64,000 bases of DNA, taken from positions 1,502 through 65,501 of the forward strand of contig JBKQMH010000151.1 of the NCBI GenBank assembly GCA_052146795.1, written 5' to 3'. The notes under the pieces are model-generated. The model ran no database searches. It saw nothing but the letters and a program-made list of their open reading frames with translations, and was not told where the DNA came from. A program made the position numbers and the translations under genes. Positions 1-64,000 of this stretch are shown in pieces (position 1 is the stretch's first letter; every line of letters begins with the position of its first letter). Source of the stretch: Verrucomicrobiia bacterium. GTDB taxonomy: Bacteria > Verrucomicrobiota > Verrucomicrobiia > Palsa-1439.

Positions 1-571
1 ATGCGGAAGCGAAGGCGGACGCAGGCTAAAGCCGTGCGGCTACGGGGGAAACGGCGTGGCTACAACGACGAGGAGCGGCGGGATACCTACACGACAGGCA
101 TCCTGCCCTACAATAAGGAGGGGGCGGAGCGCGGCGAGATCGTTTTTTTGACCGGCGATCGGAAAGGGCTGGACAGTCGTCATGCGGTAGTGTATGGTCG
201 GCGCAGTTGTAGTTCTTTGATATGAATAGAGGGGCGGCGTAGGCCCGTCGGACGGGCCATGCCGCCCTACCATTCGGAGACGCGCGGGAGGGGGTAGGCC
301 CCAAACATGTAATTCTGCAAAACGAAGCCAATTATAATTGACAAAACTTTGGCATTTGGGTCGTTGTGGGACAGTAAGTTACGGAGAAGAGAGGGGGTAA
401 AATGTGGTTGGCTTCGTTTTGTCAAAACGAAGCCAAAATTGGGTTCGTTTGCCTCGTTCCGGCCCGTTCGCGGTGCGTTTCGGGCTTGGATTCGTCGGAA
501 CGAGGCCAGGGTCGAGGTCGATATCGGACATGGCTTGACCGGGTTACGATGAGGACCTATTCTGCGCCCAT

Positions 572-1618
<1,047 letters not shown>

Positions 1619-1624
1619 TTTCGG

Positions 1625-2698
1625 CTACGGCGTTTTCGTGACGAAGTAGCCGCGCACGATCACTCCGAGAATGCGTTTGTCCGCGGCGGCGACGGGACGC
1701 GGGCCGGGTTTGCCGGAGAGTTCCTGGCCGTAGGCGCGGCGGTAGGCTTCTTTGCCGGAGCGAAAGGCGAGGCGGGTGACGACAAAACCGGTGGCGCTCG
1801 CGGCGGTGCTGTCGGGCTGTTGCAGAACGCGCTCCAGCTTCTCGTCGAAGCACTTGATTCGGACGTGCCATTTCAATGGACCGATTCGTTTCGTGGTGAC
1901 TTCGTGCCGGTGCTTCAGGCAAACGCGCGACAGTCGTGCGAGGCGCGCGCGTTCCAGCGCCGCGGCTTGCTTGTCGATGTCCGCCGCGTGGCGCGCCACC
2001 TGATTTCCGTAGGCGTCGTAGAAGGCGTCGGTCAATGCGAAATGCGAGCGGAAGACGGTGATGTGGTCGATGCGCTGCCGCTCGTCGAGCGAGTCGTGAA
2101 GTTCGGCCTTGTCGATGTCGATGAGGCAGAATTTGTTGTCGGAAGCCGAGTACAGGACGTTTTTCGCTGAGATATCCAAATAGATGATGCCCGCGTCGTG
2201 CATTTGTCGCAGGAACCGCCCGAGCGACGATTGGAACTCGGGCGTCTTCGACTCGGGACACATCAGCAATTGTACGTAGCCGGGCAGCCCTTCGGTGATC
2301 AGCGCGCTCTCCAACAGCCCGTACCATCCCCAACGTTCTCCGTGCGCGAGGTGTGGCACCACGGCGATCCCCCGGGCTTGGAACGCCGGGGCAAACCTCC
2401 ATTCTCTGCGGCTCTTGTCTGACCGAACGAAATACGCCACGGGCGCCAGCCCGCGCCGCTCGTGCTGGTAGCGCTTGATGTAAAATTCGCGGTTGGCGAC
2501 GCGGCGAAGGGTCACGGTCGTTGCGGAGGAGGTCTTGACCGGTTCGCCGGGTTCTTGAAGCACTTCGGCCAGCAGCGATTCGAATGGCGGAGCGAACTCC
2601 CAGCGAAGTCCCTGGTAGGTTGTCCGGGTCACGCCGCCATCGTAGGGAAGTCCGGGCCGCTCGTCAACCAGTGGGTGCCCGACAGGCGACGGAATCAT
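1625..2698 (-). CDS. Lipopolysaccharide kinase (Kdo/WaaP/InaA) family protein
   Basis: 357-aa ORF. Protein-kinase-like motifs typical of Kdo/WaaP kinases (IIYLDISAKNVLY catalytic-loop-like, CLIDIDKAE Mg-binding-like). Lies in an envelope-glycan gene context. Family assignment by motif only. Confidence 0.5.
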   Translation of the reverse strand: MIPSPVGHPLVDERPGLPYDGGVTRTTYQGLRWEFAPPFESLLAEVLQEPGEPVKTSSATTVTLRRVANREFYIKRYQHERRGLAPVAYFVRSDKSRREWRFAPAFQARGIAVVPHLAHGERWGWYGLLESALITEGLPGYVQLLMCPESKTPEFQSSLGRFLRQMHDAGIIYLDISAKNVLYSASDNKFCLIDIDKAELHDSLDERQRIDHITVFRSHFALTDAFYDAYGNQVARHAADIDKQAAALERARLARLSRVCLKHRHEVTTKRIGPLKWHVRIKCFDEKLERVLQQPDSTAASATGFVVTRLAFRSGKEAYRRAYGQELSGKPGPRPVAAADKRILGVIVRGYFVTKTP

Positions 2699-3628
2699 CT
2701 ACGCCGGTTTTTGGGCGACGAACGCCAGATAATCCGTCAGGTTGCGACGTTCCAACGCCCCGTGGAACCAGCGGGACACCGGCGAGGGATTGATCTTGTA
2801 CTTCAGTTTTGACCAAGAGCGACAGTACACAAGCTCAAACCCGGCTTTCTCCAGCATCAGCCGCAGACTGCCTTCATCAAAATTGAAAACGTGATGGGGA
2901 AAGCCGAAATGTTTGAACTGCTTGCGCGCCAGACCGTGCCGATTCAGAAACGTTTTGTACCGGTTGGTCAAGCCGCGCCAGTTCGGCACTTGGCCGAATA
3001 GATGCCCGCCCGGCCGCGTGATGCGCCGAATTTTGGCGAGGATTTCCAGCGGATTGTGAACGTGCTCGAGGACGTCCCAAAAAATCACCGCGTCGATGCT
3101 GTCTTCCTCAATATCGGCTTCCTCGATGCGCCCGCAACGCACGGTTACCCCCAGTTTCTCATGCGCCAGATTCGCCAGGCGTCGGGAAATGTCGATGCCC
3201 TCGGCTCGAAACCCGCGTCGGTTCGCTTCATAAACGGTCAGGCCGAATCCCGATCCCACGTCCAACAATCGTCCTCCCGTCGGGACGTACTTCACCACCA
3301 AATCCAACAGATCGGCTTTGACCTTGTAGCTGGACAGGGAATTGACGACGTAGCCTGTTTGCTGTTTCCATTGGTCATAATTGAAGTTGTCGAATACCGA
3401 GATATCGGAGAAGTCCTCGCTCTCGTAGATTTCGGCAAGCTTGCGCGGCGTCAACCGCGGCGAGACGAACATCAGGCCGCATCCATCGCACAGCCGGATT
3501 CCGAGACCATCCGTGCGCTGAAAAAGAAACCGGTTCCGCGCCGCCGGTCCGCACGTCGGACACTCCACCTCTTCCATGTCGGCAGAGTCGTACCTCGTCG
3601 TTGCCATTGCTGAGTCCGCCACCTCCAT
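2699..3628 (-). CDS. Class I SAM-dependent methyltransferase with N-terminal zinc ribbon
   Basis: CPTCG...CDGCG zinc-ribbon, then motif I LLDVGSGFG and motif post-I/II (DAVIFWDVLEHV). Start chosen at MEVADS (3628); the track ORF extends to 3670. Confidence 0.7.
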   Translation of the reverse strand: MEVADSAMATTRYDSADMEEVECPTCGPAARNRFLFQRTDGLGIRLCDGCGLMFVSPRLTPRKLAEIYESEDFSDISVFDNFNYDQWKQQTGYVVNSLSSYKVKADLLDLVVKYVPTGGRLLDVGSGFGLTVYEANRRGFRAEGIDISRRLANLAHEKLGVTVRCGRIEEADIEEDSIDAVIFWDVLEHVHNPLEILAKIRRITRPGGHLFGQVPNWRGLTNRYKTFLNRHGLARKQFKHFGFPHHVFNFDEGSLRLMLEKAGFELVYCRSWSKLKYKINPSPVSRWFHGALERRNLTDYLAFVAQKPA

Positions 3629-3685
3629 GCGCAAAACCGTAGTCCAAACGCCACGTCCGGGCAAACACAAACCGCCGGCGGAGAA

Positions 3686-4504
3686 TCAACTGTAGGAGAA
3701 CCAACCATTGGCCTGTTTCGTTCTCAGGCGCGCACATCCCGTCTCATCTGTTGCGTGGCGCACCGAACGCCGTAATTCGTACAGTTTTCCGTACTTCAGA
3801 AACGCCGAATAACCTTCCATGAACGCGATCGTCAACCCCTCGGTGCCATCCAGAAAGCCGCACTTGAAGATGTAGGATTTCAGAAAACCGCCGATACTGT
3901 GGCCGGCGACGCGCCACCCCGTCCCGCGCAAGCCCCGGTCACGAGCATTCAGCGCTCCCCACGTGCTGTAGCGATCCACTTTGCTCAGGTACTGACTGAG
4001 ATTGCGAAAACCGTGATGCTCCAGTTTCCCGCGGCACCAACCCACTTGCCCATCCAGCTGAATCTCGGCATGGACGTGCTTGCTTTCGTAGCGGCCCAGA
4101 TCACGGCGGAACAGCCGCAGCACCTTGTCCGTCCTCCACGTCCCGTGGCGTATCTGCTTTCCCCCCATGAAATTCCGCCGACGAATCCAGTAACCGTCAT
4201 ACTGCGGCCTCTCCAGGATGCCTTGGATCTCCGCCGCCAGCTCCGGCGTCACCCGTTCATCGCTATCGACGATCAACACCCACTCGTGTCGCGCCTGCGG
4301 AATGGCCCAGTTCTTCTGCGCGGCGCTGTTGACGTATTCGTGCTGCAGAATCCGGTCCGTGTACTTGCGGGCAATCGCCAGCGTCCCGTCCGTGCTGAAC
4401 GAGTCCACCACCATGATCTCATCGGCAAACCTGACGCTGGCCAGGCAACCTTCGATCACGCCTTCCTCATTGCCGCATGGGATGATTACGGTTAGGCGTT
4501 CCAT
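3686..4504 (-). CDS. Family 2 glycosyltransferase (LPS/glycan core type)
   Basis: IIPCGNEEGVIEGCL...VVDSFSTDGT nucleotide-sugar binding region and DSD (LIVDSDERV) DxD motif. 272 aa. Confidence 0.75.
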   Translation of the reverse strand: MERLTVIIPCGNEEGVIEGCLASVRFADEIMVVDSFSTDGTLAIARKYTDRILQHEYVNSAAQKNWAIPQARHEWVLIVDSDERVTPELAAEIQGILERPQYDGYWIRRRNFMGGKQIRHGTWRTDKVLRLFRRDLGRYESKHVHAEIQLDGQVGWCRGKLEHHGFRNLSQYLSKVDRYSTWGALNARDRGLRGTGWRVAGHSIGGFLKSYIFKCGFLDGTEGLTIAFMEGYSAFLKYGKLYELRRSVRHATDETGCARLRTKQANGWFSYS

Positions 4505-4660
4505 ATCGCGTGCATGCGTTCAGCGGTTTGTTCGGCCAATAGAACCAGTCCCCTTGTCCTCACCACTGACTCAACCTCCTTCATGTCCAATACAATAGTC
4601 TATCACTTTGATAGAGTAAAGAGAAATTTTCGGCGTCCAGAATCCACTGGATATGACCCG

Positions 4661-5506
4661 ATGACTTGGTTTATATCGTTCATCACCATGGGGTCGCCGC
4701 AGCCACAACCAACCGCCATTGTCGGCCAGACGCTTCTGCCCATCTCCGTGCCTATCATCACCCTGAATGAGGAACAAAACCTCGCGCGCTGCTTGGAGAG
4801 CGTGCGCGGCCTGGCGTCGGAGATTGTGGTGCTGGACTCCGGGTCGGTTGATCGCACCAGGGAAATCGCCCGGGACTTCGGCGCGAACTTTGAGGTCCAT
4901 CCGTGGCAGGGACACGTCGCACAAAAGAACGCCGCGTTGAGTCACTGCACCCAACCGTGGGTGCTGTGCCTGGATGCCGACGAGGCGCTGTCACCGGAAC
5001 TGGCCCGGTCAATCCGCCAGTTGTTTGCCACGGGCCAGCCGAATGCGAACGGGTTTTGGGTGAACCGGCGAACGTATTATCTTGGCGACTGGATCCGTCA
5101 CGCGTGGTACCCCGAGTGGCGGTTGCGTCTGGTTCGACGGAACCATGCGGAATGGCGTGGTCTCGATCCGCACGACAAGCTGGAAGCCGATGGGGCGACG
5201 GCGCGACTCGATGGCGATTTGCTGCACTATCCGCCGTTTGCCAGCGTCCACGACCATTTGCAAAGCACGATCGGTCACGCACGCACCATGGCCCGCTCGT
5301 ATGCCAGTGCGGGTCGCCGGTGCCACTGGTACCATCTGCTGTTGTCGCCTTGGGCAGCGCTGTTCAAGTCCTACGTGCTCAAGCAGGGCTGGCGCGATGG
5401 CTGGCGGGGTCTGATGATCGCTTGTGTGACGCTGATCGGCACGATGGCCAAGTACGTCTTTCTCTGGGAAACACAGCGCGCCAATTCGAGCGGCCACTCG
5501 GCGTAG
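4661..5506 (+). CDS. Family 2 glycosyltransferase (divergent paralog-like partner of 3686..4504)
   Basis: ISVPIITLNEEQNL...VVLDSGSVDRT and LCLDADEAL (DxD). Start placed at MTWF (4661) or MGSP (4688); the track ORF starts at 4514 in AT-poor leader. Confidence 0.7.
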   Translation: MTWFISFITMGSPQPQPTAIVGQTLLPISVPIITLNEEQNLARCLESVRGLASEIVVLDSGSVDRTREIARDFGANFEVHPWQGHVAQKNAALSHCTQPWVLCLDADEALSPELARSIRQLFATGQPNANGFWVNRRTYYLGDWIRHAWYPEWRLRLVRRNHAEWRGLDPHDKLEADGATARLDGDLLHYPPFASVHDHLQSTIGHARTMARSYASAGRRCHWYHLLLSPWAALFKSYVLKQGWRDGWRGLMIACVTLIGTMAKYVFLWETQRANSSGHSA

Positions 5507-5538
5507 TGGCGACTGGCCAACTGAAAACCGCGTGACCG

Positions 5539-6405
5539 TTACCTGCGCCGCGAGTAGGGATTCGCGCCCGCGGCAAGCTTCAGTCCTTCCTCTGTGAATG
5601 TCAGACACAACTCGTCCAGATAGGCCTTTATCCAGCGGTCAGCAACGATCCGTTCCTGCACCTCTTGGGGCAATTCTTCCTTCCAGCGAAGGTCGAAGTA
5701 GCTGGTTTTTTGCTCTTTGATCCAATCGTACTTCCGTTTCTGCGTGCCAATGTGTTCGCGGTTCCAGTATTCGAGTTCGCCGGGCTCAAACGATAAGCCG
5801 ATCCACTCCGTCAATCGCCGCACTTCGCCGGCCGTGTCTTTCGCCAGGTCGCGGTAGGTCACCAACTCGGCGTCGAACTGGTGCCGACGAATGAATCGCG
5901 TGATGGCCCTGTTCTGCTGAAGCCAGCGGTACATCAACATCGACGGCAGATCCCCGAACGCCGCCCGACCGGGTACCTGCGGCCAGGAGCGCAGTAATTT
6001 CCACCGGAGTCGCATCCGGTTGGTCTTCTCCTCCGGCAGCATCCAGCGACGAACCAGCGCCCGCGGGTCGCGAATCAGATGAACGCATTTTCGGTGATGA
6101 CGGTCGTCTCCGACAAACATCTCCATCCAACCGCGGAGCACCTTGGACGTGTCCACCAGCGCCTCGATGTGCGGGTCGACCCGCGAGAAAATAATGCCGT
6201 ACACATCCCGGATGTTGTGTGGACCGATCCCTTCGAAAATCGGGCTGGAAGTGAAATACACCTCCTTCAACATCATCCCCTTCGTGCGCTTCAATTGGAA
6301 CAATTCCCCGACGTGCAGCGCCTTCGAATGGCTGCCCAGCAACAGCGACAAATAATGCGAACCCGCGTAGCTCGTGGACAGGATGTGGACGACGGTTTTC
6401 TTCAT
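5539..6405 (-). CDS. Sulfotransferase-family protein (putative)
   Basis: N-terminal P-loop-like 5'-PSB region (ILSTSYAGSHYLSLLL) and 3'-PB-like IRDPRALVRRW motif. Start moved to MKKTVVHIL (6405) because the longer track ORF (to 6552) runs through the tRNA at 6492..6566. Confidence 0.55.
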   Translation of the reverse strand: MKKTVVHILSTSYAGSHYLSLLLGSHSKALHVGELFQLKRTKGMMLKEVYFTSSPIFEGIGPHNIRDVYGIIFSRVDPHIEALVDTSKVLRGWMEMFVGDDRHHRKCVHLIRDPRALVRRWMLPEEKTNRMRLRWKLLRSWPQVPGRAAFGDLPSMLMYRWLQQNRAITRFIRRHQFDAELVTYRDLAKDTAGEVRRLTEWIGLSFEPGELEYWNREHIGTQKRKYDWIKEQKTSYFDLRWKEELPQEVQERIVADRWIKAYLDELCLTFTEEGLKLAAGANPYSRRR

Positions 6406-6491
6406 GTCGCGAGCCGCACGGTATTGGCCGCCACGCACGTAATCAAGGACATTCTCCCTCGCCGACTTCGCGACCTTCTCAGAATGAGATT

Positions 6492-6566
6492 TGGTGCCAG
6501 GGGGGAGAGTTGAACTCCCGACCAAGGGCTTATGAGTCCCCTGCTCTACCACTGAGCTACCCTGGC
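6492..6566 (-). tRNA. tRNA-Met (anticodon CAU); tRNA-Ile2(lysidine) not excluded
   Basis: Minus-strand read: GCCAGGG-TA-GCTC-AGTGGTA-GAGC-A-GGGGA-CTCATAA-GCCCT-TGGTC-GGGAG-TTCAACT-CTCCC-CCCTGGC-A-CCA. It has a 7-bp acceptor stem, D and T arms, a CUCAUAA anticodon loop and an encoded CCA. G1:C72 argues against an initiator tRNA. Confidence 0.8.
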
Positions 6567-6750
6567 GCCGTCGTGAAGTGCCGTATGATTAGCGAGCCGC
6601 CCGGAAATTTCAACTGCGTTTTTTCCCTCAGCATGAAACGGACGACTTCGACAATATCAGGGTGTGAACCGCAAATCTAGGCGGTTCGCCAACAGTCCAA
6701 AACTGGGGCGGCAGCGGCCCGAGTGTTCCTTCGTGGCGGGTTGGAAAAAA

Positions 6751-6905
6751 GTTGTCACTCTTAGTTGTCACTCCTCATGAAAAAATGAGGCGATTCAGGA
6801 TGACGTGAGAAAAAGAGCAGTCGGCGTGTAGCCTTTAATTTTGCGGCGTTTGATGACTAGGGAGCACGCGAGAGGAAACCAGCGAAAATAGCCCGTTCGT
6901 CTTAT
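6751..6905. repeat. Intergenic repeat R1, copy 1 (tandem GTTGTCACTC x2 + hairpin CCTCAT-N6-ATGAGG + ...GATTCAGGATGACGTGAGA...ACCAGCGAAAATAGCCC)
   Basis: About 90% identical to 9129..9217 apart from a ~60-nt insertion (6816..6875). Confidence 0.7.
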
Positions 6906-6935
6906 GAGTCCCCTGCCGTAGGGATCTGGAACCGG

Positions 6936-6966
6936 AAGGTTCGCAAAGCGTCCAAAGCGAGGAGAG
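6936..6966. repeat. Intergenic repeat family B, copy B1 (core AAGGTTCGCAAAGCGTCCAAAGCGAGGAG only)
   Basis: Shares the 29-nt core with the B2-B5 copies. Confidence 0.6.
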
Positions 6967-7019
6967 GCGTACAGTGGTAAACACTGGTTGCGGGTGGCAA
7001 GCTGGGATAAACTCTTGGC

Positions 7020-8945
7020 GTGTTGAAACTGCGTCAGTTCATCCCGTTGTTGGTGGTCGCCGTGGGGTTGCTGGCGTATCACAACAGTTTCACCGCGCCG
7101 TTCATCTTCGATGACGTCACCTCGATCGTGAAGAACCCGACGATCCGTCGACTATGGCCGATATGGGGGCCGCTGTTGCCGCCTCATGAGGGCGGCTCGA
7201 CAGTCGAAGGCCGGCCCGTGCTCAATTTCTCATTGGCCCTGAACTATGCGGTTGGCGGCGTGACGCCATGGGGTTATCACGCGCTGAATCTGGCGATTCA
7301 CATCCTCGCCGGCTTGACCCTGTTCGGGATTACCCGGCGGACGTTGCTGCGGCCGGCCCTGTGCGGGCGGTTTGGCGCGGAGGCAACGTCCTTGGCGCTG
7401 GCTGTCGCTGGAATCTGGACAGTCCACCCGCTGCAAACGGAGGCGGTCACGTACGTGGCGCAACGCGCCGAATCGCTCATGGGGCTGCTCTATCTGCTGA
7501 CGTTGTATGGCTTTATTCGGGGGGTAGAATCGCTGAAGTCGGGGTGGTGGTACGCGCTTTCCGTAACCGCGTGCCTGCTTGGCATGGGGACCAAGGAGGT
7601 CATGGTTTCCGCCCCGCTGATCGTGCTGGCCTATGATGGGCTGTTTGTGGCCGGGCGCGTCCAACAGGCGTGGCGGAAGCGATGGCGGCTCTATACGGGG
7701 CTGGCGAGCACTTGGCTGCCGCTCGGTTGGCTGGTGGCGAATACGGGCACCCGGGGCGGCTCCGCCGGCTTGGGGGGTGTCGTTGGCTGGTGGGAGTACG
7801 CGCTGACGCAGTGTCGGGCTATTGTGCGGTACTTGAGGTTGTCGGTGTGGCCCGACCCGCTCGTTTTCGACTACGGGACAACGACGATCCCCCACTTGGG
7901 GCAGGCTTTGCCTTACGCGCTGATTCTGGCGGCCTTGGCTGCGGGAACCATGATCGCGCTGTGGCGCCACCGCCCCATCGGTTTCCTGGGCCTCTGGTTC
8001 TTCGCAATTCTGGCCCCAAGTTCCAGCGTGGTGCCGGTGATCACCCAAACAATGGCCGAACACCGCATGTACCTGCCGCTGGCAGCGGTAGTTACGATGG
8101 CCGTGGTCGGCGCGTTTGCGCTCGGGAAACGCCTGCTGGGCGCGTGGCCGAGGCTGGGTCGGTTGGTCGCGTGGGGAATGGTCGGTGTCGTAGTGCTGTG
8201 GCTGGCAGTGCTGACGATCCAACGCAATTTTGACTACAGCTCAGAATTACGGATCTGGCAGGACACGGTGGCCAAGTGTCCCGACAACCCGCGCGTGCAC
8301 TACAATCTGGGGGTCGTCTTGGGGCAAGCGGGCAAGATTGACGATGCCATTGGGCACTATGAGCAGGCACTGCGGATCAAACCCGATGATGTCAAAACGC
8401 ACTGCAACCTGGGGATCGCCTTGAGGCAAGAGGGCAAGATTGACGATGCCATTGGGCAGTATGAACAGGCGCTTCGGATCAAGCCGGATTACGCCGACGC
8501 GCACAACAATCTGGGGACCGCCTTGAGGCAAGAGGGCAAGATTGACGATGCCATTGAACAGTATGAACAGGCACTACGGATCGATCCCGATTTCGCCGAT
8601 GCGCACTACAATCTGGGGACCGTCTTGGGGCGGGCGGGCCGAATACCGGAGGCGATAGAGCATTTGCAGGAGGCGCTGCGGATCGAGCCGAATTTCGCCG
8701 AGGCGCACTGCAACCTGGGCATCGCGTTGGGGCAAGTCGGCAAGATTGAGGATGCCATTGGGCACTATGAGCAGGCGCTACGGATCAAACCGGATTACGC
8801 CGATGCGCACTACAATCTGGGGATCGCCTTGGGGCAGGCGGGCCGGATACCGGAGGCGATAGAGCACTTGCAGCAGGCGCTACGGATCAAGCCCAATTTC
8901 ACCCAAGCGCAGAACGCGCTTGCGCGGCTGCAAGCTCGCCAGTAA
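7020..8945 (+). CDS. TMTC-like protein: N-terminal polytopic membrane domain (DUF1736/PMT-like) + C-terminal TPR repeats
   Basis: 641 aa. N-terminal LAYHNSFTAPFIFDD...NPTIRRLWPIW...NLAIHILAGL signature as in transmembrane-and-TPR (TMTC/O-mannosyltransferase-like) proteins. About 11 TM segments, then at least 7 canonical 34-aa TPRs (HYNLGxALxxxGKIDDAIxHYEQALRIKPD). Confidence 0.7.
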   Translation: MLKLRQFIPLLVVAVGLLAYHNSFTAPFIFDDVTSIVKNPTIRRLWPIWGPLLPPHEGGSTVEGRPVLNFSLALNYAVGGVTPWGYHALNLAIHILAGLTLFGITRRTLLRPALCGRFGAEATSLALAVAGIWTVHPLQTEAVTYVAQRAESLMGLLYLLTLYGFIRGVESLKSGWWYALSVTACLLGMGTKEVMVSAPLIVLAYDGLFVAGRVQQAWRKRWRLYTGLASTWLPLGWLVANTGTRGGSAGLGGVVGWWEYALTQCRAIVRYLRLSVWPDPLVFDYGTTTIPHLGQALPYALILAALAAGTMIALWRHRPIGFLGLWFFAILAPSSSVVPVITQTMAEHRMYLPLAAVVTMAVVGAFALGKRLLGAWPRLGRLVAWGMVGVVVLWLAVLTIQRNFDYSSELRIWQDTVAKCPDNPRVHYNLGVVLGQAGKIDDAIGHYEQALRIKPDDVKTHCNLGIALRQEGKIDDAIGQYEQALRIKPDYADAHNNLGTALRQEGKIDDAIEQYEQALRIDPDFADAHYNLGTVLGRAGRIPEAIEHLQEALRIEPNFAEAHCNLGIALGQVGKIEDAIGHYEQALRIKPDYADAHYNLGIALGQAGRIPEAIEHLQQALRIKPNFTQAQNALARLQARQ

Positions 8946-8952
8946 GTGACTA

Positions 8953-9075
8953 CCCTCGGCACTTCAAACCGCACGGTTCGCAAAGCGTCCAAAGCGGGGA
9001 GCTATCTTCGACCTGACGCAAATGGGGAGCCTTTGCTGAGGGTGTGGGCTGTCGAAGCCCCACGGCGTTCGAGGA
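8953..9075. repeat. Intergenic repeat family B, copy B2 (full length ~120 nt)
   Basis: CCCTCGGCACTTCAAACCGCACGGTTCGCAAAGCGTCCAAAGCGGGGAG...CAAATGGGGAGCCTTTGCTGAGGGTGTGGGCTGTCGAAGCCCC. Aligns with B5 (16783..16900) and B4 (12313..12415). Confidence 0.7.
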
Positions 9076-9128
9076 GTTGGCATTGTGGGGCGTCGCGGAT
9101 GCGACCCGTACCCGGCGAGGGTGCGGAT

Positions 9129-9217
9129 CGTTGTCACTCTTACTTGTCACTCCTCGGTCGAAAATGGGTCGATTCAGGATGACGTGAGAGAAAACCAGCG
9201 AAAATAGCCCTTTCGTA
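9129..9217. repeat. Intergenic repeat R1, copy 2 (compact form)
   Basis: GTTGTCACTCTTACTTGTCACTCCTC...GATTCAGGATGACGTGAGAGAAAACCAGCGAAAATAGCCC. Abuts the stop of the PKD protein gene. Confidence 0.7.
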
Positions 9218-11134
9218 TTACGGCAACAATACGCGCACGCGGTAATACAGGTCGGGACTGGCCGTTACATTCGAGTCCGTCATGCTGGTGATGGTACCGG
9301 AGCCGTTCCCGCCACTGAGAATATTGGTCTGGCCCGTATCCTCCCAACCGCCATTCGTGTAGTCGCCGATGGCGTCACCGGTTGTGTAATCCAGCACGTT
9401 CGTCCGCGACGCAATCCCCGGCATGTAACTGTTGTCCCCGTTGGCGCCAAGATATGTCACTACCACGTTCGTATTCCCCGCCACCAACTGCTCCGCGATG
9501 CTGATAATGTGCAGGTACGCTGCCCCGTTGGTGGCATTGAAGCCCGCCATGAACTTGTTGGTGTTGCTCATGCCGTCGCCCGTGTAGGAGGCGTTCGGAC
9601 CACATAACGCGCAGTTGTTGGTGAGACCGTAGCCCCGCTGCCACCACGCGAATGGATCGTACACGCTGATCAAGTTCACCACCGTGTCCGTACTGGACTC
9701 ACCATTACCGGTCACGATTTCCTGCACGGTGTAGGAGCCCGGATTCACGTAGATGTCCGACGGGTTCTGACTGCTCGACGTGTTGCCATCCCCAAACGCC
9801 CATGCCCAGCCTGTGGGCGAGCCGGTCGAGGTATCGTAAAAATACACAGTCAGTGGCGCCGGCCCGCTGGCGGGATTGTTCGTGAAACTCGCCACCGGCG
9901 GCGGGGGTGTCGCACTGCGGACCACAATGTAGTTGGGCTTGGTGTTGGTGTTGGACCCGCCAAGGCCGCTGACGATCAAACTTACCTGGTTGCTGCCCGT
10001 CGTTTGATAAACGTACTGAACGCTCGTCGCCGTGGTGTTCGTGGTGCCACCATCCCCAAAGCTCCAGAACCGATTGGTAATCGAGCCGGTCGACGTGTCT
10101 GCGAACGTCACGGTCAGGGGTGCGGACCCATTGGTGGGACTGCCGCTGAAAAGGGCCGACGGCGGACCAACCGATCCCAGGCTCGAGAGACCCAGCGTGA
10201 CCAATTCGTAGGCGGCCGGCACATTCGTGGTTTGGCCGGCCGTCATCCCCGCAATGTTGTTGGATACCATCAACATATCGGTGCGGTTCAGCGCGTTGAC
10301 CGTCACCGCCTGATTGGAAACCAGTCCTGACGCCAGTCTCGCCGCGTAGGTATTGGTAATGATCCGGCACCGCACCGTTACCGGAACATTCGAAGGCATC
10401 GGGCTGGTCGGTTGGAACCAAAAGAAACTGCTGACAAAATCATTCGTCAATCCCGACATCGCGATGCCCTGCCATTGGGAGTAATTAATGTTCGGGCTTA
10501 CCCAGGTGAACATCAGGTGGCTGCCGTCGGACAACACGGTGGCGATCATTCGATCGAACCCGTTGAACAGCTCCTTTTCATAGGTGGTGGATTCGGTAAG
10601 GGCATAGGCGTCGTTCGTGATGTTCGCGTGGTAGTCGCTGTCGAAGACAAAGGTGCCGGAGCCGGCGTTCCATGTGTCCACCTCGGTTATCGGGTGGATC
10701 TCATACTGCCGTTCCCCCTGGTGCTCGGTATAAAAGCGAAAGATCCCGTGCGTTCTGCCCTGATCCGTATTTAGCGTGTTCAGATGGGAGACCTGGGCGG
10801 ACGTCACGTTGATGACTTCGGTGTGGATCGGTGAGTAACCTGAGTTGGAGCCGGTCTTGCCGGTACCAGACGAATTGATGGCCATCTCGATATCCTCATC
10901 GCCATCGGAGTTGATGGAACCGCTGGGGAACAAGAACTGCCACAAATTCGTACCGCCGCCGATCGATGGGTACTGCGCGTTGGCCAACGGGGAAATCTGG
11001 AGGCTGTCCACCTCCCACAAACTGGCCATCAGATTGACTTCAGCAAAGGTATTGGTCATGATCGTCTGTGCACGGACCACCCCGGCACAGATAAACAGAG
11101 CGACCCCAGCCAGCACGACCTTTTTCGTCACCAT
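9218..11134 (-). CDS. Secreted PKD-domain protein (two PKD domains)
   Basis: Signal peptide MVTKKVVLAGVALFICAGVVRAQ. Two PKD signatures (PLTVTFADTSTGSITNRFWSFGDGGT and PLTVYFYDTSTGSPTGWAWAFGDGNTSS). Thr/Ser/Asn-rich. Confidence 0.7.
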   Translation of the reverse strand: MVTKKVVLAGVALFICAGVVRAQTIMTNTFAEVNLMASLWEVDSLQISPLANAQYPSIGGGTNLWQFLFPSGSINSDGDEDIEMAINSSGTGKTGSNSGYSPIHTEVINVTSAQVSHLNTLNTDQGRTHGIFRFYTEHQGERQYEIHPITEVDTWNAGSGTFVFDSDYHANITNDAYALTESTTYEKELFNGFDRMIATVLSDGSHLMFTWVSPNINYSQWQGIAMSGLTNDFVSSFFWFQPTSPMPSNVPVTVRCRIITNTYAARLASGLVSNQAVTVNALNRTDMLMVSNNIAGMTAGQTTNVPAAYELVTLGLSSLGSVGPPSALFSGSPTNGSAPLTVTFADTSTGSITNRFWSFGDGGTTNTTATSVQYVYQTTGSNQVSLIVSGLGGSNTNTKPNYIVVRSATPPPPVASFTNNPASGPAPLTVYFYDTSTGSPTGWAWAFGDGNTSSSQNPSDIYVNPGSYTVQEIVTGNGESSTDTVVNLISVYDPFAWWQRGYGLTNNCALCGPNASYTGDGMSNTNKFMAGFNATNGAAYLHIISIAEQLVAGNTNVVVTYLGANGDNSYMPGIASRTNVLDYTTGDAIGDYTNGGWEDTGQTNILSGGNGSGTITSMTDSNVTASPDLYYRVRVLLP

Positions 11135-11210
11135 TGGCGAAGCATCTCACAGATTGGCCAACATCGCAAGAAAAACTTGGGCTATGCGGAACCTTCTTAC
11201 CGGCGGAGAT

Positions 11211-11657
11211 TCACTTGTGCGCGGCGGGGACAGCCGCGGTATTGGTAGAACTACCGGTGTTCGGCTCTTCCGTCCCATTGAAATAGTATGACACCCTCGT
11301 GCCATCCTTTTTCATCCATTGCAGACGGCCGCCGACATGGGTGGCCCCGATATTGCCGAGCCAGTCGATCACCTCGCCGACGCCGTTGGTCTGCGAGACG
11401 TCGAACTCCGCTTCGTGCTCTTCTCGTTCGCCATGGTACCCCGCTGGTTGGAACCCCTTGGCTAGGAACACCGTCGATGAGAATTTTCCGTCGGCAAAGC
11501 TCAGCGTGTCGTCGAATCCCTGGTCACTCTTGTCAGCGGGTGCGTCCGCGAGAACAATTCTTACCTTGGCGCGTATGCCGTCCAAGGCCCCGGCCCCGCA
11601 GTTCATCGCAATGACCGTCAGCGCCACAATACCCAGTGCGCAGAGGGTGAGCCTCAT
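11211..11657 (-). CDS. Hypothetical secreted protein
   Basis: Signal-like MRLTLCALGIVALTVIAMNC. No recognisable domain. Start chosen at MRL. Confidence 0.35.
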   Translation of the reverse strand: MRLTLCALGIVALTVIAMNCGAGALDGIRAKVRIVLADAPADKSDQGFDDTLSFADGKFSSTVFLAKGFQPAGYHGEREEHEAEFDVSQTNGVGEVIDWLGNIGATHVGGRLQWMKKDGTRVSYYFNGTEEPNTGSSTNTAAVPAAHK

Positions 11658-11861
11658 AAATCGGCTCGTCTTTGCTTCGTGGTACATAGCTGCGAAGTGT
11701 AGCAAGTTTCCGTGGCCAAGCAAGCGCCCGTGCGGGATACCGGTCGCACTTCAAACCAGGCGCACGGGTACTATCGGTTCGGCACTACCCCATGAGGATT
11801 CGGCGTGAGCGGGCCGGTGGCAGCTGATGCCATCGCCCTTGCGCCGCCGCCTGCCGGATTC

Positions 11862-11915
11862 CCTTCGTCATTTCAAATCGCAGGGTTCGCAAACCGTCCG
11901 AAGCGGGAACTCCTT
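11862..11915. repeat. Intergenic repeat family B, copy B3 (partial)
   Basis: TTCAAATCGCAGGGTTCGCAAACCGTCCGAAGCGGGAACTCC. Confidence 0.55.
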
Positions 11916-11992
11916 TTTGTGCTTTCTTCGCGGTTCCGTCAGGAGTCTAATGGGGTTCACACACTTGGCGGATGTAGAAGTTAGGAGAATTT

Positions 11993-12271
11993 ATGAAACT
12001 GAGAACGACGGAGGACGTCCTGCTGATAGTTGCCTTTACCCTTATTGCCGCAGGCCTTATCCTCGGCATTGGCGGCTGGATGTGGGGTCTGAACGCTTTG
12101 TCCGGTGTTGTGGGCACCACGGCGACCCCGCCCGGACACGTTCAGACCGGAATTAGCGTTGTGTTCATCTGCTTTTTCATAGCCACTCCGATGTTGATTA
12201 TAGGATTTCTCATGCTTGTAGTATCCGTTATCGTTCATTTCGCGACGAAGCGGAAAGGCCATGCAAACTGA
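11993..12271 (+). CDS. Small membrane protein (2-3 TM), unknown function
   Basis: 92 aa, hydrophobic helices, AGGAG 7 nt upstream of the ATG. Confidence 0.45.
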   Translation: MKLRTTEDVLLIVAFTLIAAGLILGIGGWMWGLNALSGVVGTTATPPGHVQTGISVVFICFFIATPMLIIGFLMLVVSVIVHFATKRKGHAN

Positions 12272-12312
12272 ACCACATGGTGGAGCGAACTGACGAGCCG
12301 CTACGCGGTAAT

Positions 12313-12415
12313 CCTCGGGAGTTCAAACCGCAAGGTTCACAAACCGTCCGAGGCGAGGAGCCGTTTTGTTTATACGGCACAATTGGGAAACCTCGGCTGA
12401 GTGTGTGGGATCGTT
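12313..12415. repeat. Intergenic repeat family B, copy B4
   Basis: CCTCGGGAGTTCAAACCGCAAGGTTCACAAACCGTCCGAGGCGAGGAG...CTCGGCTGAGTGTGTGGGATCG. Retains the CTCGG/CCGAG inverted repeat. Confidence 0.65.
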
Positions 12416-12488
12416 TTAGACCTCGGCGACACCGTGGTGATCCAACAGCCCACTCGACTTGCCGGGGCGCCACTGTTACCGTTCGGCC

Positions 12489-14456
12489 ATGTCTGGGGGT
12501 ACTACGGCACTCGGGTTGTCTGAGGTTGCGGAACCCGCGGCCTCACCGCACCGATGGAAGACCATCCTTGGCGGTGGGATGATTGTCCTCGCCGCTCTGG
12601 CGGCCTACCACAACAGCTTCGCAACGCCATTTCTCTTTGATGATCTCGCCTCGGTTGAGAAAAATCTGACCATTCGCCATCTCTGGCCGATCTGGAAAGC
12701 CCTGTCGCCGTCCGCCACTTCGCTCGTGGGAGGTCGCCCGGTCGTGAACCTCTCTCTGGCCCTCAACTATGCGCTGGGGGGGACGGGCGTGTGGGGTTAT
12801 CACGCGTTCAATCTGAGCGCGCATGTTCTGGCGGGCTTGACGCTGTATGGCATCGTGCGGCGGACATTCTTGAGCCCGTTGTTGCGGGAACGATTCGGCG
12901 CGGCGGCCGAGTGGGTAGCTCTGGCGGTGGCGGTCATCTGGACGGTTCATCCGCTGCAGACGGAAGCAGTGACCTACATATCCGAACGTTGCGAGTCGTT
13001 GATGGGGTTGTTCTACCTGCTGACGGTGTATTGCTTCATTCGTGGGACGAACGCCCAGAGATCGGTCTGGTGGTTCACCTTGTCCGTGGCCGCGTGTTTC
13101 CTGGGCATGGCGAGCAAGGAGGTGATGGTGACGGCTCCCGTGATGGTGCTGCTGTATGATCGGACGTTTGTCAGCGGGAACGTTCGGGAAGCATGGACTC
13201 GACATTGGCGCCTGTATCTGGGGTTGGCCAGCAGTTGGCTGTTGCTGGGCTGTTTGATGGCCGATTTGCACAACCGCGGTGTCGGCTATGGCTTGGGGAT
13301 TGCGTGGTGGGGCTATGCGCTGATGGAATGTCGAGCGGTGGTGCAGTACCTCCGGCTCGCCGTTTGGCCGCATCCGCTGATTTTGGATTACGGAGAGTAT
13401 GTGCCGACAGGGCATCTGGCGGCGGCACCGTACGTACTGATTCTGGCGGCCCTGGCAACCGGCGTTTTGTTCGCGCTGAAGCGGTACCCAGCCATCGGGT
13501 TTGTTGGGGCCTGGTTTTTCGTGATTCTGGCTCCGACCTCCAGCGTGGTGCCGATTGGGGGATCACCGATGGCGGAACACCGGATGTACCTGCCGCTGGC
13601 ATCCGTGGTTACGATGACCGTGGTCGCCGCGTTTGCGCTCGGGAAATGGCCGTTACATAAGCAGCAGGGTGCCGTACTGGGATGCGTGGCGGGTGGTTTC
13701 GTGGTGGTGCTGCTCACATTCCTCACAATCCAACGGAATCGGGACTACAACTCGGCGGTGACCATCTGGCAGGACGCTGTGGAGAAACGTCCCAACAACC
13801 CCCGTGCCCACTACAATCTGGGGGTCGCCTTGGGGCCAGCGGGGAAAATTGACGATGCCGTTGAACACTATGAACAGGCGCTACGGATCAAGCCGGATTA
13901 CGCCGAGGCACACTACAATCTGGGGGTTGCCTTGGGGCAACTGGGCAAGATCGACGATGCCATTGAACACTATGAACAGGCGCTGCGTTTCAACCCCGAT
14001 TACGCCGATGCGCACGACAACTTGGGGACCGCCTTGAGGCAAGTGGGCAAGATTGACGATGCCATTGAACAGTATGAGCAGGCCCTGCGGATCAAGCCCG
14101 ATTTTGCCATGGCGCACTACAACCTCGGGAATGCCTTGAGGCAAGTGGGCAGGATTGACGATGCCATCGTCCATTACCAGCAGGCCCTGCGGATCGAACC
14201 CGATTTCGCCGACGCGCACAACAACCTGGGGACCGCCTTGGGGCGCGCGGGCAGGATACCGGAGGCGATAGAGCATTTGCAGCAAGCGCTGCGGATCAAG
14301 CCCGATTTCGCTGAGGCACACTGCAACTTGGGGATCGCCTTGGGGCAGGCGGGCAGAACACCGGAGGCGATAGAGCATTTGCAGCAGGCGCTGCGGATCA
14401 AGCCCGATTTCGCCCAAGCGCAGAACGCGCTGGCGCGACTGCAAGCCCGCCAGTGA
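12489..14456 (+). CDS. TMTC-like protein, paralog of 7020..8945 (membrane domain + TPR array)
   Basis: Same LAAYHNSFATPFLFDD...IRHLWPIW signature. Colinear with the first copy. C-terminus nearly identical (ALRIKPDFAQAQNALARLQARQ*). Alternative start MIVLAAL at 12579. Confidence 0.7.
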   Translation: MSGGTTALGLSEVAEPAASPHRWKTILGGGMIVLAALAAYHNSFATPFLFDDLASVEKNLTIRHLWPIWKALSPSATSLVGGRPVVNLSLALNYALGGTGVWGYHAFNLSAHVLAGLTLYGIVRRTFLSPLLRERFGAAAEWVALAVAVIWTVHPLQTEAVTYISERCESLMGLFYLLTVYCFIRGTNAQRSVWWFTLSVAACFLGMASKEVMVTAPVMVLLYDRTFVSGNVREAWTRHWRLYLGLASSWLLLGCLMADLHNRGVGYGLGIAWWGYALMECRAVVQYLRLAVWPHPLILDYGEYVPTGHLAAAPYVLILAALATGVLFALKRYPAIGFVGAWFFVILAPTSSVVPIGGSPMAEHRMYLPLASVVTMTVVAAFALGKWPLHKQQGAVLGCVAGGFVVVLLTFLTIQRNRDYNSAVTIWQDAVEKRPNNPRAHYNLGVALGPAGKIDDAVEHYEQALRIKPDYAEAHYNLGVALGQLGKIDDAIEHYEQALRFNPDYADAHDNLGTALRQVGKIDDAIEQYEQALRIKPDFAMAHYNLGNALRQVGRIDDAIVHYQQALRIEPDFADAHNNLGTALGRAGRIPEAIEHLQQALRIKPDFAEAHCNLGIALGQAGRTPEAIEHLQQALRIKPDFAQAQNALARLQARQ

Positions 14457-14492
14457 GTGGCAGGCTCCCGTGTATCAGTTCGGAGGTTTGGA

Positions 14493-15149
14493 ATGGATAT
14501 CTCTTTCTCGTGTGCCGATTGCGGTCAAAAGCTTGTCGTCGATGAATCGGGCACCGGTCTGGTTGTCCCGTGTCCGACGTGTGGGCATAATCTTACGATT
14601 CCTGCTGCCCCAACTCTTGCGGGAACGACTTCGAGAAAACCGTCAGCGACAAGCGCCGCAACCTCATCGGCGGGTCCAAGCAAATCCAATTGGCAGCCAA
14701 AGATTCCCAAGGCCGAGAAATGGATGGTTGCACTGGGGGGCGCGTTGCTCGGCATCGGATTGTTAGGCTTCTTCGGCTACACATTCTACGGCAGGCTGTC
14801 GCAGAAAGATCCCCCGGCTCTGCTGAAACAGCACGTGGCGACCATGCAGGAGACGTATGCCGGGCTTTTTCATGCGAAGATTGTCGAGTGCACCTATGAT
14901 GTGCAGAAGACCGACTCTCTGGTCTCCCCCTATATCGGGTATGTGAACTACACCGAAGACATGGGCAAAGGCGCGATGGCGAAATACAAAATCACCCTAG
15001 CATTTCAAGACGGTGCATGGGTGTTACAGACTGTACAGAGGCAGTTTGTCTGGGCGGGAGGCTCAAGCTCTTGGAAAGAAATTTTGCCTTCCGATGACAC
15101 CGCCAGTAGCGCTCCGTTCCGGGTGGTTAAGCATGCCCTCGGACTGTAA
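14493..15149 (+). CDS. Zinc-ribbon (CxxC...CPTC) membrane-anchored hypothetical protein
   Basis: MDISFSCADCGQKLVVDESGTGLVVPCPTCGH, one TM helix, then a C-terminal soluble domain. GGAGG 6 nt upstream of the ATG. Confidence 0.5.
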   Translation: MDISFSCADCGQKLVVDESGTGLVVPCPTCGHNLTIPAAPTLAGTTSRKPSATSAATSSAGPSKSNWQPKIPKAEKWMVALGGALLGIGLLGFFGYTFYGRLSQKDPPALLKQHVATMQETYAGLFHAKIVECTYDVQKTDSLVSPYIGYVNYTEDMGKGAMAKYKITLAFQDGAWVLQTVQRQFVWAGGSSSWKEILPSDDTASSAPFRVVKHALGL

Positions 15150-15425
15150 GGATGCGCCGACATGTTTTCCCCAAATCATCACACTGTCGGACTTGTCGGT
15201 ATATGCAAGGCGGTGCTGACAAGCAACCACTTCAACGGCGCGAAAAAGGACAATGAAGCCCATAAATACGCGCCCGCACCGTTCGTCGTTCTGTGTTGAC
15301 AGCGACTCCGAAGCGGACAAAAATTGGCACGGTAACAATAACAGCGTTCCATTGGCGTGCCGCGTTTTGCAGCCAACTCGCCACTCAGGTATGACGTGAA
15401 GAAAAATAATTCTGTGAACCTAAAG

Positions 15426-16109
15426 ATGTTGCTGTTTGGTGTTGGTTTGTCGTTGATGTTGGCTGGACAAACACTCCGCGCCCAGCAACGCGATGCTGAC
15501 CTCGCGCGAATCCACGAACTCCGAGCCAGTGCGGACCGAGGCGATGCCAAAGCCCAGATTGAATTAGGCGTCTGCTACGACAAGGGCCAGGGCGTGAGGA
15601 AAGATGAGGTGGAGGCGGTGAAATGGTTTCGCAAAGCCGCCGAGCAGAATCTCGCCGTGGCTCAATACAATCTGGGCGTCTCCTACGCCACCGGCCAGGG
15701 CGTGACGAACGATGTGGTGGAGGCAACGAAATGGTTTCGCAAAGCCGCCGAGCAGAATCTCGCCGCAGCTCAATACAATCTGGGCTGCGGCTACTACACG
15801 GGCCAGGGCGTGACGAACGATGTGGTGGAGGCACCGAAATGGTTTCGCAAAGCCGCCGAGCAGAATCTCGCCGCGGCTCAATACAATCTGGGCGACTGCT
15901 ACGACAGGGGCCACGGCGTGAAGAAGGATGAGGTGGAGGCGGTGAAATGGATGGCACTGGCGGCGGCGCAGGGTATGGAGGAGGCAAAGGCTGCCATCCC
16001 TTTGCTTCAAAAGAAGCTGCCAGAGAAGCAAATTGAGGACGGGGAATGGCGCGCGATTGATTGGCTCGAAAATTGGAAGAGGGCGACGGCAACTGCGCCG
16101 CAGCAGTAG
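15426..16109 (+). CDS. Sel1-repeat (HcpA-like) secreted protein
   Basis: Signal peptide MLLFGVGLSLMLAGQTLRA. At least 4 Sel1 repeats (KWFRKAAEQNLAxAQYNLGxxYxxGxGVxxD). Confidence 0.7.
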   Translation: MLLFGVGLSLMLAGQTLRAQQRDADLARIHELRASADRGDAKAQIELGVCYDKGQGVRKDEVEAVKWFRKAAEQNLAVAQYNLGVSYATGQGVTNDVVEATKWFRKAAEQNLAAAQYNLGCGYYTGQGVTNDVVEAPKWFRKAAEQNLAAAQYNLGDCYDRGHGVKKDEVEAVKWMALAAAQGMEEAKAAIPLLQKKLPEKQIEDGEWRAIDWLENWKRATATAPQQ

Positions 16110-16152
16110 CGGCGAGACTGCGGCTTACACAAACTCTTCAACGGTACGAAAA

Positions 16153-16566
16153 ATGATAATCAAGCAACTGAATACGAGACGAGTCATCGCCGTGTTGTCA
16201 AGTGTGGTATGTATCTGGCTGGCGCTGTCGACGACGACGTGTTTTGGCGGGGAGACCGTTGAGCCGGGGCGAGCCGTCTTGGACAAACTCCTCAAGGCAA
16301 TCGAAACGAACGACCACGACGCCGTCATGGCGGTGGATGGCACCGACGGTTTCAAGGCGGCTTTGACAAAGGAGAGTCTGGCAGGAGCCAGCGGCCAGCT
16401 TTCGCCACGGATGAAGAAGGGGTATCAGTGTTTGTATCTGGGCGAATTGAAACAGCATGGCACTCGGGTTCTTCTTTGGAAGCTCGTGTTCAAGGATGGC
16501 GGTGATGACACGCTGGCCAGGCTCATTCTGAAGGACGGCAAGGTGGCCGGGTTTGGGTTGCAATAA
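16153..16566 (+). CDS. Hypothetical secreted protein
   Basis: MIIKQLNTRRVIAVLSSVVCIWLALS signal-like N-terminus. No known domain. Confidence 0.4.
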   Translation: MIIKQLNTRRVIAVLSSVVCIWLALSTTTCFGGETVEPGRAVLDKLLKAIETNDHDAVMAVDGTDGFKAALTKESLAGASGQLSPRMKKGYQCLYLGELKQHGTRVLLWKLVFKDGGDDTLARLILKDGKVAGFGLQ

Positions 16567-16635
16567 TAGCTCGCCGTTCGTTCCGTTTCCTTCAACCATA
16601 GGCCACGCCATTGTCTTCGCTCGGGCATTAGGCTG

Positions 16636-16778
16636 ACGTGCACTACAATCTGGGGGTCGCCTTGGGCCAAGCGGGCAGGATGCCGAAAGCGATCGAGCAA
16701 CTTGAACAGTCGCTAAAACCCCGGCCAATTTTGCCCCGCGACAAACGCGTTGGCACGACTGCAAGCTGGCCACTAAGT
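16636..16778 (+). pseudogene. Orphan 3' fragment of a TMTC/TPR-family gene (last TPR + C-terminus), degenerate
   Basis: Nucleotide similarity to 8800..8945 (CACTACAATCTGGGGGTCGCCTTGGG...GCAAGCTGGCCACTAAGTGG against ...GCAAGCTCGCCAGTAAGTGA), followed by repeat B5 exactly as at the intact gene ends. No upstream membrane domain. Confidence 0.5.
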
Positions 16779-16782
16779 GGCA

Positions 16783-16900
16783 ACCCTCGGACGTTCAAAC
16801 CCCAAGGTTCGCAATTCGTCCAACGCGGGGAGGCATTTTGAGATGGCGCAAATGGGGAACTCCTGCTGAGGGATGTGGCCGTCGAGGCCCACAATTCCAA
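16783..16900. repeat. Intergenic repeat family B, copy B5 (full length)
   Basis: CCCTCGGACGTTCAAACCCCAAGGTTCGCAATTCGTCCAACGCGGGGAG...CAAATGGGGAACTCCTGCTGAGGGATGTGGCCGTCGAGGCCC. Confidence 0.7.
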
Positions 16901-16919
16901 GTGGGGGGGTGGTGGCGGC

Positions 16920-18218
16920 CTACTCAACCGTACCAATCTGGAAGTTCAGAATGGCCCGCTGGATCTCATAGTCGTACTTGGCGCTGGTATTGGCGATCTG
17001 GGCTGATGTCATGTCGAGCTGAGATTGGCTGACCTCGACGATGGAACTGCTTCCCATCGTGTAGCGGGCCTGCGCCAAATCAAAGGCCAGACTCGCGTTC
17101 TCGAAGAGCTTCTGGGTCAGGTCGAGCCGTTCGTAGGCGTAATTGACATTCAGGCCGGCGTTCCGCACGTCCTGGATGGCCGTGTTCTCGGCGTCGCGAA
17201 GTGATTCGGCGGCGGCTTGCGCGCGTAGTTCGGCTTCGGATGCCTTGGCCGCGTTCAACCCGGCATCGAAGACCGGGAGGCTCAAGTTGACGCCGGCAGC
17301 GGCGTAGCGATCCTCAAAATGGGCTGTATCACGAATCGGGATCAGCCCCCCGGCACCAAACGCCATGATGGTCGGATAGTTCAACGCCTTTTGGGCCCGG
17401 GCAAATTGCGAGGCGGAATCACGTTCCAACCGCAATCGGGCCAAATCCGGGCGTTGCGACAATGCGGTATCGACCAGCCCGGTGGGATCGACGGTCTTGG
17501 GCGCTGGCCTGGACTCTTCAATCAAACGATAGACACGGCGGTTGCGATCTCCCAAGACCGTGGACAGGGCATTGAACGCCTGATCCAAATCGTTTTGAGC
17601 CTGGGCGACCAACAATTGGCCCTGTTCGTAGGTCACGGCGGCGAAACGCAAATCGAGTTCCGACCGAAGTTTGTTGGTGGTCAGGGCGGTGATCTGGTCC
17701 AACAAGACCTTGCGCGTTTCCAGGGTTTGGCGGGCCACGTCCAACACCGATTGTGCCTTCAGCGCTGTGAAGAATGCCACGTCTACCTGGAGCACGATTT
17801 CATCCCGTGTGGCCTCGGTGTTGGCGGACGCTGCACGTGAGGACAATCGCGAACTGTTCAGCAGGTGCGCCGTCCGTCCGAAATCGGTCAGCAATTGGGT
17901 GACCATCACCCCATCCGCCTCGCGCTGGTAGATAGACGAATTCGCCAAGCCGCCCGCCGCAATGCGGGTGTTGGCGTCCCCGTGCCCGACCGCCGTGGCG
18001 TCAAACATCACATTCGGCAGGAGCCCGGCCCGCACCTGTGTAATCACCTGCTTCGATGCCAGCGCCTGCAAGTCGGCTTCGGAGATCTTCGGATGATTGC
18101 GCAGTGCGATATTCCGCGCCTCGCGTAGCGTCAGTGGTTGCAGTTCCTCCGCATTGGCCGGACTGAGGCCAATTGCGAGACAACAGACAGCGGCGAGGTG
18201 GGTCCGTCCCCAGTTCAT
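16920..18218 (-). CDS. Outer-membrane efflux protein (TolC/OprM family)
   Basis: Signal peptide, two OEP repeat halves. 4-nt overlap with the upstream RND gene. Confidence 0.8.
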   Translation of the reverse strand: MNWGRTHLAAVCCLAIGLSPANAEELQPLTLREARNIALRNHPKISEADLQALASKQVITQVRAGLLPNVMFDATAVGHGDANTRIAAGGLANSSIYQREADGVMVTQLLTDFGRTAHLLNSSRLSSRAASANTEATRDEIVLQVDVAFFTALKAQSVLDVARQTLETRKVLLDQITALTTNKLRSELDLRFAAVTYEQGQLLVAQAQNDLDQAFNALSTVLGDRNRRVYRLIEESRPAPKTVDPTGLVDTALSQRPDLARLRLERDSASQFARAQKALNYPTIMAFGAGGLIPIRDTAHFEDRYAAAGVNLSLPVFDAGLNAAKASEAELRAQAAAESLRDAENTAIQDVRNAGLNVNYAYERLDLTQKLFENASLAFDLAQARYTMGSSSIVEVSQSQLDMTSAQIANTSAKYDYEIQRAILNFQIGTVE

Positions 18219-21200
18219 GCGACTCCTTTACTCATCGCGGCATTGGCTTCTTTCCGCCGATAGATCAGGAAATAGAAAGCGGGCACAAGAAAAATCGCTT
18301 GTGCGGCGGAGACGGACAGGCCTCCGATCAACGCGCGGGCCAGAGGGGCGTACGCTTCGCTGCCGGTACCCATCTTCGCCGCCATCGGAATCAACCCGAT
18401 TGCCGTCGCCAAGGTCGTCATCATGACCGGGCGCAATCGCACTCGCGGCCCGAGCACCACCGCCTCACGCAAGGACCGGCCCTCCTCGCGCAGCCGATTG
18501 ATGAATTCGACAATGAGAATGCTGTCCGTAACCGAAATCCCGACCATCAACAGGACACCCATCAGCGACATCACGCTGATCGGCGTGCCCGTCAGAAACA
18601 GCATCAGCAGCACCCCGGTCAGTCCCGGCGGCACTGCCAGCAGAATCAGAAACGGGTCCACGAAGGAGCGGAACTGGGCCACCAAAATCAAATAAACCAA
18701 AATGACCGACAGCGTCAGACCAATGGCGAAGCTCTGGAACGAGTCGCGCATCGCCTGCACCGTGCCCCGTACGGTAACAGTCATGTTTTCCGGCAAGTGG
18801 GTTTTGCCGATGATCTTTTGGACTGCGGCGTACACTTTGCTCAGGTCCTCACCCTTCGGCGCGACGTACACATCCACCGTCCGACGGATCTGGTAGTGAT
18901 CCACCTCGGTGGGCGTCTGGATGTGGGAGATGTGGACCACCGAATCCAACCGGGTCGGCACCTTGAGGTTCGGCGCCCGGAGCGGCATCGTGCCGAAGTC
19001 GGCAAGATTGTTCACGATGTTTTCCGGGTATTGCACGGTCAAGAAGTAGTTGTTGCCGGTCTGCGGATCAATCCAATAACTTGGCGCAATCATCTGATCC
19101 GACGTCAGGGCGGTGATCACGCTGTCCACGACGTCCTTGGCGCTGAGGCCGAGTTCGCTGGCGCGCTCGCGATCAACCTGCAGTTTGAGAGACGGATAAT
19201 CCACGTCCTGCGGCACGAGCACGTCGCTGACGCCCGGCAGCACGCGAACCTGTTGGGCAATGTTATTCGCGATGTTGTGGGCCGCAGCGAGGTCCATGCT
19301 GCTGACCTGAATATCGAACGGCGCGGGCATGCCCTGATTGAGGATGGCATCGACCAACCCGCCGGTCTGGAAGTAGGCGCTGACCTGTGGCAGGTCGCGT
19401 TTGAGCCGGGCGCGTACCAGGTCCATGTAGGCAAAACTGCTGAGTTTACGGTTTTCGTTCAATCCTACCTGCACGACTGCCGTGCTTGGACAGGAATTGG
19501 GGTTGAGGATGGAGTTGAAGCCGGGCGTGGTCCCGATGTTGGAGACGATGATTTTGAGATCGTGCTTCGGAACCACGTCGCGCACGATGTCCTCCACCTG
19601 ACCGACCAGTTTGTCTGTCAGTTCGATGCGGGTGCCGGAAGGGGCTTTCAGACTGATCACGAACTGGCCGGGATCGGTCCGCGGAAAGTAGGACTTGCCG
19701 ATCAGCGGATAGAGTCCCAGGCTCAGCACGAACACGCCACTGATGGCGAGAACGGTCGATAGCGGCCGCAGCAAGGCGACGCCCAGGTGTTTTTCGTAGC
19801 CGTCGAGCATCCTTGTAAAATGACCGTTGAACCACGCGTTGAATCTTTGGCCAAAGCCCACGGGCTTGGCATGATCGCCCTCGGCGGAAGCGCTGGCTTC
19901 GTGGGATTGATGACCCTTGATCAGCTTCGCGCAGTACAGCGGCACGACGGTCATGGCCACGAAATAGGAAGCAAACAACGACAACACCAACGAAAGCCCG
20001 AGCGCCCCGAACAAGAATTTACTGACGCCGTACAGCATGGTGACGGGAAACAGCACCACCACCAAGGTGAGAGTTGCCGCCAACACCGGCAGCGCGACTT
20101 CCTCACCGCCGCGTTCGGCGGCGACCTCGGGCGGTTCCCCCATTTCGAGATGGCGGTAAATGTTCTCCAGGACGACGACGGAATTGTCGATCAGCCGGGA
20201 AAATGCCAGCGCCAAGCCGCTCAAGATCATGCTGTTGATCGTGCTCCCGCCCAGCGCGAGCGCGATGAACGCGGCCAGCGCCGAGAGCGGAATGGAAAGG
20301 AACACCGCCGCGGTCGCCCGCATGCTGCCCAGGAAAATCAGGATCATCAACCCGGTCATGATCAAGCCAATGGCGCCTTCGTGGACCAGCGTCTCAATGG
20401 CTGTTTTCACGAACACCGATTGATCAAACACCACCTGGGTCACGAGTTGCTTGGGCACATCCAGCAGTTTGGAAATGACCTTCCTGACGCCGTTGACGAC
20501 GGCGATCGTGTTGGCGTTACCTCCCAATTTCACGACCGGCAAGTACACGGAATGCTGACCGTTGACGCGGACAATGTTGTATTGGATTTGCGAGGCGTCC
20601 ACGGCTTTGCCGACGTCGCGCACCAACACAGAAGACGGGATATCTCGGGAAGTTCGCTCGGGCACCATCACAGTGCCGGATGCTTCCCCGACGGTTTTCA
20701 AGGGGACCAGATTGAGGTCGCGCATGCTGTTGATCTGGCCGTCGGCATAGACGGTGTAATCGTAGGGACCGATTTTCACGTCGCCGGCCGGCAGGATCAG
20801 GTTGGCTTCGTTCACGTTGTGTACCACGTCCATGACGCTCAACCCATGCGCCTCCAGCTTGAGCGGGTCCACGTAGACCATGATCTGGCGATACCGGCCG
20901 CCAAAGGCGGGCGGCAGAGACGCGCCCGGCACACCCGCCATTTGGTTGCGGATCGTAAACTGGCCAAGGTCACGCAGTTGCGCCTCGGTCAGTCCCTCGC
21001 CTTTGAGCGTCACCAGGCACACCGGCAAGCTGGACGCGTCGAACGGCATCACAATCGGCGGCAGCGTGCCCGGCGGCAGATAGCGCATGGTGGACATGGC
21101 CAGGTTGGCGACGCTGGCGGCGTCGAGGTCCGGATTGGAACCCGGCTGGAAATACACCTTGATGAGGCTGATGCCTGTGAGCGAGCGCGACTCCATGTGA

Positions 21201-21427
21201 TCGAGACCGGGCGCCAGCGTGAACATCCGTTCGAATTGGCCGGTGATATCGTTTTCGATCTGTTCGGGGGCCATGCCGGAGTAAAATGTGACAACAACGA
21301 CGACGGGAATCTTGATGGGAGGAAACAAATCGACCGGCATCTGCAGCAGGCTTGTCGCCCCCACCACACAGATGATCAGGCACAGCACTACAATCAGGTA
21401 CGGGTATCGGAGAGCAAATCGTGACAT
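18215..21427 (-). CDS. RND efflux transporter permease (AcrB/CusA/CzcA superfamily; heavy-metal type suggested by context)
   Basis: 1070 aa, 12-TM RND architecture, TM4 motif SRLIDNSVVVLEN. Operon with cusRS-type TCS, MFP and OMF. Confidence 0.85.
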   Translation of the reverse strand: MSRFALRYPYLIVVLCLIICVVGATSLLQMPVDLFPPIKIPVVVVVTFYSGMAPEQIENDITGQFERMFTLAPGLDHMESRSLTGISLIKVYFQPGSNPDLDAASVANLAMSTMRYLPPGTLPPIVMPFDASSLPVCLVTLKGEGLTEAQLRDLGQFTIRNQMAGVPGASLPPAFGGRYRQIMVYVDPLKLEAHGLSVMDVVHNVNEANLILPAGDVKIGPYDYTVYADGQINSMRDLNLVPLKTVGEASGTVMVPERTSRDIPSSVLVRDVGKAVDASQIQYNIVRVNGQHSVYLPVVKLGGNANTIAVVNGVRKVISKLLDVPKQLVTQVVFDQSVFVKTAIETLVHEGAIGLIMTGLMILIFLGSMRATAAVFLSIPLSALAAFIALALGGSTINSMILSGLALAFSRLIDNSVVVLENIYRHLEMGEPPEVAAERGGEEVALPVLAATLTLVVVLFPVTMLYGVSKFLFGALGLSLVLSLFASYFVAMTVVPLYCAKLIKGHQSHEASASAEGDHAKPVGFGQRFNAWFNGHFTRMLDGYEKHLGVALLRPLSTVLAISGVFVLSLGLYPLIGKSYFPRTDPGQFVISLKAPSGTRIELTDKLVGQVEDIVRDVVPKHDLKIIVSNIGTTPGFNSILNPNSCPSTAVVQVGLNENRKLSSFAYMDLVRARLKRDLPQVSAYFQTGGLVDAILNQGMPAPFDIQVSSMDLAAAHNIANNIAQQVRVLPGVSDVLVPQDVDYPSLKLQVDRERASELGLSAKDVVDSVITALTSDQMIAPSYWIDPQTGNNYFLTVQYPENIVNNLADFGTMPLRAPNLKVPTRLDSVVHISHIQTPTEVDHYQIRRTVDVYVAPKGEDLSKVYAAVQKIIGKTHLPENMTVTVRGTVQAMRDSFQSFAIGLTLSVILVYLILVAQFRSFVDPFLILLAVPPGLTGVLLMLFLTGTPISVMSLMGVLLMVGISVTDSILIVEFINRLREEGRSLREAVVLGPRVRLRPVMMTTLATAIGLIPMAAKMGTGSEAYAPLARALIGGLSVSAAQAIFLVPAFYFLIYRRKEANAAMSKGVA

Positions 21428-21442
21428 GGCAAGAACAGGTTT

Positions 21443-22138
21443 TTACAGACGATTCTGTTTGACGGCGGCCCGGAGTTTTTCGATGGAGAAGTCCGGTGAC
21501 TGGCACAGTTTGATGAGCCCCTGCTCCTCGGTGTCGATTTTCGCCGCCACCGGCGGGATTTGGGTGGCAATGTCCTCGGGGATGGATTGGACTCCGTGCT
21601 GATCACCGTGCAGCAAATCTCCGGACTGGATCTTCAATCCGCCGATCTCGACCAGCGTGCCGAATTCAACGATGTGAACATAGGCGTGGGATACCGAAGT
21701 GCCGCCGGTGAAAAGTTGGAAGCCAAGCTTTTCGGCTGCCGGTATGTCCCGCACGGCGCCGTTGGTCACCGCGCCGACGCAACCGAGCGCATGCAGGATG
21801 TTGAAGTGTACCACGCCGAGCAATGACCCGAGTCCGGTTCTGGTAGCCATATCCTGCACCACAACCACCCGCGGCGCGGGCACGGAGACGATGTAGTCCC
21901 ACCAGTCGGTCCGGTCCAGGTAGGCGTCACCGGCAAACGCCGGGGCCGATCCACGAATCTTTACCGTGACCGCGTAACCGGCCACATGGGGCAGATGCGG
22001 GAACAGGCAGCGCACAGTGCCGTCGGTGAATCCTTCATTGCGCAGGCGGTGTTGAAAACTCTCGATGGCGTTGGCCAGCGTAGAAGCATCGAGGCGGCGC
22101 AAGGCTTCCAGTTGCTCGGTAGTCAGGGGTGCTTTCAT
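21443..22138 (-). CDS. RraA-family protein (RNase E regulator / HMG-CHA aldolase-like)
   Basis: 231 aa with RraA/DlpA-like fold motifs (GDLLHGD...GVQSIP, GGTSVSHAYV). Its start overlaps the MFP stop by 4 nt, so it is embedded in the efflux operon. Confidence 0.6.
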   Translation of the reverse strand: MKAPLTTEQLEALRRLDASTLANAIESFQHRLRNEGFTDGTVRCLFPHLPHVAGYAVTVKIRGSAPAFAGDAYLDRTDWWDYIVSVPAPRVVVVQDMATRTGLGSLLGVVHFNILHALGCVGAVTNGAVRDIPAAEKLGFQLFTGGTSVSHAYVHIVEFGTLVEIGGLKIQSGDLLHGDQHGVQSIPEDIATQIPPVAAKIDTEEQGLIKLCQSPDFSIEKLRAAVKQNRL

Positions 22139-23310
22139 TCCACAACCTCAGGCTTGATTGTTTTGGTTTCGACCTTCTGGCCCGGTTTGAGTTGGGCGGG
22201 ATTGCCCAGCATCACCAGGTCCCCTTCTCGCAGGCCGGAGACGACTTCGTACTTGGACGGCGTTTCGAGTCCCAGCGTCACCGGGCGTTCCTCGATTTCA
22301 TGGTTGGCGTTGACGATGAGAACCTTGGTGGTTCCGCCCGAGGCCGAGGCCTGGATGGGAATGGCCAGGCATTGTGGGCGCTCTTCCGCTTTGAACGCCG
22401 CCGTCGCGTACATGCCCGGGTCGATTTCGAGATTCGGGTTGAGCACCTCCAGTTCGGTGATCATCGTTCGTGTGTCCTCGGCGACTCTTCTGGTGAAACG
22501 AGTAATCGTGCCTGTGAACGTCTTGCCCTCCAGAGATTCCACGCGCACATCCACCTTGTCCCCCAGATGGATGTCATTGACGTACTCCACGGACACGGGG
22601 AAATCGAGTCGCAGGTGGTAGTTGTCAGAGATCCGCAGCAACGACTTGGCCTGGGTCGCGGCCGCCGTGCCCGCCTCGATGAGCGCGCCGGGGTCGGCGT
22701 AACGCCACGTGATCACGCCATCAAACGGAGCGTTGATTTGTGTATAGGCCAGCAGCGTCTGGTATTTCGCCACGTCGGCTTTGACGGCGTCGATGGCCGC
22801 CGCCGTCTCATGGTCCTTGGCTTCAGCGGTATCGAGGTCCTGTTGGGCGACGAGATTGGGCTGCTGCTGGTTGACCCCGACGAGGCGGGTGTAGATAAGA
22901 TGAGCGTCGACGTGATCGGCTTCGGCTTTCTTCACGGCGGCCATGGCGTTGTGGAGTTCATCCGATAATTCCGGAACTTCGAGCGTGGCCAGGAGTTGAC
23001 CGGCTTTCACCCGGTCGCCGAAGTCCACATTCATCTGGTCCACGTAACCGGAAACCTTCGCGTGCAACTCCACCTCTTCGTACGGGCGGAACTCCGCCGG
23101 GATGGTTACCTCACGGTACAGGTCTTCGCGATCCACTTTCGCCACGGCGACCACGGGCTGCGAGCGAGTGGCAGGTTCACGGCTCGCCTCCGCATGGCGT
23201 ACCACCCACAGCAATCCCACAGCGACCACCACCGCCCCTGTGATAAAGACCAGCCGTAGTTTGGGGCGCGCGCGCAGGTGCTGCCAGAATCCAACAGTGT
23301 TCGGTTTCAT
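22135..23310 (-). CDS. Efflux RND periplasmic adaptor (membrane fusion protein, HlyD/CusB-like)
   Basis: N-terminal TM anchor, coiled-coil, lipoyl/beta-barrel MFP domains. Confidence 0.8.
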   Translation of the reverse strand: MKPNTVGFWQHLRARPKLRLVFITGAVVVAVGLLWVVRHAEASREPATRSQPVVAVAKVDREDLYREVTIPAEFRPYEEVELHAKVSGYVDQMNVDFGDRVKAGQLLATLEVPELSDELHNAMAAVKKAEADHVDAHLIYTRLVGVNQQQPNLVAQQDLDTAEAKDHETAAAIDAVKADVAKYQTLLAYTQINAPFDGVITWRYADPGALIEAGTAAATQAKSLLRISDNYHLRLDFPVSVEYVNDIHLGDKVDVRVESLEGKTFTGTITRFTRRVAEDTRTMITELEVLNPNLEIDPGMYATAAFKAEERPQCLAIPIQASASGGTTKVLIVNANHEIEERPVTLGLETPSKYEVVSGLREGDLVMLGNPAQLKPGQKVETKTIKPEVVE

Positions 23311-23317
23311 AGCATCT

Positions 23318-24736
23318 TCATGGAGATTTCTTGCTGTGGGTTAAGGGTATTTTGACGCGGAAGAGGCTTCCACCACGGTAACTCTGCGCTTCTACCGTCG
23401 CTCCGTGCGCGGTACAGATTGATTTGACAATCGCCAGGCCCAACCCCGCGCCGCCCGGGTCGCGGGTCCGCGCCTTGTCCACACGGAAGAAGCGATCAAA
23501 CACGTGCGGTAGGGCGTCTGCCGGAATGCCGATGCCATTGTCGGACACCTCCAACACCGCGTGACCGTTGGCGGCGGCGACGCGCAAATGATTTGCGCCC
23601 CCGGCCGGTGTGTACTTGATGGCGTTGTCGAGAAGGTTCACCACCACCTGTTTGAGCCGCGCCCGATCCCCGATAACCATCACGCGTTGTTTCGCGTCGC
23701 AGGTGACCGTGATCCCTTTGTCTTCGGCGAGCAGGCTCATCTGCTCGGCGGTCGTCACCGTCAATTCCGCCAGGTCGAACTGGATCCACTCGGTTTGCGC
23801 CTCGCCGGCATCGAGTCGCGACAGGGCGAATAATTGTTCGACGATTCTCGTCAGTCGTTCGACTTCTTCGAGCAGGCTGCCCAGCGTCTCGCGCAACTCG
23901 GGCTTCTGGCGAACGTCGGAAGCGAGGCTTTCGAGTTCGGCGCGCATGGCCGTCAGCGGCGTGCGCAATTCATGGGAGGCGTCAGCGACAAACCGTTTGG
24001 AATTCAGGAGGGCGTCTTCCAATCGCCCAATCATCAGGTTTAGCGACAACGAGAGCCGTTCGAGTTCCTCGGCGGTGTGCGCCACCGGCAAACGCTCGCC
24101 CAGGTTGTGTTGTGTGATCTGCTCCGCCTTCCGCGCGATTTGATCGACGGGCGCGAGCGCGCGCCCGACCAGCAGGTAGCCAACGCCGGTGGCCACGAGC
24201 ACGGCCACCGGCAGCCCGATGGCCAGCAGCACCAAAAGCTGGTGAAGCATCGCCTCGACCGGCGCCATTGGCGCCCCGACCTCCACAACGTAACGCACAC
24301 CATTGGCCGACGGGGAATTCAGCGCCGCAATGAGCAGGGTTTTCTTGTCGGCAAGTCTCTGTGTTCGCACGGATTCCTCCGTCGGCGGGCCAGAGAGGGA
24401 CGGTAATCCAGTCGGGTCGAAGCTCTGATCCGTGGGAGGATTCGAAGCATAGAGAACGCTTCCATCCGGACGCGATACACGGATGAAGCGGTCGTTGATC
24501 TCCGGGGCATACAGGGAATTGATTTCCTTGCCGATGGCGGCCTCGCCGGTTTGGCTCACGTTGGCGAGGAGGGTGTCGGCGATCTGCTGCGCGCGGCGCT
24601 TCTGGGTTTCGGCAAGGTTGGCTTCCAGATAATGTTTCAGGCCCACGAACATGAGCGCGGCCAGCAGAAGAAACACGGCGGTCAACAGGCCGGCGTACCA
24701 GGCGATCAATCGAAATCTCAGGGAGCGCGTGCTCAT
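23318..24736 (-). CDS. Heavy-metal-type sensor histidine kinase (CusS/CzcS-like)
   Basis: MSTRSLRFRLIAWYAGLLT N-terminus typical of heavy-metal sensor kinases. HAMP, HisKA (ASHELRTPLT), HATPase (GGAGLGLAIV). Confidence 0.85.
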   Translation of the reverse strand: MSTRSLRFRLIAWYAGLLTAVFLLLAALMFVGLKHYLEANLAETQKRRAQQIADTLLANVSQTGEAAIGKEINSLYAPEINDRFIRVSRPDGSVLYASNPPTDQSFDPTGLPSLSGPPTEESVRTQRLADKKTLLIAALNSPSANGVRYVVEVGAPMAPVEAMLHQLLVLLAIGLPVAVLVATGVGYLLVGRALAPVDQIARKAEQITQHNLGERLPVAHTAEELERLSLSLNLMIGRLEDALLNSKRFVADASHELRTPLTAMRAELESLASDVRQKPELRETLGSLLEEVERLTRIVEQLFALSRLDAGEAQTEWIQFDLAELTVTTAEQMSLLAEDKGITVTCDAKQRVMVIGDRARLKQVVVNLLDNAIKYTPAGGANHLRVAAANGHAVLEVSDNGIGIPADALPHVFDRFFRVDKARTRDPGGAGLGLAIVKSICTAHGATVEAQSYRGGSLFRVKIPLTHSKKSP

Positions 24737-25413
24737 AATTCGGTTTCATCTGTGAGGCAGTAACCCACGCCGCGCACGGTGCGGATCAACTTGGGCTCGT
24801 GTCCCTCATCCACCTTTTCCCGCAAATGGCGCACATACACGTCCACGATATTGGTGAGTCCCTCGAAACTTTCGTCCCAGACGTGCTCGATGATCATCGT
24901 TCGGGAGAGCACCCGGTCGGCGTGGGACGCGAGGTACTCCAGGAGCGCGTATTCTTTCGAGGTCAACTCGATGCGCTTGCCCGCGCGCTTGACCTGTTGC
25001 GTGAGGCGATCGATTTCGAGGTCAGCGATTCGCAGCACGTGGTCGTGGCTGGCCGGGGGACGGCGCAGCAACGCTTTGACACGAACCAGCAATTCGGCAA
25101 ACGCGAACGGCTTTGTCAGGTAGTCATCGGCGCCGGCCTCGAAATTTTCGACCTTGTCCTTGGTGGCGTCGCGCGCGGTCAGCACGAGCACCGGTGCTTT
25201 GCTGCCCTTGCGACGAAGACGGCGGAGCAATTCCGTGCCGTTGAGACCGGGCAGCATCAGGTCGAGGATGATGAGATCGTAGTCGATATTCGACGCCATT
25301 TCCCAGCCGCTGTCGCCGTCGGAAGTGACGTCGACGGCAAACCGCTCGGCGCGCAATCCGCGGACGATGGCGTCGGCCACTTTCCGTTCATCTTCTATGA
25401 GCAATAAGCGCAT
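24733..25413 (-). CDS. OmpR-family response regulator (CusR/CopR-like)
   Basis: Receiver (LLLIEDE...DLIILDLMLPG) plus winged-helix trans_reg_C (TVRGVGY). Start at MRLLLIED. Confidence 0.85.
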   Translation of the reverse strand: MRLLLIEDERKVADAIVRGLRAERFAVDVTSDGDSGWEMASNIDYDLIILDLMLPGLNGTELLRRLRRKGSKAPVLVLTARDATKDKVENFEAGADDYLTKPFAFAELLVRVKALLRRPPASHDHVLRIADLEIDRLTQQVKRAGKRIELTSKEYALLEYLASHADRVLSRTMIIEHVWDESFEGLTNIVDVYVRHLREKVDEGHEPKLIRTVRGVGYCLTDETEL

Positions 25414-25529
25414 GTCGCTTTTGACACCACCATACCATGACAGACTCACATTAAGATTGCATGAACGCCAAGTTAAAATTCCTTCAGAAACTTTGCACAG
25501 AAGCAAATCTGTGGCAACATGGCAGTGTT

Positions 25530-26045
25530 ATGAAAGCTTACTACACAGTTGTCATTCTGACAGCCGCCACGTTGTGGTCCGGCTGCGCCTTTGGCCCGCG
25601 CGGAATGGTGTTGGAACCCGTCGGGCCGTCACCCACCCCGGTGGCAGAAAACAACGGGGCGGGCTCATTGGTGGTTTACACGGCGTATGAAGTTAACTCC
25701 ATCGGCATCGGTGATTACGAGGAACGGCGCCACTATTCCGACTACAAGGTCCTTACCGATGACGGAAAACTCTTGCGAACCGTGCACAACGATGTCGGCG
25801 CAATCAGGCAGGCCACGCATGTGACCCTGCCGGTGGGCAAGTATCGCGTCGTCGCCAATGCGAACGGGTACGGAACCGTGACCGTGCCGGTGGTGATTGG
25901 ATCCAATCGCCTAACCGTGGTGCATCTCGAAGGCGGAGCTTCCTGGCCCGATATGGCCGCCGACAGTCAGGCCAGCGCCGTTCGCTTGCCCGATGGAGAA
26001 ATCGTCGGCTGGCGAGCCCCCGCAGAAAGTGCGCGGACTCCGTAG
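25530..26045 (+). CDS. Lipoprotein, unknown function (paralog pair member 1)
   Basis: MKAYYTVVILTAATLWSGC lipobox-like signal. Shared architecture with 26099..26590 (VYTA.E...KYVV.A.A...G.V.V.I....VRLP.G..VGWRA). Confidence 0.45.
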   Translation: MKAYYTVVILTAATLWSGCAFGPRGMVLEPVGPSPTPVAENNGAGSLVVYTAYEVNSIGIGDYEERRHYSDYKVLTDDGKLLRTVHNDVGAIRQATHVTLPVGKYRVVANANGYGTVTVPVVIGSNRLTVVHLEGGASWPDMAADSQASAVRLPDGEIVGWRAPAESARTP

Positions 26046-26098
26046 TCCACTCGGTTGGCCACGATGCTGAGAGGTAGACGTAACACAGGCGAAGAACC

Positions 26099-26590
26099 AT
26101 GAGTAATCGTCTGGCCGCTTGGTTGGTCGTCGGGATATTACCCATGGTGGCTTCCTGCGCGGCTTCAAGAGATTCTGTTGTGATCGGCCCCGTTGGTCCT
26201 CAGCCGTCGATAGCGGATGATTTGGCTCCCAAAGGCTATCTAAAGGTCTACACGGCGACGGAAGACCACGATGACGGGCATGTACATTATTTCCCCCACA
26301 CCAGTTACACCATCTACTCCGAGGATGGGAAAACAGTCGTGAAAAAAGTGGCCAACGCCATCAGTATTCATGATGAAGACCCGTCCCTTGTCCAGGTACC
26401 CGCCGCTAAGTATGTGGTCCTCGCGAAAGCCGAGAACTGCGGCATGGTGAGGATCGCGGTCATCATTACACCGGGACAACTCACCAAGATTGATCTGCAG
26501 TATGACTGGAAGCATCGCACGCCTTCCGGAACCGCCGCCGATTGGGTGCGATTGCCGAATGGCCAGGTCGTCGGCTGGCGGGCGCAGTGA
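26099..26590 (+). CDS. Lipoprotein, unknown function (paralog pair member 2)
   Basis: MSNRLAAWLVVGILPMVASC lipobox. Colinear similarity with 25530..26045. Confidence 0.45.
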   Translation: MSNRLAAWLVVGILPMVASCAASRDSVVIGPVGPQPSIADDLAPKGYLKVYTATEDHDDGHVHYFPHTSYTIYSEDGKTVVKKVANAISIHDEDPSLVQVPAAKYVVLAKAENCGMVRIAVIITPGQLTKIDLQYDWKHRTPSGTAADWVRLPNGQVVGWRAQ

Positions 26591-26711
26591 ACCAAGCCAG
26601 CCGATGGCTCTCGTTGGTGCGGCGTGCGATGTCTGGTATCGGCGCGGGCGAGATCAACGACCTCGCCGAATCCCCGATCAGCCTCATGCCCAACGGCGAA
26701 AAGATCGAGTT

Positions 26712-28160
26712 CTAGAACGAGAACTGAGCCCGCCCGAGGAGTACCTGCTCGGTTTCGCGGTTGACGGGAGTGTACGTCGTCGTCGTTTCGGAGCCCTGGC
26801 CCCAGGTGAACCAGGTCCGGTCATAATCGAGGACGAGCTTCACGTTGTTGTTCATGTACCAATTGAGGCCAACGCCCCATTCACGCGCGTTTTGAGCGGA
26901 CTTCGTCGGATCGGCGAATCGTACATCCGCGGCCGTCGGCGCTGTGCCGAATGCTCGTGGATCAATATCGAGAGCGCCATAGCGGGCCGCGAACTCAAAG
27001 GCGCCCCAGTCGTGCGACCTCGGGTTGAATGGATGTCGCGGGATGACGCCATTGTAGCTGGCGTCCTCGCCAGTCAGTACGAAGGTCCCCACCACCTGCC
27101 AGGCGTTATTGTGGATGAAAAAGTGATGGGTGCCGTTTTGAAGCTCTTGATCCGCGAACGTGTACTCGCTGAGCACTCCCAGCGGTCCCCAATAGTAATA
27201 GCCCTGTGGCGCCAGACGGTATTCCAACCCATTCGGAACCACTCCCTTTCCGAACGTGAAGAATGTGAGCTGCCCGGGCGTTTTGTAAGTCGCCAGGTTC
27301 GTGGTCGTCCCGCTTAAGTCGCGATCACCAATTGTCCCGCCAACACCCACGCCCAAGCCCTTGATCGGATCAATACTTGTCGTCTTGAAAGGCTGGGTGA
27401 AAATGCGCGCCGCGCCGTCCATCGAATTCCAGGTAGCCACATCCGCGATGCCCCCGTCCACGACGCCGTTGAAGACGCCGCCGGCGTAGCTGACGGTCCC
27501 GTCCAACAAATCACCCGAAACTTGGACGCCGGCGCTACGTTGCGGCACCAGGGCCGTCGGCAGGCCGCGCTCGGCGAAATCCGCCCACCGGTCTTCCTGC
27601 AGCCACTCGAGCCCGACGGGTACCTTGAATTTGCCGGCGCGGATCTTCAGCCATGGCCAGTAATGCCATTCCACGAAGGCATCTTGCAGAACGGTCGTAC
27701 CATTCCCAAAATCAGGCATGATCCGGAAGTCGAAATCCCGGTCCACGGTGCCTTGCAGATAGGGACGGACCCGCCTCATGAGGAACGTGTCCGTGGCATT
27801 ATTAGCCTTGTCGTAAAGATAAAACCTCCCGTCCGCCTGCGCGTACCCGCCGATCCGTAGCACGAAGTTGCTATCCGCCGACTCAAGGCCGAATCCGTCC
27901 GACCCTGCCAGAATGATCGGCGCCGGCTTCGCCGGTTCCGCAGCCTGAGTGGACTGTTGCTGTGCTTGCTGCTGCGCCTGCTGTCGGTCGAGCTCGCGCT
28001 GATGCTTCAGGTCTTGGATCTCCTGCTCCAATCGGTTAATTCTGTCATCGACCGTAGCCGCGGGCGCCGCGTTGGTATCATCCGCGAACAAACTCCCGGC
28101 GAACGCAATGACCGTTGCTCCCACCGTCATCAGAACTAGAATGCGTTGACGCATCTTCAT
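26712..28160 (-). CDS. Phosphate-selective porin O/P (OprO/OprP-like) outer-membrane protein
   Basis: Signal peptide, N-terminal coiled-coil/Gln-rich segment, beta-strand-rich body ending in aromatic F, as in the OprO/OprP family. The upstream promoter carries Pho-box-like phased repeats. Confidence 0.6.
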   Translation of the reverse strand: MKMRQRILVLMTVGATVIAFAGSLFADDTNAAPAATVDDRINRLEQEIQDLKHQRELDRQQAQQQAQQQSTQAAEPAKPAPIILAGSDGFGLESADSNFVLRIGGYAQADGRFYLYDKANNATDTFLMRRVRPYLQGTVDRDFDFRIMPDFGNGTTVLQDAFVEWHYWPWLKIRAGKFKVPVGLEWLQEDRWADFAERGLPTALVPQRSAGVQVSGDLLDGTVSYAGGVFNGVVDGGIADVATWNSMDGAARIFTQPFKTTSIDPIKGLGVGVGGTIGDRDLSGTTTNLATYKTPGQLTFFTFGKGVVPNGLEYRLAPQGYYYWGPLGVLSEYTFADQELQNGTHHFFIHNNAWQVVGTFVLTGEDASYNGVIPRHPFNPRSHDWGAFEFAARYGALDIDPRAFGTAPTAADVRFADPTKSAQNAREWGVGLNWYMNNNVKLVLDYDRTWFTWGQGSETTTTYTPVNRETEQVLLGRAQFSF

Positions 28161-28220
28161 GGTTCCTCTCTTCTGGACCCCCTCTACAATAATTGGGTTC
28201 TCACCGGCTTGCCCGGCCTA

Positions 28221-28271
28221 TTGTCTATGTATATGATAGACATTGTCTAAGTCTATTGATTTGATAGATGT
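28221..28271. promoter_or_regulatory. 11-bp-phased direct-repeat array (TTGTCTA / TATGATA / TTGTCTA / TATTGAT / TAGATGT), Pho-box-like
   Basis: Heptamers start at 28221, 28232, 28243, 28254 and 28265 (exact 11-bp period), 60-110 bp upstream of the porin start. Also contains the palindrome TAGACATTGTCTA. Confidence 0.45.
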
Positions 28272-28618
28272 TTGCAAGCGTTTTTTTGCGATTTGTTGGT
28301 GTTGACCCGGTTCTCTGCAAACCCTTGGGCCACAAGCCCGCAACTGGCCAGCCCATTGCCCGGGGATACGCTCACCTCAACTACGGACACTCAACCATGG
28401 CCCACGAAATTAAGACCCTGCTCATTGATGACCGTGAATCGGGTGCGGTGTACGTCCGCAGCTCGACCCCCGTGTAGGGCTGGAACCTTTCCGATCCCTG
28501 ACACGAATTGGCTTGACGCGATGCTTCGGCAAACGGTATCAGCCACCCAACACCCCGTTTGTGGGCCAGTCATCTGGCTCACAGTATCGTCCCGTCTGCG
28601 CAAGGTTAGGAGAACACG

Positions 28619-28687
28619 ATGAAACGGTCCGTTACCCTGATGTTGAAGGCGAATTTGCCATGTAAGGAGAAGCGGGCCGAATCATGA
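28619..28687 (+). other. 22-codon upstream ORF (MKRSVTLMLKANLPCKEKRAES) translationally coupled (ATGA) to 28684 gene
   Basis: AGGAG 7 nt upstream of its ATG. Its TGA overlaps the ATG of the downstream gene, whose own SD is poorly spaced. Confidence 0.35.
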
Positions 28688-30195
28688 TCTATCCGTTTTG
28701 GGACGAGCCGTTCGGCTACGGGATCTTGATGGCGATCATCGCGGTGCTGCACGTCTTCGTGTCGCATTTCGCCATCGGCGGCGGGCTGTACCTGGTCGTC
28801 ACCGAGCGCCGGGCCACAAAAGCCGGTGACCAGGCGACGCTGGAATTTTTACAGCGACTGAGCCGGTTCTTTGTCCTGATCACGTTGGTTTTCGGCGCGC
28901 TGAGCGGCGTGGGGATTTGGTTTGTCATCGGTCTGCTGAACCCGGCCGCCACCGAGGCGCTGATCCACAACTTCGTCTGGGGCTGGGCCATTGAGTGGAC
29001 GTTCTTCGTCGTCGAGATCACCGCCGCGATTGTCTATTACTACGGTTGGAACAAGCTGGCGGCGCGCGAGCACCAAATCGTCGGGTGGATCTATTTCATT
29101 TTTGCGTGGCTGTCGCTGGTGATCATCAACGGCATCATCACGTTCATGTTGACGCCCGGCCGATGGCTGCAGACCGGGAATTTCTGGGACGGTTTCTTCA
29201 ATCCGACCTACTGGCCGTCGTTGGTGATGCGAACGGGCGTATCGCTGATGCTGGCCGGCCTGTATGCGCTGCTCGTCGCGGCGCGTTATCCCGCCAGCGA
29301 TTTCAAGGCGCGCACGGTGCGCTACACGACAACGTGGGGCATCGTGGGCCTCGGTGTAACCGCGCTGTCGGAGTGGTGGTATTGGAATGCCATCCCCGCG
29401 GCGATCACCACCAAGGCGGCGCAGATCATGGCGACGCCGATGCACGCGATGCAGTATACGGTCTGGCTGGCCGCCGTCATCGGCGTGCTGTTGGTGGTTT
29501 TTGGGTGGTTGGCGGCGCGGCGGCTGCCGACGGCGGTTGCGGCGATATTGATGGTGCTCGGGCTGGCTTGGTTTGGTGCGTTTGAATCGTTCCGCGAATC
29601 GGTCCGCAAACCGTACATCATCACCGGCTACATCTATGGCAACGGCGCGGAGCTGGCCCGGGCCGGGACCTACACGAACGCGGGGTTCCTCGCCCAGATA
29701 AAGTACACGACCGGCGACGAGGGGGCGGATTTGTTCCGGCATTCGTGCCGAAGCTGTCACACGCTCACCGGCTACAAGGCGCTGAAGCCGGCATTCGACG
29801 GCACGGACCGCGCGTTCATCGGGGCGATTGTTCGTTCGACAAACCTGCTCAAGGGTAACATGCCGCCGTTCCTCGGCACGCCAGCCGAAGCGGACAAGAT
29901 CGCGGATTATCTGTACCAGCAAATCGACAAGCGGCCACTCGGCGAGGTGTACGGTTTGCAGGGCGAAGCGCTCGGTCGGAAGGCGTACGACATCCGCTGC
30001 GGCAAGTGCCATATTTTGGGCGGGGCCAGCGACAAATCGAAGTCGTTCGCCGGTCAGGGCCCCGACGACCTCAACGCGATGCTCGATATGAGCGCCGATC
30101 TCGGCAAGGGGATGCCCGCCTACACCGGTAGCGGCCCCGAGCGCGCGGCGCTGGTCGCCTATCTTCAGAAACTCGGCAAACAGGTCAAAAAATGA
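28684..30195 (+). CDS. Polytopic membrane protein fused to C-terminal dihaem cytochrome c domain
   Basis: About 9 predicted TM helices with conserved His (AVLHVFVSHFAIGGG). C-terminal soluble region with two CxxCH (CRSCH, CGKCH). Paralogous to the next gene. Confidence 0.6.
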   Translation: MIYPFWDEPFGYGILMAIIAVLHVFVSHFAIGGGLYLVVTERRATKAGDQATLEFLQRLSRFFVLITLVFGALSGVGIWFVIGLLNPAATEALIHNFVWGWAIEWTFFVVEITAAIVYYYGWNKLAAREHQIVGWIYFIFAWLSLVIINGIITFMLTPGRWLQTGNFWDGFFNPTYWPSLVMRTGVSLMLAGLYALLVAARYPASDFKARTVRYTTTWGIVGLGVTALSEWWYWNAIPAAITTKAAQIMATPMHAMQYTVWLAAVIGVLLVVFGWLAARRLPTAVAAILMVLGLAWFGAFESFRESVRKPYIITGYIYGNGAELARAGTYTNAGFLAQIKYTTGDEGADLFRHSCRSCHTLTGYKALKPAFDGTDRAFIGAIVRSTNLLKGNMPPFLGTPAEADKIADYLYQQIDKRPLGEVYGLQGEALGRKAYDIRCGKCHILGGASDKSKSFAGQGPDDLNAMLDMSADLGKGMPAYTGSGPERAALVAYLQKLGKQVKK

Positions 30196-31217
30196 ACCTC
30201 CCCGATTACGAATTTCTTTCCGCGCCGCTCTGGCTGATCACGGTCCTGCATGTGTTGACGCTGACACTGCATTTTGTGGCGATGAACTTCCTGTTCGGCG
30301 GCGTCATCATCACACTGTACGCGGCGGTCCGGCGGCGCTGGGATGATCCGACGCTGAAAAAGTTTGTGCGGCTGTTCCCCAGCGCGATGGCGGCGACGGT
30401 CACGCTTGGCGTGGCGCCCTTGCTGTTCCTGCAGATGGTCTATCCCAAGCAGATGTACGCGGCGGCGATCGTGAGCGGCTGGTTCTGGCTGCTGATTATC
30501 GCGGTGGCCATCGTCGTCTATTACGCGCTGTACCGCTGCGCGTTCAAGGCCGAGCGGACGGGTCGGATCAGCCAGGCAGCCCTGGGGCTGGCGTTGCTCG
30601 GACTGCTCTACATCTCGCTGACGTACAGTTCCGTATTCTCGATGGCGGAACGGCCGGGCCAGATTCACAGCCTGTACGCGCAGGATCAATCCGGCTGGAT
30701 GTGGAACCCCGCGGCAGGCGATTACGTCTTGCGCTGGCTGCACATGATGCTCGGCGCGGTCACGGTCGGCGGGTTTTTTGTCGGGATGATTGGACGCGAC
30801 GAGCCGGCGGCGTTCGCGTTGGGCAAACAGTTTTTTGTGGTCGGCATGGTGTTGGCGATGGTGGCGGGGATGGCCTATCTGCTGACGTTGCTGCCGTATC
30901 TGGAGGCGTTCATGCACACGCCAGCGATCTGGGGACTGACGGTGGGCGTGCTGCTCTCGCTCGGGTCACTGCATTTCTTCTTCAAGCGGAGATTCTGCGA
31001 GTCGGGCACGATGTTGTTCGTCTCGATGTTGACGATGGTCTATGCCCGGCACACCGTGCGGCTGTTGAAACTGGCGGCCCAGTTCGACCCCGGTACCTGG
31101 CACGTCGCCCCGCAATGGTCGGTGTTTATCCTGTTCCTGATCTGCTTTGTCGTGATGCTGGCGGTGGTCGGCTACATGCTCCGACTGGTCTTCGGTGCGA
31201 AGCGCGGCGCATCGTAG
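30192..31217 (+). CDS. Polytopic membrane protein, paralog of the membrane domain of 28684..30195 (no cytochrome c domain)
   Basis: LITVLHVLTLTLHFVAMNFLFGG aligns with MAIIAVLHVFVSHFAIGGG of the upstream gene. 4-nt overlap (ATGA). Confidence 0.5.
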   Translation: MNLPDYEFLSAPLWLITVLHVLTLTLHFVAMNFLFGGVIITLYAAVRRRWDDPTLKKFVRLFPSAMAATVTLGVAPLLFLQMVYPKQMYAAAIVSGWFWLLIIAVAIVVYYALYRCAFKAERTGRISQAALGLALLGLLYISLTYSSVFSMAERPGQIHSLYAQDQSGWMWNPAAGDYVLRWLHMMLGAVTVGGFFVGMIGRDEPAAFALGKQFFVVGMVLAMVAGMAYLLTLLPYLEAFMHTPAIWGLTVGVLLSLGSLHFFFKRRFCESGTMLFVSMLTMVYARHTVRLLKLAAQFDPGTWHVAPQWSVFILFLICFVVMLAVVGYMLRLVFGAKRGAS

Positions 31218-31238
31218 TGTGGGCGTCTTTCTGCGATA

Positions 31239-31249
31239 TGTCGCTTAGC
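31239..31249. repeat. 11-bp direct repeat TGTCGCTTAGC (left flank of low-GC cassette)
   Basis: Identical 11-mer at 32839..32849, exactly 1600 bp away. Confidence 0.4.
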
Positions 31250-31339
31250 GATATATCATGGATGGCGCGCGGGCTGTGGTGCGCATGTCATGATTATAGG
31301 TCTGACCCCGATTACTCTAACGGCGTCAGGTCTGCCGTG

Positions 31340-31918
31340 CTATTTGGAGGGTTTCGGTTTGGTTGTTGGAGGCTTTTGCGGAGCGGCTGGCTTCGTGGGC
31401 GGCTTACTCGATGAGGCTGCTTTAGGTGAGCTATTGGCGACCTTCAGTTGCTGTTGCATTAAAGTTTGGAATTTGAGGCTGACTCCTGCGTCTCTTAGGA
31501 GCTCCCCTAGACACTTTTCTAGCGCCTCGCGATTCGAACACTGGTGTTCCGCACCACCCCAAGTCACGGTGCAGGGGTAGCCGTTTCTGTGCTGCTGCCA
31601 CCTCGCCAGCTCATAGACCGTGCTTCCTCCGGCCTTTGGATTCCTAGCAATGATCGCCCAGTAACGCTTTGGCTCTGATGGCGGGCGAAGCATAGCAGCT
31701 CCGATTGCAGCCAGACCAGTAAGAGGCGGCTCAACCTGTTGCTCAACGCGGACGTCGATCGCTCCCTTACTAGCTGCAGATACATCTTTGTTGAGTTGCG
31801 ACAGGACGGCCTTAATCTCGTTTCGTGCTGCGGTCACCTTATCTGCAGCGGTTTGCCCTTGGGCAAAGTCGCCTTTGAAGTCTCTCATCCTTGTTTTCCT
31901 TTCAGTTGAGTCTCTCAA
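31340..31918 (-). CDS. Hypothetical protein with Lys/Pro-rich C-terminal tail (low-GC cassette)
   Basis: 192 aa, no recognisable domain. 17-nt overlap with the upstream EEP gene. About 45% GC against ~63% in the flanks. Confidence 0.45.
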   Translation of the reverse strand: MRDSTERKTRMRDFKGDFAQGQTAADKVTAARNEIKAVLSQLNKDVSAASKGAIDVRVEQQVEPPLTGLAAIGAAMLRPPSEPKRYWAIIARNPKAGGSTVYELARWQQHRNGYPCTVTWGGAEHQCSNREALEKCLGELLRDAGVSLKFQTLMQQQLKVANSSPKAASSSKPPTKPAAPQKPPTTKPKPSK

Positions 31919-32861
31919 TGACGCTTATGACAGGGAAATGGTCAAATTTGACTGCTGTATCCTGGACTAGGGCATCTAGTGGCGGCAATCGGAGAATTCT
32001 CGTTTCACGCTCATTCAGTTGCCAGCCCCCTGGCCTCAAAAACGACGAAGAGAACATAATCTGATCAATAGTTCTCCAATGTGTTCTTGGGTCAGAATCA
32101 CAAAAGCATGTCCCGCCAAAGCTCTTGGTTTGCTTGTCTGAGGCATACGGGTGAGACTCGCCAAGGTGCCGCCAAAAGGGATTATAGAGAAAGTTAGTGC
32201 TGGACCGGGCGAGCTCCCTATCCCGCGTCGCCAGAAGACGCTGAGCTAATGACGCATCGAATGGTTCGTCATTGTAATCCCCGAGAAGGATAATGGCGGG
32301 CTCGACGACGACTTCTCTAATGTTATCGACGGCATTTCTCAACTCGACCCCCAAGTCTTCCCGTTTAGGGGTATTGATCCCCAGAACGCGACTTGGCCAG
32401 TGCGACACCAAAACGTGCACCGAAGACTGGGACGAGGGGATGAAGAATTCGAGCTTGTTCGCGACTTTCAGCGAGCCCGTTCCCTGATCGCCAATGAGTG
32501 CTACCCCTCCCTGTTTTATGAGTCTCGTGCCATTGTAGATGACCCCAGTGTTAAACTCCAGGCCATCAGCCTTAGTGCCATCGAATATGTCGTGATGGGC
32601 AAGGGCACATTGATCACACAAGCGGCCAAGATCTTTGATCGAGACCTCGCCCAATGCCAAGCAATCGACAGCAAGATCTCTCAACAAGAACTGCACGACC
32701 TGAACCGCGACTTGTTTCTGCTCTTTTTCTTGAGCTCTCCTGACGCGGGGCGGAGACAAACTCGTGTTCCACCAAGCAAAGGTCAGTCGCTCAAGCTGCG
32801 GGCTCTGCTTAGAACTTGGCGTTGCTAATTTTGCTGTTTGTCGCTTAGCCATTGCATACAA
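31902..32861 (-). CDS. Endonuclease/exonuclease/phosphatase (EEP) family protein (low-GC cassette)
   Basis: EEP motifs: LTFAWWNTS (N-terminal Mg-binding strand), LLGDYNDEP, IDQIMFSSS, DHFPV. Confidence 0.65.
   Translation of the reverse strand: MYAMAKRQTAKLATPSSKQSPQLERLTFAWWNTSLSPPRVRRAQEKEQKQVAVQVVQFLLRDLAVDCLALGEVSIKDLGRLCDQCALAHHDIFDGTKADGLEFNTGVIYNGTRLIKQGGVALIGDQGTGSLKVANKLEFFIPSSQSSVHVLVSHWPSRVLGINTPKREDLGVELRNAVDNIREVVVEPAIILLGDYNDEPFDASLAQRLLATRDRELARSSTNFLYNPFWRHLGESHPYASDKQTKSFGGTCFCDSDPRTHWRTIDQIMFSSSFLRPGGWQLNERETRILRLPPLDALVQDTAVKFDHFPVISVIERLN
32839..32849. repeat. 11-bp direct repeat TGTCGCTTAGC (right flank of low-GC cassette)
   Basis: See 31239..31249. Confidence 0.4.
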
Positions 32862-33067
32862 GCGTTAAGTTCAACTGATTTCGATTGCCCGCGGAGCTAC
32901 GTGCCGTCGCCCTGACCGCAACTCAGGGCGTGCCCAGTTCCTGCAGAACAGTCGCTAGAGTTTACACATTTAGTGATTTTTGCACAAGCGCAGTTGGTCG
33001 TCATGGGCGAAATGCGGCGGGCGCAGGGGTGGCACAAAGTGATTGCCAGACGCGGCCAATTACCGGT

Positions 33068-35074
33068 CTACGACACGCCGAACGCACGCAGGCCCTGAAA
33101 GACAAGCAGGGAAGCGACGTAGGCCAGGACCGTCATGTAACCGAGTTGGAAGACGGGCCATTTGAGGCTGTTGGTCTCGCGGCGCGTGATGGCTTGCGTC
33201 GCCAGACATTGCATCGCCAGGACGTAGAAAATCAACAGGCTCGCGCAGGTGGCGGTTGTGAACACTTTGGCGCCGTTGGACCGCTGGGCGCGGCGCAGGG
33301 AATCGTAGAGTGATTCCGGGTTTTTCTCGGCGGCATTCTCCCCCACCCCGTACACGACGGCCAGCGTCGAGACCACGACTTCGCGCGCGGCGAAGGAACT
33401 GACGATGCCGATCCCGATTTGCCAGTCGAACCCCAGCGGGCGGATGGCAGGCTCGATCCAGCGCCCGAGATGGCCCGCCGCCGAGTTCGCCAGCGCGGAA
33501 TGACTGATGAGCCGGCCCGCTTGTTCCTGCAATTCGTCGGCGGCCGGCCCGGTCAGTTTCGCGGCCTGTTGCTGCAAGGCGACGGCTTCGGGAGGCGGCG
33601 CGCTCTTGGGATAGGTGGCCAGCGCCCACAACGCGATGGAAATCAACAGAATCACCGTCCCGGCTTTTCGGATAAAGACCCACGCGCGATCCAGCATCAG
33701 GAGGATTGCCGTCCGCAGGCTCGGCAACTTGTAACTCGGCAACTCCAGCACCAGTGGATGCGTTTCGCCCTTCAAGATCGTGTGTTTCAGCGCCAACGCC
33801 GCGACAATCGCCGCGACCAGACCCAGCACGTACGCGCCGCTAAACACGAGCGCCGCTTTCCACGCGTCGTGCGCGAACAACAATGCCGCCAGCATGCTGT
33901 ACACCGGGATCCGGGCGGAGCAGGACACGAGCGGCAGGACGAGAATCGTCACCAACCGGTCCCGTTTATCTTCGATGACGCGGCTGGCCATGATGGCCGG
34001 GATGGCGCAGGCATGGGCGGAGAGCAACGGCACAAACGCCTTGCCCGGCAGACCCACGCGTCGCATGAGCCGGTCCATCACAAACGCCGCGCGCGCCAGA
34101 TAGCCCGTGTCCTCCAGCAACGAGAGACAGAAGAACAGAATGCAAATCTGCGGCAGAAACACCAGCATCCCGCCCAGGCCGCCGATGCCTCCCTTGACGA
34201 GGAGGCTGCGTACATCGCCCGCCCCCATGTGTTGTTCGATCCATGAACCGAGATGGCTGAACAAGCCGTCGATCAAATCCATCGGGATCTGCGCGATGCG
34301 GAAAATCAGGAAGAACACACCCAGCATCACCCCGAAAAACACCAGCACCCCGATCACGGGATGCGTCAACACGGCGTCCAGCCGCTCCGTCCACGGCTGC
34401 GTCACCCGCGGCAAACGCTCGACGCAGTGCCCGACGATCGCGTCCGTCCACGCGTAGCGGGACTTGAACCGGCAACCACTGCATCCGGCGCACATCGGCA
34501 CCGCGGACACAGGCGCCGGCGCGGTCTTCAAGTGTTCGATGGCGCGGCGCAGTTCGCCCAGCCCGCGGCCGGTGCGCGCGACCATCGGTATGACCGGGCA
34601 GCCGAGCGCCCGCGCCAGCTTTACGGCGTCGATGCGGACGCCAGCCGCCTCGGCGAGGTCCATCATGTTGAGGGCGACCACGACCGGGAGTTTCATCTCG
34701 ATAATCTGGCTGACGAGAAACAGGCTCCGACTCAGGTTTGTCGCGTCGGCCACGACAATTGCCGCGTCCGGCCTGCCGGTCTTCGGGGATCGGCCGGTGA
34801 TCACATCCACGGCAACGCGCTCTTCCTCCGATATCGCCTGGAGATCGTAGCACCCGGGCAAATCAATGATTTCGATGGTTTCATCCCGCACCGAGAAGTG
34901 GCCGACCCGGCGCTCGACGGTGGTGCCGGGATAATTCGCCGTCTGCGCGCGCAATCCTGTCAGGGCATTGAACAGCGTGGTTTTCCCGCCGTTCGGGTTG
35001 CCGGCCAGGACGAGCCGGTACGTGTCCTGCGACACGGCTTTCGCCGGCGGACAACAGGATGCCGTGGCACTCAT
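33068..35074 (-). CDS. feoB: Ferrous iron transporter FeoB
   Basis: G-domain (GNPNGGKTTLFNALTG, DLPG), GDI domain, and two gate-motif membrane halves. Start at MSATAS (35074); the track ORF N-extension overlaps feoA. Confidence 0.9.
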   Translation of the reverse strand: MSATASCCPPAKAVSQDTYRLVLAGNPNGGKTTLFNALTGLRAQTANYPGTTVERRVGHFSVRDETIEIIDLPGCYDLQAISEEERVAVDVITGRSPKTGRPDAAIVVADATNLSRSLFLVSQIIEMKLPVVVALNMMDLAEAAGVRIDAVKLARALGCPVIPMVARTGRGLGELRRAIEHLKTAPAPVSAVPMCAGCSGCRFKSRYAWTDAIVGHCVERLPRVTQPWTERLDAVLTHPVIGVLVFFGVMLGVFFLIFRIAQIPMDLIDGLFSHLGSWIEQHMGAGDVRSLLVKGGIGGLGGMLVFLPQICILFFCLSLLEDTGYLARAAFVMDRLMRRVGLPGKAFVPLLSAHACAIPAIMASRVIEDKRDRLVTILVLPLVSCSARIPVYSMLAALLFAHDAWKAALVFSGAYVLGLVAAIVAALALKHTILKGETHPLVLELPSYKLPSLRTAILLMLDRAWVFIRKAGTVILLISIALWALATYPKSAPPPEAVALQQQAAKLTGPAADELQEQAGRLISHSALANSAAGHLGRWIEPAIRPLGFDWQIGIGIVSSFAAREVVVSTLAVVYGVGENAAEKNPESLYDSLRRAQRSNGAKVFTTATCASLLIFYVLAMQCLATQAITRRETNSLKWPVFQLGYMTVLAYVASLLVFQGLRAFGVS

Positions 35075-35355
35075 GCGCACCGTTCCACGACCACGTGTCG
35101 CGCCAGCCGACCCGACACACCGATGCGCGCCCCCAGCAGCCGGAGGATGAGCGGGTTGCCCCGGCGGACGACTTCGAGTTCGCGTCCGACACACAACCCC
35201 ATCGCCATCAGCCGTTGCATCGCCTCCCCGGCCGGTTCGATGTGCTGGACGACAGCCCGCGAGCCGGACGGCAGTTCGTTCAAACTGCACCGGCCGTTGG
35301 CGGGTTCGGCGGCTGATTTGGCCGGTGTGGTAGGTTTTGTCGTCATGGTCGCCAT
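35071..35355 (-). CDS. feoA: Ferrous iron transport protein FeoA
   Basis: SH3-like FeoA motifs (LNELPSGSRAVVQHI, RLMAMGLCVGRELEVVRR, PLILRLLGARIGV). 4-nt overlap with feoB. Confidence 0.7.
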   Translation of the reverse strand: MATMTTKPTTPAKSAAEPANGRCSLNELPSGSRAVVQHIEPAGEAMQRLMAMGLCVGRELEVVRRGNPLILRLLGARIGVSGRLARHVVVERCA

Positions 35356-35677
35356 CGAGTTGTAACAAAGCCCGAGGGTCATTGCCACACCGCCCTGCCA
35401 TTCAACCCCATGCACCGGCTGGACTGCCCCATCAGGAAATCAGGCACCAACCTCGTCGACTGGGTCCACCCTCCAGGCGTTGCGCCCGGGGCAGGCGAAT
35501 AGGTTGGCGCGAGGACCGTTCGTTGACTCTCCGCGATCACAACGCCGAGCGCGGGAGTGAGCGGCATTCGAAATTTGTATGTCGTGCCGGGATAATCCGA
35601 CTCGGCCATGCACGTGCCCGTACCGACTGTGCGGTTGTCGGCGATCGCAACGTTATTCTCGTGACAGTGCATGGTCG

Positions 35678-37048
35678 TCAGTAGGCAAAGGTTTCCAGTT
35701 CATAACGCCCGAGGTGCGGTCGGCCGCGCCGTTCGTTGAATCGAAGGGCCTCGCGGATGGCTTGTTCCTGCGCGCGCATCTGCGCGACGGACAACGACTC
35801 GATCTGTAGCGCGCTGGTTTGTTCGGTGTACCGGCTGTTCGGGTACGTCACCAAGGGCGAAAAATAGATGAAATCATCGCGGCCCAGCGGCAGGTTGTTG
35901 ATCAGGCGCGCCGTCTCCCGCACGTGGGCTTCGGCAAACTCGCGACCGCCAGCACCCAACAGCGCGATCACTCCCACGGTCAGCCCGGCCGTCTTCAGGC
36001 TCGTGACGCATTGGGCGATGCCCTCGCTCGTGGCCGGTTTGCACAGCCACTTCAACAAGTCGTCGTCGCCCGTTTCCAAACCGACATAGACCCGGCGCAG
36101 GCCGAGTTCCCGTAATTCCTCAAAATCGGCGGTGGTACGCCCGGGTCCCGCAAACGCGTCGAGGAACGTGCTCACGCCGTCGAAGCGCGTCTCGTGACCC
36201 AGCCACCAACTGGCGGGAACGTGCTCTTCGGTGTGCGGTGGCAGCTCGAAATGCTCGTGGAGCACGCCAAAGATTTTCACCAAATCCTCGTGTGGCAGGC
36301 TCAGCGCATTGGCCTCACCCAGAAAAATGGAACGTCGTCCCCGCAACGCTTTCCCATGGTATGCAATCGCGTCGGTCACGTGTTTGGCAAACTGGGCGGG
36401 GGTCTTGCGTCCGTAGACCGCGTCGCGATACAACTCGCAGAACAGGCAGCACGAATACGCGCACCCTTCCGTCGCCTGGAGCACGAGCGCGTTGTATTGG
36501 TCGGGCGGAAGCACGGCGACGCGACCGTAAATCGAATGAAATCGTTCCGCATCGCGGCGCGCGGCCGGCTGGTCAAACATCGCGGCGCGTTGCAATGCCG
36601 GCAGGATCTCCGCGAGCGCCTGCCCCGGTCCCGGTTTCGCGTATTCCAACGCGATCGAATTCCCCCGCAATTCGTTCATCACCTGGACAGCCTTCTCGTG
36701 GGCTCCCGTCACCAACGCGTCGGCATCTTCCGTGAGGAGAACGCAACGTTCGATGCCGCCACCCTGTTGGACGGAACGCCGGTGGGTCACCAACACTTGA
36801 TGCGACAGGCCGCGACGTCGATGATGATCGGGCCTCGCGACCTTAGTCAGGCGTCCCTCGAGGTCGTAATGCAACGCCACGTCATTCTCGAAGTAGAGTG
36901 CGAGTTCGAATGCCGAGAGCGCGACGTAGACCCGTTCCCCACCCGACAGGAGCACTTGTAAACCCGCGGTGTAGCGTGGCACCTGCCCGAACGCGAGCGC
37001 CTCCTGGTACTGCAACAGGTTTGTTTTTGTTTCTGCCCCGACTTTCAT
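35678..37048 (-). CDS. Cys-rich hypothetical protein, possible non-canonical radical-SAM-like Fe-S enzyme
   Basis: 456 aa. Cluster EGCAYSCCLFCELY (Cx3CCx2C, not canonical Cx3Cx2C), later GLETGDDD (glycine-rich SAM-site-like). Directly downstream of two SPASM radical-SAM genes. Confidence 0.35.
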   Translation of the reverse strand: MKVGAETKTNLLQYQEALAFGQVPRYTAGLQVLLSGGERVYVALSAFELALYFENDVALHYDLEGRLTKVARPDHHRRRGLSHQVLVTHRRSVQQGGGIERCVLLTEDADALVTGAHEKAVQVMNELRGNSIALEYAKPGPGQALAEILPALQRAAMFDQPAARRDAERFHSIYGRVAVLPPDQYNALVLQATEGCAYSCCLFCELYRDAVYGRKTPAQFAKHVTDAIAYHGKALRGRRSIFLGEANALSLPHEDLVKIFGVLHEHFELPPHTEEHVPASWWLGHETRFDGVSTFLDAFAGPGRTTADFEELRELGLRRVYVGLETGDDDLLKWLCKPATSEGIAQCVTSLKTAGLTVGVIALLGAGGREFAEAHVRETARLINNLPLGRDDFIYFSPLVTYPNSRYTEQTSALQIESLSVAQMRAQEQAIREALRFNERRGRPHLGRYELETFAY

Positions 37049-37071
37049 AAATCAATCTCTCGGTCGCTCCG

Positions 37072-38262
37072 TCAGGCGGTCAACGCCGTCGCCTCGGCAT
37101 AGCCGATTTCCTTGTTGGTCAAATAGCAGGCTGGGTCGGACGCCCACGGATCGCCGTACACCTGCGCCGCCCGGACGCGGAAACTCCCGCCGCAAATGTC
37201 CTGGAACCGGCACTGCCCGCACCGTCCCTTGAGTAACGGCAAGCGGTTCCGCAATTTCGCCAAGAGCGGGATCGAGTTGTCGGACCAAACCTGGCTGAAC
37301 GGCCGCTGCTTCACATTGCCCAGCGTGGCGGCCTGCCAGAACTGGTCGGGATGGACGTTGCCTTGCGTGTCGATATTGGCGATCCCGATGCCCGAGGAGT
37401 TGGCGCCGCCGCCATTCCACTTCATCAATTTGTGGACCTGCTCGGCGCGTTCGGCGTCGCGCTCGCACAGCTTCAAGTACACGTAGGCGTTGTCCGCGTG
37501 GTTGTCGACCGTCAGGATTTCCTTCTTCAACCCTCGTTGATGAAACGACAGGGTACGTTCGAGAATGATGTCCATGGCGCGACGAATCTCCGCCGTCGTC
37601 AACTCGTCGGCGGCGTTGCCGCGACCCGAATACACGAGATGATAAAAGCACGCGCGCTGGATGCCCTCGGCCTCGATGAAGTTGAAAATGTCGTGCAAAT
37701 CCATGCAATTGCGGCGAGTCAGCGTCAGGCGCAAACCAACTTTCTGATCGACCGCGCGACAATTACGCATCCCGCGCACCGCTCCCTCGAATGCGCCCTT
37801 CTTGCCGCGGAAAATATCGTTGGTCTCGCCAATGCCATCCAGCGAGATGCCGACGTACGTGGTGCCGAGTTCCTTGAGCTTCTTCGCCGCGGCTTCATCC
37901 AGTAACGTACCGTTCGTCGAGAGCGTAAGTCGGAGTCCCTTGCCGACGGCATAGCCCATGAGATCGAACAAGTCAGGTCGGGTGAGCGGCTCGCCGCCGG
38001 AAAACAAGACGGCCGGTACTTGGAACACCGCGAGGTCGTCGATCACCCGCAACGCTTCGTCGTGAGTCAGTTCGCCGGGATACTTCTGCGCGTAGCTGTC
38101 CGAGTAACAATGCACGCAACGCAGGTTGCAGGTGCGCGTGACGTTCCACACGACGATCGGACGGCGTTCCGCGGCGGATTTCGGAGCACCCTGGCCATGA
38201 CCGTATCGCAACCCATCGGCGGGCTGCTCTTCACCACAGTAAAGCTTGGTAATGTTGACCAT
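37072..38262 (-). CDS. Radical SAM/SPASM protein, NirJ/AhbC/AhbD family (haem-type tetrapyrrole modification)
   Basis: VVWNVTRTCNLRCVHCY (Cx3Cx2C), LFSGGEPL, C-terminal SPASM cysteines (CGQCRFQDICGG...CY). Confidence 0.7.
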   Translation of the reverse strand: MVNITKLYCGEEQPADGLRYGHGQGAPKSAAERRPIVVWNVTRTCNLRCVHCYSDSYAQKYPGELTHDEALRVIDDLAVFQVPAVLFSGGEPLTRPDLFDLMGYAVGKGLRLTLSTNGTLLDEAAAKKLKELGTTYVGISLDGIGETNDIFRGKKGAFEGAVRGMRNCRAVDQKVGLRLTLTRRNCMDLHDIFNFIEAEGIQRACFYHLVYSGRGNAADELTTAEIRRAMDIILERTLSFHQRGLKKEILTVDNHADNAYVYLKLCERDAERAEQVHKLMKWNGGGANSSGIGIANIDTQGNVHPDQFWQAATLGNVKQRPFSQVWSDNSIPLLAKLRNRLPLLKGRCGQCRFQDICGGSFRVRAAQVYGDPWASDPACYLTNKEIGYAEATALTA

Positions 38263-38287
38263 GACGCTTCCTCCCGGCGTTGCCGCG

Positions 38288-39445
38288 CTACAATGCTTCG
38301 TCCAAAATCTCCTGTTTCCTCATCCGTCGCGGCTCGTAAATGCAGTGTGGCTCTTCCGCCATGTAATTGCCGTGGGTTGCGTAAAATGCCCGGGCACGAC
38401 AGCCGAGACACACTTTTTTGAATTCACACAGCCCGCACTTGCCTTCGAGTTGTTCGACATCGCGCAGGCGACTGAACACTTCCGAGTGCTCCCAAATCTC
38501 CTGCACCGGCTGGTGTTTCACGTTGCCCGCGCTAACGGGCAGATAACCGCACGGGAAAACCTCGCCCGTGTGCGACACGAAGCAAATGGCGCTGCCAGCC
38601 AGGCAGCCCTTCGTCATCGCGGCCATGTTCGGACCGCCGCCATGGCTCGGACGCCCCGGATGACCGTGTCCGGGTTTACCATGGCTGTGCGTGGCCTCGA
38701 TGTGAACATGCTCCACTGTAGCGCGCTGACGCATCACGCGGAAATAATGCGGCGCGCACGTCGCCTTGAGATGAAGAGCGCGCTCCTTGCTCTTGTCGTA
38801 CATCCAGTTGAGCACGCGCTCGTATTCCTCGGCGGGCAGCATGTTCGACTCGGCGATTTGCACCCCGCAGCCGACGGGGACCAGCATGAACAGGTGCAAC
38901 GCGTCTGCGCCAAGTTCCTGGGCGGTGGCATAGAGTGTCTCGATCTGGTGCACATTGTGCCGGGTGACGGTGCAGTTGATTTGCATGCTCATCCCGAGGC
39001 GGCGCAGGTGACGAAAGCCTTTCACCGCCGCCGCCAACGAGCCGGGCTGGCGACGAAAACTGTCGTGTGTGGTCTCGTCGGCGCCATCAATGCTGATCGC
39101 GACGCGTTGGATGCCGCTATCAACAATCGCGTGGGCCATGCGTTCGTCGATGAGCGTCCCGTTGGTGGCCAACGCTACCGCCAACCCTTGGTCGCGCGCG
39201 TGCACCGCGATCTGGAAAATGTCCGGTCGGAAAAGTGGTTCGCCACCGGACAGGACGAGGATGGGTTTGGCAAACGCTGCCAATGCGCGGACAAACAGCA
39301 GCGCTTCCTGGGTGCTAAGATCGTTTTTCATGAGCTGCCGGCTCACGTCGAGACGGCGGCAATGAATGCACTCCAGATTGCAGCCCGCCGTCGTCTCCCA
39401 AAAGAGAAGCCTCAGCTCGTTGTGGTTTTTGGTTTCTGCGACCAT
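38288..39445 (-). CDS. Radical SAM/SPASM protein, NirJ/AhbC/AhbD family (AhbD/haem-synthase-like)
   Basis: LFWETTAGCNLECIHC, LSGGEPL, SPASM (CGLCEFKKVCLGCRARA). Start placed at MVAETKNH (39445) because a sigma-54-like promoter element lies inside the longer track ORF. Confidence 0.7.
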   Translation of the reverse strand: MVAETKNHNELRLLFWETTAGCNLECIHCRRLDVSRQLMKNDLSTQEALLFVRALAAFAKPILVLSGGEPLFRPDIFQIAVHARDQGLAVALATNGTLIDERMAHAIVDSGIQRVAISIDGADETTHDSFRRQPGSLAAAVKGFRHLRRLGMSMQINCTVTRHNVHQIETLYATAQELGADALHLFMLVPVGCGVQIAESNMLPAEEYERVLNWMYDKSKERALHLKATCAPHYFRVMRQRATVEHVHIEATHSHGKPGHGHPGRPSHGGGPNMAAMTKGCLAGSAICFVSHTGEVFPCGYLPVSAGNVKHQPVQEIWEHSEVFSRLRDVEQLEGKCGLCEFKKVCLGCRARAFYATHGNYMAEEPHCIYEPRRMRKQEILDEAL

Positions 39446-39462
39446 AGCCGCAGAATGATTTA

Positions 39463-39477
39463 GCACTGACGGTGCCA
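39463..39477 (-). promoter_or_regulatory. Candidate sigma-54 (-24/-12) promoter, minus strand reads TGGCACCGTCAGTGC
   Basis: GG-N10-GC spacing. Shares TGGCA-N-CTGC architecture with 45310..45324 and 61962..61976. 18 nt upstream of the ATG. Confidence 0.35.
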
Positions 39478-39654
39478 GCACGAGGAAGCGAAGTTCTAAC
39501 TAACGGTGCTGCAATGAACTACGCAGGAAAACACGATGAGGCCTGTGCCCTAAGAACCTGACATTTTGGCAAGATGGCACGAGCCATGTCGACAAGTTGT
39601 CGGCTTGGCCCACTTACTTCAGGAGTGACCGCTGTTTTGGCGCCCCATCTGATA

Positions 39655-41667
39655 CTAGAAGCGGACGCTGCAACTGGCGCTGACCAGATTCGCGACGTAG
39701 TTGTTGAAACCGCCGGTGCTGGACTCGTCGTACGAGTAGAACCCGTAGCGAAGGCGGGCGACCGCATTCTTGCTGATCTTGCGGCTGACGCCTGCCTGAA
39801 CTGCATGGCGTTGGAAATTCAATCCCAGTGGCAGACCGGCGGCGTCGTTGTTGCTGAAATTGTCCGAACACGAGTAGCTGTATTCAAGTGTGAGATCGGT
39901 CTTGTTGTCGATCGCGTAGCCGGTTGTGGCCATGACCGTATACACGTTGCCCCGGTACGTTTGGACGGCGGGGTTTTGATTGACGGGCGTGCTCGTCCGC
40001 GTGTCTTGCAACGAGAAGTAGCCGGTCAGGTACCATCGAGACATCGGCGTGACCGTCGCGCTCACGCTGTAAATATTCAAATCGTAATCGCCCGACTGGA
40101 GTGTGCCGCCGGGCGTAATCACCGGAACAGCTTCCGTGCTGGTGCGGATGTCGGTGGACACGAGCTGGTAGGTGAACGCGACGCTGAACCGCGAGCACGG
40201 GCGCAAGGTCAGTTTGGCCATGGCCTCGTCGGTGGTGAAATCCTGCGCGGTGATGAATCCGGGGTAGCCCACAACGGTGTCGATGGGATAGTCGTAGTCA
40301 TCGTGATCAATGTAATGTCGATAACTGCCGGCCAGCGTCATACGGGACAGCGGTGCGGTGTTGAAGCCAACGCGGTAGTCCTGTCGCAATGTTGTCTCGT
40401 TGGAGTCGACGGCGAGGCTGGAAGCGCCGTCCTCCGTCTCCGTTTGGTCCAAATCGATTTGCTCTTCGTTCCATTGGCCCTCGGCGTAGAGGGTGGTGTA
40501 CGGAATCTTCGTATACCGCATGCCGAGGGTTTCTGAGAGGCTCTCGGTGTTCTCGGACGAACGAATCAGGTTGGTCGTCGCCGCCGAACCGCCTTGTGCG
40601 AGAAGCGCGTCGGTAAAACCGTGCGTATCTGTTTTTTCCGCCTGCAATCCGCCGTAGAGAATGAGGCCCTTGAACGGCCCAAACATGGTATTCAGGTTGA
40701 CCACGTCGGAATCCAACTCAACCCCGATCGCATTGGCCGTCCCGCCGATGTCGAACGGCCCGACCGGCGGCGGGGTACTTACCTGGATGTCGCCGTTACC
40801 GGAGAGCGAGCTGTGCAGATAACCGAGCGACCAATACACCTTGTCATTCACATGGCAGTCCATATGGAACGTATTGTAGAAGGCATCCTGATGATAGTCC
40901 TCGTGAACTGTCACCGTTTGGCTGGAACTCGTGTTCAGGTCTATCGAGGTATCATCGCGCGTATCATCGCTGCCGAAGTGTTCATAGCGGAAGTCGTCCA
41001 ACAGGTGGACCTTGCTAATGTCATAGTCCACGCTCAATTTGACGATATCGGTGTGTTCTTTGATGCCGTCGGTCGAGGGATAAATCTTGCGCGTGTTCGC
41101 GCCCTGCGTGACGCCCCCCCACTCGACCAATGATTCGTCGCCATCCTGTGATTGTCGCTCATAGCCGACGGTGACTTTGGGGAGATTGGGCAAGGTCAGT
41201 CCAGCCTCGAAGAAGATATCGCTGTTATCGATCCGCAGGCCTTGATCCAGACGGAATGACGACGGCGTAAACGGCCCGTAGAAGCCCCCCTGGCTGTCGT
41301 AGTACTCGCGATATTCGGTGTACCCGGTCCGAACAAAACCGAAGTCCCGTTTCGTCAATTGTAACTGGAATTTGTAGTCGTGCTCATCAATGATAAACCG
41401 GCCTTCGCCATCGAGCGTCGTGTCTTTGTTGAGATCGTAATGCAGCGTTCCATCCTCAACGCCGCCGTTCCAGCCCGGCTCGATCCCGAGGTCTTCGCGG
41501 AATTTCTGGGCATTGCCGGACACCTTCGCATACGTCACCTCCGGCGTCCCGGACAACTGGATCGGCGAATTGGTTTGCGAATCATCGCCCCGGGCAGCGG
41601 CGAGCGTCATCAGTCCCAGCGGGAGGGTAACGAGGAGCACTTTGTAGAAGGTGTATTTCATCACCAT
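39655..41667 (-). CDS. Large outer-membrane beta-barrel of a porin-cytochrome conduit (MtrB/OmbB-like by context)
   Basis: 670 aa, signal peptide, alternating-hydrophobic strand pattern throughout, C-terminal ...SCSVRF. Immediately downstream of two multihaem cytochromes. Confidence 0.55.
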   Translation of the reverse strand: MVMKYTFYKVLLVTLPLGLMTLAAARGDDSQTNSPIQLSGTPEVTYAKVSGNAQKFREDLGIEPGWNGGVEDGTLHYDLNKDTTLDGEGRFIIDEHDYKFQLQLTKRDFGFVRTGYTEYREYYDSQGGFYGPFTPSSFRLDQGLRIDNSDIFFEAGLTLPNLPKVTVGYERQSQDGDESLVEWGGVTQGANTRKIYPSTDGIKEHTDIVKLSVDYDISKVHLLDDFRYEHFGSDDTRDDTSIDLNTSSSQTVTVHEDYHQDAFYNTFHMDCHVNDKVYWSLGYLHSSLSGNGDIQVSTPPPVGPFDIGGTANAIGVELDSDVVNLNTMFGPFKGLILYGGLQAEKTDTHGFTDALLAQGGSAATTNLIRSSENTESLSETLGMRYTKIPYTTLYAEGQWNEEQIDLDQTETEDGASSLAVDSNETTLRQDYRVGFNTAPLSRMTLAGSYRHYIDHDDYDYPIDTVVGYPGFITAQDFTTDEAMAKLTLRPCSRFSVAFTYQLVSTDIRTSTEAVPVITPGGTLQSGDYDLNIYSVSATVTPMSRWYLTGYFSLQDTRTSTPVNQNPAVQTYRGNVYTVMATTGYAIDNKTDLTLEYSYSCSDNFSNNDAAGLPLGLNFQRHAVQAGVSRKISKNAVARLRYGFYSYDESSTGGFNNYVANLVSASCSVRF

Positions 41668-41674
41668 GGCTCCG

Positions 41675-42481
41675 TCAATACCGCAGGTGCGCGTTAATGT
41701 CCGAACCGTGAACGGCCGTGTGACAACCCGCGCTGAAACAGGTGCCCTGTTCTAGGAAGCTGGTGGGCGCAAACCCGGCGTGCGGCATGTTCCCGATCGA
41801 TACGACGCCGGGCAGGGTGGGCGAGGCCACCTGCGCGTGGCACTTCAGGCACAGATTATTGTCGCGCTCGGTCAACATCTTCGGGTTGATCGAGCCGTGC
41901 ACGTTGTGGCAAGAGGTGCACCCTTCGCGCATCGCCTCATGCTCGTAGACGTGCGGCCGGGCCTGCTCGCGATGGCATTGCGCGCAATCCTCGTTCACGC
42001 GGCCGACCAGCATGCCCTTCGGTTTGAGAATGTCTTCGCCATGCGGATCGTGACAGGAGATGCAACTCATCCGCCCTTCCTTGACGGGATGATGGTATTG
42101 GAGACTAAACTCGGCGTTCTTATCGAGATGGCACTGGAAACACGCCTCGGGACTCTTGCCGGGGTTGACGATCAGTTTGCGGTCCCCGCCCGAATCCACA
42201 TGTAAACTGCCGGGACCGTGGCAACTCTCGCATCCTTGCCCTTCCACACGCGGTCCCTCGCCGGGAATCTGGATTCGCGCGTGCTCCGTAAGCTTGAAGT
42301 TCTTCACTTCCTTCTCGTGGCACAACGCGCATTGATCCATGCCGACGTACTTGGCGCCCGGAATCATCGGCGGGGCAAGAACCACCCGATCCACCGTCGC
42401 GCAGGAGATGATCAATGCGGCCAACGCGGCGCCACCGATGGCTGCGACTGTTACCGCAGTTGAGGATCGTGGGCTATTCAA
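41675..42481 (-). CDS. Periplasmic multihaem cytochrome c (7 CxxCH + 1 Cx4CH), lipoprotein-like signal
   Basis: CALCH, CESCH, CFQCH, CISCH, CAQCH, CTSCH, CLKCH, CFSAGCH. Signal with ...LIISC. Confidence 0.8.
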   Translation of the reverse strand: MNSPRSSTAVTVAAIGGAALAALIISCATVDRVVLAPPMIPGAKYVGMDQCALCHEKEVKNFKLTEHARIQIPGEGPRVEGQGCESCHGPGSLHVDSGGDRKLIVNPGKSPEACFQCHLDKNAEFSLQYHHPVKEGRMSCISCHDPHGEDILKPKGMLVGRVNEDCAQCHREQARPHVYEHEAMREGCTSCHNVHGSINPKMLTERDNNLCLKCHAQVASPTLPGVVSIGNMPHAGFAPTSFLEQGTCFSAGCHTAVHGSDINAHLRY

Positions 42482-42592
42482 GGATCACCTCTGGTACCAA
42501 TCTCTGCCTGCGAAGGGTCGGGCGGCCGCCTTCGACGACTTGCGTCCTCTGAGCCGCCGCCCGTGTCGAAACCCGCGCCATCGCGCCCACTC

Positions 42593-45280
42593 CTACCGGA
42601 GGACGGCGTACGGATAGGCGTTCGTGTACGTCCTGGTCACGTCATTGTAAAAGTTCGTGCTCAGATCGGTGTAGGTCGTTTGCAACAGGCGGATGGTGAA
42701 CTGCGAGTTGTGCACGCCCATGCTGCCTTCGAAATACTCCAGATTCCAATTCCAAGCGGCCTTGCGTTGCGCTGCCGTCAAAGCTACATTGTTGGTGGAA
42801 TAGCCGCCGCCGAAATAAATAGTGCTTCCATGCGCGATGGTATTGGAGAGACCCGTCGCGTACATCAGGGTCGCCAGATTGTTCAACAGTCCCTGCGTTT
42901 GCGTCTGGATGCCTTCGATCACGCCATTCGTATTGCCGTCATAATTTTGGAAGTTCGCCGCCTGATAGTCGAAGTTAGTGACCGGCCCGAAGCTCCCGTG
43001 GCACTGGTTGCACGCGGCAATGTTCTCCACCACATTGGTCATACCATTCGTGCCCACATATTGGTACGTCATCTCAAACGTGTGGGAGCCCAGCACGTTC
43101 GCATAGGTGGCAAGGTTGTTTGCCGTGATCACAACCGGCGCGTCATTGACGAGGATCGTGTCACCCGCCTTGAGTGAATACATATGGCATTCTTGGCAGC
43201 TCGCCAGGTACGTGTGGAAAGAATTCCCCATCTCCTGGCCATAATCGCAGGCGCCCAAGCCGGCGAACATTTCGCCAGCGGTGCTCATGTCCGGTGTAGT
43301 TGTCTGGTAGAACATCTGATTGGTACCGGAGCCGCTGACCTGGATTTGCGTCGGCCACATTCGCTCATTGTGGCAGACCATGCAGGCCGCGGACAAACCA
43401 GCATTGGTCACGGTGACGGTGCTGTTGGTCAACGCCAGATTCGCCGTGGTCAGGCTGTCGCCGAGGCCGATGCGAACCGTCGGGCTGTTCGTCAGTAGCG
43501 GGTTGCCCAATTGGACGGTGTCATAAACCCGCAATTGGTGGCGCGCCGAATCGGGCGCATTGCCGAAGTTGCTATGCGGATCGTGGCAGACCTGGCAGGT
43601 CAACGGCCCGGTGCCCAGGGCCACCGCGGTCAAGCCCGCCGCGTTGGTGATGGCGGCGGCGACCTGGTTCGTCGCGACGCTGATAAAGGCAGCGGGCGAA
43701 TGGCATCGCGCGCAGCCTGAATTGTTGCCCTCTGAATCGGATATGCTCTCAAACGCTCCCGCGTGCGGCGAAATCTCCCATTGCTGGACATTGACTTCCT
43801 CGGTGCCGCTCTGGTGGCAGCTCGAGCAGACCTTCTCATTCAGGCTGACGGACGGCGAACCCGGATGCTGGCTGCCGGGACCGTGGCAGTTTTCGCACTG
43901 GATGTTGGCCAGATTCTGGAGCTGAGCGGGCATCAACGCGTAGTTGCCCGCTTGGAGCACGGTGGGGAAATTCCAGCCAAGTTGTTGTTGGACAGCATAG
44001 AAATTGCCGTTGGCCGCCGCCGCCGGTGATTGGTTGAAGCCGACGGTATGGCATTGGAAGCAAGACTCGTTGTAATGCGAGGAGAGGACTCCGTCCACCC
44101 CGCGCTGGGCCATCGTCGCATGCCCCGTCCCTTGCCACGGCGTAACCATATCGGCCAGACCGACCAGGTTGCCCGGGCCATGGCAGATCGCGCAGAACTC
44201 CACACCGGTCCAGCTGGCCGCCGTGTTGGTGACAGTCTGGCCCGTGACATTGTCCTGAATCACGTATATGCCCTGGACGTCAGGCCGCAACGCAGCGATC
44301 AAACCATTGGTGTGTGTAAGGGCGGCGACGGAACCAGCAGGCTTGGACACGAGTGACCAGTTCATGCTATTGGTCGCCCCCTTATAAAAGGCGGTTACGC
44401 CTGCCGGAATATTCGGTTGTGCGGGCGTCTGGACGGAACACGCCACCGTGAAAACCCCGGTGCGTGTGACCGAGCCATTGCTGACGAGCACTTGGAAGCC
44501 GTACGTGGCTGCGCCCGCCTCTTCGTTGTCAAGGGAAATGCCGCTGGCAGCGCCAAACCGATGTTCTGGCGGCACATACGGTTGATTCGTGTAAACGCCG
44601 GCGGTGTGAAAGTCGATAGTGTTCACGAAGGGTGCTGTCGTCGTGGCCATATCCACGAAGTTCGTCAGCGCATCCGTGGTGAAACTGGTCGAGACAGCGC
44701 CGTTGGCGCTCAGCGCAACCGTCTTGCCGCTGGTCTGGCTCCAGGTGTACGTCAGCGTCCCTGCCAGGCCACTGGTGGGGACGATCGAGCCGTCCAGCGT
44801 TACCGAGTTTTCGAATCCCACATCGTAGAGGTTTGTCGTCACAGTCAGAGACCCCGACGGAACGGCGTTGGTGACGGAGGTGATGGTAACGTGCAATGTC
44901 TTTGAGCCGATGTTCTTGCGGTCAAAAGTCGCGGTCACGTGCACAGTCGCAACGCCAACGAAGTTGGTGGGGATGAGAACCGATGTGCCCGACACGTTCG
45001 TACTGGCGCCAACCGGCGGGTTGGTAATGGTGAGCACGGGGAACTTCGTCGTCCGGAATTTTTTGCCGCTGACCGTGGCCTTGACGACCAACGGACCCGT
45101 GTTGGTCACGACATTCAAATCGAACTGGTAGCTGAGCGTGCCTCCCGACACGATGGTCCCGGCAGCTGAGACAGTCCCAAGCTTGGCGGCAGCAGGCGCG
45201 GCGTGTGTTTGCAAAGCGACCATGGTAGACAGTGCGACGACCAGCGCACCGACTCGTTTCAGAAAATGTGTTCCCGTCAT
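42593..45280 (-). CDS. Large secreted/surface multihaem cytochrome c (9 CxxCH) with N-terminal beta-rich (Ig-like) region
   Basis: Signal peptide, ~330-aa Thr/Val-rich N-terminal region, then CAICH, CFQCH, CENCH, CSSCH, CARCH, CQVCH, CMVCH, CQECH, CNQCH. Confidence 0.8.
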   Translation of the reverse strand: MTGTHFLKRVGALVVALSTMVALQTHAAPAAAKLGTVSAAGTIVSGGTLSYQFDLNVVTNTGPLVVKATVSGKKFRTTKFPVLTITNPPVGASTNVSGTSVLIPTNFVGVATVHVTATFDRKNIGSKTLHVTITSVTNAVPSGSLTVTTNLYDVGFENSVTLDGSIVPTSGLAGTLTYTWSQTSGKTVALSANGAVSTSFTTDALTNFVDMATTTAPFVNTIDFHTAGVYTNQPYVPPEHRFGAASGISLDNEEAGAATYGFQVLVSNGSVTRTGVFTVACSVQTPAQPNIPAGVTAFYKGATNSMNWSLVSKPAGSVAALTHTNGLIAALRPDVQGIYVIQDNVTGQTVTNTAASWTGVEFCAICHGPGNLVGLADMVTPWQGTGHATMAQRGVDGVLSSHYNESCFQCHTVGFNQSPAAAANGNFYAVQQQLGWNFPTVLQAGNYALMPAQLQNLANIQCENCHGPGSQHPGSPSVSLNEKVCSSCHQSGTEEVNVQQWEISPHAGAFESISDSEGNNSGCARCHSPAAFISVATNQVAAAITNAAGLTAVALGTGPLTCQVCHDPHSNFGNAPDSARHQLRVYDTVQLGNPLLTNSPTVRIGLGDSLTTANLALTNSTVTVTNAGLSAACMVCHNERMWPTQIQVSGSGTNQMFYQTTTPDMSTAGEMFAGLGACDYGQEMGNSFHTYLASCQECHMYSLKAGDTILVNDAPVVITANNLATYANVLGSHTFEMTYQYVGTNGMTNVVENIAACNQCHGSFGPVTNFDYQAANFQNYDGNTNGVIEGIQTQTQGLLNNLATLMYATGLSNTIAHGSTIYFGGGYSTNNVALTAAQRKAAWNWNLEYFEGSMGVHNSQFTIRLLQTTYTDLSTNFYNDVTRTYTNAYPYAVLR

Positions 45281-45309
45281 AAATGGTTGTCCTCCATCTC
45301 CCTGCTATG

Positions 45310-45324
45310 GCAGTGGACGTGCCA
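45310..45324 (-). promoter_or_regulatory. Candidate sigma-54 promoter, minus strand reads TGGCACGTCCACTGC
   Basis: TGGCACG-N4-CTGC with GG-N10-GC spacing, 30 nt upstream of the cytochrome ATG (GGAGG SD between). A sigma-54-dependent regulator is encoded immediately upstream. Confidence 0.5.
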
Positions 45325-45626
45325 AGGTCATCGTCCAATTCTGTAAGCGTGGCGCTGACAGCTACTTACTTGAAACGGCATGCTGGCACAAGACAATAAA
45401 TCACTGGAAGCTGCGCGGATTCGCTCAAAGAAATGCGTGCTTCCGCGCAACAGGACATCAACGCGCCAACCCAATGGCACCGCTTTCAACGGTTTTCGGG
45501 GCAGAACCGGCACACGGCACGAGCAGTGCTAAGCCGATAACGGTATGCTCACAGGCAGGACGTTGGGACTCGTGCTCGCGCTGATCGGGGTGATCGTAAT
45601 CGCCCTGTCAGCGGTCGTGATCTACT

Positions 45627-47027
45627 TCAGCACTTCGCCGCGCTGAGTTCGCTGGTCGTCGCGGCCAGATACCCGTACTTGATCAACCGGCGACGTAACG
45701 CGTCGCGCTCGATCCCCAGCAATTCCGCCGCGTGACACTGGTTGGCGCCGGCGCGTTCCATCGCCTGGTAAATCAATTCGCGTTCCACCTCCGCCAGTGC
45801 CACACCACCGGGGGGCAATTGAATGAGGGAATGTCCATTCAACCGCGTGCCCAGCCGCAGCTCCGTCGGCAGGTGTTCGGGCAGCACCACCTCGGCTCGC
45901 TCGAGGATGACCAGCCGCTCGATAACGTTGCGCAACTCGCGCACGTTGCCCGGCCATGCGTACTGCTGCAGCATCGTGGCGGCTTCCGCCGAAAGTTTCT
46001 TGATTGGCCTGTTGAACTCCTCAGAAAACCGAGCGAGGTAATGTTCCGCCAGCAACGGGATGTCTCCCGCTTGTTCGCGCAAGGACGGCATCCGCAGCGA
46101 AATGACCTTGAGCCGATAGTACAAATCCTGTCGGAATTCTCCCTTGGCCACGGCCTCCTCAAGGTTCTTGTTGGTCGCGGCGATCACACGCACATCCACG
46201 GAGATGTTTTGCGTGCCTCCGACGCGTTGAAACTCTCGCGACTCCAACACCCGCAGCAATTTCGCCTGCAGCGCGGGTTTCATGTCACCGACCTCATCGA
46301 GCAACACCGTGCCGCCGTCCGCGAGTTCAAATAGCCCCCTCTTGGTATTCTTCGCGTCGGTGAACGCGCCGCGCTCATGTCCGAACAACTCGCTTTCGAT
46401 GAGCGCGTCCGGAATTGCCGAGCAGTTGATCCCCATGAACGGCTGATTGGCCCGCGCGCTGCCGAAATGAATCGCGCGCGCCGCCAACTCCTTGCCCGTC
46501 CCGTTCTCGCCGTCGATGAACACCGTCGTGGCGTCGCTCTCGCCGACCCGCGCAATCAACTCTCGCACCTGGCGCATCTGCGGACTCACCCCGACAAGGT
46601 TTTCCAAGCCGAACTTGCGGCGTTGCGCGCGGCGGATGCGCGTGACTTCCCGACGCAGTTTCAAGTCCTCGCGCGCCTTTTCCAGCGCCACGCGCACTTC
46701 GTCAAACTCGAACGGCTTGCACAGATAATTGTACGCGCCGAGCCGCACGCATTCGACGGCGCGCGCGATCGACGTTTCCGCGGTCAACATGATGACGGCG
46801 ATGTCGCGCTCCAGATTCCTGATCTCTTGCAGCACTTGTACGCCGTCGATTCCCGGCAATCGTAAATCCAGCAGCACCAGGTCGAAACCGTCCTCGCGGA
46901 TGAGGTTCAGTCCCTCCTCGCCCGTCGGCGCCGATTCGACCTCGTAGCCTTCGCGGCCCAGCTTTTGTTGAAGTGACCAACGTACGAGTTTCTCGTCGTC
47001 GATAATGAGTATCTTAGTTCTCGACAT
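45627..47027 (-). CDS. Sigma-54-dependent response regulator (NtrC family)
   Basis: Receiver (ILIIDDE), AAA+ sigma-54 activation domain (GESGTGKE-like FIDGENGTGKE, GAFTDA), C-terminal HTH. Confidence 0.9.
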   Translation of the reverse strand: MSRTKILIIDDEKLVRWSLQQKLGREGYEVESAPTGEEGLNLIREDGFDLVLLDLRLPGIDGVQVLQEIRNLERDIAVIMLTAETSIARAVECVRLGAYNYLCKPFEFDEVRVALEKAREDLKLRREVTRIRRAQRRKFGLENLVGVSPQMRQVRELIARVGESDATTVFIDGENGTGKELAARAIHFGSARANQPFMGINCSAIPDALIESELFGHERGAFTDAKNTKRGLFELADGGTVLLDEVGDMKPALQAKLLRVLESREFQRVGGTQNISVDVRVIAATNKNLEEAVAKGEFRQDLYYRLKVISLRMPSLREQAGDIPLLAEHYLARFSEEFNRPIKKLSAEAATMLQQYAWPGNVRELRNVIERLVILERAEVVLPEHLPTELRLGTRLNGHSLIQLPPGGVALAEVERELIYQAMERAGANQCHAAELLGIERDALRRRLIKYGYLAATTSELSAAKC

Positions 47028-48540
47028 GAGCGAATTCCTTCCGTGTTTCCATTCCGCCTGGCGACGCAATCATCTCGGGTTTGCAAACGGCCAACTCCAG
47101 GGTAATTGTCGTTCCTTTTCCCGGCTCGCTATCCACCGCGATGGTGCCGTGGTGCTTCTCAATGATCGTGCGGGTGATCGACAGTCCGAGGCCTGTGCCG
47201 CGATGTTTCGTGGTGAAAAATGGGGAGAAAATCTTGGCGAGATGCTCGCGCGCAATCCCAACTCCTGTGTCCCGCACCCGGATGCGGACAATGCCGCCGC
47301 CATCGCGCTTGGCTGATTCTGTGGAGACGGTGAGCGTCCCGCCGCCGGGCATGGCCTGAACGGCGTTAAGCAGGATGTTGAGCAGTGCCTGCTGCATTTG
47401 CCCCGGATCGGCGAAGATGTGCGGCAGATCGGCGGCCAACCGCTCCTCGATTTTGATATGAAACTTCTGGGCGTCGGGCCGTACCAGCGCGAGCATCGGC
47501 CGGATGAATCCGTGCACGTCGCAGGGCGCCATCTCCGGATCACGGAGCCGCGCGAATTCGAGAAGATCGTGCAGCGTGCGGTTGAGCCGGGTGATCTGGC
47601 GATGAATCTCAGCGACGATTTCGGCCCGCTGGCCGTTGAGGTTGTTCTCTTCCGATAACACCTCCACCGCCGCGCCGATTCCGGCAAGCGGATTACGAAT
47701 TTCGTGCGCGATGCCCGAGGCCAGCTCGCCGATCGATGCCAGCTTGCCGGCTTGCTGGATTTGCTTCTGATGCGATTCCTCAAGTTCCCGCGTGGCGTTG
47801 TCGAGGCTTTGCACCATCGCGTTAAAACCGCTGGCGAGTTCGCCGATTTCATCCCCGGTCTCGGTCACCGCTCGGGCGTCGAGGTCGCCCGTTTGCACTT
47901 TGCGCATCTGTTCGAGTACGCGGCTGACGGGCTGCGTGACGAGCCGCACAATGAGCAGCCACAGCACGATGCCGACCAGCACGAAAATCACCACCCCGTA
48001 CACGATCAGCAGATTGCGGTTGCTGGCGACGCTGGCCTCGGCGGGGGCGAGTGATTTCTCCACGACGATGGCGCCGATGACGGCGGATTTCGGATCGTGG
48101 CAACGCTGGCAACTCTCGCTGTTGAGCACCGGCCGCATCACCACGGAGAGCCGCTGGCCGTCCTCGACGCGGGTGCCCTGCAACACCTGATTTTCGGTGA
48201 ACAACTCCGGCGGCACCGACATCACCGCGCGTTGCACCTCCTGCGTGTCGGTCGAGAACACCACCGTGCCGTCGGGTTTGATGAGGCGTCCGCGCCAAAT
48301 CTCGTCCGCGCCCTTTAGCTTTTGCAGGAACCCCTGCACCTCTTCATGGCGTTCGCTGAGCATGACGCCGTTGAGGTACTCGTGGACGAGCGACGCGGCG
48401 ATCAGGTTTTGCGCCTGGGTGCGCTCGTGCCACCACGCGCTCTGCACGCGAATGACAAAGTACGTGTAGATCGCAATCACCACGGCAACCGTCACGCCGA
48501 CCGCAACCAACATTTTCGCGGTGAGGTTGCGTCTAAACAT
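47014..48540 (-). CDS. Sensor histidine kinase with periplasmic haem-c (CxxCH) sensor domain
   Basis: TM-periplasmic domain-TM-HAMP-HisKA (AHEIRNPL)-HATPase (GTGLGLSI). The periplasmic segment contains CQRCH (nt 48097..48111). Confidence 0.8.
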   Translation of the reverse strand: MFRRNLTAKMLVAVGVTVAVVIAIYTYFVIRVQSAWWHERTQAQNLIAASLVHEYLNGVMLSERHEEVQGFLQKLKGADEIWRGRLIKPDGTVVFSTDTQEVQRAVMSVPPELFTENQVLQGTRVEDGQRLSVVMRPVLNSESCQRCHDPKSAVIGAIVVEKSLAPAEASVASNRNLLIVYGVVIFVLVGIVLWLLIVRLVTQPVSRVLEQMRKVQTGDLDARAVTETGDEIGELASGFNAMVQSLDNATRELEESHQKQIQQAGKLASIGELASGIAHEIRNPLAGIGAAVEVLSEENNLNGQRAEIVAEIHRQITRLNRTLHDLLEFARLRDPEMAPCDVHGFIRPMLALVRPDAQKFHIKIEERLAADLPHIFADPGQMQQALLNILLNAVQAMPGGGTLTVSTESAKRDGGGIVRIRVRDTGVGIAREHLAKIFSPFFTTKHRGTGLGLSITRTIIEKHHGTIAVDSEPGKGTTITLELAVCKPEMIASPGGMETRKEFAHVEN

Positions 48541-49819
48541 GGCCGCTCGCCTCCATCGGGCCGATTACCCTCACATGCTCCGTCGCAGACGCGTGCGAGT
48601 GGCCGCCAATATCCGGATGCTCGAACAACGGCAGGTAACGCGCCGCCAACCCGAAGAGTACGACCCCAAACGAAAGCAGATTCAGTACGACGGTGATCTC
48701 AATCCATGACGGGAAGTAGTTCGAGTGGGTCGCCGGCAACAGGCCGATCCAGGCGACGTTGAGCCGATTCAGGTTAACCCCCAGGATGACGGGAATCGCC
48801 GCGGCAAACGCCCAGCGCCGACGGCCCGACCATCGCGTCTTCAGCACCACGAACAATGGCAGCGTCAGCAGCAGCATCTCCAGGGTGAACGTGAAACCCT
48901 GAAGCGGGCAGCGGAATATATACATCCACGCATTCCGCGCCGTGAGATCCGCGATGCGGAGAAACAGATAGAGAAACAGTAGCGGCGTCATCCCCTTGGC
49001 CAGCGACGTGAGCACGCGCGGTTCCAGCGGCTTGTGGAATATCCAGAACGACAAGGCGGACACGAAGATCGCCATCGCAAAACCAGAAATGAGCGCGCTA
49101 ATGAAGAACAGGATCGGCAGTAGCGGCGTATACCACAGCGGCAACAGCTTGGTGGGTAGAATGAGGAACAGTGAGCCGAGCGACGACTGGTGCAACGTCG
49201 AGAGGATTACGCCGCAAATGACAAAGGGGACGGTGATCGCGTGTACGGCACGTGACACGCGCGTCCAGCCCAGTTTATCGAGCAGGATCGGCGCGAACTC
49301 CACGGACAGCACGCCCGTGTAGAGCATGACGCACCAGGACACTTCAAACAGTACCGAGTGATGTTGCCAGTAGAAGATCGGTCGCCAGATTTGGTGGTAT
49401 CGACCGAGATCGACGAGCAACGCGCCGGAGGCCGACAGCATGTAGCCGAGATACGCAGCCAGAACCACCGGCCGAAGGATCGGGTAAAACGTGCGGATGC
49501 GAAAGATATACACCATGCACGCCGTGAGGAACCCGCCCGCCGCAAAGGCGATTCCGCAGACAACCAACGCTTTCCAGATGCCCCATGGAAATTGATCGGT
49601 AAGATTCGTCACCGCGCCGAGGCCCAGTGCATACCGTGAGGTGAACCCGTAACCTCCCAGACCCCAGAGCACGATCAGCAATGACCAGCCAAATACGCCC
49701 GACAGGTGCTTGGGAGTTTGACGGCCGGAGAGCAACCAGCAAGCGAACACCGCACCGCACATCATGACCAAGACGCCGATGACGCGGAACAATGCCAGGA
49801 TCCAGTTAAAATCGTTCAT
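48533..49819 (-). CDS. NrfD/PsrC-family integral membrane quinone-interacting subunit (module A)
   Basis: Start at MNDFNWIL. About 10 TM segments; paralog of 51574..52878 (DQFPWGIW, YWQHHSVLFEV). Confidence 0.7.
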   Translation of the reverse strand: MNDFNWILALFRVIGVLVMMCGAVFACWLLSGRQTPKHLSGVFGWSLLIVLWGLGGYGFTSRYALGLGAVTNLTDQFPWGIWKALVVCGIAFAAGGFLTACMVYIFRIRTFYPILRPVVLAAYLGYMLSASGALLVDLGRYHQIWRPIFYWQHHSVLFEVSWCVMLYTGVLSVEFAPILLDKLGWTRVSRAVHAITVPFVICGVILSTLHQSSLGSLFLILPTKLLPLWYTPLLPILFFISALISGFAMAIFVSALSFWIFHKPLEPRVLTSLAKGMTPLLFLYLFLRIADLTARNAWMYIFRCPLQGFTFTLEMLLLTLPLFVVLKTRWSGRRRWAFAAAIPVILGVNLNRLNVAWIGLLPATHSNYFPSWIEITVVLNLLSFGVVLFGLAARYLPLFEHPDIGGHSHASATEHVRVIGPMEASGHV

Positions 49820-50673
49820 GGCCGCTCCGTCGGGTTCCGTGTCCGCCAGCGAACCACCGCGCTCAGGACCAAGCCGACACCGATGACCACAAATGGCACC
49901 TTCGAAATGGCCTTCCACGTCAGCGATGGCAGCGGATCCTTTGGCAGGCCGCGCGGGAACCCGAGATCTTCCGGCGCGGTATCGGACAAGTACAACCACG
50001 ATGTGCCACCGGCAACGTCTTCGCCGTATAGCGACGTGTAGCGGTTCGGTTGCGTGTCCAGCCGGGCCTTCGCCTCCTGCAACAACTCGCGGCGTTTCCC
50101 AAACTTCAGCGTGACGGTCGGACACGCGGCGACGCAGGCCGGGGATTGGCCTTTCGCCTGACGGTCGGCGCAGAAATCACATTTGGCGACGCGCGGCATG
50201 AACGCGTTGTTCCACTCGTACTTCGGCACACCGAACGGACAGGCCAGAATGCAGTAGCGGCAGCCGATACAGATGCTCTCGTTGTAAACGACCGGCCCGC
50301 TCGCGGTCTTCTCCAATGCCCCGACGGGGCAGACCGACACACACGCCGGGTCCAGGCAGTGCATGCATTGCCGTTTCACCGGCTGTTTGGGTTTCGTGTT
50401 CCCGTCCCGGAAATCGATGAACGTCCGCGTGCGAAAACTCAGTTTGCCGTCGCCGGCGCCGTAACCAATTGCTTCGGTGGGAAGGGCATCGAAGCCCGCT
50501 CGTACCCGGCAGGCGTTCTCGCAGGCCCGGCAGCCGATGCAGCGCGTGAGGTCCACCAAGACGCCGGCCGATGCTGACGGCTCAACCGGCGATTCCGCGA
50601 GAAGGGCGCGAGCAGACGCGATCGTCAACGCGCCGGTCGCCGCGGTCTTGAAGAATTGTCGACGGGAAATCAT
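49816..50673 (-). CDS. Tat-exported 4x[4Fe-4S] ferredoxin subunit (NrfC/PsrB/HybA-like) with C-terminal TM anchor (module A)
   Basis: MISRRQFFK twin-arginine signal. Four Cys clusters (CIGCRACENAC, CMHCLDPACVSVCP, CIGCRYCILACP, CDFC...CVAACP). Confidence 0.85.
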   Translation of the reverse strand: MISRRQFFKTAATGALTIASARALLAESPVEPSASAGVLVDLTRCIGCRACENACRVRAGFDALPTEAIGYGAGDGKLSFRTRTFIDFRDGNTKPKQPVKRQCMHCLDPACVSVCPVGALEKTASGPVVYNESICIGCRYCILACPFGVPKYEWNNAFMPRVAKCDFCADRQAKGQSPACVAACPTVTLKFGKRRELLQEAKARLDTQPNRYTSLYGEDVAGGTSWLYLSDTAPEDLGFPRGLPKDPLPSLTWKAISKVPFVVIGVGLVLSAVVRWRTRNPTERP

Positions 50674-51587
50674 CGCGGCGGCTCCCCGTGTTTCTTTCGG
50701 CGGAAATGCGGCAACGCGACGCCCAGAAAAATGCCCAACAGGAACGACAGGCCGACCACGGGCGGAAACACGCGGCGGTTGGCCGCGAGTATCTCGCGCA
50801 ATTTGGCGGTTTCCGTTTCCAACTCAGTGAGACGCGCCTCGAGTTTTTCCGGTGCGACCGCTTTGAGTCGGTGGACCTCTTCTTCTAGCGTGGCGTTTTC
50901 GTGGCTCGCGTGCACCATATCGCGGTGGCAATTGGCGCAGGTCTCGGCACCGACGCCGAACGTGTGGCCGCGCACGCCGAGGCCGCGGGTCTTCATACCG
51001 ACGCCCTTCACCTCGGGCATGTGACAGCTCAGGCAGTGCAGGCCTTCAATCGCGTGGGTCGCATGGGAGAAGTCCTTGAGCCGTTCCGTGTGGCAGGTGC
51101 CGCACATTTGGTCGGGCTGGTCTTTGTGCAGTTGCATCCCATGCATCTTGTGGCAATCGAAACAGCGGATGTTCTTCTGGCCGTGCGCACTGACCCGCCA
51201 TTCGCCATAGGTAATGGCATGGCAGCTTTGGCACACTTCGGACGTGACGGGCAGCGTCAACTTCGATTTGTCCGGGTGATCGTCCTTCATGACGCCGTGG
51301 CAGGACTCGCAACTGACACCGTCATGCGAAACCTTGCCCGATTTCGGGTCGGACCGGCTGGTGTGGCAGACGAGGCATTCCCATTTCTTGCCCTCGGTCG
51401 TCCACTCGTTCAGGAACATGTCGTTTATCGTTTGGGCGTGGGGCGAGCCCTGCCAATCCTTCACCTCCTGCTCGTGGCACAGCGCACACCGCTCGGATTC
51501 TTTCTCTTCACCCTGTGCGCGCACGGCGGTCGGCACGAGTGCCAGCACGGCTGCAAGGACAATCACGGTTTGTCTAGGAAGACACAT
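50670..51587 (-). CDS. Octahaem cytochrome c with C-terminal TM anchor (module A)
   Basis: 8 CxxCH in ~250 aa; coiled-coil then hydrophobic helix at the C-terminus. Confidence 0.85.
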   Translation of the reverse strand: MCLPRQTVIVLAAVLALVPTAVRAQGEEKESERCALCHEQEVKDWQGSPHAQTINDMFLNEWTTEGKKWECLVCHTSRSDPKSGKVSHDGVSCESCHGVMKDDHPDKSKLTLPVTSEVCQSCHAITYGEWRVSAHGQKNIRCFDCHKMHGMQLHKDQPDQMCGTCHTERLKDFSHATHAIEGLHCLSCHMPEVKGVGMKTRGLGVRGHTFGVGAETCANCHRDMVHASHENATLEEEVHRLKAVAPEKLEARLTELETETAKLREILAANRRVFPPVVGLSFLLGIFLGVALPHFRRKKHGEPPR

Positions 51588-52878
51588 CTAGTGGACTCTC
51601 TTTCTCGTCTGCGACCTTCGATCCTGGTTCCGAAACTCCTTGTGGATGTTGCGGCTTCTTGCCGATGTCGGGATGCTCGAACAGGGGGAGGTAGCGCGCC
51701 GCCAACCCGAAACACACCACCCCCAGGGAAATCAGATTGAGCGTGACCACCAGTTCCTGCCACGAGGGCACATAAATGGCTTCCGCCGAGGGAAGCATGT
51801 GAAACCACGCGACGTTCAGACGATTCACAATCACCGCGGCCACCACGAGAGCCGCCGCCCAGAAAACGATCCGCGGCTGGCGAACCAATCGTGGACTCAG
51901 CAGAATAAAGGTGGGCACCAGCAGCAAAGTCATCTCCAGGAAAAAGGTGAAGGTTTGGAAGGGGAGCGGCGCCAGGTACACCCACTTGCCCCGCACCGTC
52001 ATGTCGATCACGCGGATGGTCAGCAACAGGAGGATCACCAGCGGAATCACCCGCGCCAGCGAGGTGATGATCGGCGCCTCCAGACTCCGCTGGAACGCCC
52101 GTGCGGAAAGGGTGGACTCCACAATCGTCATCGCCAGGCCTACGGCCACGGCGCTGATGAGAAAATACAGCGGCAGCAAGGGCGAATACGTGGTCGGCCA
52201 CAATTTCTCGGGCACGATCAGGAACAGCGCTCCCAGCGACGATTGGTGCAGCGTGGATAGAATGACGCCGGCAATTACCACCGGAATCGTAATCGAGTGG
52301 ACAAACCGCAGCGCGCGATGCCAATGAAACCTTTCCAACAGAAGCGGCAGGAACTCCACAGTGAGCACGATGTTGTACAACGTCACGCACCAGCCGACCT
52401 CGAACATCACCGAATGATGCTGCCAGTAAATCATCGGATGCCAGATGTTATACGGCCGGCCCAGATCGACCATCAGTCCCCCGACCACGAGCAGGTAGCC
52501 CAGATACGCCGTGAGCACCGCCGGCCGCAGGATCGGGTAGAATTTCCTCAGCCCAAAGATATACACCGCGCCGGCAGTCAAAAATCCGCCTGCGGACAAG
52601 GCGACACCGCTGAGCACATCGAACCCAATCCAGATGCCCCACGGAAACGTATCCGAAAGGTTCGTCATTGCGCCCAACCCGCCCGTAAACCGCGTCACGA
52701 CCGCCATGCCCCCCAGCGCCCAGAGAATCGGCAACAGCACCCACCACGCCAAGCCGAGGCTGACCTGCTGCGGTACTTTTCGGCCAGCCAGCAACCAGCA
52801 CGCACCCACTGCCAGCCCACCCATGACCAGCGCGGCGACCGCCTTGAGCAGAATCACCAGATAGACCGACTCAGACAT
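51574..52878 (-). CDS. NrfD/PsrC-family membrane subunit (module B)
   Basis: Paralog of 48533..49819. Confidence 0.7.
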   Translation of the reverse strand: MSESVYLVILLKAVAALVMGGLAVGACWLLAGRKVPQQVSLGLAWWVLLPILWALGGMAVVTRFTGGLGAMTNLSDTFPWGIWIGFDVLSGVALSAGGFLTAGAVYIFGLRKFYPILRPAVLTAYLGYLLVVGGLMVDLGRPYNIWHPMIYWQHHSVMFEVGWCVTLYNIVLTVEFLPLLLERFHWHRALRFVHSITIPVVIAGVILSTLHQSSLGALFLIVPEKLWPTTYSPLLPLYFLISAVAVGLAMTIVESTLSARAFQRSLEAPIITSLARVIPLVILLLLTIRVIDMTVRGKWVYLAPLPFQTFTFFLEMTLLLVPTFILLSPRLVRQPRIVFWAAALVVAAVIVNRLNVAWFHMLPSAEAIYVPSWQELVVTLNLISLGVVCFGLAARYLPLFEHPDIGKKPQHPQGVSEPGSKVADEKESPLDVSS

Positions 52879-53737
52879 GCACAAGCCTCCGGTTTCGCAA
52901 CCGGTAAATCCCGCTGAGCACCAGTGCCAGCGTGACCACCACGATCGGCACCTTCGAGAGCGCCTTCCACGTCAAGGATGGAAGGGCGACCGACGGCAGG
53001 TCAGTGCGAAACCCCAGTTGGTCCATGGGCACGTCCGAGAGGTAAATCCACGCAGTGCCGCCGACCACCTTGTCGCCGTAGATCGAGACGTAACGCTTGG
53101 GATTGGCCGATAACCGCAGCAGCGCTTCGCGCAGAATCTCCGGCCGCTTGCCAAACCTCAGTGTGCCGGTGGGGCACGCCGCCACGCACGCCGGCACCCG
53201 GCCGTCAGCCACGCGGTCGTCGCAGAAATCACACTTGCCCACGCGCGGCGTCACCCCCTCGTTCCATTCGTAGCGAGGTACGCTGAACGGGCAGGCAATC
53301 ATGCAGTAGCGGCACCCAATGCACCGCGACGCCTCATACACCACCGAGCCGCGCGGCGTCTTGTGCAACGCCGCCACTGGACAGGCCGAGACGCACGCTG
53401 CATCCAGACAGTGCATGCATTGTTTCTTGACGGAGAATCTGGTCTTGGCGGCTGGCTGACCGTGCGCCGTCCGAAAGTCCACAAACGTCCAGGTTGTGAA
53501 CGAGAGCCGACCTTCGCCGGGACCGTAGCCGAAACCCTCCGTTGGCAGGCCCGGCCGGTTCTGGCGCACCCGGCAGGCATTTTCACAGGCGCGGCAGCCG
53601 ATACAGCGGGTCAGGTCCACCAACACGCTGGATTGCTGGTCCGGATTTACCGGCGGTTCGTCGGCCGTGGCGCGCACCGGCAACAGTATCGCTCCCAACC
53701 CCGCCGCGCCCGTCGTGAGAAATCGGCGGCGCGACAT
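52871..53737 (-). CDS. Tat-exported 4x[4Fe-4S] ferredoxin subunit (module B)
   Basis: Starts MSRRRFLTTGAAGLG (ATG at 53735..53737). The 562-aa track ORF is an out-of-frame N-extension. Paralog of 49816..50673. Confidence 0.85.
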   Translation of the reverse strand: MSRRRFLTTGAAGLGAILLPVRATADEPPVNPDQQSSVLVDLTRCIGCRACENACRVRQNRPGLPTEGFGYGPGEGRLSFTTWTFVDFRTAHGQPAAKTRFSVKKQCMHCLDAACVSACPVAALHKTPRGSVVYEASRCIGCRYCMIACPFSVPRYEWNEGVTPRVGKCDFCDDRVADGRVPACVAACPTGTLRFGKRPEILREALLRLSANPKRYVSIYGDKVVGGTAWIYLSDVPMDQLGFRTDLPSVALPSLTWKALSKVPIVVVTLALVLSGIYRLRNRRLVHV

Positions 53738-53838
53738 TCCCCCGGGGTGGTCATTCTGAGCGCGGGGAAGAAGCTTTGGATCGCCTCCCTTGTGGGGATC
53801 TTCGCTTCGGTCAGGGTGAAAGACTGGAAAAGCGGCGT

Positions 53839-54759
53839 TCATTTCGACAGTCCCTCCCTCGTAGGTTTCCGACTGCGGCGATGGACCACGGCGTACTCGA
53901 TGGCCACGCCGAGACAAAAGGCCACAACCACGATTACGGAGAACACCCGTCGGTTGGCCCGCACCGCCGCGCGCAGTTGGTCGTTTTCCTTCCGCTCGTC
54001 GGTGACCTGTTTCTGCAGTGTTTCCGGAGTCATCTCCTTGAGGCGCTGCACCTCGCTCTCCAAGACGGCAATGTCGCTGCGGCTGTGCACCATTTCCTTG
54101 TGGCAAATGGCACAGGTCTCCGCGCCAACACTGAACGCGTGCCCGCGCGCGCCGGTCCCCTTGATCTTCAGCCCGGCGTTCATCACCTCCGGCATGTGGC
54201 AATCGATGCACTTCACGCCCTTGACGTGATGGGTCGCGTGCGAGTAGTCCTTCAACCGTTCCGTGTGGCAGGTGCCGCACATTTGGTCCGGGTCGTCCTT
54301 GCGCAGCTTCATCTCGTGCATCTTGTGGCAGTCGAAGCAGCGGATGTTCTTCTGGCCGTGACGGCTGATACGCCACTCGCCGTAGGTAATGCTGTGACAG
54401 GACTGACACGTCTCGGCGGTCACGGGCAACAGCTTCTTCACCTTGTCGGGATGGTCCGCAGTCGCCGGCCCGTGACAGGACTGGCAACTCACGCCGGCAT
54501 GAGAGAACGTGCCGGTCTTGCGGTCGTACTGGCTGGTGTGGCAGACGAGGCATTCCCACTTCTCACCTTCCTGGTCCCACTCGGCGAGAAATCGGCTGTT
54601 GATGGTGTGCGCGTGTGGCGAGTCCGTCCACTCTTTCGTTTCCTGCTCGTGGCAGAGGGCGCAGGTGTCGGATTCCTTTTCCTCGTCGGCCCCCCACACG
54701 GGCGCCAGTGGGACGAGCGTCACCAGCAACGCCGCAACCATCAATTCGGAGCGAGTCAT
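53839..54759 (-). CDS. Octahaem cytochrome c with C-terminal TM anchor (module B)
   Basis: Start at MTRSELMVAALL (signal peptide). 8 CxxCH. Paralog of 50670..51587. Confidence 0.85.
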   Translation of the reverse strand: MTRSELMVAALLVTLVPLAPVWGADEEKESDTCALCHEQETKEWTDSPHAHTINSRFLAEWDQEGEKWECLVCHTSQYDRKTGTFSHAGVSCQSCHGPATADHPDKVKKLLPVTAETCQSCHSITYGEWRISRHGQKNIRCFDCHKMHEMKLRKDDPDQMCGTCHTERLKDYSHATHHVKGVKCIDCHMPEVMNAGLKIKGTGARGHAFSVGAETCAICHKEMVHSRSDIAVLESEVQRLKEMTPETLQKQVTDERKENDQLRAAVRANRRVFSVIVVVAFCLGVAIEYAVVHRRSRKPTREGLSK

Positions 54760-56726
54760 CGCGGGGTCTTTCCTTTCTCCAGCTCCGCGGCCGGAGCTTC
54801 GGGTTTGGGTTTCGGCGCGCACGGGTCAGGGGCATGCGCCCCCTTCTTGCCGATCAACCAGGCGGGGTTCATCGGGTACTCCTTCGGATCGAAGATGACC
54901 CAGTAGAAATGCCAGACCAGAATTGCCAGGGTCGCCAAGACCGCCTCGTAGTAATGGATCACCTGGGCCACATCGTGCCACACCTTGGGGACCAATCGCA
55001 GCACCGTGTTGGTGAAAATCAGCATCGCCCCTGTAATAATCATCACGAACGAGCCCCAGACCAGCGCCCAATACTCGGCCTTTTCGGCGTAGTTCCAGCG
55101 ACGGTGCGGCGGCGGCGTCTGACGCAGGCCGAGGTTGAACGCCAACTGGGCAGCGGCGTCCCGCAGATCGTGCGGCACCATCCATAACGTCCACAAGTAG
55201 CTGCGGCCCCGGCGGGTGCCGACCAGGGTGAACAGATGCACCACGAAGAACACCGCGAACGTCCAGCCGCAGACGCGATGGATCATCCCCCGAATGTAGG
55301 CCCCCGTCTCCCCGAGCGCACGGAACGGCCAACTCCAACCCGCGTCGGGAAACTTGTGCGCGAATCCCGTATAGGCCAGCAGGATGAACAGCACCGTCAG
55401 CAGCCAATGTTGGGCGCGCACCAGTCGCGTCAAACGCGGTTCTGCGTGCGCGTCCGCGTTCACGGCGCGGACGTGGGCGCGGGTTTTGCGCAGATAGTCG
55501 AGCAGATTGAAGGTGGACATGCCGCCGATGGTCAGCAGAATCAAGCCGATGTAGAGCCGGGAGATGAAATTCACCAGCCACGGTTTGCCTTCCGCGGCCC
55601 CCGGCGGCGCGTGAATGCGGAAGAACTCCGCGCTGAGCCGATTGCCAATGCCAGGATGACACTTCCCGCAAGTCTCCGGCAGGTTCTTCGGATTAATTGT
55701 CGAGAGCGGATCGCTCGCGGGCAGGATGTCATGGATGCCATGACACGAGGCACAATTGGCCGCGGTCAGGTTGCCGCCTTGCAAGGCCAATCCGTGAAAG
55801 CTTTGCACATACGTCGTAAATACGTTTGGCGGCAGACGATACTGTGTCACGATCCGCTGCGCGGCGTGACACTGACCGCAGGTCTCGGGGATGTTGGCGG
55901 GCGACACGCGGGAGGTGGCCAGTTTGACGGCTTGGATCGAGTGTTCGCCATGACAATCGGTGCAGACGGGCGCGTCGCGGACGCCGCTCTTGACCGCTCG
56001 GCCGTGAACGCTACGGAGGTAGGTTTGTTCAACGTTTTCGTGGCATTTGCCGCAGGTGCTGGGGACATTCTGCCAGTAGAGCTTCGACGCGGGATTGGTC
56101 GACCGATGCAAGTTGTGGGAGCCGTGGCAATCCGTGCACACCGCGGCGTTGATTTCACCTTTTTGCAGCAGCGCGATCCCGTGGACGCTCGAATCGTAGC
56201 TCACGATCGGCGTGCGCTGACGGAGATGAAACTTCTCCATTTCCGCCGTGTTGGCGTGACAGCGCCCGCAGGTCTGGGGAAGATTGGTGCGGTACACCGG
56301 CGAGGCGGGGTTGCGATAGTTCAGCAAGTAGTGGTTGTTGCCGTGGCAGTCCTTGCAGGAGGCCGCCTCCGGCACGCCCTTGTGGATCGCCTGGCCGTGA
56401 TCGCTGTTCAAATAAATTTCCGTCTCGACCCGGTGGCACTGGCTGCAACTAACCGGCTTGGCCTGGAAATTGTCCGGATGCGGCACGTCGGTGATGTCCG
56501 AGTGGCAACTCGTGCACAGGTTCTTGGCGTGGATCGATCCGTCGAATTTGCCCTCGTCCACAAACAGCGAGACCGCCTGGCCGGTGGCGTTGGTCGTCAC
56601 CAAATTCCGGTCGCTGTGGCACGCAAAACAGTCGGAGTTGTCGATCGCCGAGGCGCTCGGTGAGGTCGCGGGCAGTGCCGCGACCAGCATCATCGAGAGC
56701 ACGACCGAACGGATCGGCGTCCTCAT
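54756..56726 (-). CDS. Undecahaem cytochrome c fused to C-terminal dihaem-b-type (FdnI/HydC-like) membrane domain (CbcL-like), copy 1
   Basis: Start MRTPIRSVVLSMMLVA (ATG 56724..56726). 11 CxxCH. C-terminal ~250 aa has 4-5 TM helices with His-bearing motifs. Confidence 0.8.
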   Translation of the reverse strand: MRTPIRSVVLSMMLVAALPATSPSASAIDNSDCFACHSDRNLVTTNATGQAVSLFVDEGKFDGSIHAKNLCTSCHSDITDVPHPDNFQAKPVSCSQCHRVETEIYLNSDHGQAIHKGVPEAASCKDCHGNNHYLLNYRNPASPVYRTNLPQTCGRCHANTAEMEKFHLRQRTPIVSYDSSVHGIALLQKGEINAAVCTDCHGSHNLHRSTNPASKLYWQNVPSTCGKCHENVEQTYLRSVHGRAVKSGVRDAPVCTDCHGEHSIQAVKLATSRVSPANIPETCGQCHAAQRIVTQYRLPPNVFTTYVQSFHGLALQGGNLTAANCASCHGIHDILPASDPLSTINPKNLPETCGKCHPGIGNRLSAEFFRIHAPPGAAEGKPWLVNFISRLYIGLILLTIGGMSTFNLLDYLRKTRAHVRAVNADAHAEPRLTRLVRAQHWLLTVLFILLAYTGFAHKFPDAGWSWPFRALGETGAYIRGMIHRVCGWTFAVFFVVHLFTLVGTRRGRSYLWTLWMVPHDLRDAAAQLAFNLGLRQTPPPHRRWNYAEKAEYWALVWGSFVMIITGAMLIFTNTVLRLVPKVWHDVAQVIHYYEAVLATLAILVWHFYWVIFDPKEYPMNPAWLIGKKGAHAPDPCAPKPKPEAPAAELEKGKTPR

Positions 56727-58930
56727 GGCTGTTCTCCGACGTTGGCGGGTTGCATCGCCGCTGGGGGCGGCGCGCCGGGCCGCCCGGTTTCGCGCGAGTG
56801 CAACCGCGATGCCATCGCATACACGATCAGCGCCAATAGCACCAACCCCAGACCGAAGAAGACGTAGCCGAACGAGCGGTGGATGCTCCGCCATTTCTGC
56901 CACTCGTCCTTGACGCGGTAATCGTCGAGATGCTTCTCGCCCTCGAGCCGGTCGTACCACCGCTTCCGCTCGTGCAGCATTTCCGTCTTCGAGATCCGGC
57001 CGGAGAAAATCACCGTGTCCATCGGGAATTTTTCCAGCCGGAAGTGCGTGTTGAAGAAGTGGAACGTGAAGATGAACCCGGCCGCCAGCAACGCCTCGTC
57101 GGAATGGATGATGAGCGCGATATTGATGACCCAGCCCGGCATGAACCGCGTGAAGAACTGCGGAAACCACATGACCAGCCCCGACAGCCCGATGGCGAAA
57201 ACTCCCCAAAATACCGCCAGGTAGTCGAACTTCTCCCAGTACGTCCACCGGTCAAACTGCGGCCGCGGTCCGTTGCCGAAGAACCATTTCTGGTGCGCGA
57301 TGAAATCCCGCCAGTCCTGCAGTGTGATCAGCATCGAGTCGGGACCGAACACGACCTTCAGCGCCCGTTTCAATTGGAACTTGCCGGTTTGCGGGTCGCG
57401 GAAACCCGGTCGCCGCGCCCAGATCGTGTTCAGCAACTCGATCACGTGCAGCGAAAAACAGACGAACAGGACGAACGCCGCAAAGTGATGGAACGTCCGC
57501 GCCACCGCCGCCCCGCCCAAGAGGTTGAAAATGCTCTTGGCCCAGTCCGTGTAATAGAATTTCAACGGCATCCCGGTCATGACCAGCAACAGGAAACTGG
57601 TCACGAGCATGAAGTGCAGCATCCGCTCGAACGGCAGGAACCGCGTGAACCATTCGTCGCCAGTTTGCGCGCTGATTTTGGCTTCGCGGAACGATTTCGA
57701 GTCGTGGCGATACAGGTAGCCGGAGCGGAAAAACCAGAACACCGTGTGCACCCCGAACACGCCAAACGTCCCGATCAACAGCGAGGTCATCACCATAAAC
57801 GTCAGGTGCAACGCCGGATAATGCTTCGCGTCCAGCGGATTGGCGTGCGGGATGTACTTGGTAAAACTGACGGTTGCCTTGGCGTGACATTGCCGGCAGG
57901 TCTCAACGATGTGCGCGGGCGACAAACGCGACTGCGGATCGGAGGGCGGCAGGATGTCGTGATACCCGTGACAATCGTAACAGGCGGCCACCTCGGGTGC
58001 GACGTTCGGTTTTCCCAGTGCCATCGCCTTGCCGTGGTAGGTCTCACGATAGTAGGCGAGCCGGTCTTTATGACACCCGCCGCACCGCTCATCGCTCATC
58101 AGTTTCTTGAAATCCCCGCCCTCGGGCGACTCGATTTGGTGCGCCGTGTGGCAATCACTGCAGACCGGAGCCCGCGGGTCGCCCTTGGCGAGCAATTGGC
58201 CGTGGATGCTGCTCTCGTACACCTTTTCCACACTGACGTGACACTTCCCGCACGTCTTGGCGATATTGGCATGATTGATCGGGGAACTGCGATCAACCGC
58301 CCGCTTGATGGTGTGGACGCCGTGGCAATCATTGCAGGACGGCGCGACGATCAGCCCCATTTTTAACAAGGCCCGCCCGTGGATGCTCTCGGCGTATTGC
58401 ACCGGCGCCTCCGGGTACTTCATGCGGTACTCGCTCGTCAGCCCGGGGTTGCTGTGGCATTTCGCGCAGGTGTGCGGAAGATTCAGTTTGAAGACCGGCG
58501 AATCCGGGTTTTTGACAGCCAGAATGTCGTGGGTGCCGTGGCAGTCCTTGCACGTCGGCGCACCTGACGCTCCCATCGCGCGGCTCACCCCGTGGATGCT
58601 GGTGGCGTACTCCTTGCCAACGACCTCGTGGCAACCCGCGCAGGATACCGACGGCGGGTTCGCGTCATGCGGCAATTCCGTAATGCCCGTATGACAACTC
58701 GTACAGAGGTTCTTGCCGTGGATGGACGCCGCGAATTGCTGATCGTCCACAAACAGCGAAACCGCCTGGCCGGCGGCGTTCGTCTTGACGAGCGACTTGT
58801 CGGAGTGGCAGGCGAAACAGTCAGCGTTGTCGATGGCCCGTGCGCGCGCCACGGGCCACAAACACAGACTCAGCAGGCACACCCATGCTGCCCGCCATTT
58901 GTTACGACCTCGCATAACTGTGGTACCCAC
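56723..58930 (-). CDS. Undecahaem cytochrome c fused to dihaem-b-type membrane domain (CbcL-like), copy 2
   Basis: Signal peptide. 11 CxxCH, colinear with copy 1 (both begin IDNxDCFACHSD). C-terminal polytopic His-rich domain. Start at 58930 or 58915. Confidence 0.8.
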   Translation of the reverse strand: MGTTVMRGRNKWRAAWVCLLSLCLWPVARARAIDNADCFACHSDKSLVKTNAAGQAVSLFVDDQQFAASIHGKNLCTSCHTGITELPHDANPPSVSCAGCHEVVGKEYATSIHGVSRAMGASGAPTCKDCHGTHDILAVKNPDSPVFKLNLPHTCAKCHSNPGLTSEYRMKYPEAPVQYAESIHGRALLKMGLIVAPSCNDCHGVHTIKRAVDRSSPINHANIAKTCGKCHVSVEKVYESSIHGQLLAKGDPRAPVCSDCHTAHQIESPEGGDFKKLMSDERCGGCHKDRLAYYRETYHGKAMALGKPNVAPEVAACYDCHGYHDILPPSDPQSRLSPAHIVETCRQCHAKATVSFTKYIPHANPLDAKHYPALHLTFMVMTSLLIGTFGVFGVHTVFWFFRSGYLYRHDSKSFREAKISAQTGDEWFTRFLPFERMLHFMLVTSFLLLVMTGMPLKFYYTDWAKSIFNLLGGAAVARTFHHFAAFVLFVCFSLHVIELLNTIWARRPGFRDPQTGKFQLKRALKVVFGPDSMLITLQDWRDFIAHQKWFFGNGPRPQFDRWTYWEKFDYLAVFWGVFAIGLSGLVMWFPQFFTRFMPGWVINIALIIHSDEALLAAGFIFTFHFFNTHFRLEKFPMDTVIFSGRISKTEMLHERKRWYDRLEGEKHLDDYRVKDEWQKWRSIHRSFGYVFFGLGLVLLALIVYAMASRLHSRETGRPGAPPPAAMQPANVGEQP

Positions 58931-59699
58931 TCAGCAGGAAGTTCACGCCGTAGTAGGTGAAAATGACCGAGGCAAAGCCGACGATCGAAATCCAGGCGGC
59001 GCGTTTGCCTTTCCAGCCCCGCATGAAGCGGCAGTGCAGGAATACGGCGTAGATGAACCACGTGATCAGCGACCAGGTTTCCTTCGGGTCCCAGCTCCAG
59101 TACGTGCCCCACGCGGAATTCGCCCAGACCGCGCCCGAGATGATGCCGACCGTCAGAAACAGAAAACCAAACGAGATGGTCTTGGCCGTCGCGGCATCCA
59201 GTGCCTCGGTAATGTCGGCTTGTGCCTTGCTGCCAGTGCGCGACGCGATCAAATAGCCAGCGCCCGTCAGCGCGGCGACAGCAAACCCGCCGTAGCCGAG
59301 GAAGGCTGTGAACACATGGAAGGTAAGCCAGTTACTGCGGAGCGCCGGCATGAGGGGTTGGATTTTCGTCTCAAACGTGCTCGCGTACGCCAGCGTGACC
59401 ACCGCCAGCAACGCAGTCGCCGCGCCGAGGACGGGGATGCGGTGGCGAACCTGCAGGGCGAGATACACGACCACTATCGCCCACGTAAACAGCACCATCG
59501 ATTCGAACATGTTGCTGAACGGCGCCCGACCGGCTGCGAACCAGCGCACGGCCATGTACACCGTTTGCGCCGCCACGCCCGCCGCGAGGAACACGGTCGC
59601 GCTCGAGGCGAACCATCCCTTTTTCGAGAACAGGTTAGCTGCCGAGAACAGTAGCGCCGTGAGATACCCAGCCAGGCTGAGATTGAATGCCCACGCCAT
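58902..59699 (-). CDS. ccsA: Cytochrome c biogenesis protein CcsA (system II)
   Basis: WGxxWxWD-type tryptophan-rich motif (AWGTYWSWDPKETWSLITW), 8 TM. The annotated start overlaps the hemA 3' end by 65 nt, so the true start may be downstream. Confidence 0.8.
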   Translation of the reverse strand: MAWAFNLSLAGYLTALLFSAANLFSKKGWFASSATVFLAAGVAAQTVYMAVRWFAAGRAPFSNMFESMVLFTWAIVVVYLALQVRHRIPVLGAATALLAVVTLAYASTFETKIQPLMPALRSNWLTFHVFTAFLGYGGFAVAALTGAGYLIASRTGSKAQADITEALDAATAKTISFGFLFLTVGIISGAVWANSAWGTYWSWDPKETWSLITWFIYAVFLHCRFMRGWKGKRAAWISIVGFASVIFTYYGVNFLLSGYHSYARS

Positions 59700-60720
59700 A
59701 GAGCCGCTCCTTTTCGAGGTTAAGTTTGGTCATCAAGGCCATCGCCCGCGTATTGACGATCTGGTCGCAGGCGGCCAGTTCCTGCTCTCGCGACCGCACG
59801 TTTTCACGCACGAGCGATTCGAGGTCGTCGATGTTGTAGAGGTACACGCCGTCGAGGCGTTGCACGTCGGGGTCGACGTTGCGCGGAACAGAAATATCGA
59901 TGAGGAACAACGGGCGGTTGCGCCGGTGTTTCATCAACGCCTCCACGTCGGCCCGATGCAATAGCGTTTTCGGGCAGCCCGTCGAGGCGACGACAATGTC
60001 GGCATCGGCCATCGCGGACAGGCAGGATTCAAACTGCACCGCCTGCCCGCCGAATTCGTTCGCCAGTTCGACGGCACGGTCGAAGGAACGGTTGGAGACG
60101 AGGATGGATCGGGCGCCCTTCTTGGCAAGGTGGCGGACGCAGGCTTCGCCCATCTGGCCCGCGCCGATAATGATCACGGTTTGCTTCGACAGGTCATGGC
60201 GGAAAATCTTTTCGGCCAATTCGACCGCCACGCTGCCCACGGAGGTCGCGCCGCGCCCGATGCTTGTGCGAGCGCGGATTTCCTTGGCTGCCTGAAAGGT
60301 TTTTTGGAAAACGCGGTTCAGCACGCGGCCAGTCAGCCGTGCCTCTTGGGCAATGTCATAGGCTTTTTTCACCTGGCCGGTGATTTCCGTCTCACCGATC
60401 ACCATCGAGTCGAGCCCGCCCGCAACGCGAAACAGGTGGCGCAGCGCCCCGACATCTTCATGTACGTACACGTGCGAGCCGTAATCACGCGGTTCCGCGC
60501 TGAGCAATCGGAAGAGTGAATCGATGCGGCCGGTCACCCGCGCTGTCGTGCCGTAAATCTCCACACGATTACAGGTCGAGAGCAGGACGATTTCATCCAG
60601 GTCGCCGCAAATCTTCAAGCGGCATGCCTGGCAGACCAACTTGGACGGTTTGACCGCGAGTTGCTCGCGCAATTCGACCGGCGCCGTCTTGTAGCTCACT
60701 CCCGCCACAAAGAGTGTCAT
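59635..60720 (-). CDS. hemA: Glutamyl-tRNA reductase
   Basis: TCNRVEIY catalytic motif, GAGQMGE NADPH-binding. 361 aa, so the C-terminal dimerisation region is shorter than typical. Confidence 0.85.
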   Translation of the reverse strand: MTLFVAGVSYKTAPVELREQLAVKPSKLVCQACRLKICGDLDEIVLLSTCNRVEIYGTTARVTGRIDSLFRLLSAEPRDYGSHVYVHEDVGALRHLFRVAGGLDSMVIGETEITGQVKKAYDIAQEARLTGRVLNRVFQKTFQAAKEIRARTSIGRGATSVGSVAVELAEKIFRHDLSKQTVIIIGAGQMGEACVRHLAKKGARSILVSNRSFDRAVELANEFGGQAVQFESCLSAMADADIVVASTGCPKTLLHRADVEALMKHRRNRPLFLIDISVPRNVDPDVQRLDGVYLYNIDDLESLVRENVRSREQELAACDQIVNTRAMALMTKLNLEKERLYGVGIQSQPGWVSHGATVLGS

Positions 60721-61931
60721 GACGATTTCCTCCGGGAGTCGAACCAGGGATTGAGGTAGAAGACGATGAACAGTCCGGCGATCATCAAGGCGAACCCGGA
60801 GTAAACGACCGCGACGCCGGGATCCTTCACCACTTGGAGTGACGTGTAGGACAAATCCTCGGGGTTATAGCCGGATTGGTAGAAGGTGTAGCCCTTGTAC
60901 GAAAACGGGCTGTTGACCTCGACGACACGGTGACCAACGACTGACTCGCCCTCGATCAATTCCAGCGTGCTCTTGAACGATTTGATTGGGCCCGCGGGCA
61001 TTGCCTTTTGCGTCACCGCGCCGCGACTCTCGTACACCATTTCCAACGGGCTTGGGCCGGAGGACTGGCTGTCCTTCGTGTGCATGTCAAAGTCCGGAAA
61101 CCTGGCAAACAGCCAGCGATGGTTCTGGTAGGTCGAGCCGTTGACCGCCACGAGGATCGCAGGATTGCGCGGTTCGTTGGACCGGCTGGTGACCTCGCGT
61201 GTCTGCATATCGACGACGAAGTCGGGTAGATACTTCAGGATCGTGATCTTGAATTCGCCGAACGCCTGCTCCACGCCCACCTTGACCGGCAATGTGGCCT
61301 CGAGTTTTTTCTCCGGCCACGAAACCTGCAGTCCGTCCCCGCCATTCTCATTCTTGGCTTGCGCTTCGCGACCAACACCTGCACCAGATTGGTCGTAGGT
61401 CTCGATTTCGAACTTCGTGAGGTGAATCGCAAACGGCAGTGGCTTGGCGCTGTTCTCGGTTACGACCTGGGCGTTGGTCTCGCCCTCGCGAAGCTCGATA
61501 TAGCCCTTCTCGCCCCAGACGCCCCGGATCACACCGCCCGTCAGGATCAGGAGTATGCTGATATGTGTGAGCATCGAGCCGAAAGCGCGGTAGCGCGCGT
61601 AACCGCTGGTCCGCCGCACGGTGGCAAACCGCGGCGAGCTGCATACCGCCACGGTCGCGGCGAGCGTGCCGAGCAAACCGATAAACCATACCGAATAGAA
61701 AACGTGCGTCAGCCCCAGCTTGCCAAGCAAATCCATGCGCCCGGCAGCATCGGGATTGTGACGAATGTATTTCGCCACATCCGCTCCCTGTGGGATCAGC
61801 GTGCCGGCGACGCAGGCGACCGCGATGATGACGACGACTGTGACCGCAAACTTTACCGAGGCCAATCGATCCACTAGCGAGGCAGTGAGGCGTTTCTCCG
61901 GCGTATCAAACCTGTTTGTAGCTTTAGCCAT
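60717..61931 (-). CDS. resB: Cytochrome c biogenesis protein ResB/CcsB (system II)
   Basis: N-terminal TM, large periplasmic domain, C-terminal TM pair. 4-nt overlap with hemA. Confidence 0.8.
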   Translation of the reverse strand: MAKATNRFDTPEKRLTASLVDRLASVKFAVTVVVIIAVACVAGTLIPQGADVAKYIRHNPDAAGRMDLLGKLGLTHVFYSVWFIGLLGTLAATVAVCSSPRFATVRRTSGYARYRAFGSMLTHISILLILTGGVIRGVWGEKGYIELREGETNAQVVTENSAKPLPFAIHLTKFEIETYDQSGAGVGREAQAKNENGGDGLQVSWPEKKLEATLPVKVGVEQAFGEFKITILKYLPDFVVDMQTREVTSRSNEPRNPAILVAVNGSTYQNHRWLFARFPDFDMHTKDSQSSGPSPLEMVYESRGAVTQKAMPAGPIKSFKSTLELIEGESVVGHRVVEVNSPFSYKGYTFYQSGYNPEDLSYTSLQVVKDPGVAVVYSGFALMIAGLFIVFYLNPWFDSRRKSS

Positions 61932-61961
61932 GGTGATCTAATCGATACAGCCTGCGGTTTA

Positions 61962-61976
61962 GCAGTGGCCTTGCCA
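61962..61976 (-). promoter_or_regulatory. Candidate sigma-54 promoter, minus strand reads TGGCAAGGCCACTGC
   Basis: 13/15 identical to the element at 45310..45324, 31 nt upstream of the resB ATG. Confidence 0.45.
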
Positions 61977-62134
61977 GCAAGTCGCAACAAACCAACAGAA
62001 CTTTTGCAACAAGCTGATTGACAGGGCATTGCGGTGCGCGAAATCACGCACACACGGAATATGGCGAACCTGATAGGAGCGACAGATTGGCGGGAAGGAA
62101 CCATTTCTTGACAGCTTGTCATCCAGTCAGGAAA

Positions 62135-62172
62135 CGAAAAACGCCGCGCGAGATCGTTCTCTCGCGCGGCGT
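62135..62172 (-). terminator. Rho-independent terminator for the tetrahaem-c gene
   Basis: Perfect GC-rich inverted repeat CGCCGCGCGAGA-tcgt-TCTCGCGCGGCG, followed on the minus transcript by UUUUUC. Confidence 0.7.
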
Positions 62173-62194
62173 TGGCGATTCAATCGCGACTCGG

Positions 62195-62800
62195 CTAGTG
62201 CTTCACTTTCGGGTCGGGATGCGCGATCTTCGCGAACGCTTGCTCGTAATCGAAGCCGACCTTCTTACCGTCCTTGGTTGTGTAGCGGTCAGGCTTCCAA
62301 GTCGGGTTCTGATCGTTGTGGCACATCTCGCAGCTCTTCGACGCGGGATAAACCAATCCGGCTTCAATGGCTTTCGCATGGTCTTCCATCGTGCTTTTCG
62401 CCATGTATTTTTTCCCCGGGCCGTGACACGACTCGCAGGTGACGCTATCTTCGGGTTTGATCTTTTCAGTGGCGGCTGCTTCGGTGAAATTGTACGCGGT
62501 CGAGTGACATCTCAGGCATTTCCCGCTGGTCTGCGGATTGTCAACGCCGACTTTGGCGCCGGCAGCCTTGGCCTCGGGCGTCCCAAGCAATTCGAACGCT
62601 TTGGCATGAGGGCTGGCCTGCCATTTGCCATACGCGTTGCCGCCGTCCTCGGATTTGTGGCAGATGCTGCACATTTTGGCGCCAACATAGTTGGCCGCGT
62701 CGCGTTCGGCAGCGAAACTGCCGCGTGTGCTCACCAATGCCGCGGCGAGCATGAATCCCCCTGCTAAAACGAATCGTTGTCTCATCATCGCATCCCCCAT
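62195..62800 (-). CDS. Tetrahaem cytochrome c (periplasmic)
   Basis: Signal peptide; CSICH, CLRCH, CESCH, CEMCH. Confidence 0.8.
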   Translation of the reverse strand: MGDAMMRQRFVLAGGFMLAAALVSTRGSFAAERDAANYVGAKMCSICHKSEDGGNAYGKWQASPHAKAFELLGTPEAKAAGAKVGVDNPQTSGKCLRCHSTAYNFTEAAATEKIKPEDSVTCESCHGPGKKYMAKSTMEDHAKAIEAGLVYPASKSCEMCHNDQNPTWKPDRYTTKDGKKVGFDYEQAFAKIAHPDPKVKH

Positions 62801-63025
62801 AGATAGATTGTCGTACAGATGTATGTTAACAACTTACGTGCCATTCATTGTGACCACAATCGCAACAACCTTCAAGCAAGAATGTTCGGTTGCGCACTGA
62901 ATTGGGTCAGGACTCGTGTCCCATCCATGGATGCGCGATTTCGCGCCCCCCGGTGCGCGATTTGGCGCAGCGATTGTCGTTAGCCCCGTGCTGCGGCCTG
63001 CGGTGGTTCCCCGCCCCACGTCACG

Positions 63026-64000
63026 TCAATGCTGCGTCTGCGCCGGGAGCTCGTGTGGCACACCGTAGACGTCGAAGTGATACTGACGACCGTGAAAGGT
63101 GACGGTGCTCTCCGAGAGATGACCGATGACGCCAAACACCACCGCCAACACCACGGCAACCACGCCAATCGTCACGGCGATGGGCCGTTTCTTCGGATTG
63201 CGTTCGGGGCTGCGATCGAGGAACGGCCAGAGCAGCAGCAACACCTGGGGAATCAACGAGACAAACAGCCCGAACGTCTTCGGGAAGTATTTCAACAACT
63301 GATAGGTCGAGAGAAAATACCATTCCGGCTTGATGCCTTCGGGCGTCGTGAATGGGTCGGCTTTCTCGCCGAGTTCGACGGGCCAAAGCACCACGAGCGT
63401 CACGAGGATGCCGATCAATACGCAGAATACCACGCCCTCTTTGAGGACGTGATTGGGGAAGAACGGGATGCCGTTCGCTTGGTCGATGGGTTTTTCTTCG
63501 CCCACGCGCTCCAGCGTGGCCAATCCCTGCACCCGCATCAGAACCAGGTGCGTCGCCAGCAGCATCGTCAACACCCACGGCAGCACGACCACATGCAGCA
63601 CGTAAAACCGCGCCAGCGTTTCGCCCGTCACGCCTTCGCCGCCGCGCAGCAACACCTTGAGATATTGGCCCGCCACCGGAATCGCCCCGGTGATCTCCGT
63701 GCCAACGGTCGTGGCCCAATAGGAGAGCTGGTTCCACGGCAGCAAGTAGCCGGTGAAACCGAACGTCACAGTACAGCCGACGATGAATACGCCGAGCACC
63801 CACGTCAGCTCACGCGGTTTCTTGTACGCTCCCATGAAAAACGTGCGCATCATGTGCACCAGCACACAGAGAATCATCAACGTCGCGCCCCACGCGTGCA
63901 GCCCGCGGATCAGCCAGCCAAAGTGGGCCTTGGTCATGATGTAGCGCACGCTCTCGAACGCCGTGTTCGTGGTCGGGCGGTAGTAGATCATCAGCAAAAT
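63026..64000 (-). CDS. Cytochrome b (fused b6/subunit-IV type) of a bc-type complex, 5' end beyond window
   Basis: His-bearing helices (WLIRGLHAWGATLM, HVVVLPWV) and C-terminal subunit-IV-like PEWYFL motif. N-terminus truncated by the window edge. Confidence 0.8.
   Translation of the reverse strand: MLLMIYYRPTTNTAFESVRYIMTKAHFGWLIRGLHAWGATLMILCVLVHMMRTFFMGAYKKPRELTWVLGVFIVGCTVTFGFTGYLLPWNQLSYWATTVGTEITGAIPVAGQYLKVLLRGGEGVTGETLARFYVLHVVVLPWVLTMLLATHLVLMRVQGLATLERVGEEKPIDQANGIPFFPNHVLKEGVVFCVLIGILVTLVVLWPVELGEKADPFTTPEGIKPEWYFLSTYQLLKYFPKTFGLFVSLIPQVLLLLWPFLDRSPERNPKKRPIAVTIGVVAVVLAVVFGVIGHLSESTVTFHGRQYHFDVYGVPHELPAQTQH

Follow-up and report, generated by a model that had tools for sequence, protein, structure and literature searches.

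Which signal does a membrane histidine kinase read when a haem-c attachment motif sits in its sensor loop, and which genes answer to it? The 64,000-nucleotide stretch of Verrucomicrobiia DNA analyzed here (the window) raises this question, as it places such a kinase between genes for quinol-oxidizing cytochromes and genes for a porin-cytochrome conduit (Table 1). Haem-c Cache sensors are structurally known, and to our knowledge almost none of them has an assigned physiological output. The sensor protein at this locus is not a new kind of sensor. Its output, in turn, appears readable from the DNA, as a conserved enhancer and sigma-54 module before an MtrB-like conduit in peat and soil Verrucomicrobiia. 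Our preferred reading, to which we give a probability of roughly 60%, is that the haem-c kinase and its regulator tune conduit production by the redox state of the periplasmic cytochromes or by a haem ligand. The pair most likely switches on the adjoining outer-membrane electron-export genes of this uncultured Verrucomicrobium from peat or soil.

Table 1. Features of the kinase locus (positions within the window).
Feature	Position	Strand	Basis or remarks
Sensor histidine kinase gene, 508 aa	47014..48540	-	Intact ORF, ATG start; PF21563, HAMP, HisKA and HATPase_c by Pfam
TM1 (about aa 10-30)	48451..48513	-	Hydropathy and charge count; preceded by MFRRNLTAK with three positive charges
Predicted extracytoplasmic haem-c sCache sensor domain (about aa 31-176)	48013..48450	-	PF21563; 3b42 by sequence and fold; AF2
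Met60 codon, predicted distal (sixth) haem ligand	48361..48363	-	Aligned with Met60 of GSU0935
CQRCH haem-c attachment motif (C144, C147, proximal ligand H148)	48097..48111	-	TGC CAG CGT TGC CAC
TM2 (about aa 177-199)	47944..48012	-	Hydropathy
HAMP domain (aa 196-246)	47803..47955	-	PF00672, 51.7 bits
HisKA dimerization/phospho-acceptor domain	47542..47730	-	PF00512, 60.7 bits
HATPase_c catalytic domain	47092..47409	-	PF02518, 100.1 bits; G1 DTGVG aa 424, G2 GTGLG aa 448
NtrC-type response regulator, 466 aa	45627..47027	-	REC, sigma-54 AAA+ and HTH_8; Pfam, NCBIfam
Two CbcL-like genes, each an 11-haem cytochrome c and cytochrome b561 fusion	54756..58930	-	CxxCH counts; Pfam Ni_hydr_CYTB and multihaem families
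Two tandem Cbc-like sets, upstream genes of the kinase operon	48533..54759	-	Pfam
Cbc-like set 1	MHC 53866..54759; FeS 52871..53800; NrfD 51574..52884	-	
Cbc-like set 2	MHC 50670..51587; FeS 49816..50673; NrfD 48533..49810	-	
Candidate enhancer (UAS), 16-bp palindromes TGCGCGGAAGCACGCA and TGAGCGAATCCGCGCA	45412..45449	.	22 bp apart, start to start
Sigma-54 -24/-12 element TGGCACGTCCACTGC (GG-N10-GC), predicted	45310..45324	-	About 30 nt upstream of the 895-aa cytochrome ATG
Porin-cytochrome conduit, predicted target	39655..45280	-	Pfam, CxxCH counts, AF2, PDB match
895-aa cytochrome	42593..45280	-	9 CxxCH
268-aa cytochrome	41675..42481	-	7 CxxCH and one Cx3-4CH site
670-aa outer-membrane beta-barrel	39655..41667	-	
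Second palindrome pair TGCGCCAAATCGCGCA and GGCGCGAAATCGCGCA	62932..62969	.	22 bp apart
Second sigma-54-like element TGGCACGTAAGTTGT	62829..62843	-	-12 is GT, not GC; 104 nt after the second pair

The kinase and its haem-c sensor domain

The kinase consists of TM1, a 146-aa loop, TM2, HAMP, HisKA and HATPase_c, in that order, and its N-terminus is common to its orthologs (n = 120, identity 62-93%). Only two hydrophobic segments were found (KD19 centres, aa 13-25 and 179-197). TM1 is preceded by three K/R residues, and TM2 is followed by four K/R residues and the HAMP domain. The number of segments, the positive-inside charge pattern and the HAMP domain behind TM2 together indicate an N-in orientation, so the loop between the helices (aa ~31-176) is predicted to be extracytoplasmic. 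The phospho-acceptor H279 lies within the H-box HEIRNPL (codon 47704..47706), and the G1 and G2 boxes of the ATPase domain were also located. By its domain content, the protein is a class-I, HAMP-containing membrane histidine kinase.

The loop matched PF21563 over aa 52-164 of the kinase (profile positions 3-111 of 112) with a modest score of 33.4 bits, against a gathering cut-off of 27. It also matched 3b42_A by sequence (phmmer, E=1.5e-6). The AF2 model of the domain (pLDDT 81.9) was built of two helices, two strands, a helix, two strands, a short helix, a strand and a final helix. Foldseek searches with this model ranked 3b42_A/B first (E=2e-8), ahead of sCache domains from WalK, DctB and CitA and of KinD. 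The TM-score to 3b42 was low (0.44-0.52), as expected when a monomer model is compared with a domain-swapped crystal dimer. Sequence and model place the loop among the single-Cache haem-c sensor domains of the GSU0935/GSU0582 type, as a new member of a known family.

The kinase contains one CxxCH, C144-Q-R-C147-H148, which lies on the short helix between strands in the AF2 model and is in register with Cys140, Cys143 and His144 of GSU0935. Exactly one CxxCH was present in each ortholog (120/120). Its C, C and H were invariant while the x positions took 20 combinations, indicating that the motif is more than chance. M60 of the kinase corresponds to index 26 of the 3b42 chain, which with an offset of 34 is Met60 of GSU0935 (ligand numbering from PMC8396549; PMC3460858 is without ligand numbering). 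This residue was present in 119 of the 121 aligned sequences (the query and 120 orthologs), the remaining two being gaps. In an alignment of 56 sequences that reached relatives of 22-38% identity, M60 was kept in 54 and CxxCH in 55. These distant relatives were found by exhaustive phmmer, and a word-indexed search with the loop only gave ortholog fragments. By analogy with the Geobacter domains, the periplasmic domain of the kinase would carry a covalent haem.

These results bear out the first-pass annotation, which had placed a single periplasmic CQRCH between two TM helices and had suggested alignment to the haem-c domains of GSU0582/GSU0935. The ORF is intact and the motif was read in it, the PF21563 and 3b42 matches agree, and both axial ligands are conserved. 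Two findings that could have undone the claim turned out in its favor, as the motif is predicted to lie outside the cytoplasm and none of the 120 orthologs has lost it.

Operon, partner regulator and conduit

The kinase gene is closely packed with its neighbors. There is an 8-nt overlap between its ATG and the stop of the NrfD-like gene upstream, and a 14-nt overlap between its stop (47014) and the regulator's ATG (47027). Junctions across the Cbc-like sets (48533..54759) ranged from -14 to +65 nt, and those from CcsA to the regulator ranged from -29 to +65 nt. The kinase and regulator are, by this arrangement, the last two genes of an operon with CcsA, two CbcL-like genes and two Cbc-like MHC-FeS-NrfD sets. 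The two Cbc-like sets are 53-60% identical to each other (tblastn), and the two CbcL-like copies are 34% identical. CcsA is a haem-attachment protein, and ResB and HemA are encoded just upstream of the operon; both ResB and CcsA belong to the same gene string as the kinase. A scan of 45200..52000 for sigma-70 promoters and terminators found nothing above shuffle expectation, which is consistent with one long operon and is no proof of it.

The regulator has the makeup of an NtrC-type enhancer-binding protein. Its REC domain (Response_reg, 104.6 bits) carries the phospho-Asp D54, its AAA+ domain (Sigma54_activat, 230.8 bits) has Walker A/B boxes (Walker A GENGTGK; VLLDEV), and HTH_8 scored 40.5 bits. 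The loop reads GAFTDA rather than the canonical GAFTGA, with F and T kept, both in this regulator and in six orthologs. Wherever an ortholog locus extends far enough, the regulator follows the kinase. The gene order and overlap identify the regulator as the cognate partner of the kinase, encoded by a translationally coupled gene. No RpoN-box match for rpoN was found within the 64-kb window.

Beyond the regulator lies the conduit. The AF2 model of its 670-aa protein was all-beta (pLDDT 83), and the best PDB match of this barrel was MtrB (6r2q_B, E=3e-15, TM 0.68-0.70). The conduit gene order is that of the Verrucomicrobia porin-MHC cluster of PMC5615132. The gene annotation and the MtrB-like match thus agree with the first-pass annotation, which had put the kinase between the Cbc array and the conduit genes and had also noted the 14-nt overlap with the NtrC-type regulator.

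The order of oxidase/cytochrome genes, kinase and regulator was kept in 24 Verrucomicrobiia MAG loci. This comparison covers Verrucomicrobiia loci; the distant relative P0141 sits on a contig of only 1.6 kb, which gives no view of the genes around it. In loci L003 and L004, the kinase and regulator occur with no conduit downstream.

A palindrome pair and predicted sigma-54 element ahead of the conduit

The gap after the regulator, upstream of the conduit, contains two palindromes of the form TGCGCG-N4-CGCGCA. The proximal palindrome starts 103 nt upstream of the sigma-54 element. This arrangement, a GG-N10-GC element with sites about 100 bp upstream, is that of a predicted sigma-54 promoter with an upstream enhancer. 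The pair was found ahead of conduit genes in 18 orthologous loci, and 14 of these had the sigma-54 element at exactly 103 nt. Within the window, single palindromes at two or fewer mismatches were not enriched (13 observed, 15.8 expected). Pairs spaced by 22 bp, by contrast, occurred twice in the window and never in 200 random windows; only the pairs are significant. Adjacency to the regulator gene suggests that the palindromes are putative binding sites of this regulator. What is new here, as predicted from sequence, is the palindrome pair with a sigma-54 element at a kept 103-nt spacing upstream of an MtrB-like conduit.

The strict sigma-54 consensus TGGCAC-N5-TTGC had no match in the window. 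The pattern was relaxed to TGGCAY-N5-YTGC since the actual element carries CTGC, and about 0.94 sigma-54-like matches per window are expected by chance. One match, at 56800..56814 on the minus strand, was rejected as chance; it lies within the first CbcL-like gene, at its 3' end, and no palindrome pair is close by.

The second pair in the window recurs in five loci (L006, L008, L013, L017 and L018), and its sigma-54-like element lies upstream of a gene for a 201-aa tetrahaem cytochrome (62195..62800). No module was found in L003 and L004, which have the kinase-regulator pair without a conduit. Upstream of the kinase operon, no module was found in L003, L007, L010, L016 and L023; autoregulation is therefore not a general feature. 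The conserved palindrome pair and sigma-54 promoter ahead of the conduit lend indirect support to the proposal that the kinase is the redox input for this island. The module also offers a sequence signature for the rest of the regulon in MAGs.

Proposed signal of the haem and comparison with known systems

These features can be assembled into a mechanism, drawn partly from the Geobacter domains. System II machinery would attach one haem covalently in the periplasm. This haem would probably be high-spin with His/water ligands in the ferric state and low-spin with His/Met60 ligands in the ferrous state. Binding and release of Met60 would shift the N-terminal helix that runs into TM1 and so alter the state of the HAMP and kinase domains. 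The conserved cis-module suggests that the phosphorylated regulator would bind both palindromes and activate the sigma-54 promoter, leading to expression of the MtrB-like conduit. Another copy of the module, a weaker one, lies ahead of the tetrahaem cytochrome gene. The amount of outer-membrane electron-export machinery would thereby depend on how oxidized or reduced the periplasmic cytochrome pool is, or on a haem ligand. Of these two inputs, we infer redox potential rather than NO, CO or O2.

A more specific version of this mechanism is put forward tentatively. The kinase haem may be reduced directly by the periplasmic multihaem subunits of the CbcL-like and Cbc-like proteins of its own operon. 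The kinase-regulator pair would then measure the electron load that leaves the quinol pool and induce the conduit in a feed-forward manner, through the two palindromic sites and the promoter 103 nt downstream. If its own operon's cytochromes reduce the haem, the system would control extracellular electron transfer as a self-contained unit in uncultured Verrucomicrobia of peatlands, with a regulon readable from MAG sequence.

The same protein and output could instead serve a diatomic gas. NO, CO or O2 would displace Met60 from the ferrous haem, giving nitrosative or oxic gating of the anaerobic electron-export genes. The domains of GSU0582 and GSU0935 take up NO whether oxidized or reduced and CO in the reduced form, with Met60 displaced each time, and two Pseudomonas sCache_heme domains have been characterized as NO binders (PMC12889525). 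The ligand set of His and a labile Met is conserved in this kinase as well. However, gas binding in vitro is widespread among haem proteins, and no NO-detoxification or denitrification genes were found next to the kinase-regulator pair within the window. The neighbors kept in the 24 loci are quinol oxidases and the outer-membrane conduit, which fit control by electron acceptor or redox state. We therefore regard a gas signal as unlikely.

A structural or constitutive role for the haem is improbable; the input would then be a small molecule bound in the Cache pocket, or contact with the co-encoded Cbc/CbcL complexes or periplasmic cytochromes. The sCache fold is shared with CitA, DcuS, DctB and WalK, whose binding partners are small ligands or other proteins, and the kinase gene is translationally coupled to that of an NrfD subunit. 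In homologues of solved structure, however, the haem is lodged between the N-terminal helices and the sheet. Among distant relatives the distal Met is conserved to the same degree as CxxCH, which argues that the coordination chemistry is the function under selection. Scarcely credible is a CxxCH without haem, as a chance motif, disulfide or metal site in an ordinary Cache sensor: the motif does occur only once, but it is in register with the haem-binding residues of the crystal structure, is kept throughout the orthologs and in 55/56 of the wider alignment around variable inner residues, and shares its gene string with cytochrome-c maturation genes.

Redox-tuned control of the conduit by the haem-c kinase and its regulator thus remains the preferred reading. 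It provides a testable model for how extracellular electron transfer to iron or humic substances is switched on in a lineage that is abundant yet uncultured; this process diverts carbon from methanogenesis in peat.

Among known systems, the closest sensor domains are those of the G. sulfurreducens chemoreceptors GSU0935 and GSU0582 (3b42, 3b47), homologous by both sequence and fold. They undergo a redox-linked switch at Met60, have midpoint potentials of -156 and -251 mV, and bind NO and CO (PMC8396549). As in the kinase, their single CxxCH occupies a short helix flanked by strands, the distal Met (residue 60 in the kinase and in GSU0935) comes from the N-terminal helix, and the sensor domain is set between two TM helices and followed by HAMP. 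The output differs, as theirs is an MCP signaling domain whereas the kinase has HisKA/HATPase_c leading to a sigma-54 activator. The kinase sensor, known here from sequence and model, is about 23% identical to that of GSU0935, and its host is a Verrucomicrobium rather than a member of the Desulfobacterota. PF21563 domains are named sCache_heme in a 2026 preprint (PMC12889525), which groups Tll0287 with GSU0582 and GSU0935. Tll0287 (PDB 5b82; PF11845, formerly DUF3365) likewise has a Cache/PAS-like domain with one covalent haem c. It is a stand-alone protein, in contrast to this kinase, which had no PF11845 match at E<=0.01; 12 of 71 distant relatives of the sensor domain did match this profile.

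The three-gene conduit resembles the verrucomicrobial porin-MHC cluster of He et al. 2017 (PMC5615132), which encodes one multihaem cytochrome outside the cell, another cytochrome in the periplasm (about 8 haem sites) and a large porin with at least 20 strands, and which also comes from humic or peat-type Verrucomicrobia. The terms histidine kinase and sigma-54 are absent from that paper; the linked pair and promoter module are added here. For the regulator, the nearest parallel is BccR (GSU0598), a sigma-54 response regulator by which a bc-type quinol oxidase is induced as potential falls in Geobacter (10.1101/2021.04.15.440034). The kinase for BccR was not identified in that study. GSU0599, encoded next to BccR, is listed among haem-c sensor proteins and cited for a haem-binding sensor motif, a putative likeness to our kinase drawn from the literature. 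Both regulators combine REC, sigma-54 AAA+ and HTH domains and are encoded beside bc-type or multihaem quinol oxidases. In both systems respiratory cytochrome genes stand under a -24/-12 promoter, that of the cbcBA operon for BccR and a predicted one here. Whereas bccR is divergent from its target, the kinase and regulator end the oxidase operon, and their clearest predicted target is the conduit.

Kinase topology, haem motif and domain identity

The kinase gene is an intact ORF with an ATG start that encodes 508 aa and four Pfam domains above their cut-offs (table). A 19-residue hydropathy scan found only two hydrophobic segments, centered at aa 13-25 and 179-197. There are three positive charges in the N-terminus (MFRRNLTAK) and four in the 17 residues past TM2, which lead into HAMP. 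Given the two TM segments, this charge pattern and the position of HAMP after TM2, an extracytoplasmic location is predicted for the loop (aa 31-176, about 146 aa). Its CxxCH is encoded by TGC-CAG-CGT-TGC-CAC on the minus strand (48111..48097), corresponding to C144-Q-R-C147-H148. The catalytic motifs were located as H279 in HEIRNPL and the G1 and G2 boxes. There is an 8-nt overlap between the kinase ATG and the stop of the NrfD-like gene upstream, and a 14-nt overlap between the kinase stop and the regulator ATG (47027). The first-pass annotation had reported a loop of about 150 aa between two TM helices, a single CQRCH at nt 48097..48111 and a 14-nt overlap with the regulator. This description is correct in all details, with the motif coordinates matching exactly on the minus strand.

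Features of the kinase, the surrounding island and its candidate regulatory sites
Feature	Position	Strand	Detail
Cytochrome b	63026..63997	-	
Second palindrome pair	62932..62969		
TGGCACGTAAGTTGT, sigma-54 candidate	62829..62843	-	
Tetrahaem cytochrome	62195..62800	-	201 aa
Single palindrome	62035..62050		
TGGCAAGGCCACTGC, sigma-54 candidate	61962..61976	-	
ResB	60717..61931	-	
HemA	59635..60720	-	
CcsA	58902..59699	-	
Two CbcL-like fusions	56723..58930, 54756..56726	-	11 CxxCH + cytochrome b561
Cbc-like set 1	53866..54759, 52871..53800, 51574..52884	-	multihaem cytochrome, 4Fe-4S protein, NrfD
Cbc-like set 2	50670..51587, 49816..50673, 48533..49810	-	multihaem cytochrome, 4Fe-4S protein, NrfD
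Sensor kinase	47014..48540	-	
PF21563 Mcp40H-20_sensor	kinase aa 52-164		33.4 bits (cut-off 27)
HAMP	kinase aa 196-246		51.7 bits (cut-off 25)
HisKA	kinase aa 271-333		60.7 bits (cut-off 26.9)
HATPase_c	kinase aa 378-483		100.1 bits (cut-off 26.4)
Sigma-54 response regulator	45627..47027	-	
Gap	45281..45626		346 nt
Palindromes TGCGCGGAAGCACGCA, TGAGCGAATCCGCGCA	45412..45449		16 bp each
TGGCACGTCCACTGC, sigma-54 -24/-12 element	45310..45324	-	GG-N10-GC
895-aa cytochrome	42593..45280	-	9 CxxCH
268-aa cytochrome	41675..42481	-	7 CxxCH + one Cx3-4CH site
670-aa protein	39655..41667	-	no Pfam match
Three radical-SAM genes	35678..39481	-	
FeoB	33068..35401	-	

The proposed kinship of the loop with the haem-c domains of the Geobacter sulfurreducens chemoreceptors GSU0582 and GSU0935 was borne out by PF21563 and by PDB entry 3b42 (GSU0935), which the loop matched in both sequence (E=1.5e-6) and fold; the sequence match to 3b47 (GSU0582) was weak. 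PF11845 (Tll0287-like) gave no match to the kinase in the Pfam scan. With an offset of 34 between the 3b42 chain index and GSU0935 numbering, C144, C147, H148 and M60 align with Cys140, Cys143, His144 and Met60, respectively, the haem-binding residues of GSU0935 (PMC8396549). The AlphaFold2 model of aa 28-180 (pLDDT 81.9) runs from a long N-terminal helix through a helix, two strands, a short helix, two strands, the short CxxCH helix and a strand to a C-terminal helix. Foldseek placed 3b42 chains A and B on top (E=2e-8) among PDB entries, followed by single-Cache domains of WalK, DctB, KinD and CitA, with 3b47 at E=2e-4. The TM-score to 3b42 was low (0.44-0.52), as expected because the 3b42 crystal form is a domain-swapped dimer; the match is one of fold, with haem-pocket geometry outside it. 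The family was named sCache_heme in a 2026 preprint, with CxxCH conservation of about 99% and HAMP-HisKA-HATPase_c among its common architectures (PMC12889525). In architecture, the kinase is an ordinary member of PF21563/sCache_heme. Among 71 distant relatives scanned, 59 contained PF21563, 59 HAMP and 38 HATPase_c, and cyclase, MCP or PAS/GAF outputs occurred in others. Several (P0140, P0142, P0144, P0148 and others) have a tandem triple haem-c Cache before HAMP, with three CxxCH about 125-135 aa apart, and at least P0140 ends in an adenylate/guanylate cyclase domain.

A search covering 5.8 billion proteins yielded 120 kinase orthologs (62-93% identity), all from Verrucomicrobia metagenome bins and nearly all containing PF21563. 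Loss of the motif in orthologs was looked for and none was found: all 120 have exactly one CxxCH with C, C and H invariant, and the inner residues occur in 20 different combinations. M60, present in 119 of 121 aligned sequences (the other two have gaps), was the sole further absolutely conserved ligand candidate beside CxxCH. An exhaustive phmmer search with the loop only against 1.84 billion representatives gave 87 matches, and every non-fragment match has CxxCH at the equivalent position. When 54 single-domain relatives sharing 22-38% identity were aligned with the query and GSU0935, Met was kept in 54 and CxxCH in 55 of the 56 sequences, the exception to the latter being truncated.

Gene order around the kinase

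As annotated at first pass, the kinase has the Cbc array on one side and the conduit genes on the other. All junctions from CcsA to the regulator measure -29 to +65 nt, and no sigma-70 promoter or terminator signals rose above shuffle expectation in 45200..52000. System II cytochrome-c maturation genes are part of this string, and periplasmic haem attachment is therefore available. The tandem Cbc-like sets are 53-60% identical to each other and the two CbcL-like fusions 34% identical; most orthologous loci have a single set and a single fusion. In the raw ORF list, a longer spurious ORF (52871..54559) masks the cytochrome gene of set 1. Just 3' of the tetrahaem cytochrome gene, a GC-rich hairpin with a T-run (GCCGCGCGAGA...TCTCGCGCGGC TTTTTCG, 62135..62170(-)) looks like an intrinsic terminator; if so, this gene would be transcribed separately from ResB onward.

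The model of the 670-aa conduit protein (pLDDT 83) shows a signal peptide, then about 28 long beta-strands and a C-terminal Phe. Its top PDB match was MtrB of the Shewanella Mtr complex (6r2q_B, E=3e-15, TM 0.68-0.70), with TonB-dependent receptors far behind (TM about 0.4). This protein and the two cytochromes form the same set as the Verrucomicrobial porin-multihaem-cytochrome cluster of He et al. 2017, a paper in which the terms histidine kinase and sigma-54 do not occur. A radical-SAM trio, one with a SPASM domain, sits 3' of the porin gene, likewise in most orthologous loci, followed in the window by the ferrous-iron transporter FeoB. Cytochrome or peptide maturation and uptake of Fe(II) product are possible roles for these genes.

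Window proteins were mapped by tblastn onto 24 loci, comprising eight metagenome loci and 16 GTDB species genomes. The close relatives are all uncultured Verrucomicrobiia sampled from peat, palsa and soil. The kinase lies directly 3' of a membrane quinol-oxidising or cytochrome complex gene in 24/24 loci, most often the NrfD subunit, a CbcL-like fusion in L003, L004, L007, L008 and L015, and cytochrome b in L005. The sigma-54 regulator comes next in every sufficiently long locus, with the conduit after it in 17.

Elsewhere in the window, a 503-aa protein (28684..30195(+)) has a cytochrome bd oxidase subunit-I-like domain at its N-terminus and two CxxCH (Cytochrome_CBB3 family) in its C-terminal region; it is followed by a membrane protein of 341 aa that matched no Pfam family. 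An unrelated two-component pair (23318..25506(-)), a HAMP-HisKA-HATPase_c kinase lacking CxxCH and an OmpR-type regulator, adjoins a 1070-aa ORF (18215..21427).

Palindrome pairs and sigma-54 elements

The 346-nt gap holds a sigma-54 element about 30 nt upstream of the 895-aa cytochrome ATG and, upstream of it, two TGCGCG-N4-CGCGCA palindromes. They are spaced 22 bp from start to start, or about two turns of the helix, with the proximal start 103 nt ahead of TGGCA. This layout is that of a standard enhancer-dependent promoter. Single palindrome matches were not enriched in the window (13 observed, 15.8 expected); 22-bp-spaced pairs were, with two in the window and none in any of 200 first-order Markov simulations of it. 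The second pair precedes the tetrahaem cytochrome gene, with the sigma-54 candidate TGGCACGTAAGTTGT 104 nt downstream, and is a weaker candidate because the -12 element is GT, not GC. A third, weaker site before ResB has one palindrome and TGGCAAGGCCACTGC. The sigma-54-like TGGCATCGCGGTTGC (56800..56814(-)), located in the 3'-terminal part of the first CbcL-like gene and 75 nt upstream of the start codon of the second, has no palindrome pair nearby and is probably a chance match.

In orthologous loci, the pair and sigma-54 element recur directly before the first gene of the conduit. They lie exactly 103 nt apart in L001, L006, L009-L013, L015, L016, L018, L020 and L022-L024, and 101, 104 and 92 nt in L017, L019 and L007, respectively; in L008, a single palindrome lies 104 nt ahead of the element. 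The kinase-regulator pair is retained in L003 and L004, with no conduit and no module detected. Elsewhere in the roughly 21-kb loci, the tetrahaem-cytochrome site was the sole place where the complete module occurred, in L006 and L008. L017 has a bare pair there, with no sigma-54 element detected, as do L013 and L018 at a spacing of 23 bp; L020 has one more immediately past the regulator gene. In three close relatives, L009 (97% identical), L018 and L022, an insert of about 1.4 kb (about 12911..14300) separates the regulator gene from the module, which stays beside the conduit genes. A 33-aa hydrophobic peptide ORF (MLTGRTLGLVLALIGVIVIALSAVVIYFSTSPR, about 45545..45646(+)) converges on the regulator 3' end; the peptide can be recognised by sequence in L001 and L006, and the gene calls of L007 include one of 33 aa in the corresponding place.

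The partner of the kinase is the sole enhancer-binding protein encoded near the module, and we infer that it binds the palindromes. Its D54, Walker A and B motifs and HTH_8 were located. The sigma-54-contact loop (aa 220-225) reads GAFTDA rather than the canonical GAFTGA, a variant shared by six orthologs (L001, L003, L005-L008). No rpoN was found within the 64-kb window.

Likely redox input and alternative readings

In the Geobacter domains, the ferric haem is high-spin with His/water ligation and the ferrous haem low-spin with His/Met60, with midpoint potentials of -156 mV (GSU0582) and -251 mV (GSU0935), and NO and CO displace the Met ligand (PMC8396549). By analogy, the kinase haem would switch between the same two states. 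The N-terminal helix bearing Met60 is continuous with TM1, making ligand switching a plausible piston or scissor input to HAMP. The pair would report the redox state of the periplasmic cytochrome pool, and this report would set conduit transcription, with either switch polarity. This is the most likely reading. The main rival keeps the same wiring with a gas (NO, CO or O2) as the input, as Pseudomonas sCache_heme domains characterised as NO binders would suggest; no NO-related genes lie near the pair, however, and its conserved neighbors are respiratory genes. It is also possible that the haem is structural and the true input is another ligand or a protein partner, but this leaves unexplained a distal Met as conserved as CxxCH. 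That the invariant CxxCH is not a haem site is very unlikely.

The observation of a haem-c kinase paired with a sigma-54 activator is confirmed, and its interpretation as the likely redox input of the island is supported. The kinase protein itself is unsurprising, being of a known family and common architecture. What is added is its conserved linkage with an island for extracellular electron transfer in uncultured Verrucomicrobiia of peat and soil and a defined enhancer and sigma-54 module, new here, which turn the likely redox input into a specific, testable circuit. BccR, a sigma-54 response regulator that induces the cbcBA quinol oxidase with falling redox potential in G. sulfurreducens, provides a functional precedent for the pair. 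The literature also counts its neighbor GSU0599 among the proteins that carry haem-binding sensor domains; the comparison with BccR and GSU0599 is one of published descriptions.

Follow-up and report, generated by a model that had tools for sequence, protein, structure and literature searches.

In bacteria, several kinds of membrane module are known to link the quinone pool to the periplasm. CbcL, MtrH and MtoC form a family in which a periplasmic multihaem cytochrome c is fused to a C-terminal HydC/FdnI-type b domain with about six transmembrane (TM) helices and conserved His ligands, and which is found beside extracellular-electron-transfer (EET) conduits. Geobacter sulfurreducens CbcL (GSU0274) carries 9 haems, identity within the family falls to about 29%, and the family includes 11-haem verrucomicrobial members (Zhong & Shi 2018, Table S2, PMC6295460), among them Oter_2603, PAW67162.1 and OQB93798.1. 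A second design occurs in Nhc and Hmc of Desulfovibrio and in HybA-HybB of E. coli hydrogenase 2 (Hyd-2), where a haem-free NrfD-like subunit of 10 TM helices is paired with a 4x[4Fe-4S] protein that is exported by Tat and anchored at its C-terminus, the third partner being a periplasmic multihaem cytochrome c or, in Hyd-2, the hydrogenase.

Quinol dehydrogenases built from a cytochrome c, an FeS protein and a membrane subunit have precedents in EET, namely NetBCD of Aeromonas hydrophila (PMC8805035) and Cbc4 (CbcSTU) of G. sulfurreducens (10.1101/2025.04.14.648717), inner-membrane enzymes that feed, or are proposed to feed, an outer-membrane conduit. Ohc of Desulfovibrio vulgaris (OhcBAC) likewise combines an octahaem cytochrome c with an FeS protein and a membrane subunit and, as CbcBA does, provides a precedent for sigma-54 control. 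In MAGs from anoxic, humic habitats, He et al. (2017, mSphere, PMC5615132) described a verrucomicrobial porin-MHC cluster that encodes a porin together with an extracellular multihaem cytochrome and a periplasmic one carrying eight haem sites, while leaving open the step at the inner membrane ("ET in IM").

Here, we analysed a 64,000-nt stretch of verrucomicrobial DNA (the window) that encodes a similar cluster together with eight minus-strand genes, present where a preliminary description had placed them (Table 1). As that description had it, two colinear triplets of octahaem cytochrome c, Tat 4Fe-4S protein and NrfD-like protein accompany two c/b fusions. The junctions overlap by 4-14 nt, with 14 nt at nrfD2/cyt1, except at cyt2/fes2, where the choice of start codon decides whether there is a gap: fes2 may begin at 53737 (MSRRRF) or at the ATG at 53842, which is the start used by PGAP in assembly L037 and yields the ATGA overlap seen at other junctions. 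For cb1, starting at ATG 58915 improves the signal peptide over the GTG that opens the reading frame at 58930, the start assigned earlier. The genes had been counted as a 12-gene array; they are indeed co-directional, but the array comprises at least 18 genes, from cytochrome b, cut by the window edge at 63997, to the end of the porin gene (39655). Nucleotide identity between the paralogues is just 65-72%, which excludes assembly collapse or a duplication artefact, and the double-triplet order was assembled independently in L037 (GCA_052915825.1) and in L038 (GCA_052144815.1; 99.6% identical over 14.3 kb), giving three assemblies with the window.

Table 1. Features of the locus, in window coordinates.
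Feature	Position	Strand	Description
cytochrome b/b6	63026..63997	-	truncated at window edge; part of a Rieske/cyt b complex extending past the window
4-haem cytochrome c	62195..62800	-	upstream part of locus
sigma-54-type -24/-12 element	61962..61976	-	TGGCAAGGCCACTGC; 45 nt 5' of resB
resB	60717..61931	-	System II cytochrome c maturation; operon head
hemA	59635..60720	-	glutamyl-tRNA reductase; in resB-hemA-ccsA operon head
ccsA	58902..59699	-	System II cytochrome c maturation
cb1	56723..58915	-	730 aa; Sec signal, periplasmic domain with 11 CxxCH, C-terminal FdnI/HydC-type dihaem b membrane domain
cb2	54756..56726	-	656 aa; second 11-haem c/dihaem-b fusion
recombination tract	49800..56700		identity drop against L033; includes 3.3 kb of additional sequence with triplet 2 (about 51532-54834)
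cyt2	53839..54759	-	type-2 octahaem c; Sec signal, 8 CxxCH, 8 bis-His sites, C-terminal coiled-coil helix and TM anchor
fes2	52871..53842 (or start 53737)	-	type-2 Tat-exported 4x[4Fe-4S] protein, C-terminal TM helix
nrfD2	51574..52878	-	type-2 NrfD-like haem-free membrane subunit, HybB/HmcC/NhcC group, about 10-11 hydrophobic segments
cyt1	50670..51587	-	type-1 octahaem cytochrome c, 8 CxxCH
fes1	49816..50673	-	type-1 Tat 4x[4Fe-4S] protein; RRxFxK Tat motif, 16 Cys, C-terminal TM helix
nrfD1	48533..49819	-	type-1 NrfD-like membrane subunit
sensor histidine kinase	47014..48540	-	periplasmic sensor domain with one CxxCH; 8-nt overlap with nrfD1
response regulator	45627..47027	-	NtrC-type sigma-54 enhancer-binding; Response_reg, Sigma54_activat (230 bits), HTH_8
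sigma-54-type -24/-12 element	45310..45324	-	TGGCACGTCCACTGC; about 30 nt 5' of outer cytochrome gene
putative outer-membrane conduit	39655..45280	-	9-haem and 8-haem cytochromes and porin
surface cytochrome	42593..45280	-	9-haem, MtrC-like, PKD-like domain
periplasmic cytochrome	41675..42481	-	eight haem sites: 7 CxxCH and 1 CxxxxCH
porin-like protein	39655..41667	-	670 aa, signal peptide, C-terminal Phe

The family assignments (multihaem c, Tat FeS, NrfD-like, and c/b fusion with a FdnI/HydC-type b domain) hold, every Pfam hit exceeding its gathering threshold: NrfD (PF03916) scored 61.0 and 61.7 bits (nrfD2, 61.7), Fer4_11 (PF13247) 80.7 and 81.6 bits (fes2, 81.6) and Ni_hydr_CYTB (PF01292) 58.2 bits for cb2 and 40.8 bits for cb1, and all four cytochromes matched multihaem c families, those of cytochrome c3/c7 in the case of cb1. 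The best-scoring NCBIfam models, all below their equivalog cut-offs, were HmcB (248-280 bits; fes2, 280) and HybA (204-217 bits; fes2, 204) for the FeS proteins, and HmcC (277-315 bits; nrfD2, 315) and HybB (265-280 bits; nrfD2, 280) for the NrfD-like ones. cyt2 scored 52 bits, below cut-off, with the DmsE/MtrA-family decahaem model and matched the MtrA chain 6r2q_A (E 1.5e-7), while fes2 matched FdnH (1kqf_B, E 2e-37); a sequence search for solved structures found no relative of nrfD2. The structure model of the octahaem cytochrome is of low confidence overall (pLDDT 52), with helix 213-296 of cyt2 confidently modelled.

Both triplet copies keep every cofactor ligand. All 16 Cys of fes2 are invariant, as are His434, His476, His490 and His604 of cb1 (more than 5,000 relatives in the database) and His440, His483, His497 and His591 of cb2, with His619 and His606, respectively, at 97%. 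All eight genes are under purifying selection, with dN/dS of 0.06-0.19 (cb2, 0.08-0.11; cyt1, 0.07-0.11), a measure of long-term constraint on each triplet type and not of constraint since the two types merged.

Compared by layout, cb1 and cb2 share the architecture of G. sulfurreducens CbcL with 11 haems instead of 9, and the CbcL-like call is borne out by the three published verrucomicrobial homologues, whose 11 CxxCH motifs and 6 TM helices occupy nearly the positions of those in cb1. Thus cb1 is of a kind already represented, and the porin-cytochrome conduit is also known in Verrucomicrobia; unlike in CbcL, two diverged paralogues stand in tandem, one of them consistently coupled to a triplet. 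On its sequence, the triplet is Nhc/Hmc/HybAB-like and would be a functional analogue of NetBCD and Cbc4, though a member of neither. NetBCD is NrfBCD-like, whereas the FeS proteins of the triplets reach 90-92 bits with the NrfC model (cut-off 378), and with the NrfD model there was a score of 19 bits or no match. The likeness to Geobacter Cbc complexes proposed at the outset extends to architecture and not to family, since CbcS is a tetrahaem NapC/NirT protein with an N-terminal anchor, whereas the cytochrome here is an MtrA/DmsE-like octahaem protein anchored at its C-terminus. It is also unrelated to the c3-type NhcA/HmcA, and the triplet loci lack NhcD or HmcDEF; their context is EET rather than sulfate respiration, and the probable direction, quinol oxidation, is opposite. 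Ohc, compared from its published description, differs in its membrane subunit, OhcC being reported to contain haem b rather than to be haem-free and NrfD-like. The parts are of known kinds, and it is their combination that is uncommon.

The paralogues align far beyond chance, with identities of 60% for cyt1/cyt2 (BLASTP E 2e-137), 60% for fes1/fes2 (5e-123), 53% for nrfD1/nrfD2 (1e-144) and 34% for cb1/cb2 (4e-115). Neighbour-joining trees of cyt and nrfD split types 1 and 2 into two deep clades, each fes orthologue is assigned to one type by blastp, and each triplet type has its own orthologues elsewhere (75-84% identity). About 20 Verrucomicrobiia genomes carry one cb2 and one triplet, mostly type 1, in the equivalent slot, which in L035 and L036 is occupied by the type-2 triplet alone. 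Pairs of cb1 and cb2 recur in other lineages (L002, L033, L035), and this pairing is old; in nearly all related genomes the fusion ahead of the triplet is cb2, and cb1 is not of the triplet-associated type. Recent duplication in place is ruled out by the 53-60% identity between triplets, their two deep clades and the 34% between the fusions, and the term "tandemly duplicated" used initially is misleading.

The closest relative, L033, lacks triplet 2. Nucleotide identity to it is 97-100% in the flanks and 71-88% (about 80%) across cb2, cyt1 and fes1; nrfD1 is 98% identical to its counterpart, and for cyt1 and fes1, dS relative to L033 is roughly double the nrfD1 value. Near-identical flanks around a diverged cb2-cyt-FeS segment, with triplet 2 missing from L033, indicate that the window's arrangement arose when a diverged cassette was recombined into the locus.

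Having both module types doubled was rightly called unusual: among about 35 related loci, both triplets occur together in one population, that of the window. Since one triplet suffices in most relatives, the second may be redundant, and cassette recombination at a hypervariable locus could have left it as a neutral or transient by-product with no special role. The locus is indeed a recombination hot spot, the cb2-cyt-FeS tract and the outer cytochrome each being about 76-82% identical between strains otherwise 97-100% identical; we nonetheless regard this account as somewhat unlikely, given the intact ligands of both triplets, the tight translational coupling kept at the new nrfD2/cyt1 junction and the stability of the arrangement across three assemblies.

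Around these genes, the order cyt b, c4, resB, hemA, ccsA, cb2, cyt8, FeS, NrfD, HK, RR, OMC, 8-haem c and porin is conserved in about 20 species-level genomes, and L037 has a Rieske gene and one more multihaem gene in the upstream region. The ccsA-hemA-resB adjacency, taken at first for a peculiarity, is shared by more than 15 species-level genomes, with a conserved sigma-54-type promoter ahead of resB. The organisms compared are MAGs throughout, the related ones coming from anoxic peat, palsa and humic bog. The window also encodes a cytochrome bd-like/c fusion.

Comparison across genomes speaks to some degree for cb and triplet genes being functionally linked, and also shows each of them occurring alone. 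If cb2 and the triplet were one physical complex with quinone sites on opposite membrane faces, it might run a redox loop or a variable-stoichiometry "gearbox", and the window's strain would make two versions sharing cb subunits. The triplet directly follows cb2 with 4-nt overlaps in about 22 loci, and in distant lineages it has a cyt-b-domain gene ahead of it (L040) or, behind it, genes for a 16-haem c and a distinct Ni_hydr_CYTB protein (L042); Hmc and DsrMKJOP offer precedents for pairing NrfD-like with dihaem-b subunits. However, no cb-type gene accompanies the triplet in the 6.4 kb covered for L043 or within 10 kb on either side in L023, L002 has the cb1-cb2 pair without a triplet, and the window holds two triplets and two cb genes, yet cb1 is not of the associated type. 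The joint exchange of cb2, cyt and FeS in the recombination tract is explained equally well by physical linkage, and a single complex seems to us distinctly improbable.

With modest confidence, we favour the view that these genes form the inner-membrane section of an EET locus conserved among uncultured Verrucomicrobiia, in which alternative quinol:periplasmic-cytochrome oxidoreductases would feed the conduit, homologous recombination would have brought two isoforms together and a haem sensor would act as a switch. Two kinds of quinone-pool/periplasm oxidoreductase would thus be encoded side by side. In cb1 and cb2, the FdnI-type dihaem b domain would connect a quinone site to the 11-haem periplasmic domain, carrying electrons through the membrane; in the c8-FeS-NrfD modules, the haem-free NrfD-like subunit would handle quinol, the tail-anchored FeS protein would relay electrons and the MtrA-like octahaem "wire" would deliver them to the periplasm. 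Most probably, both kinds oxidise menaquinol and pass electrons to the 8-haem periplasmic cytochrome, the porin and the 9-haem surface cytochrome, with Fe(III) or humic substances as likely acceptors. Types 1 and 2 are old isoforms, of which relatives hold one or the other and the window's strain both in series; that most relatives manage with one triplet is a counterpoint. We infer the direction of flow, the quinone specificity, the partner cytochromes and a difference between isoforms in redox tuning or partner preference.

Direction is not fixed by sequence alone, because the characterised proteins that score best for the FeS/NrfD pair (Hyd-2 HybAB, Hmc, Nhc and Qrc) act physiologically as quinone reductases or inward carriers and MtoC homologues occur in Fe(II) oxidisers. 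The modules could instead be periplasmic-cytochrome:quinone reductases that draw electrons from a syntrophic partner, from Fe(II) or reduced humics, or from H2/formate oxidised in the periplasm, and pass them to the quinone pool, which would in turn supply the adjacent Rieske/cyt b complex and the terminal oxidases. The top NCBIfam matches, HmcB/HmcC and HybA/HybB, the classification of Nhc, Qrc and Hyd-2 as quinone reductases (PMC8076601), the occurrence of CbcL/MtrH/MtoC homologues, which no sequence feature tells apart, in Fe(II) oxidisers as well as in Fe(III) reducers (PMC6295460), the co-located Rieske/cyt b complex and the bd-like fusion all fit inward flow. It is nevertheless unlikely, as the habitats of the MAGs and the original porin-MHC interpretation favour outward transfer; the operon's haem synthesis and maturation capacity is neutral on the matter.

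Regulators are encoded in the same operon, and under the favoured model the kinase, as a haem c sensor, and the enhancer-binding protein would probably activate the whole set, including haem synthesis and cytochrome maturation, the signal probably being periplasmic redox state. The locus joins a porin-cytochrome conduit to cb and c8-FeS-NrfD genes, a haem-sensor two-component system and two sigma-54-type promoters, and it appears to be sigma-54-dependent. Window-wide, matches to the sigma-54 consensus are no more frequent than expected by chance, so the function of both elements is argued from position and conservation. The CxxCH haem-binding motif of the kinase is kept in 23/23 orthologues; ahead of resB, 15/17 sequences (window counted) share one and the same 16-mer at -33 to -46, and a TGGCAY-N5-YTGC element is found at the equivalent place before the outer cytochrome in about 17 related loci, reading TGGCAC in all except L035.

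On the minus strand between 48533 and 58915, eight closely spaced genes follow in the order cb1, cb2, cyt2, fes2, nrfD2, cyt1, fes1, nrfD1, comprising two predicted fusions of an 11-haem cytochrome c with a dihaem-b membrane domain (cb1, cb2) and two triplets, termed type 1 and type 2, of an octahaem cytochrome c (cyt), an iron-sulfur protein (fes) and an NrfD-like membrane protein (nrfD). Nearly all junctions are start/stop codon overlaps of 4-14 nt, confirming the array noticed in the preliminary description. An apparent 101-nt gap upstream of fes2 vanishes with an ATG at 53842, which is the start in a public annotation of the same genes and yields an ATGA overlap like the other junctions.

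Genes of the cytochrome array and their sequence features
Gene	Position	Strand	Features
cb1	56723-58915	-	11 CxxCH, then hydrophobic C-terminal half
cb2	54756-56726	-	11 CxxCH, then hydrophobic C-terminal half
cyt2	53839-54759	-	8 CxxCH, N-terminal signal, single C-terminal TM helix
fes2	52871-53737, or from 53842	-	twin-arginine motif, 16 Cys, single C-terminal TM helix
nrfD2	51574-52878	-	polytopic, without haem motif
cyt1	50670-51587	-	8 CxxCH, N-terminal signal, single C-terminal TM helix
fes1	49816-50673	-	twin-arginine motif, 16 Cys, single C-terminal TM helix
nrfD1	48533-49819	-	polytopic, without haem motif

The C-terminal halves of the fusions match PF01292 (Ni_hydr_CYTB; 58.2 bits for cb2 and 40.8 bits for cb1, Pfam gathering score 30.1) and, below cut-off, FdnI-type NCBIfam models. 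In each, the 11 CxxCH motifs lie downstream of a signal peptide, a crude hydropathy scan marks 5-6 hydrophobic segments in the membrane domain, and four histidines of that domain are invariant among 35 sequences, a fifth being conserved at 97%, a pattern that fits two b haems. The CbcL/MtrH/MtoC family is defined by 3-23 CxxCH and about six TM helices of HydC/FdnI type, and four verrucomicrobial members have been listed (Zhong & Shi 2018, PMC6295460); its hallmarks of a periplasmic multi-CxxCH N-terminus, a b-type C-terminal domain and conserved histidines are found in both cb1 and cb2. The verrucomicrobial homologues in Table S2 of that study have 11 CxxCH, and their TM helices are placed almost as in cb1, so that this protein appears, judged by haem and TM layout, to be an ordinary member of the catalogued subclass, and cb2 its diverged paralogue. 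Among cultured relatives, Opitutus terrae has both a CbcL-type gene (Oter_2603) and the porin-MHC cluster. The initial designation of the fusions as CbcL-like is thus borne out.

The triplet assignments made from the sequence alone also hold, NrfD and Fer4_11, like PF01292, scoring above their Pfam gathering thresholds. The two membrane proteins reach 61.0 and 61.7 bits against PF03916 (NrfD; gathering score 25.8), the two FeS proteins 80.7 and 81.6 bits against Fer4_11, and the cytochromes carry their octahaem CxxCH set. As expected of haem-free NrfD-like proteins, nrfD1 and nrfD2 lack CxxCH, and they show 9-11 hydrophobic segments; the HybB/HmcC/NhcC group of such subunits has 10 TMH and a 4x[4Fe-4S] partner (PMC8076601). 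The top NCBIfam models are HmcB then HybA for fes, and HmcC then HybB for nrfD, all well under their equivalog cut-offs: HmcC (NF045714) at 277 and 315 bits versus 550, HybB (NF008133) at 265 and 280 versus 450, HmcB (NF045715) at 248 and 280 versus 420, and HybA (NF008134) at 204-217 versus 263. The nrfD products are related to HmcC/HybB, yet not the same protein, and both fes products combine the architecture of HmcB/HybA (Tat signal, 16 Cys, C-terminal TM helix) with scores under those cut-offs. The Nrf models score far lower, NrfC (TIGR03149) giving 90-92 bits for fes against a cut-off of 378, and NrfD (TIGR03148) 19 bits or no match for nrfD against 348.

The octahaem cytochromes match DmsE/MtrA models better than NrfB, although TIGR03508 (DmsE/MtrA decahaem) reaches only 49-52 bits against its cut-off of 192. 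MtrA/DmsE proteins have ten haems and are soluble and porin-inserted, whereas cyt1 and cyt2 have eight and a C-terminal membrane anchor; the resemblance appears to be one of local haem-motif spacing. In PDB sequence searches, cyt2 and cb2 gave weak haem-motif matches only, among them that of the octahaem protein to 6r2q chain A, which we take to be MtrA (the PDB table's molecule name reads differently), and nrfD2 gave no match. The N-terminal signal of cyt1 and cyt2 is of the cleavable type, the sole Cytochrom_NNT match being below threshold at 17 bits, and an AlphaFold2 model of cyt2 from a 22-sequence alignment has a pLDDT of 52, with the C-terminal helix alone confident. Across 35-38 homologues per family, duplicate assemblies of the window's own population included, 16/16 cysteines of fes are conserved, as are eight CxxCH and eight distal histidines of the octahaem protein, which fits four [4Fe-4S] clusters and eight bis-His c haems, respectively. 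A profile search of 1.84 billion cluster representatives returned 119 octahaem relatives at E<=1e-30, so that the family is modest in size.

In composition, the triplet equals NhcABC/HmcABC and HybA-HybB, with a 10-TMH NrfD-like subunit and a 4x[4Fe-4S] partner (PMC8076601), and differs from them in its self-anchored cytochrome. In the field of extracellular electron transfer (EET), NetBCD (PMC8805035) and Geobacter Cbc4 (10.1101/2025.04.14.648717) would be its functional analogues. NrfBCD/NetBCD contain an NrfB-like pentahaem protein in place of the eight haems here, and the low NrfC/NrfD scores likewise set the triplet apart. Cbc4 (CbcSTU) has an N-anchored tetrahaem NapC/NirT cytochrome, in contrast to the eight CxxCH and C-terminal anchor of cyt1 and cyt2, so that the specific match to Geobacter Cbc oxidoreductases first proposed is not sustained. 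Ohc, considered as the closest system, was downgraded because descriptions of OhcC make it a haem-b protein.

A scan with one genome per species yielded 31 related loci, and contig look-ups added further ones. About 20 Verrucomicrobiia genomes share one order, in which cytochrome b, a 4-haem c, resB, hemA, ccsA and cb2 are followed by cyt8, FeS, NrfD, a histidine kinase and a sigma-54 response regulator, and then by a 9-haem outer cytochrome, an 8-haem periplasmic cytochrome and a porin-like protein; in each of these genomes, cb2 and the triplet are present once. Because this order is so common, the ccsA-hemA-resB neighbourhood, at first regarded as unusual, is the rule in this clade, not an oddity, and it makes sense for an operon whose products have about 40 c-haem sites, a number that rises to about 60 when the downstream cytochromes are counted. 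The final trio matches the verrucomicrobial porin-MHC cluster described by He et al. 2017 (PMC5615132), in which the inner-membrane step was left open and a porin gene adjoins a periplasmic cytochrome of eight haem sites, often accompanied by an extracellular multihaem cytochrome: the outer cytochrome (OMC895) has 9 CxxCH and MtrC-like domain matches, the periplasmic one (pc268) 7 CxxCH and 1 CxxxxCH, and u670, a predicted porin, a signal peptide and C-terminal Phe with no Pfam match.

Among distant members, the triplet adjoins a PF01292 cytochrome b, fused or split, before or after it (L040, L042), or stands alone (L043, L023). In L040 and L042 it also adjoins 13- to 17-haem cytochromes with NapC/NirT-type matches, and L040 has a Rieske/cytochrome b complex beside it, echoing the bc-complex neighbourhood of the window. 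In a Gemmatimonadota MAG (L032), a single open frame at 3199-6670 matches both FeS and NrfD models, possibly an FeS-NrfD fusion or two genes sharing a frame; a 13-haem cytochrome follows it, and a separate cyt8-FeS-NrfD triplet lies a few kb further downstream.

Among the loci compared, both triplets occur only in the window's population, that is, the window and two other assemblies (L037, L038). At the same position, L035 and L036 carry cb1 and cb2 with one triplet, of type 2; cb1 and cb2 are also found as a tandem pair in L002, L033 and L035. Pairwise alignment of the paralogues, a check suggested at the outset, gave 60% identity for cyt, 60% for fes and 53% for nrfD, with dS of 1.3-1.5 for the triplets, close to saturation at synonymous sites; cb1 and cb2 are 34% identical. 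Neighbour-joining trees of cyt and nrfD contain two deep clades, types 1 and 2, and each fes orthologue was assigned to one type by blastp. Most Verrucomicrobiia fall in type 1, and type 2 comprises the window, L035/L036, a Victivallales MAG (L023) and two MAGs labelled 'Brocadiia' (L004/L005). Triplet 2 of the window is 75-86% identical to its type-2 orthologues, far closer than to triplet 1, cb1 and cb2 fall in separate clades, and all eight genes have dN/dS of 0.06-0.19 against orthologues. The copies are old paralogues and did not arise by recent duplication. An assembly artefact of identical copies, or a recent duplication, is ruled out by paralogue DNA that is 65-72% identical and by the same arrangement in three assemblies.

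In DNA comparison with the closest relative (L033), which is without the 3.3-kb triplet 2, identity is 97-100% from the window edge through cb1, falls to 71-88% over the stretch of cb2, cyt1 and fes1, and recovers to 95-98% beginning with nrfD1. An L033-like haplotype into which triplet 2 was simply inserted is ruled out, since the adjoining cb2, cyt1 and fes1 also match L033 at only about 80% identity, implying that a larger tract was exchanged. Against another related locus (L009), dS is 0.85-0.95 for cyt1 and fes1 and 0.39 for nrfD1, a contrast that points to different histories rather than rates alone. The simplest reading of these alignments is homologous exchange of a diverged cassette that would hold periplasm-facing components and here also brought the type-2 triplet; the tandem duplication of the preliminary description does not hold. 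The nrfD2/cyt1 junction, searched for a remnant cb2 3' end as a recombination scar, contained none. The 9-haem MtrC-like surface cytochrome gene (42593-45280, minus strand) is 76% identical in protein to that of L033, with neighbours at 97-100%, and is a second hot spot, either of diversification or of cassette exchange. Periplasm-facing components appear to be swapped as cassettes between otherwise nearly identical strains.

The array runs into a histidine kinase gene (47014-48540, minus strand) that overlaps nrfD1 by 8 nt and whose stop overlaps the ATG of the regulator (47027). The periplasmic sensor domain of the kinase (a weak Mcp40H-20-type match) has a single CxxCH, kept in 23/23 orthologues, which suggests a covalently bound haem c sensing periplasmic redox state, and the response regulator belongs to the NtrC-type sigma-54 activators. 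Located 45 nt before resB (61962-61976, minus strand) is a -24/-12 type element, TGGCAAGGCCACTGCT; the 16-mer is identical in 15 of 17 sequences compared, of which the window is one, and it is kept in genomes with proteins of only 60-75% identity. In about 17 loci, a second sigma-54-type element, TGGCAY-N5-YTGC, immediately precedes the outer cytochrome gene (45310-45324, minus strand, in the window), and three loci without the resB-first arrangement (L004, L005, L029) have the same kind of element directly before cb2. Window-wide, the sigma-54 consensus is not in excess over chance (64 matches against about 84 expected); of these, just the two intergenic sites with conservation between loci were retained, both in the locus's few intergenic gaps, and position and conservation make the case for them as candidate promoters. 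Two weaker candidates precede the 4-haem c gene (62829-62843) and the first of three radical SAM genes (39463-39477). Sigma-54 control of an inner-membrane cytochrome module has precedents in Geobacter (BccR/CbcBA) and Desulfovibrio (DVU3142/Ohc).

Two routes would join the quinone pool to the periplasm, and every functional statement on them is read from sequence. In the NrfD-type route, quinol would be oxidised near the outer face, electrons passing through four FeS clusters to the anchored octahaem wire; in the FdnI-type route, they would pass via two b haems to the 11-haem domain. By analogy with formate dehydrogenase-N in reverse, the latter would free protons on the cytoplasmic side and conserve less energy, which would suit low-potential acceptors, as has likewise been argued for CbcL, which Geobacter needs for EET at low acceptor potential; potential or partner may distinguish type-1 from type-2 modules. 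A serious rival to this quinol-oxidising direction is that electrons would flow the opposite way through the same modules. It is also conceivable, though we consider it improbable, that the CbcL-like fusion and the c8-FeS-NrfD triplet are halves of one undescribed complex, in which a P-side NrfD quinol site and an N-side dihaem-b quinone site, without a cytoplasmic subunit, would form an internal quinone loop or switch H+/e- stoichiometry by acceptor potential, the type-1 and type-2 cassettes being exchangeable, retuning periplasmic 'heads'. Hmc and DsrMKJOP are otherwise the sole known layout pairing such sites, and if the single complex were real, the window's strain, expressing both cassettes through a single redox-sensing sigma-54 circuit, would represent a two-gear version made by nature.

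No new protein type is present at the locus; what is conserved yet undescribed is that a CbcL-type fusion and an octahaem-FeS-NrfD module are paired in an EET locus apparently under sigma-54 control, and one strain appears to hold both old isoforms after cassette recombination. Verrucomicrobiia of this kind abound in peat, in permafrost-thaw and humic soils and in lakes, habitats in which methanogenesis has Fe(III) and humic respiration as competitors. Geobacter ImcH, CbcL and CbcBA are tuned to different potentials, and the strain with both isoforms offers a natural comparison for asking whether the same applies here. For the inner-membrane step left blank when the outer part of the putative conduit was described in 2017, the locus gives concrete candidates, a CbcL/MtoC-type fusion and an Nhc/Hmc-like module with an anchored octahaem, together with a likely regulatory circuit of haem-sensing kinase, sigma-54 activator and two conserved promoters.

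Elsewhere in the window, the porin gene is followed directly, on its own strand, by the three consecutive radical SAM genes (35678-39481, minus strand), of which one has a SPASM domain; these could encode maturases acting on a peptide or cofactor associated with the cytochrome locus. In L001, an unrelated locus, the cb1 homologue is likewise flanked by radical SAM/SPASM genes. A FeoB ferrous-iron transporter gene (33068-35401, minus strand) adjoins the EET locus, a position at least consistent with iron handling. An unusual 503-aa fusion (28684-30195, plus strand) joins an N-terminal cytochrome bd oxidase subunit I-like part (partial, 44 bits) to a C-terminal monohaem c domain of the cbb3 type. 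The RND efflux operon at 16920-23310 (minus strand; outer membrane factor, AcrB-type pump, RraA-like protein, membrane fusion protein) is an ordinary one and is followed by a PhoB/OmpR-type two-component pair (23318-25506). Two paralogous large TPR-repeat proteins (7020-8945 and 12459-14456, plus strand) enclose a PKD-domain protein on the opposite strand, the second having an additional PMT_2 glycosyltransferase-like N-terminus.
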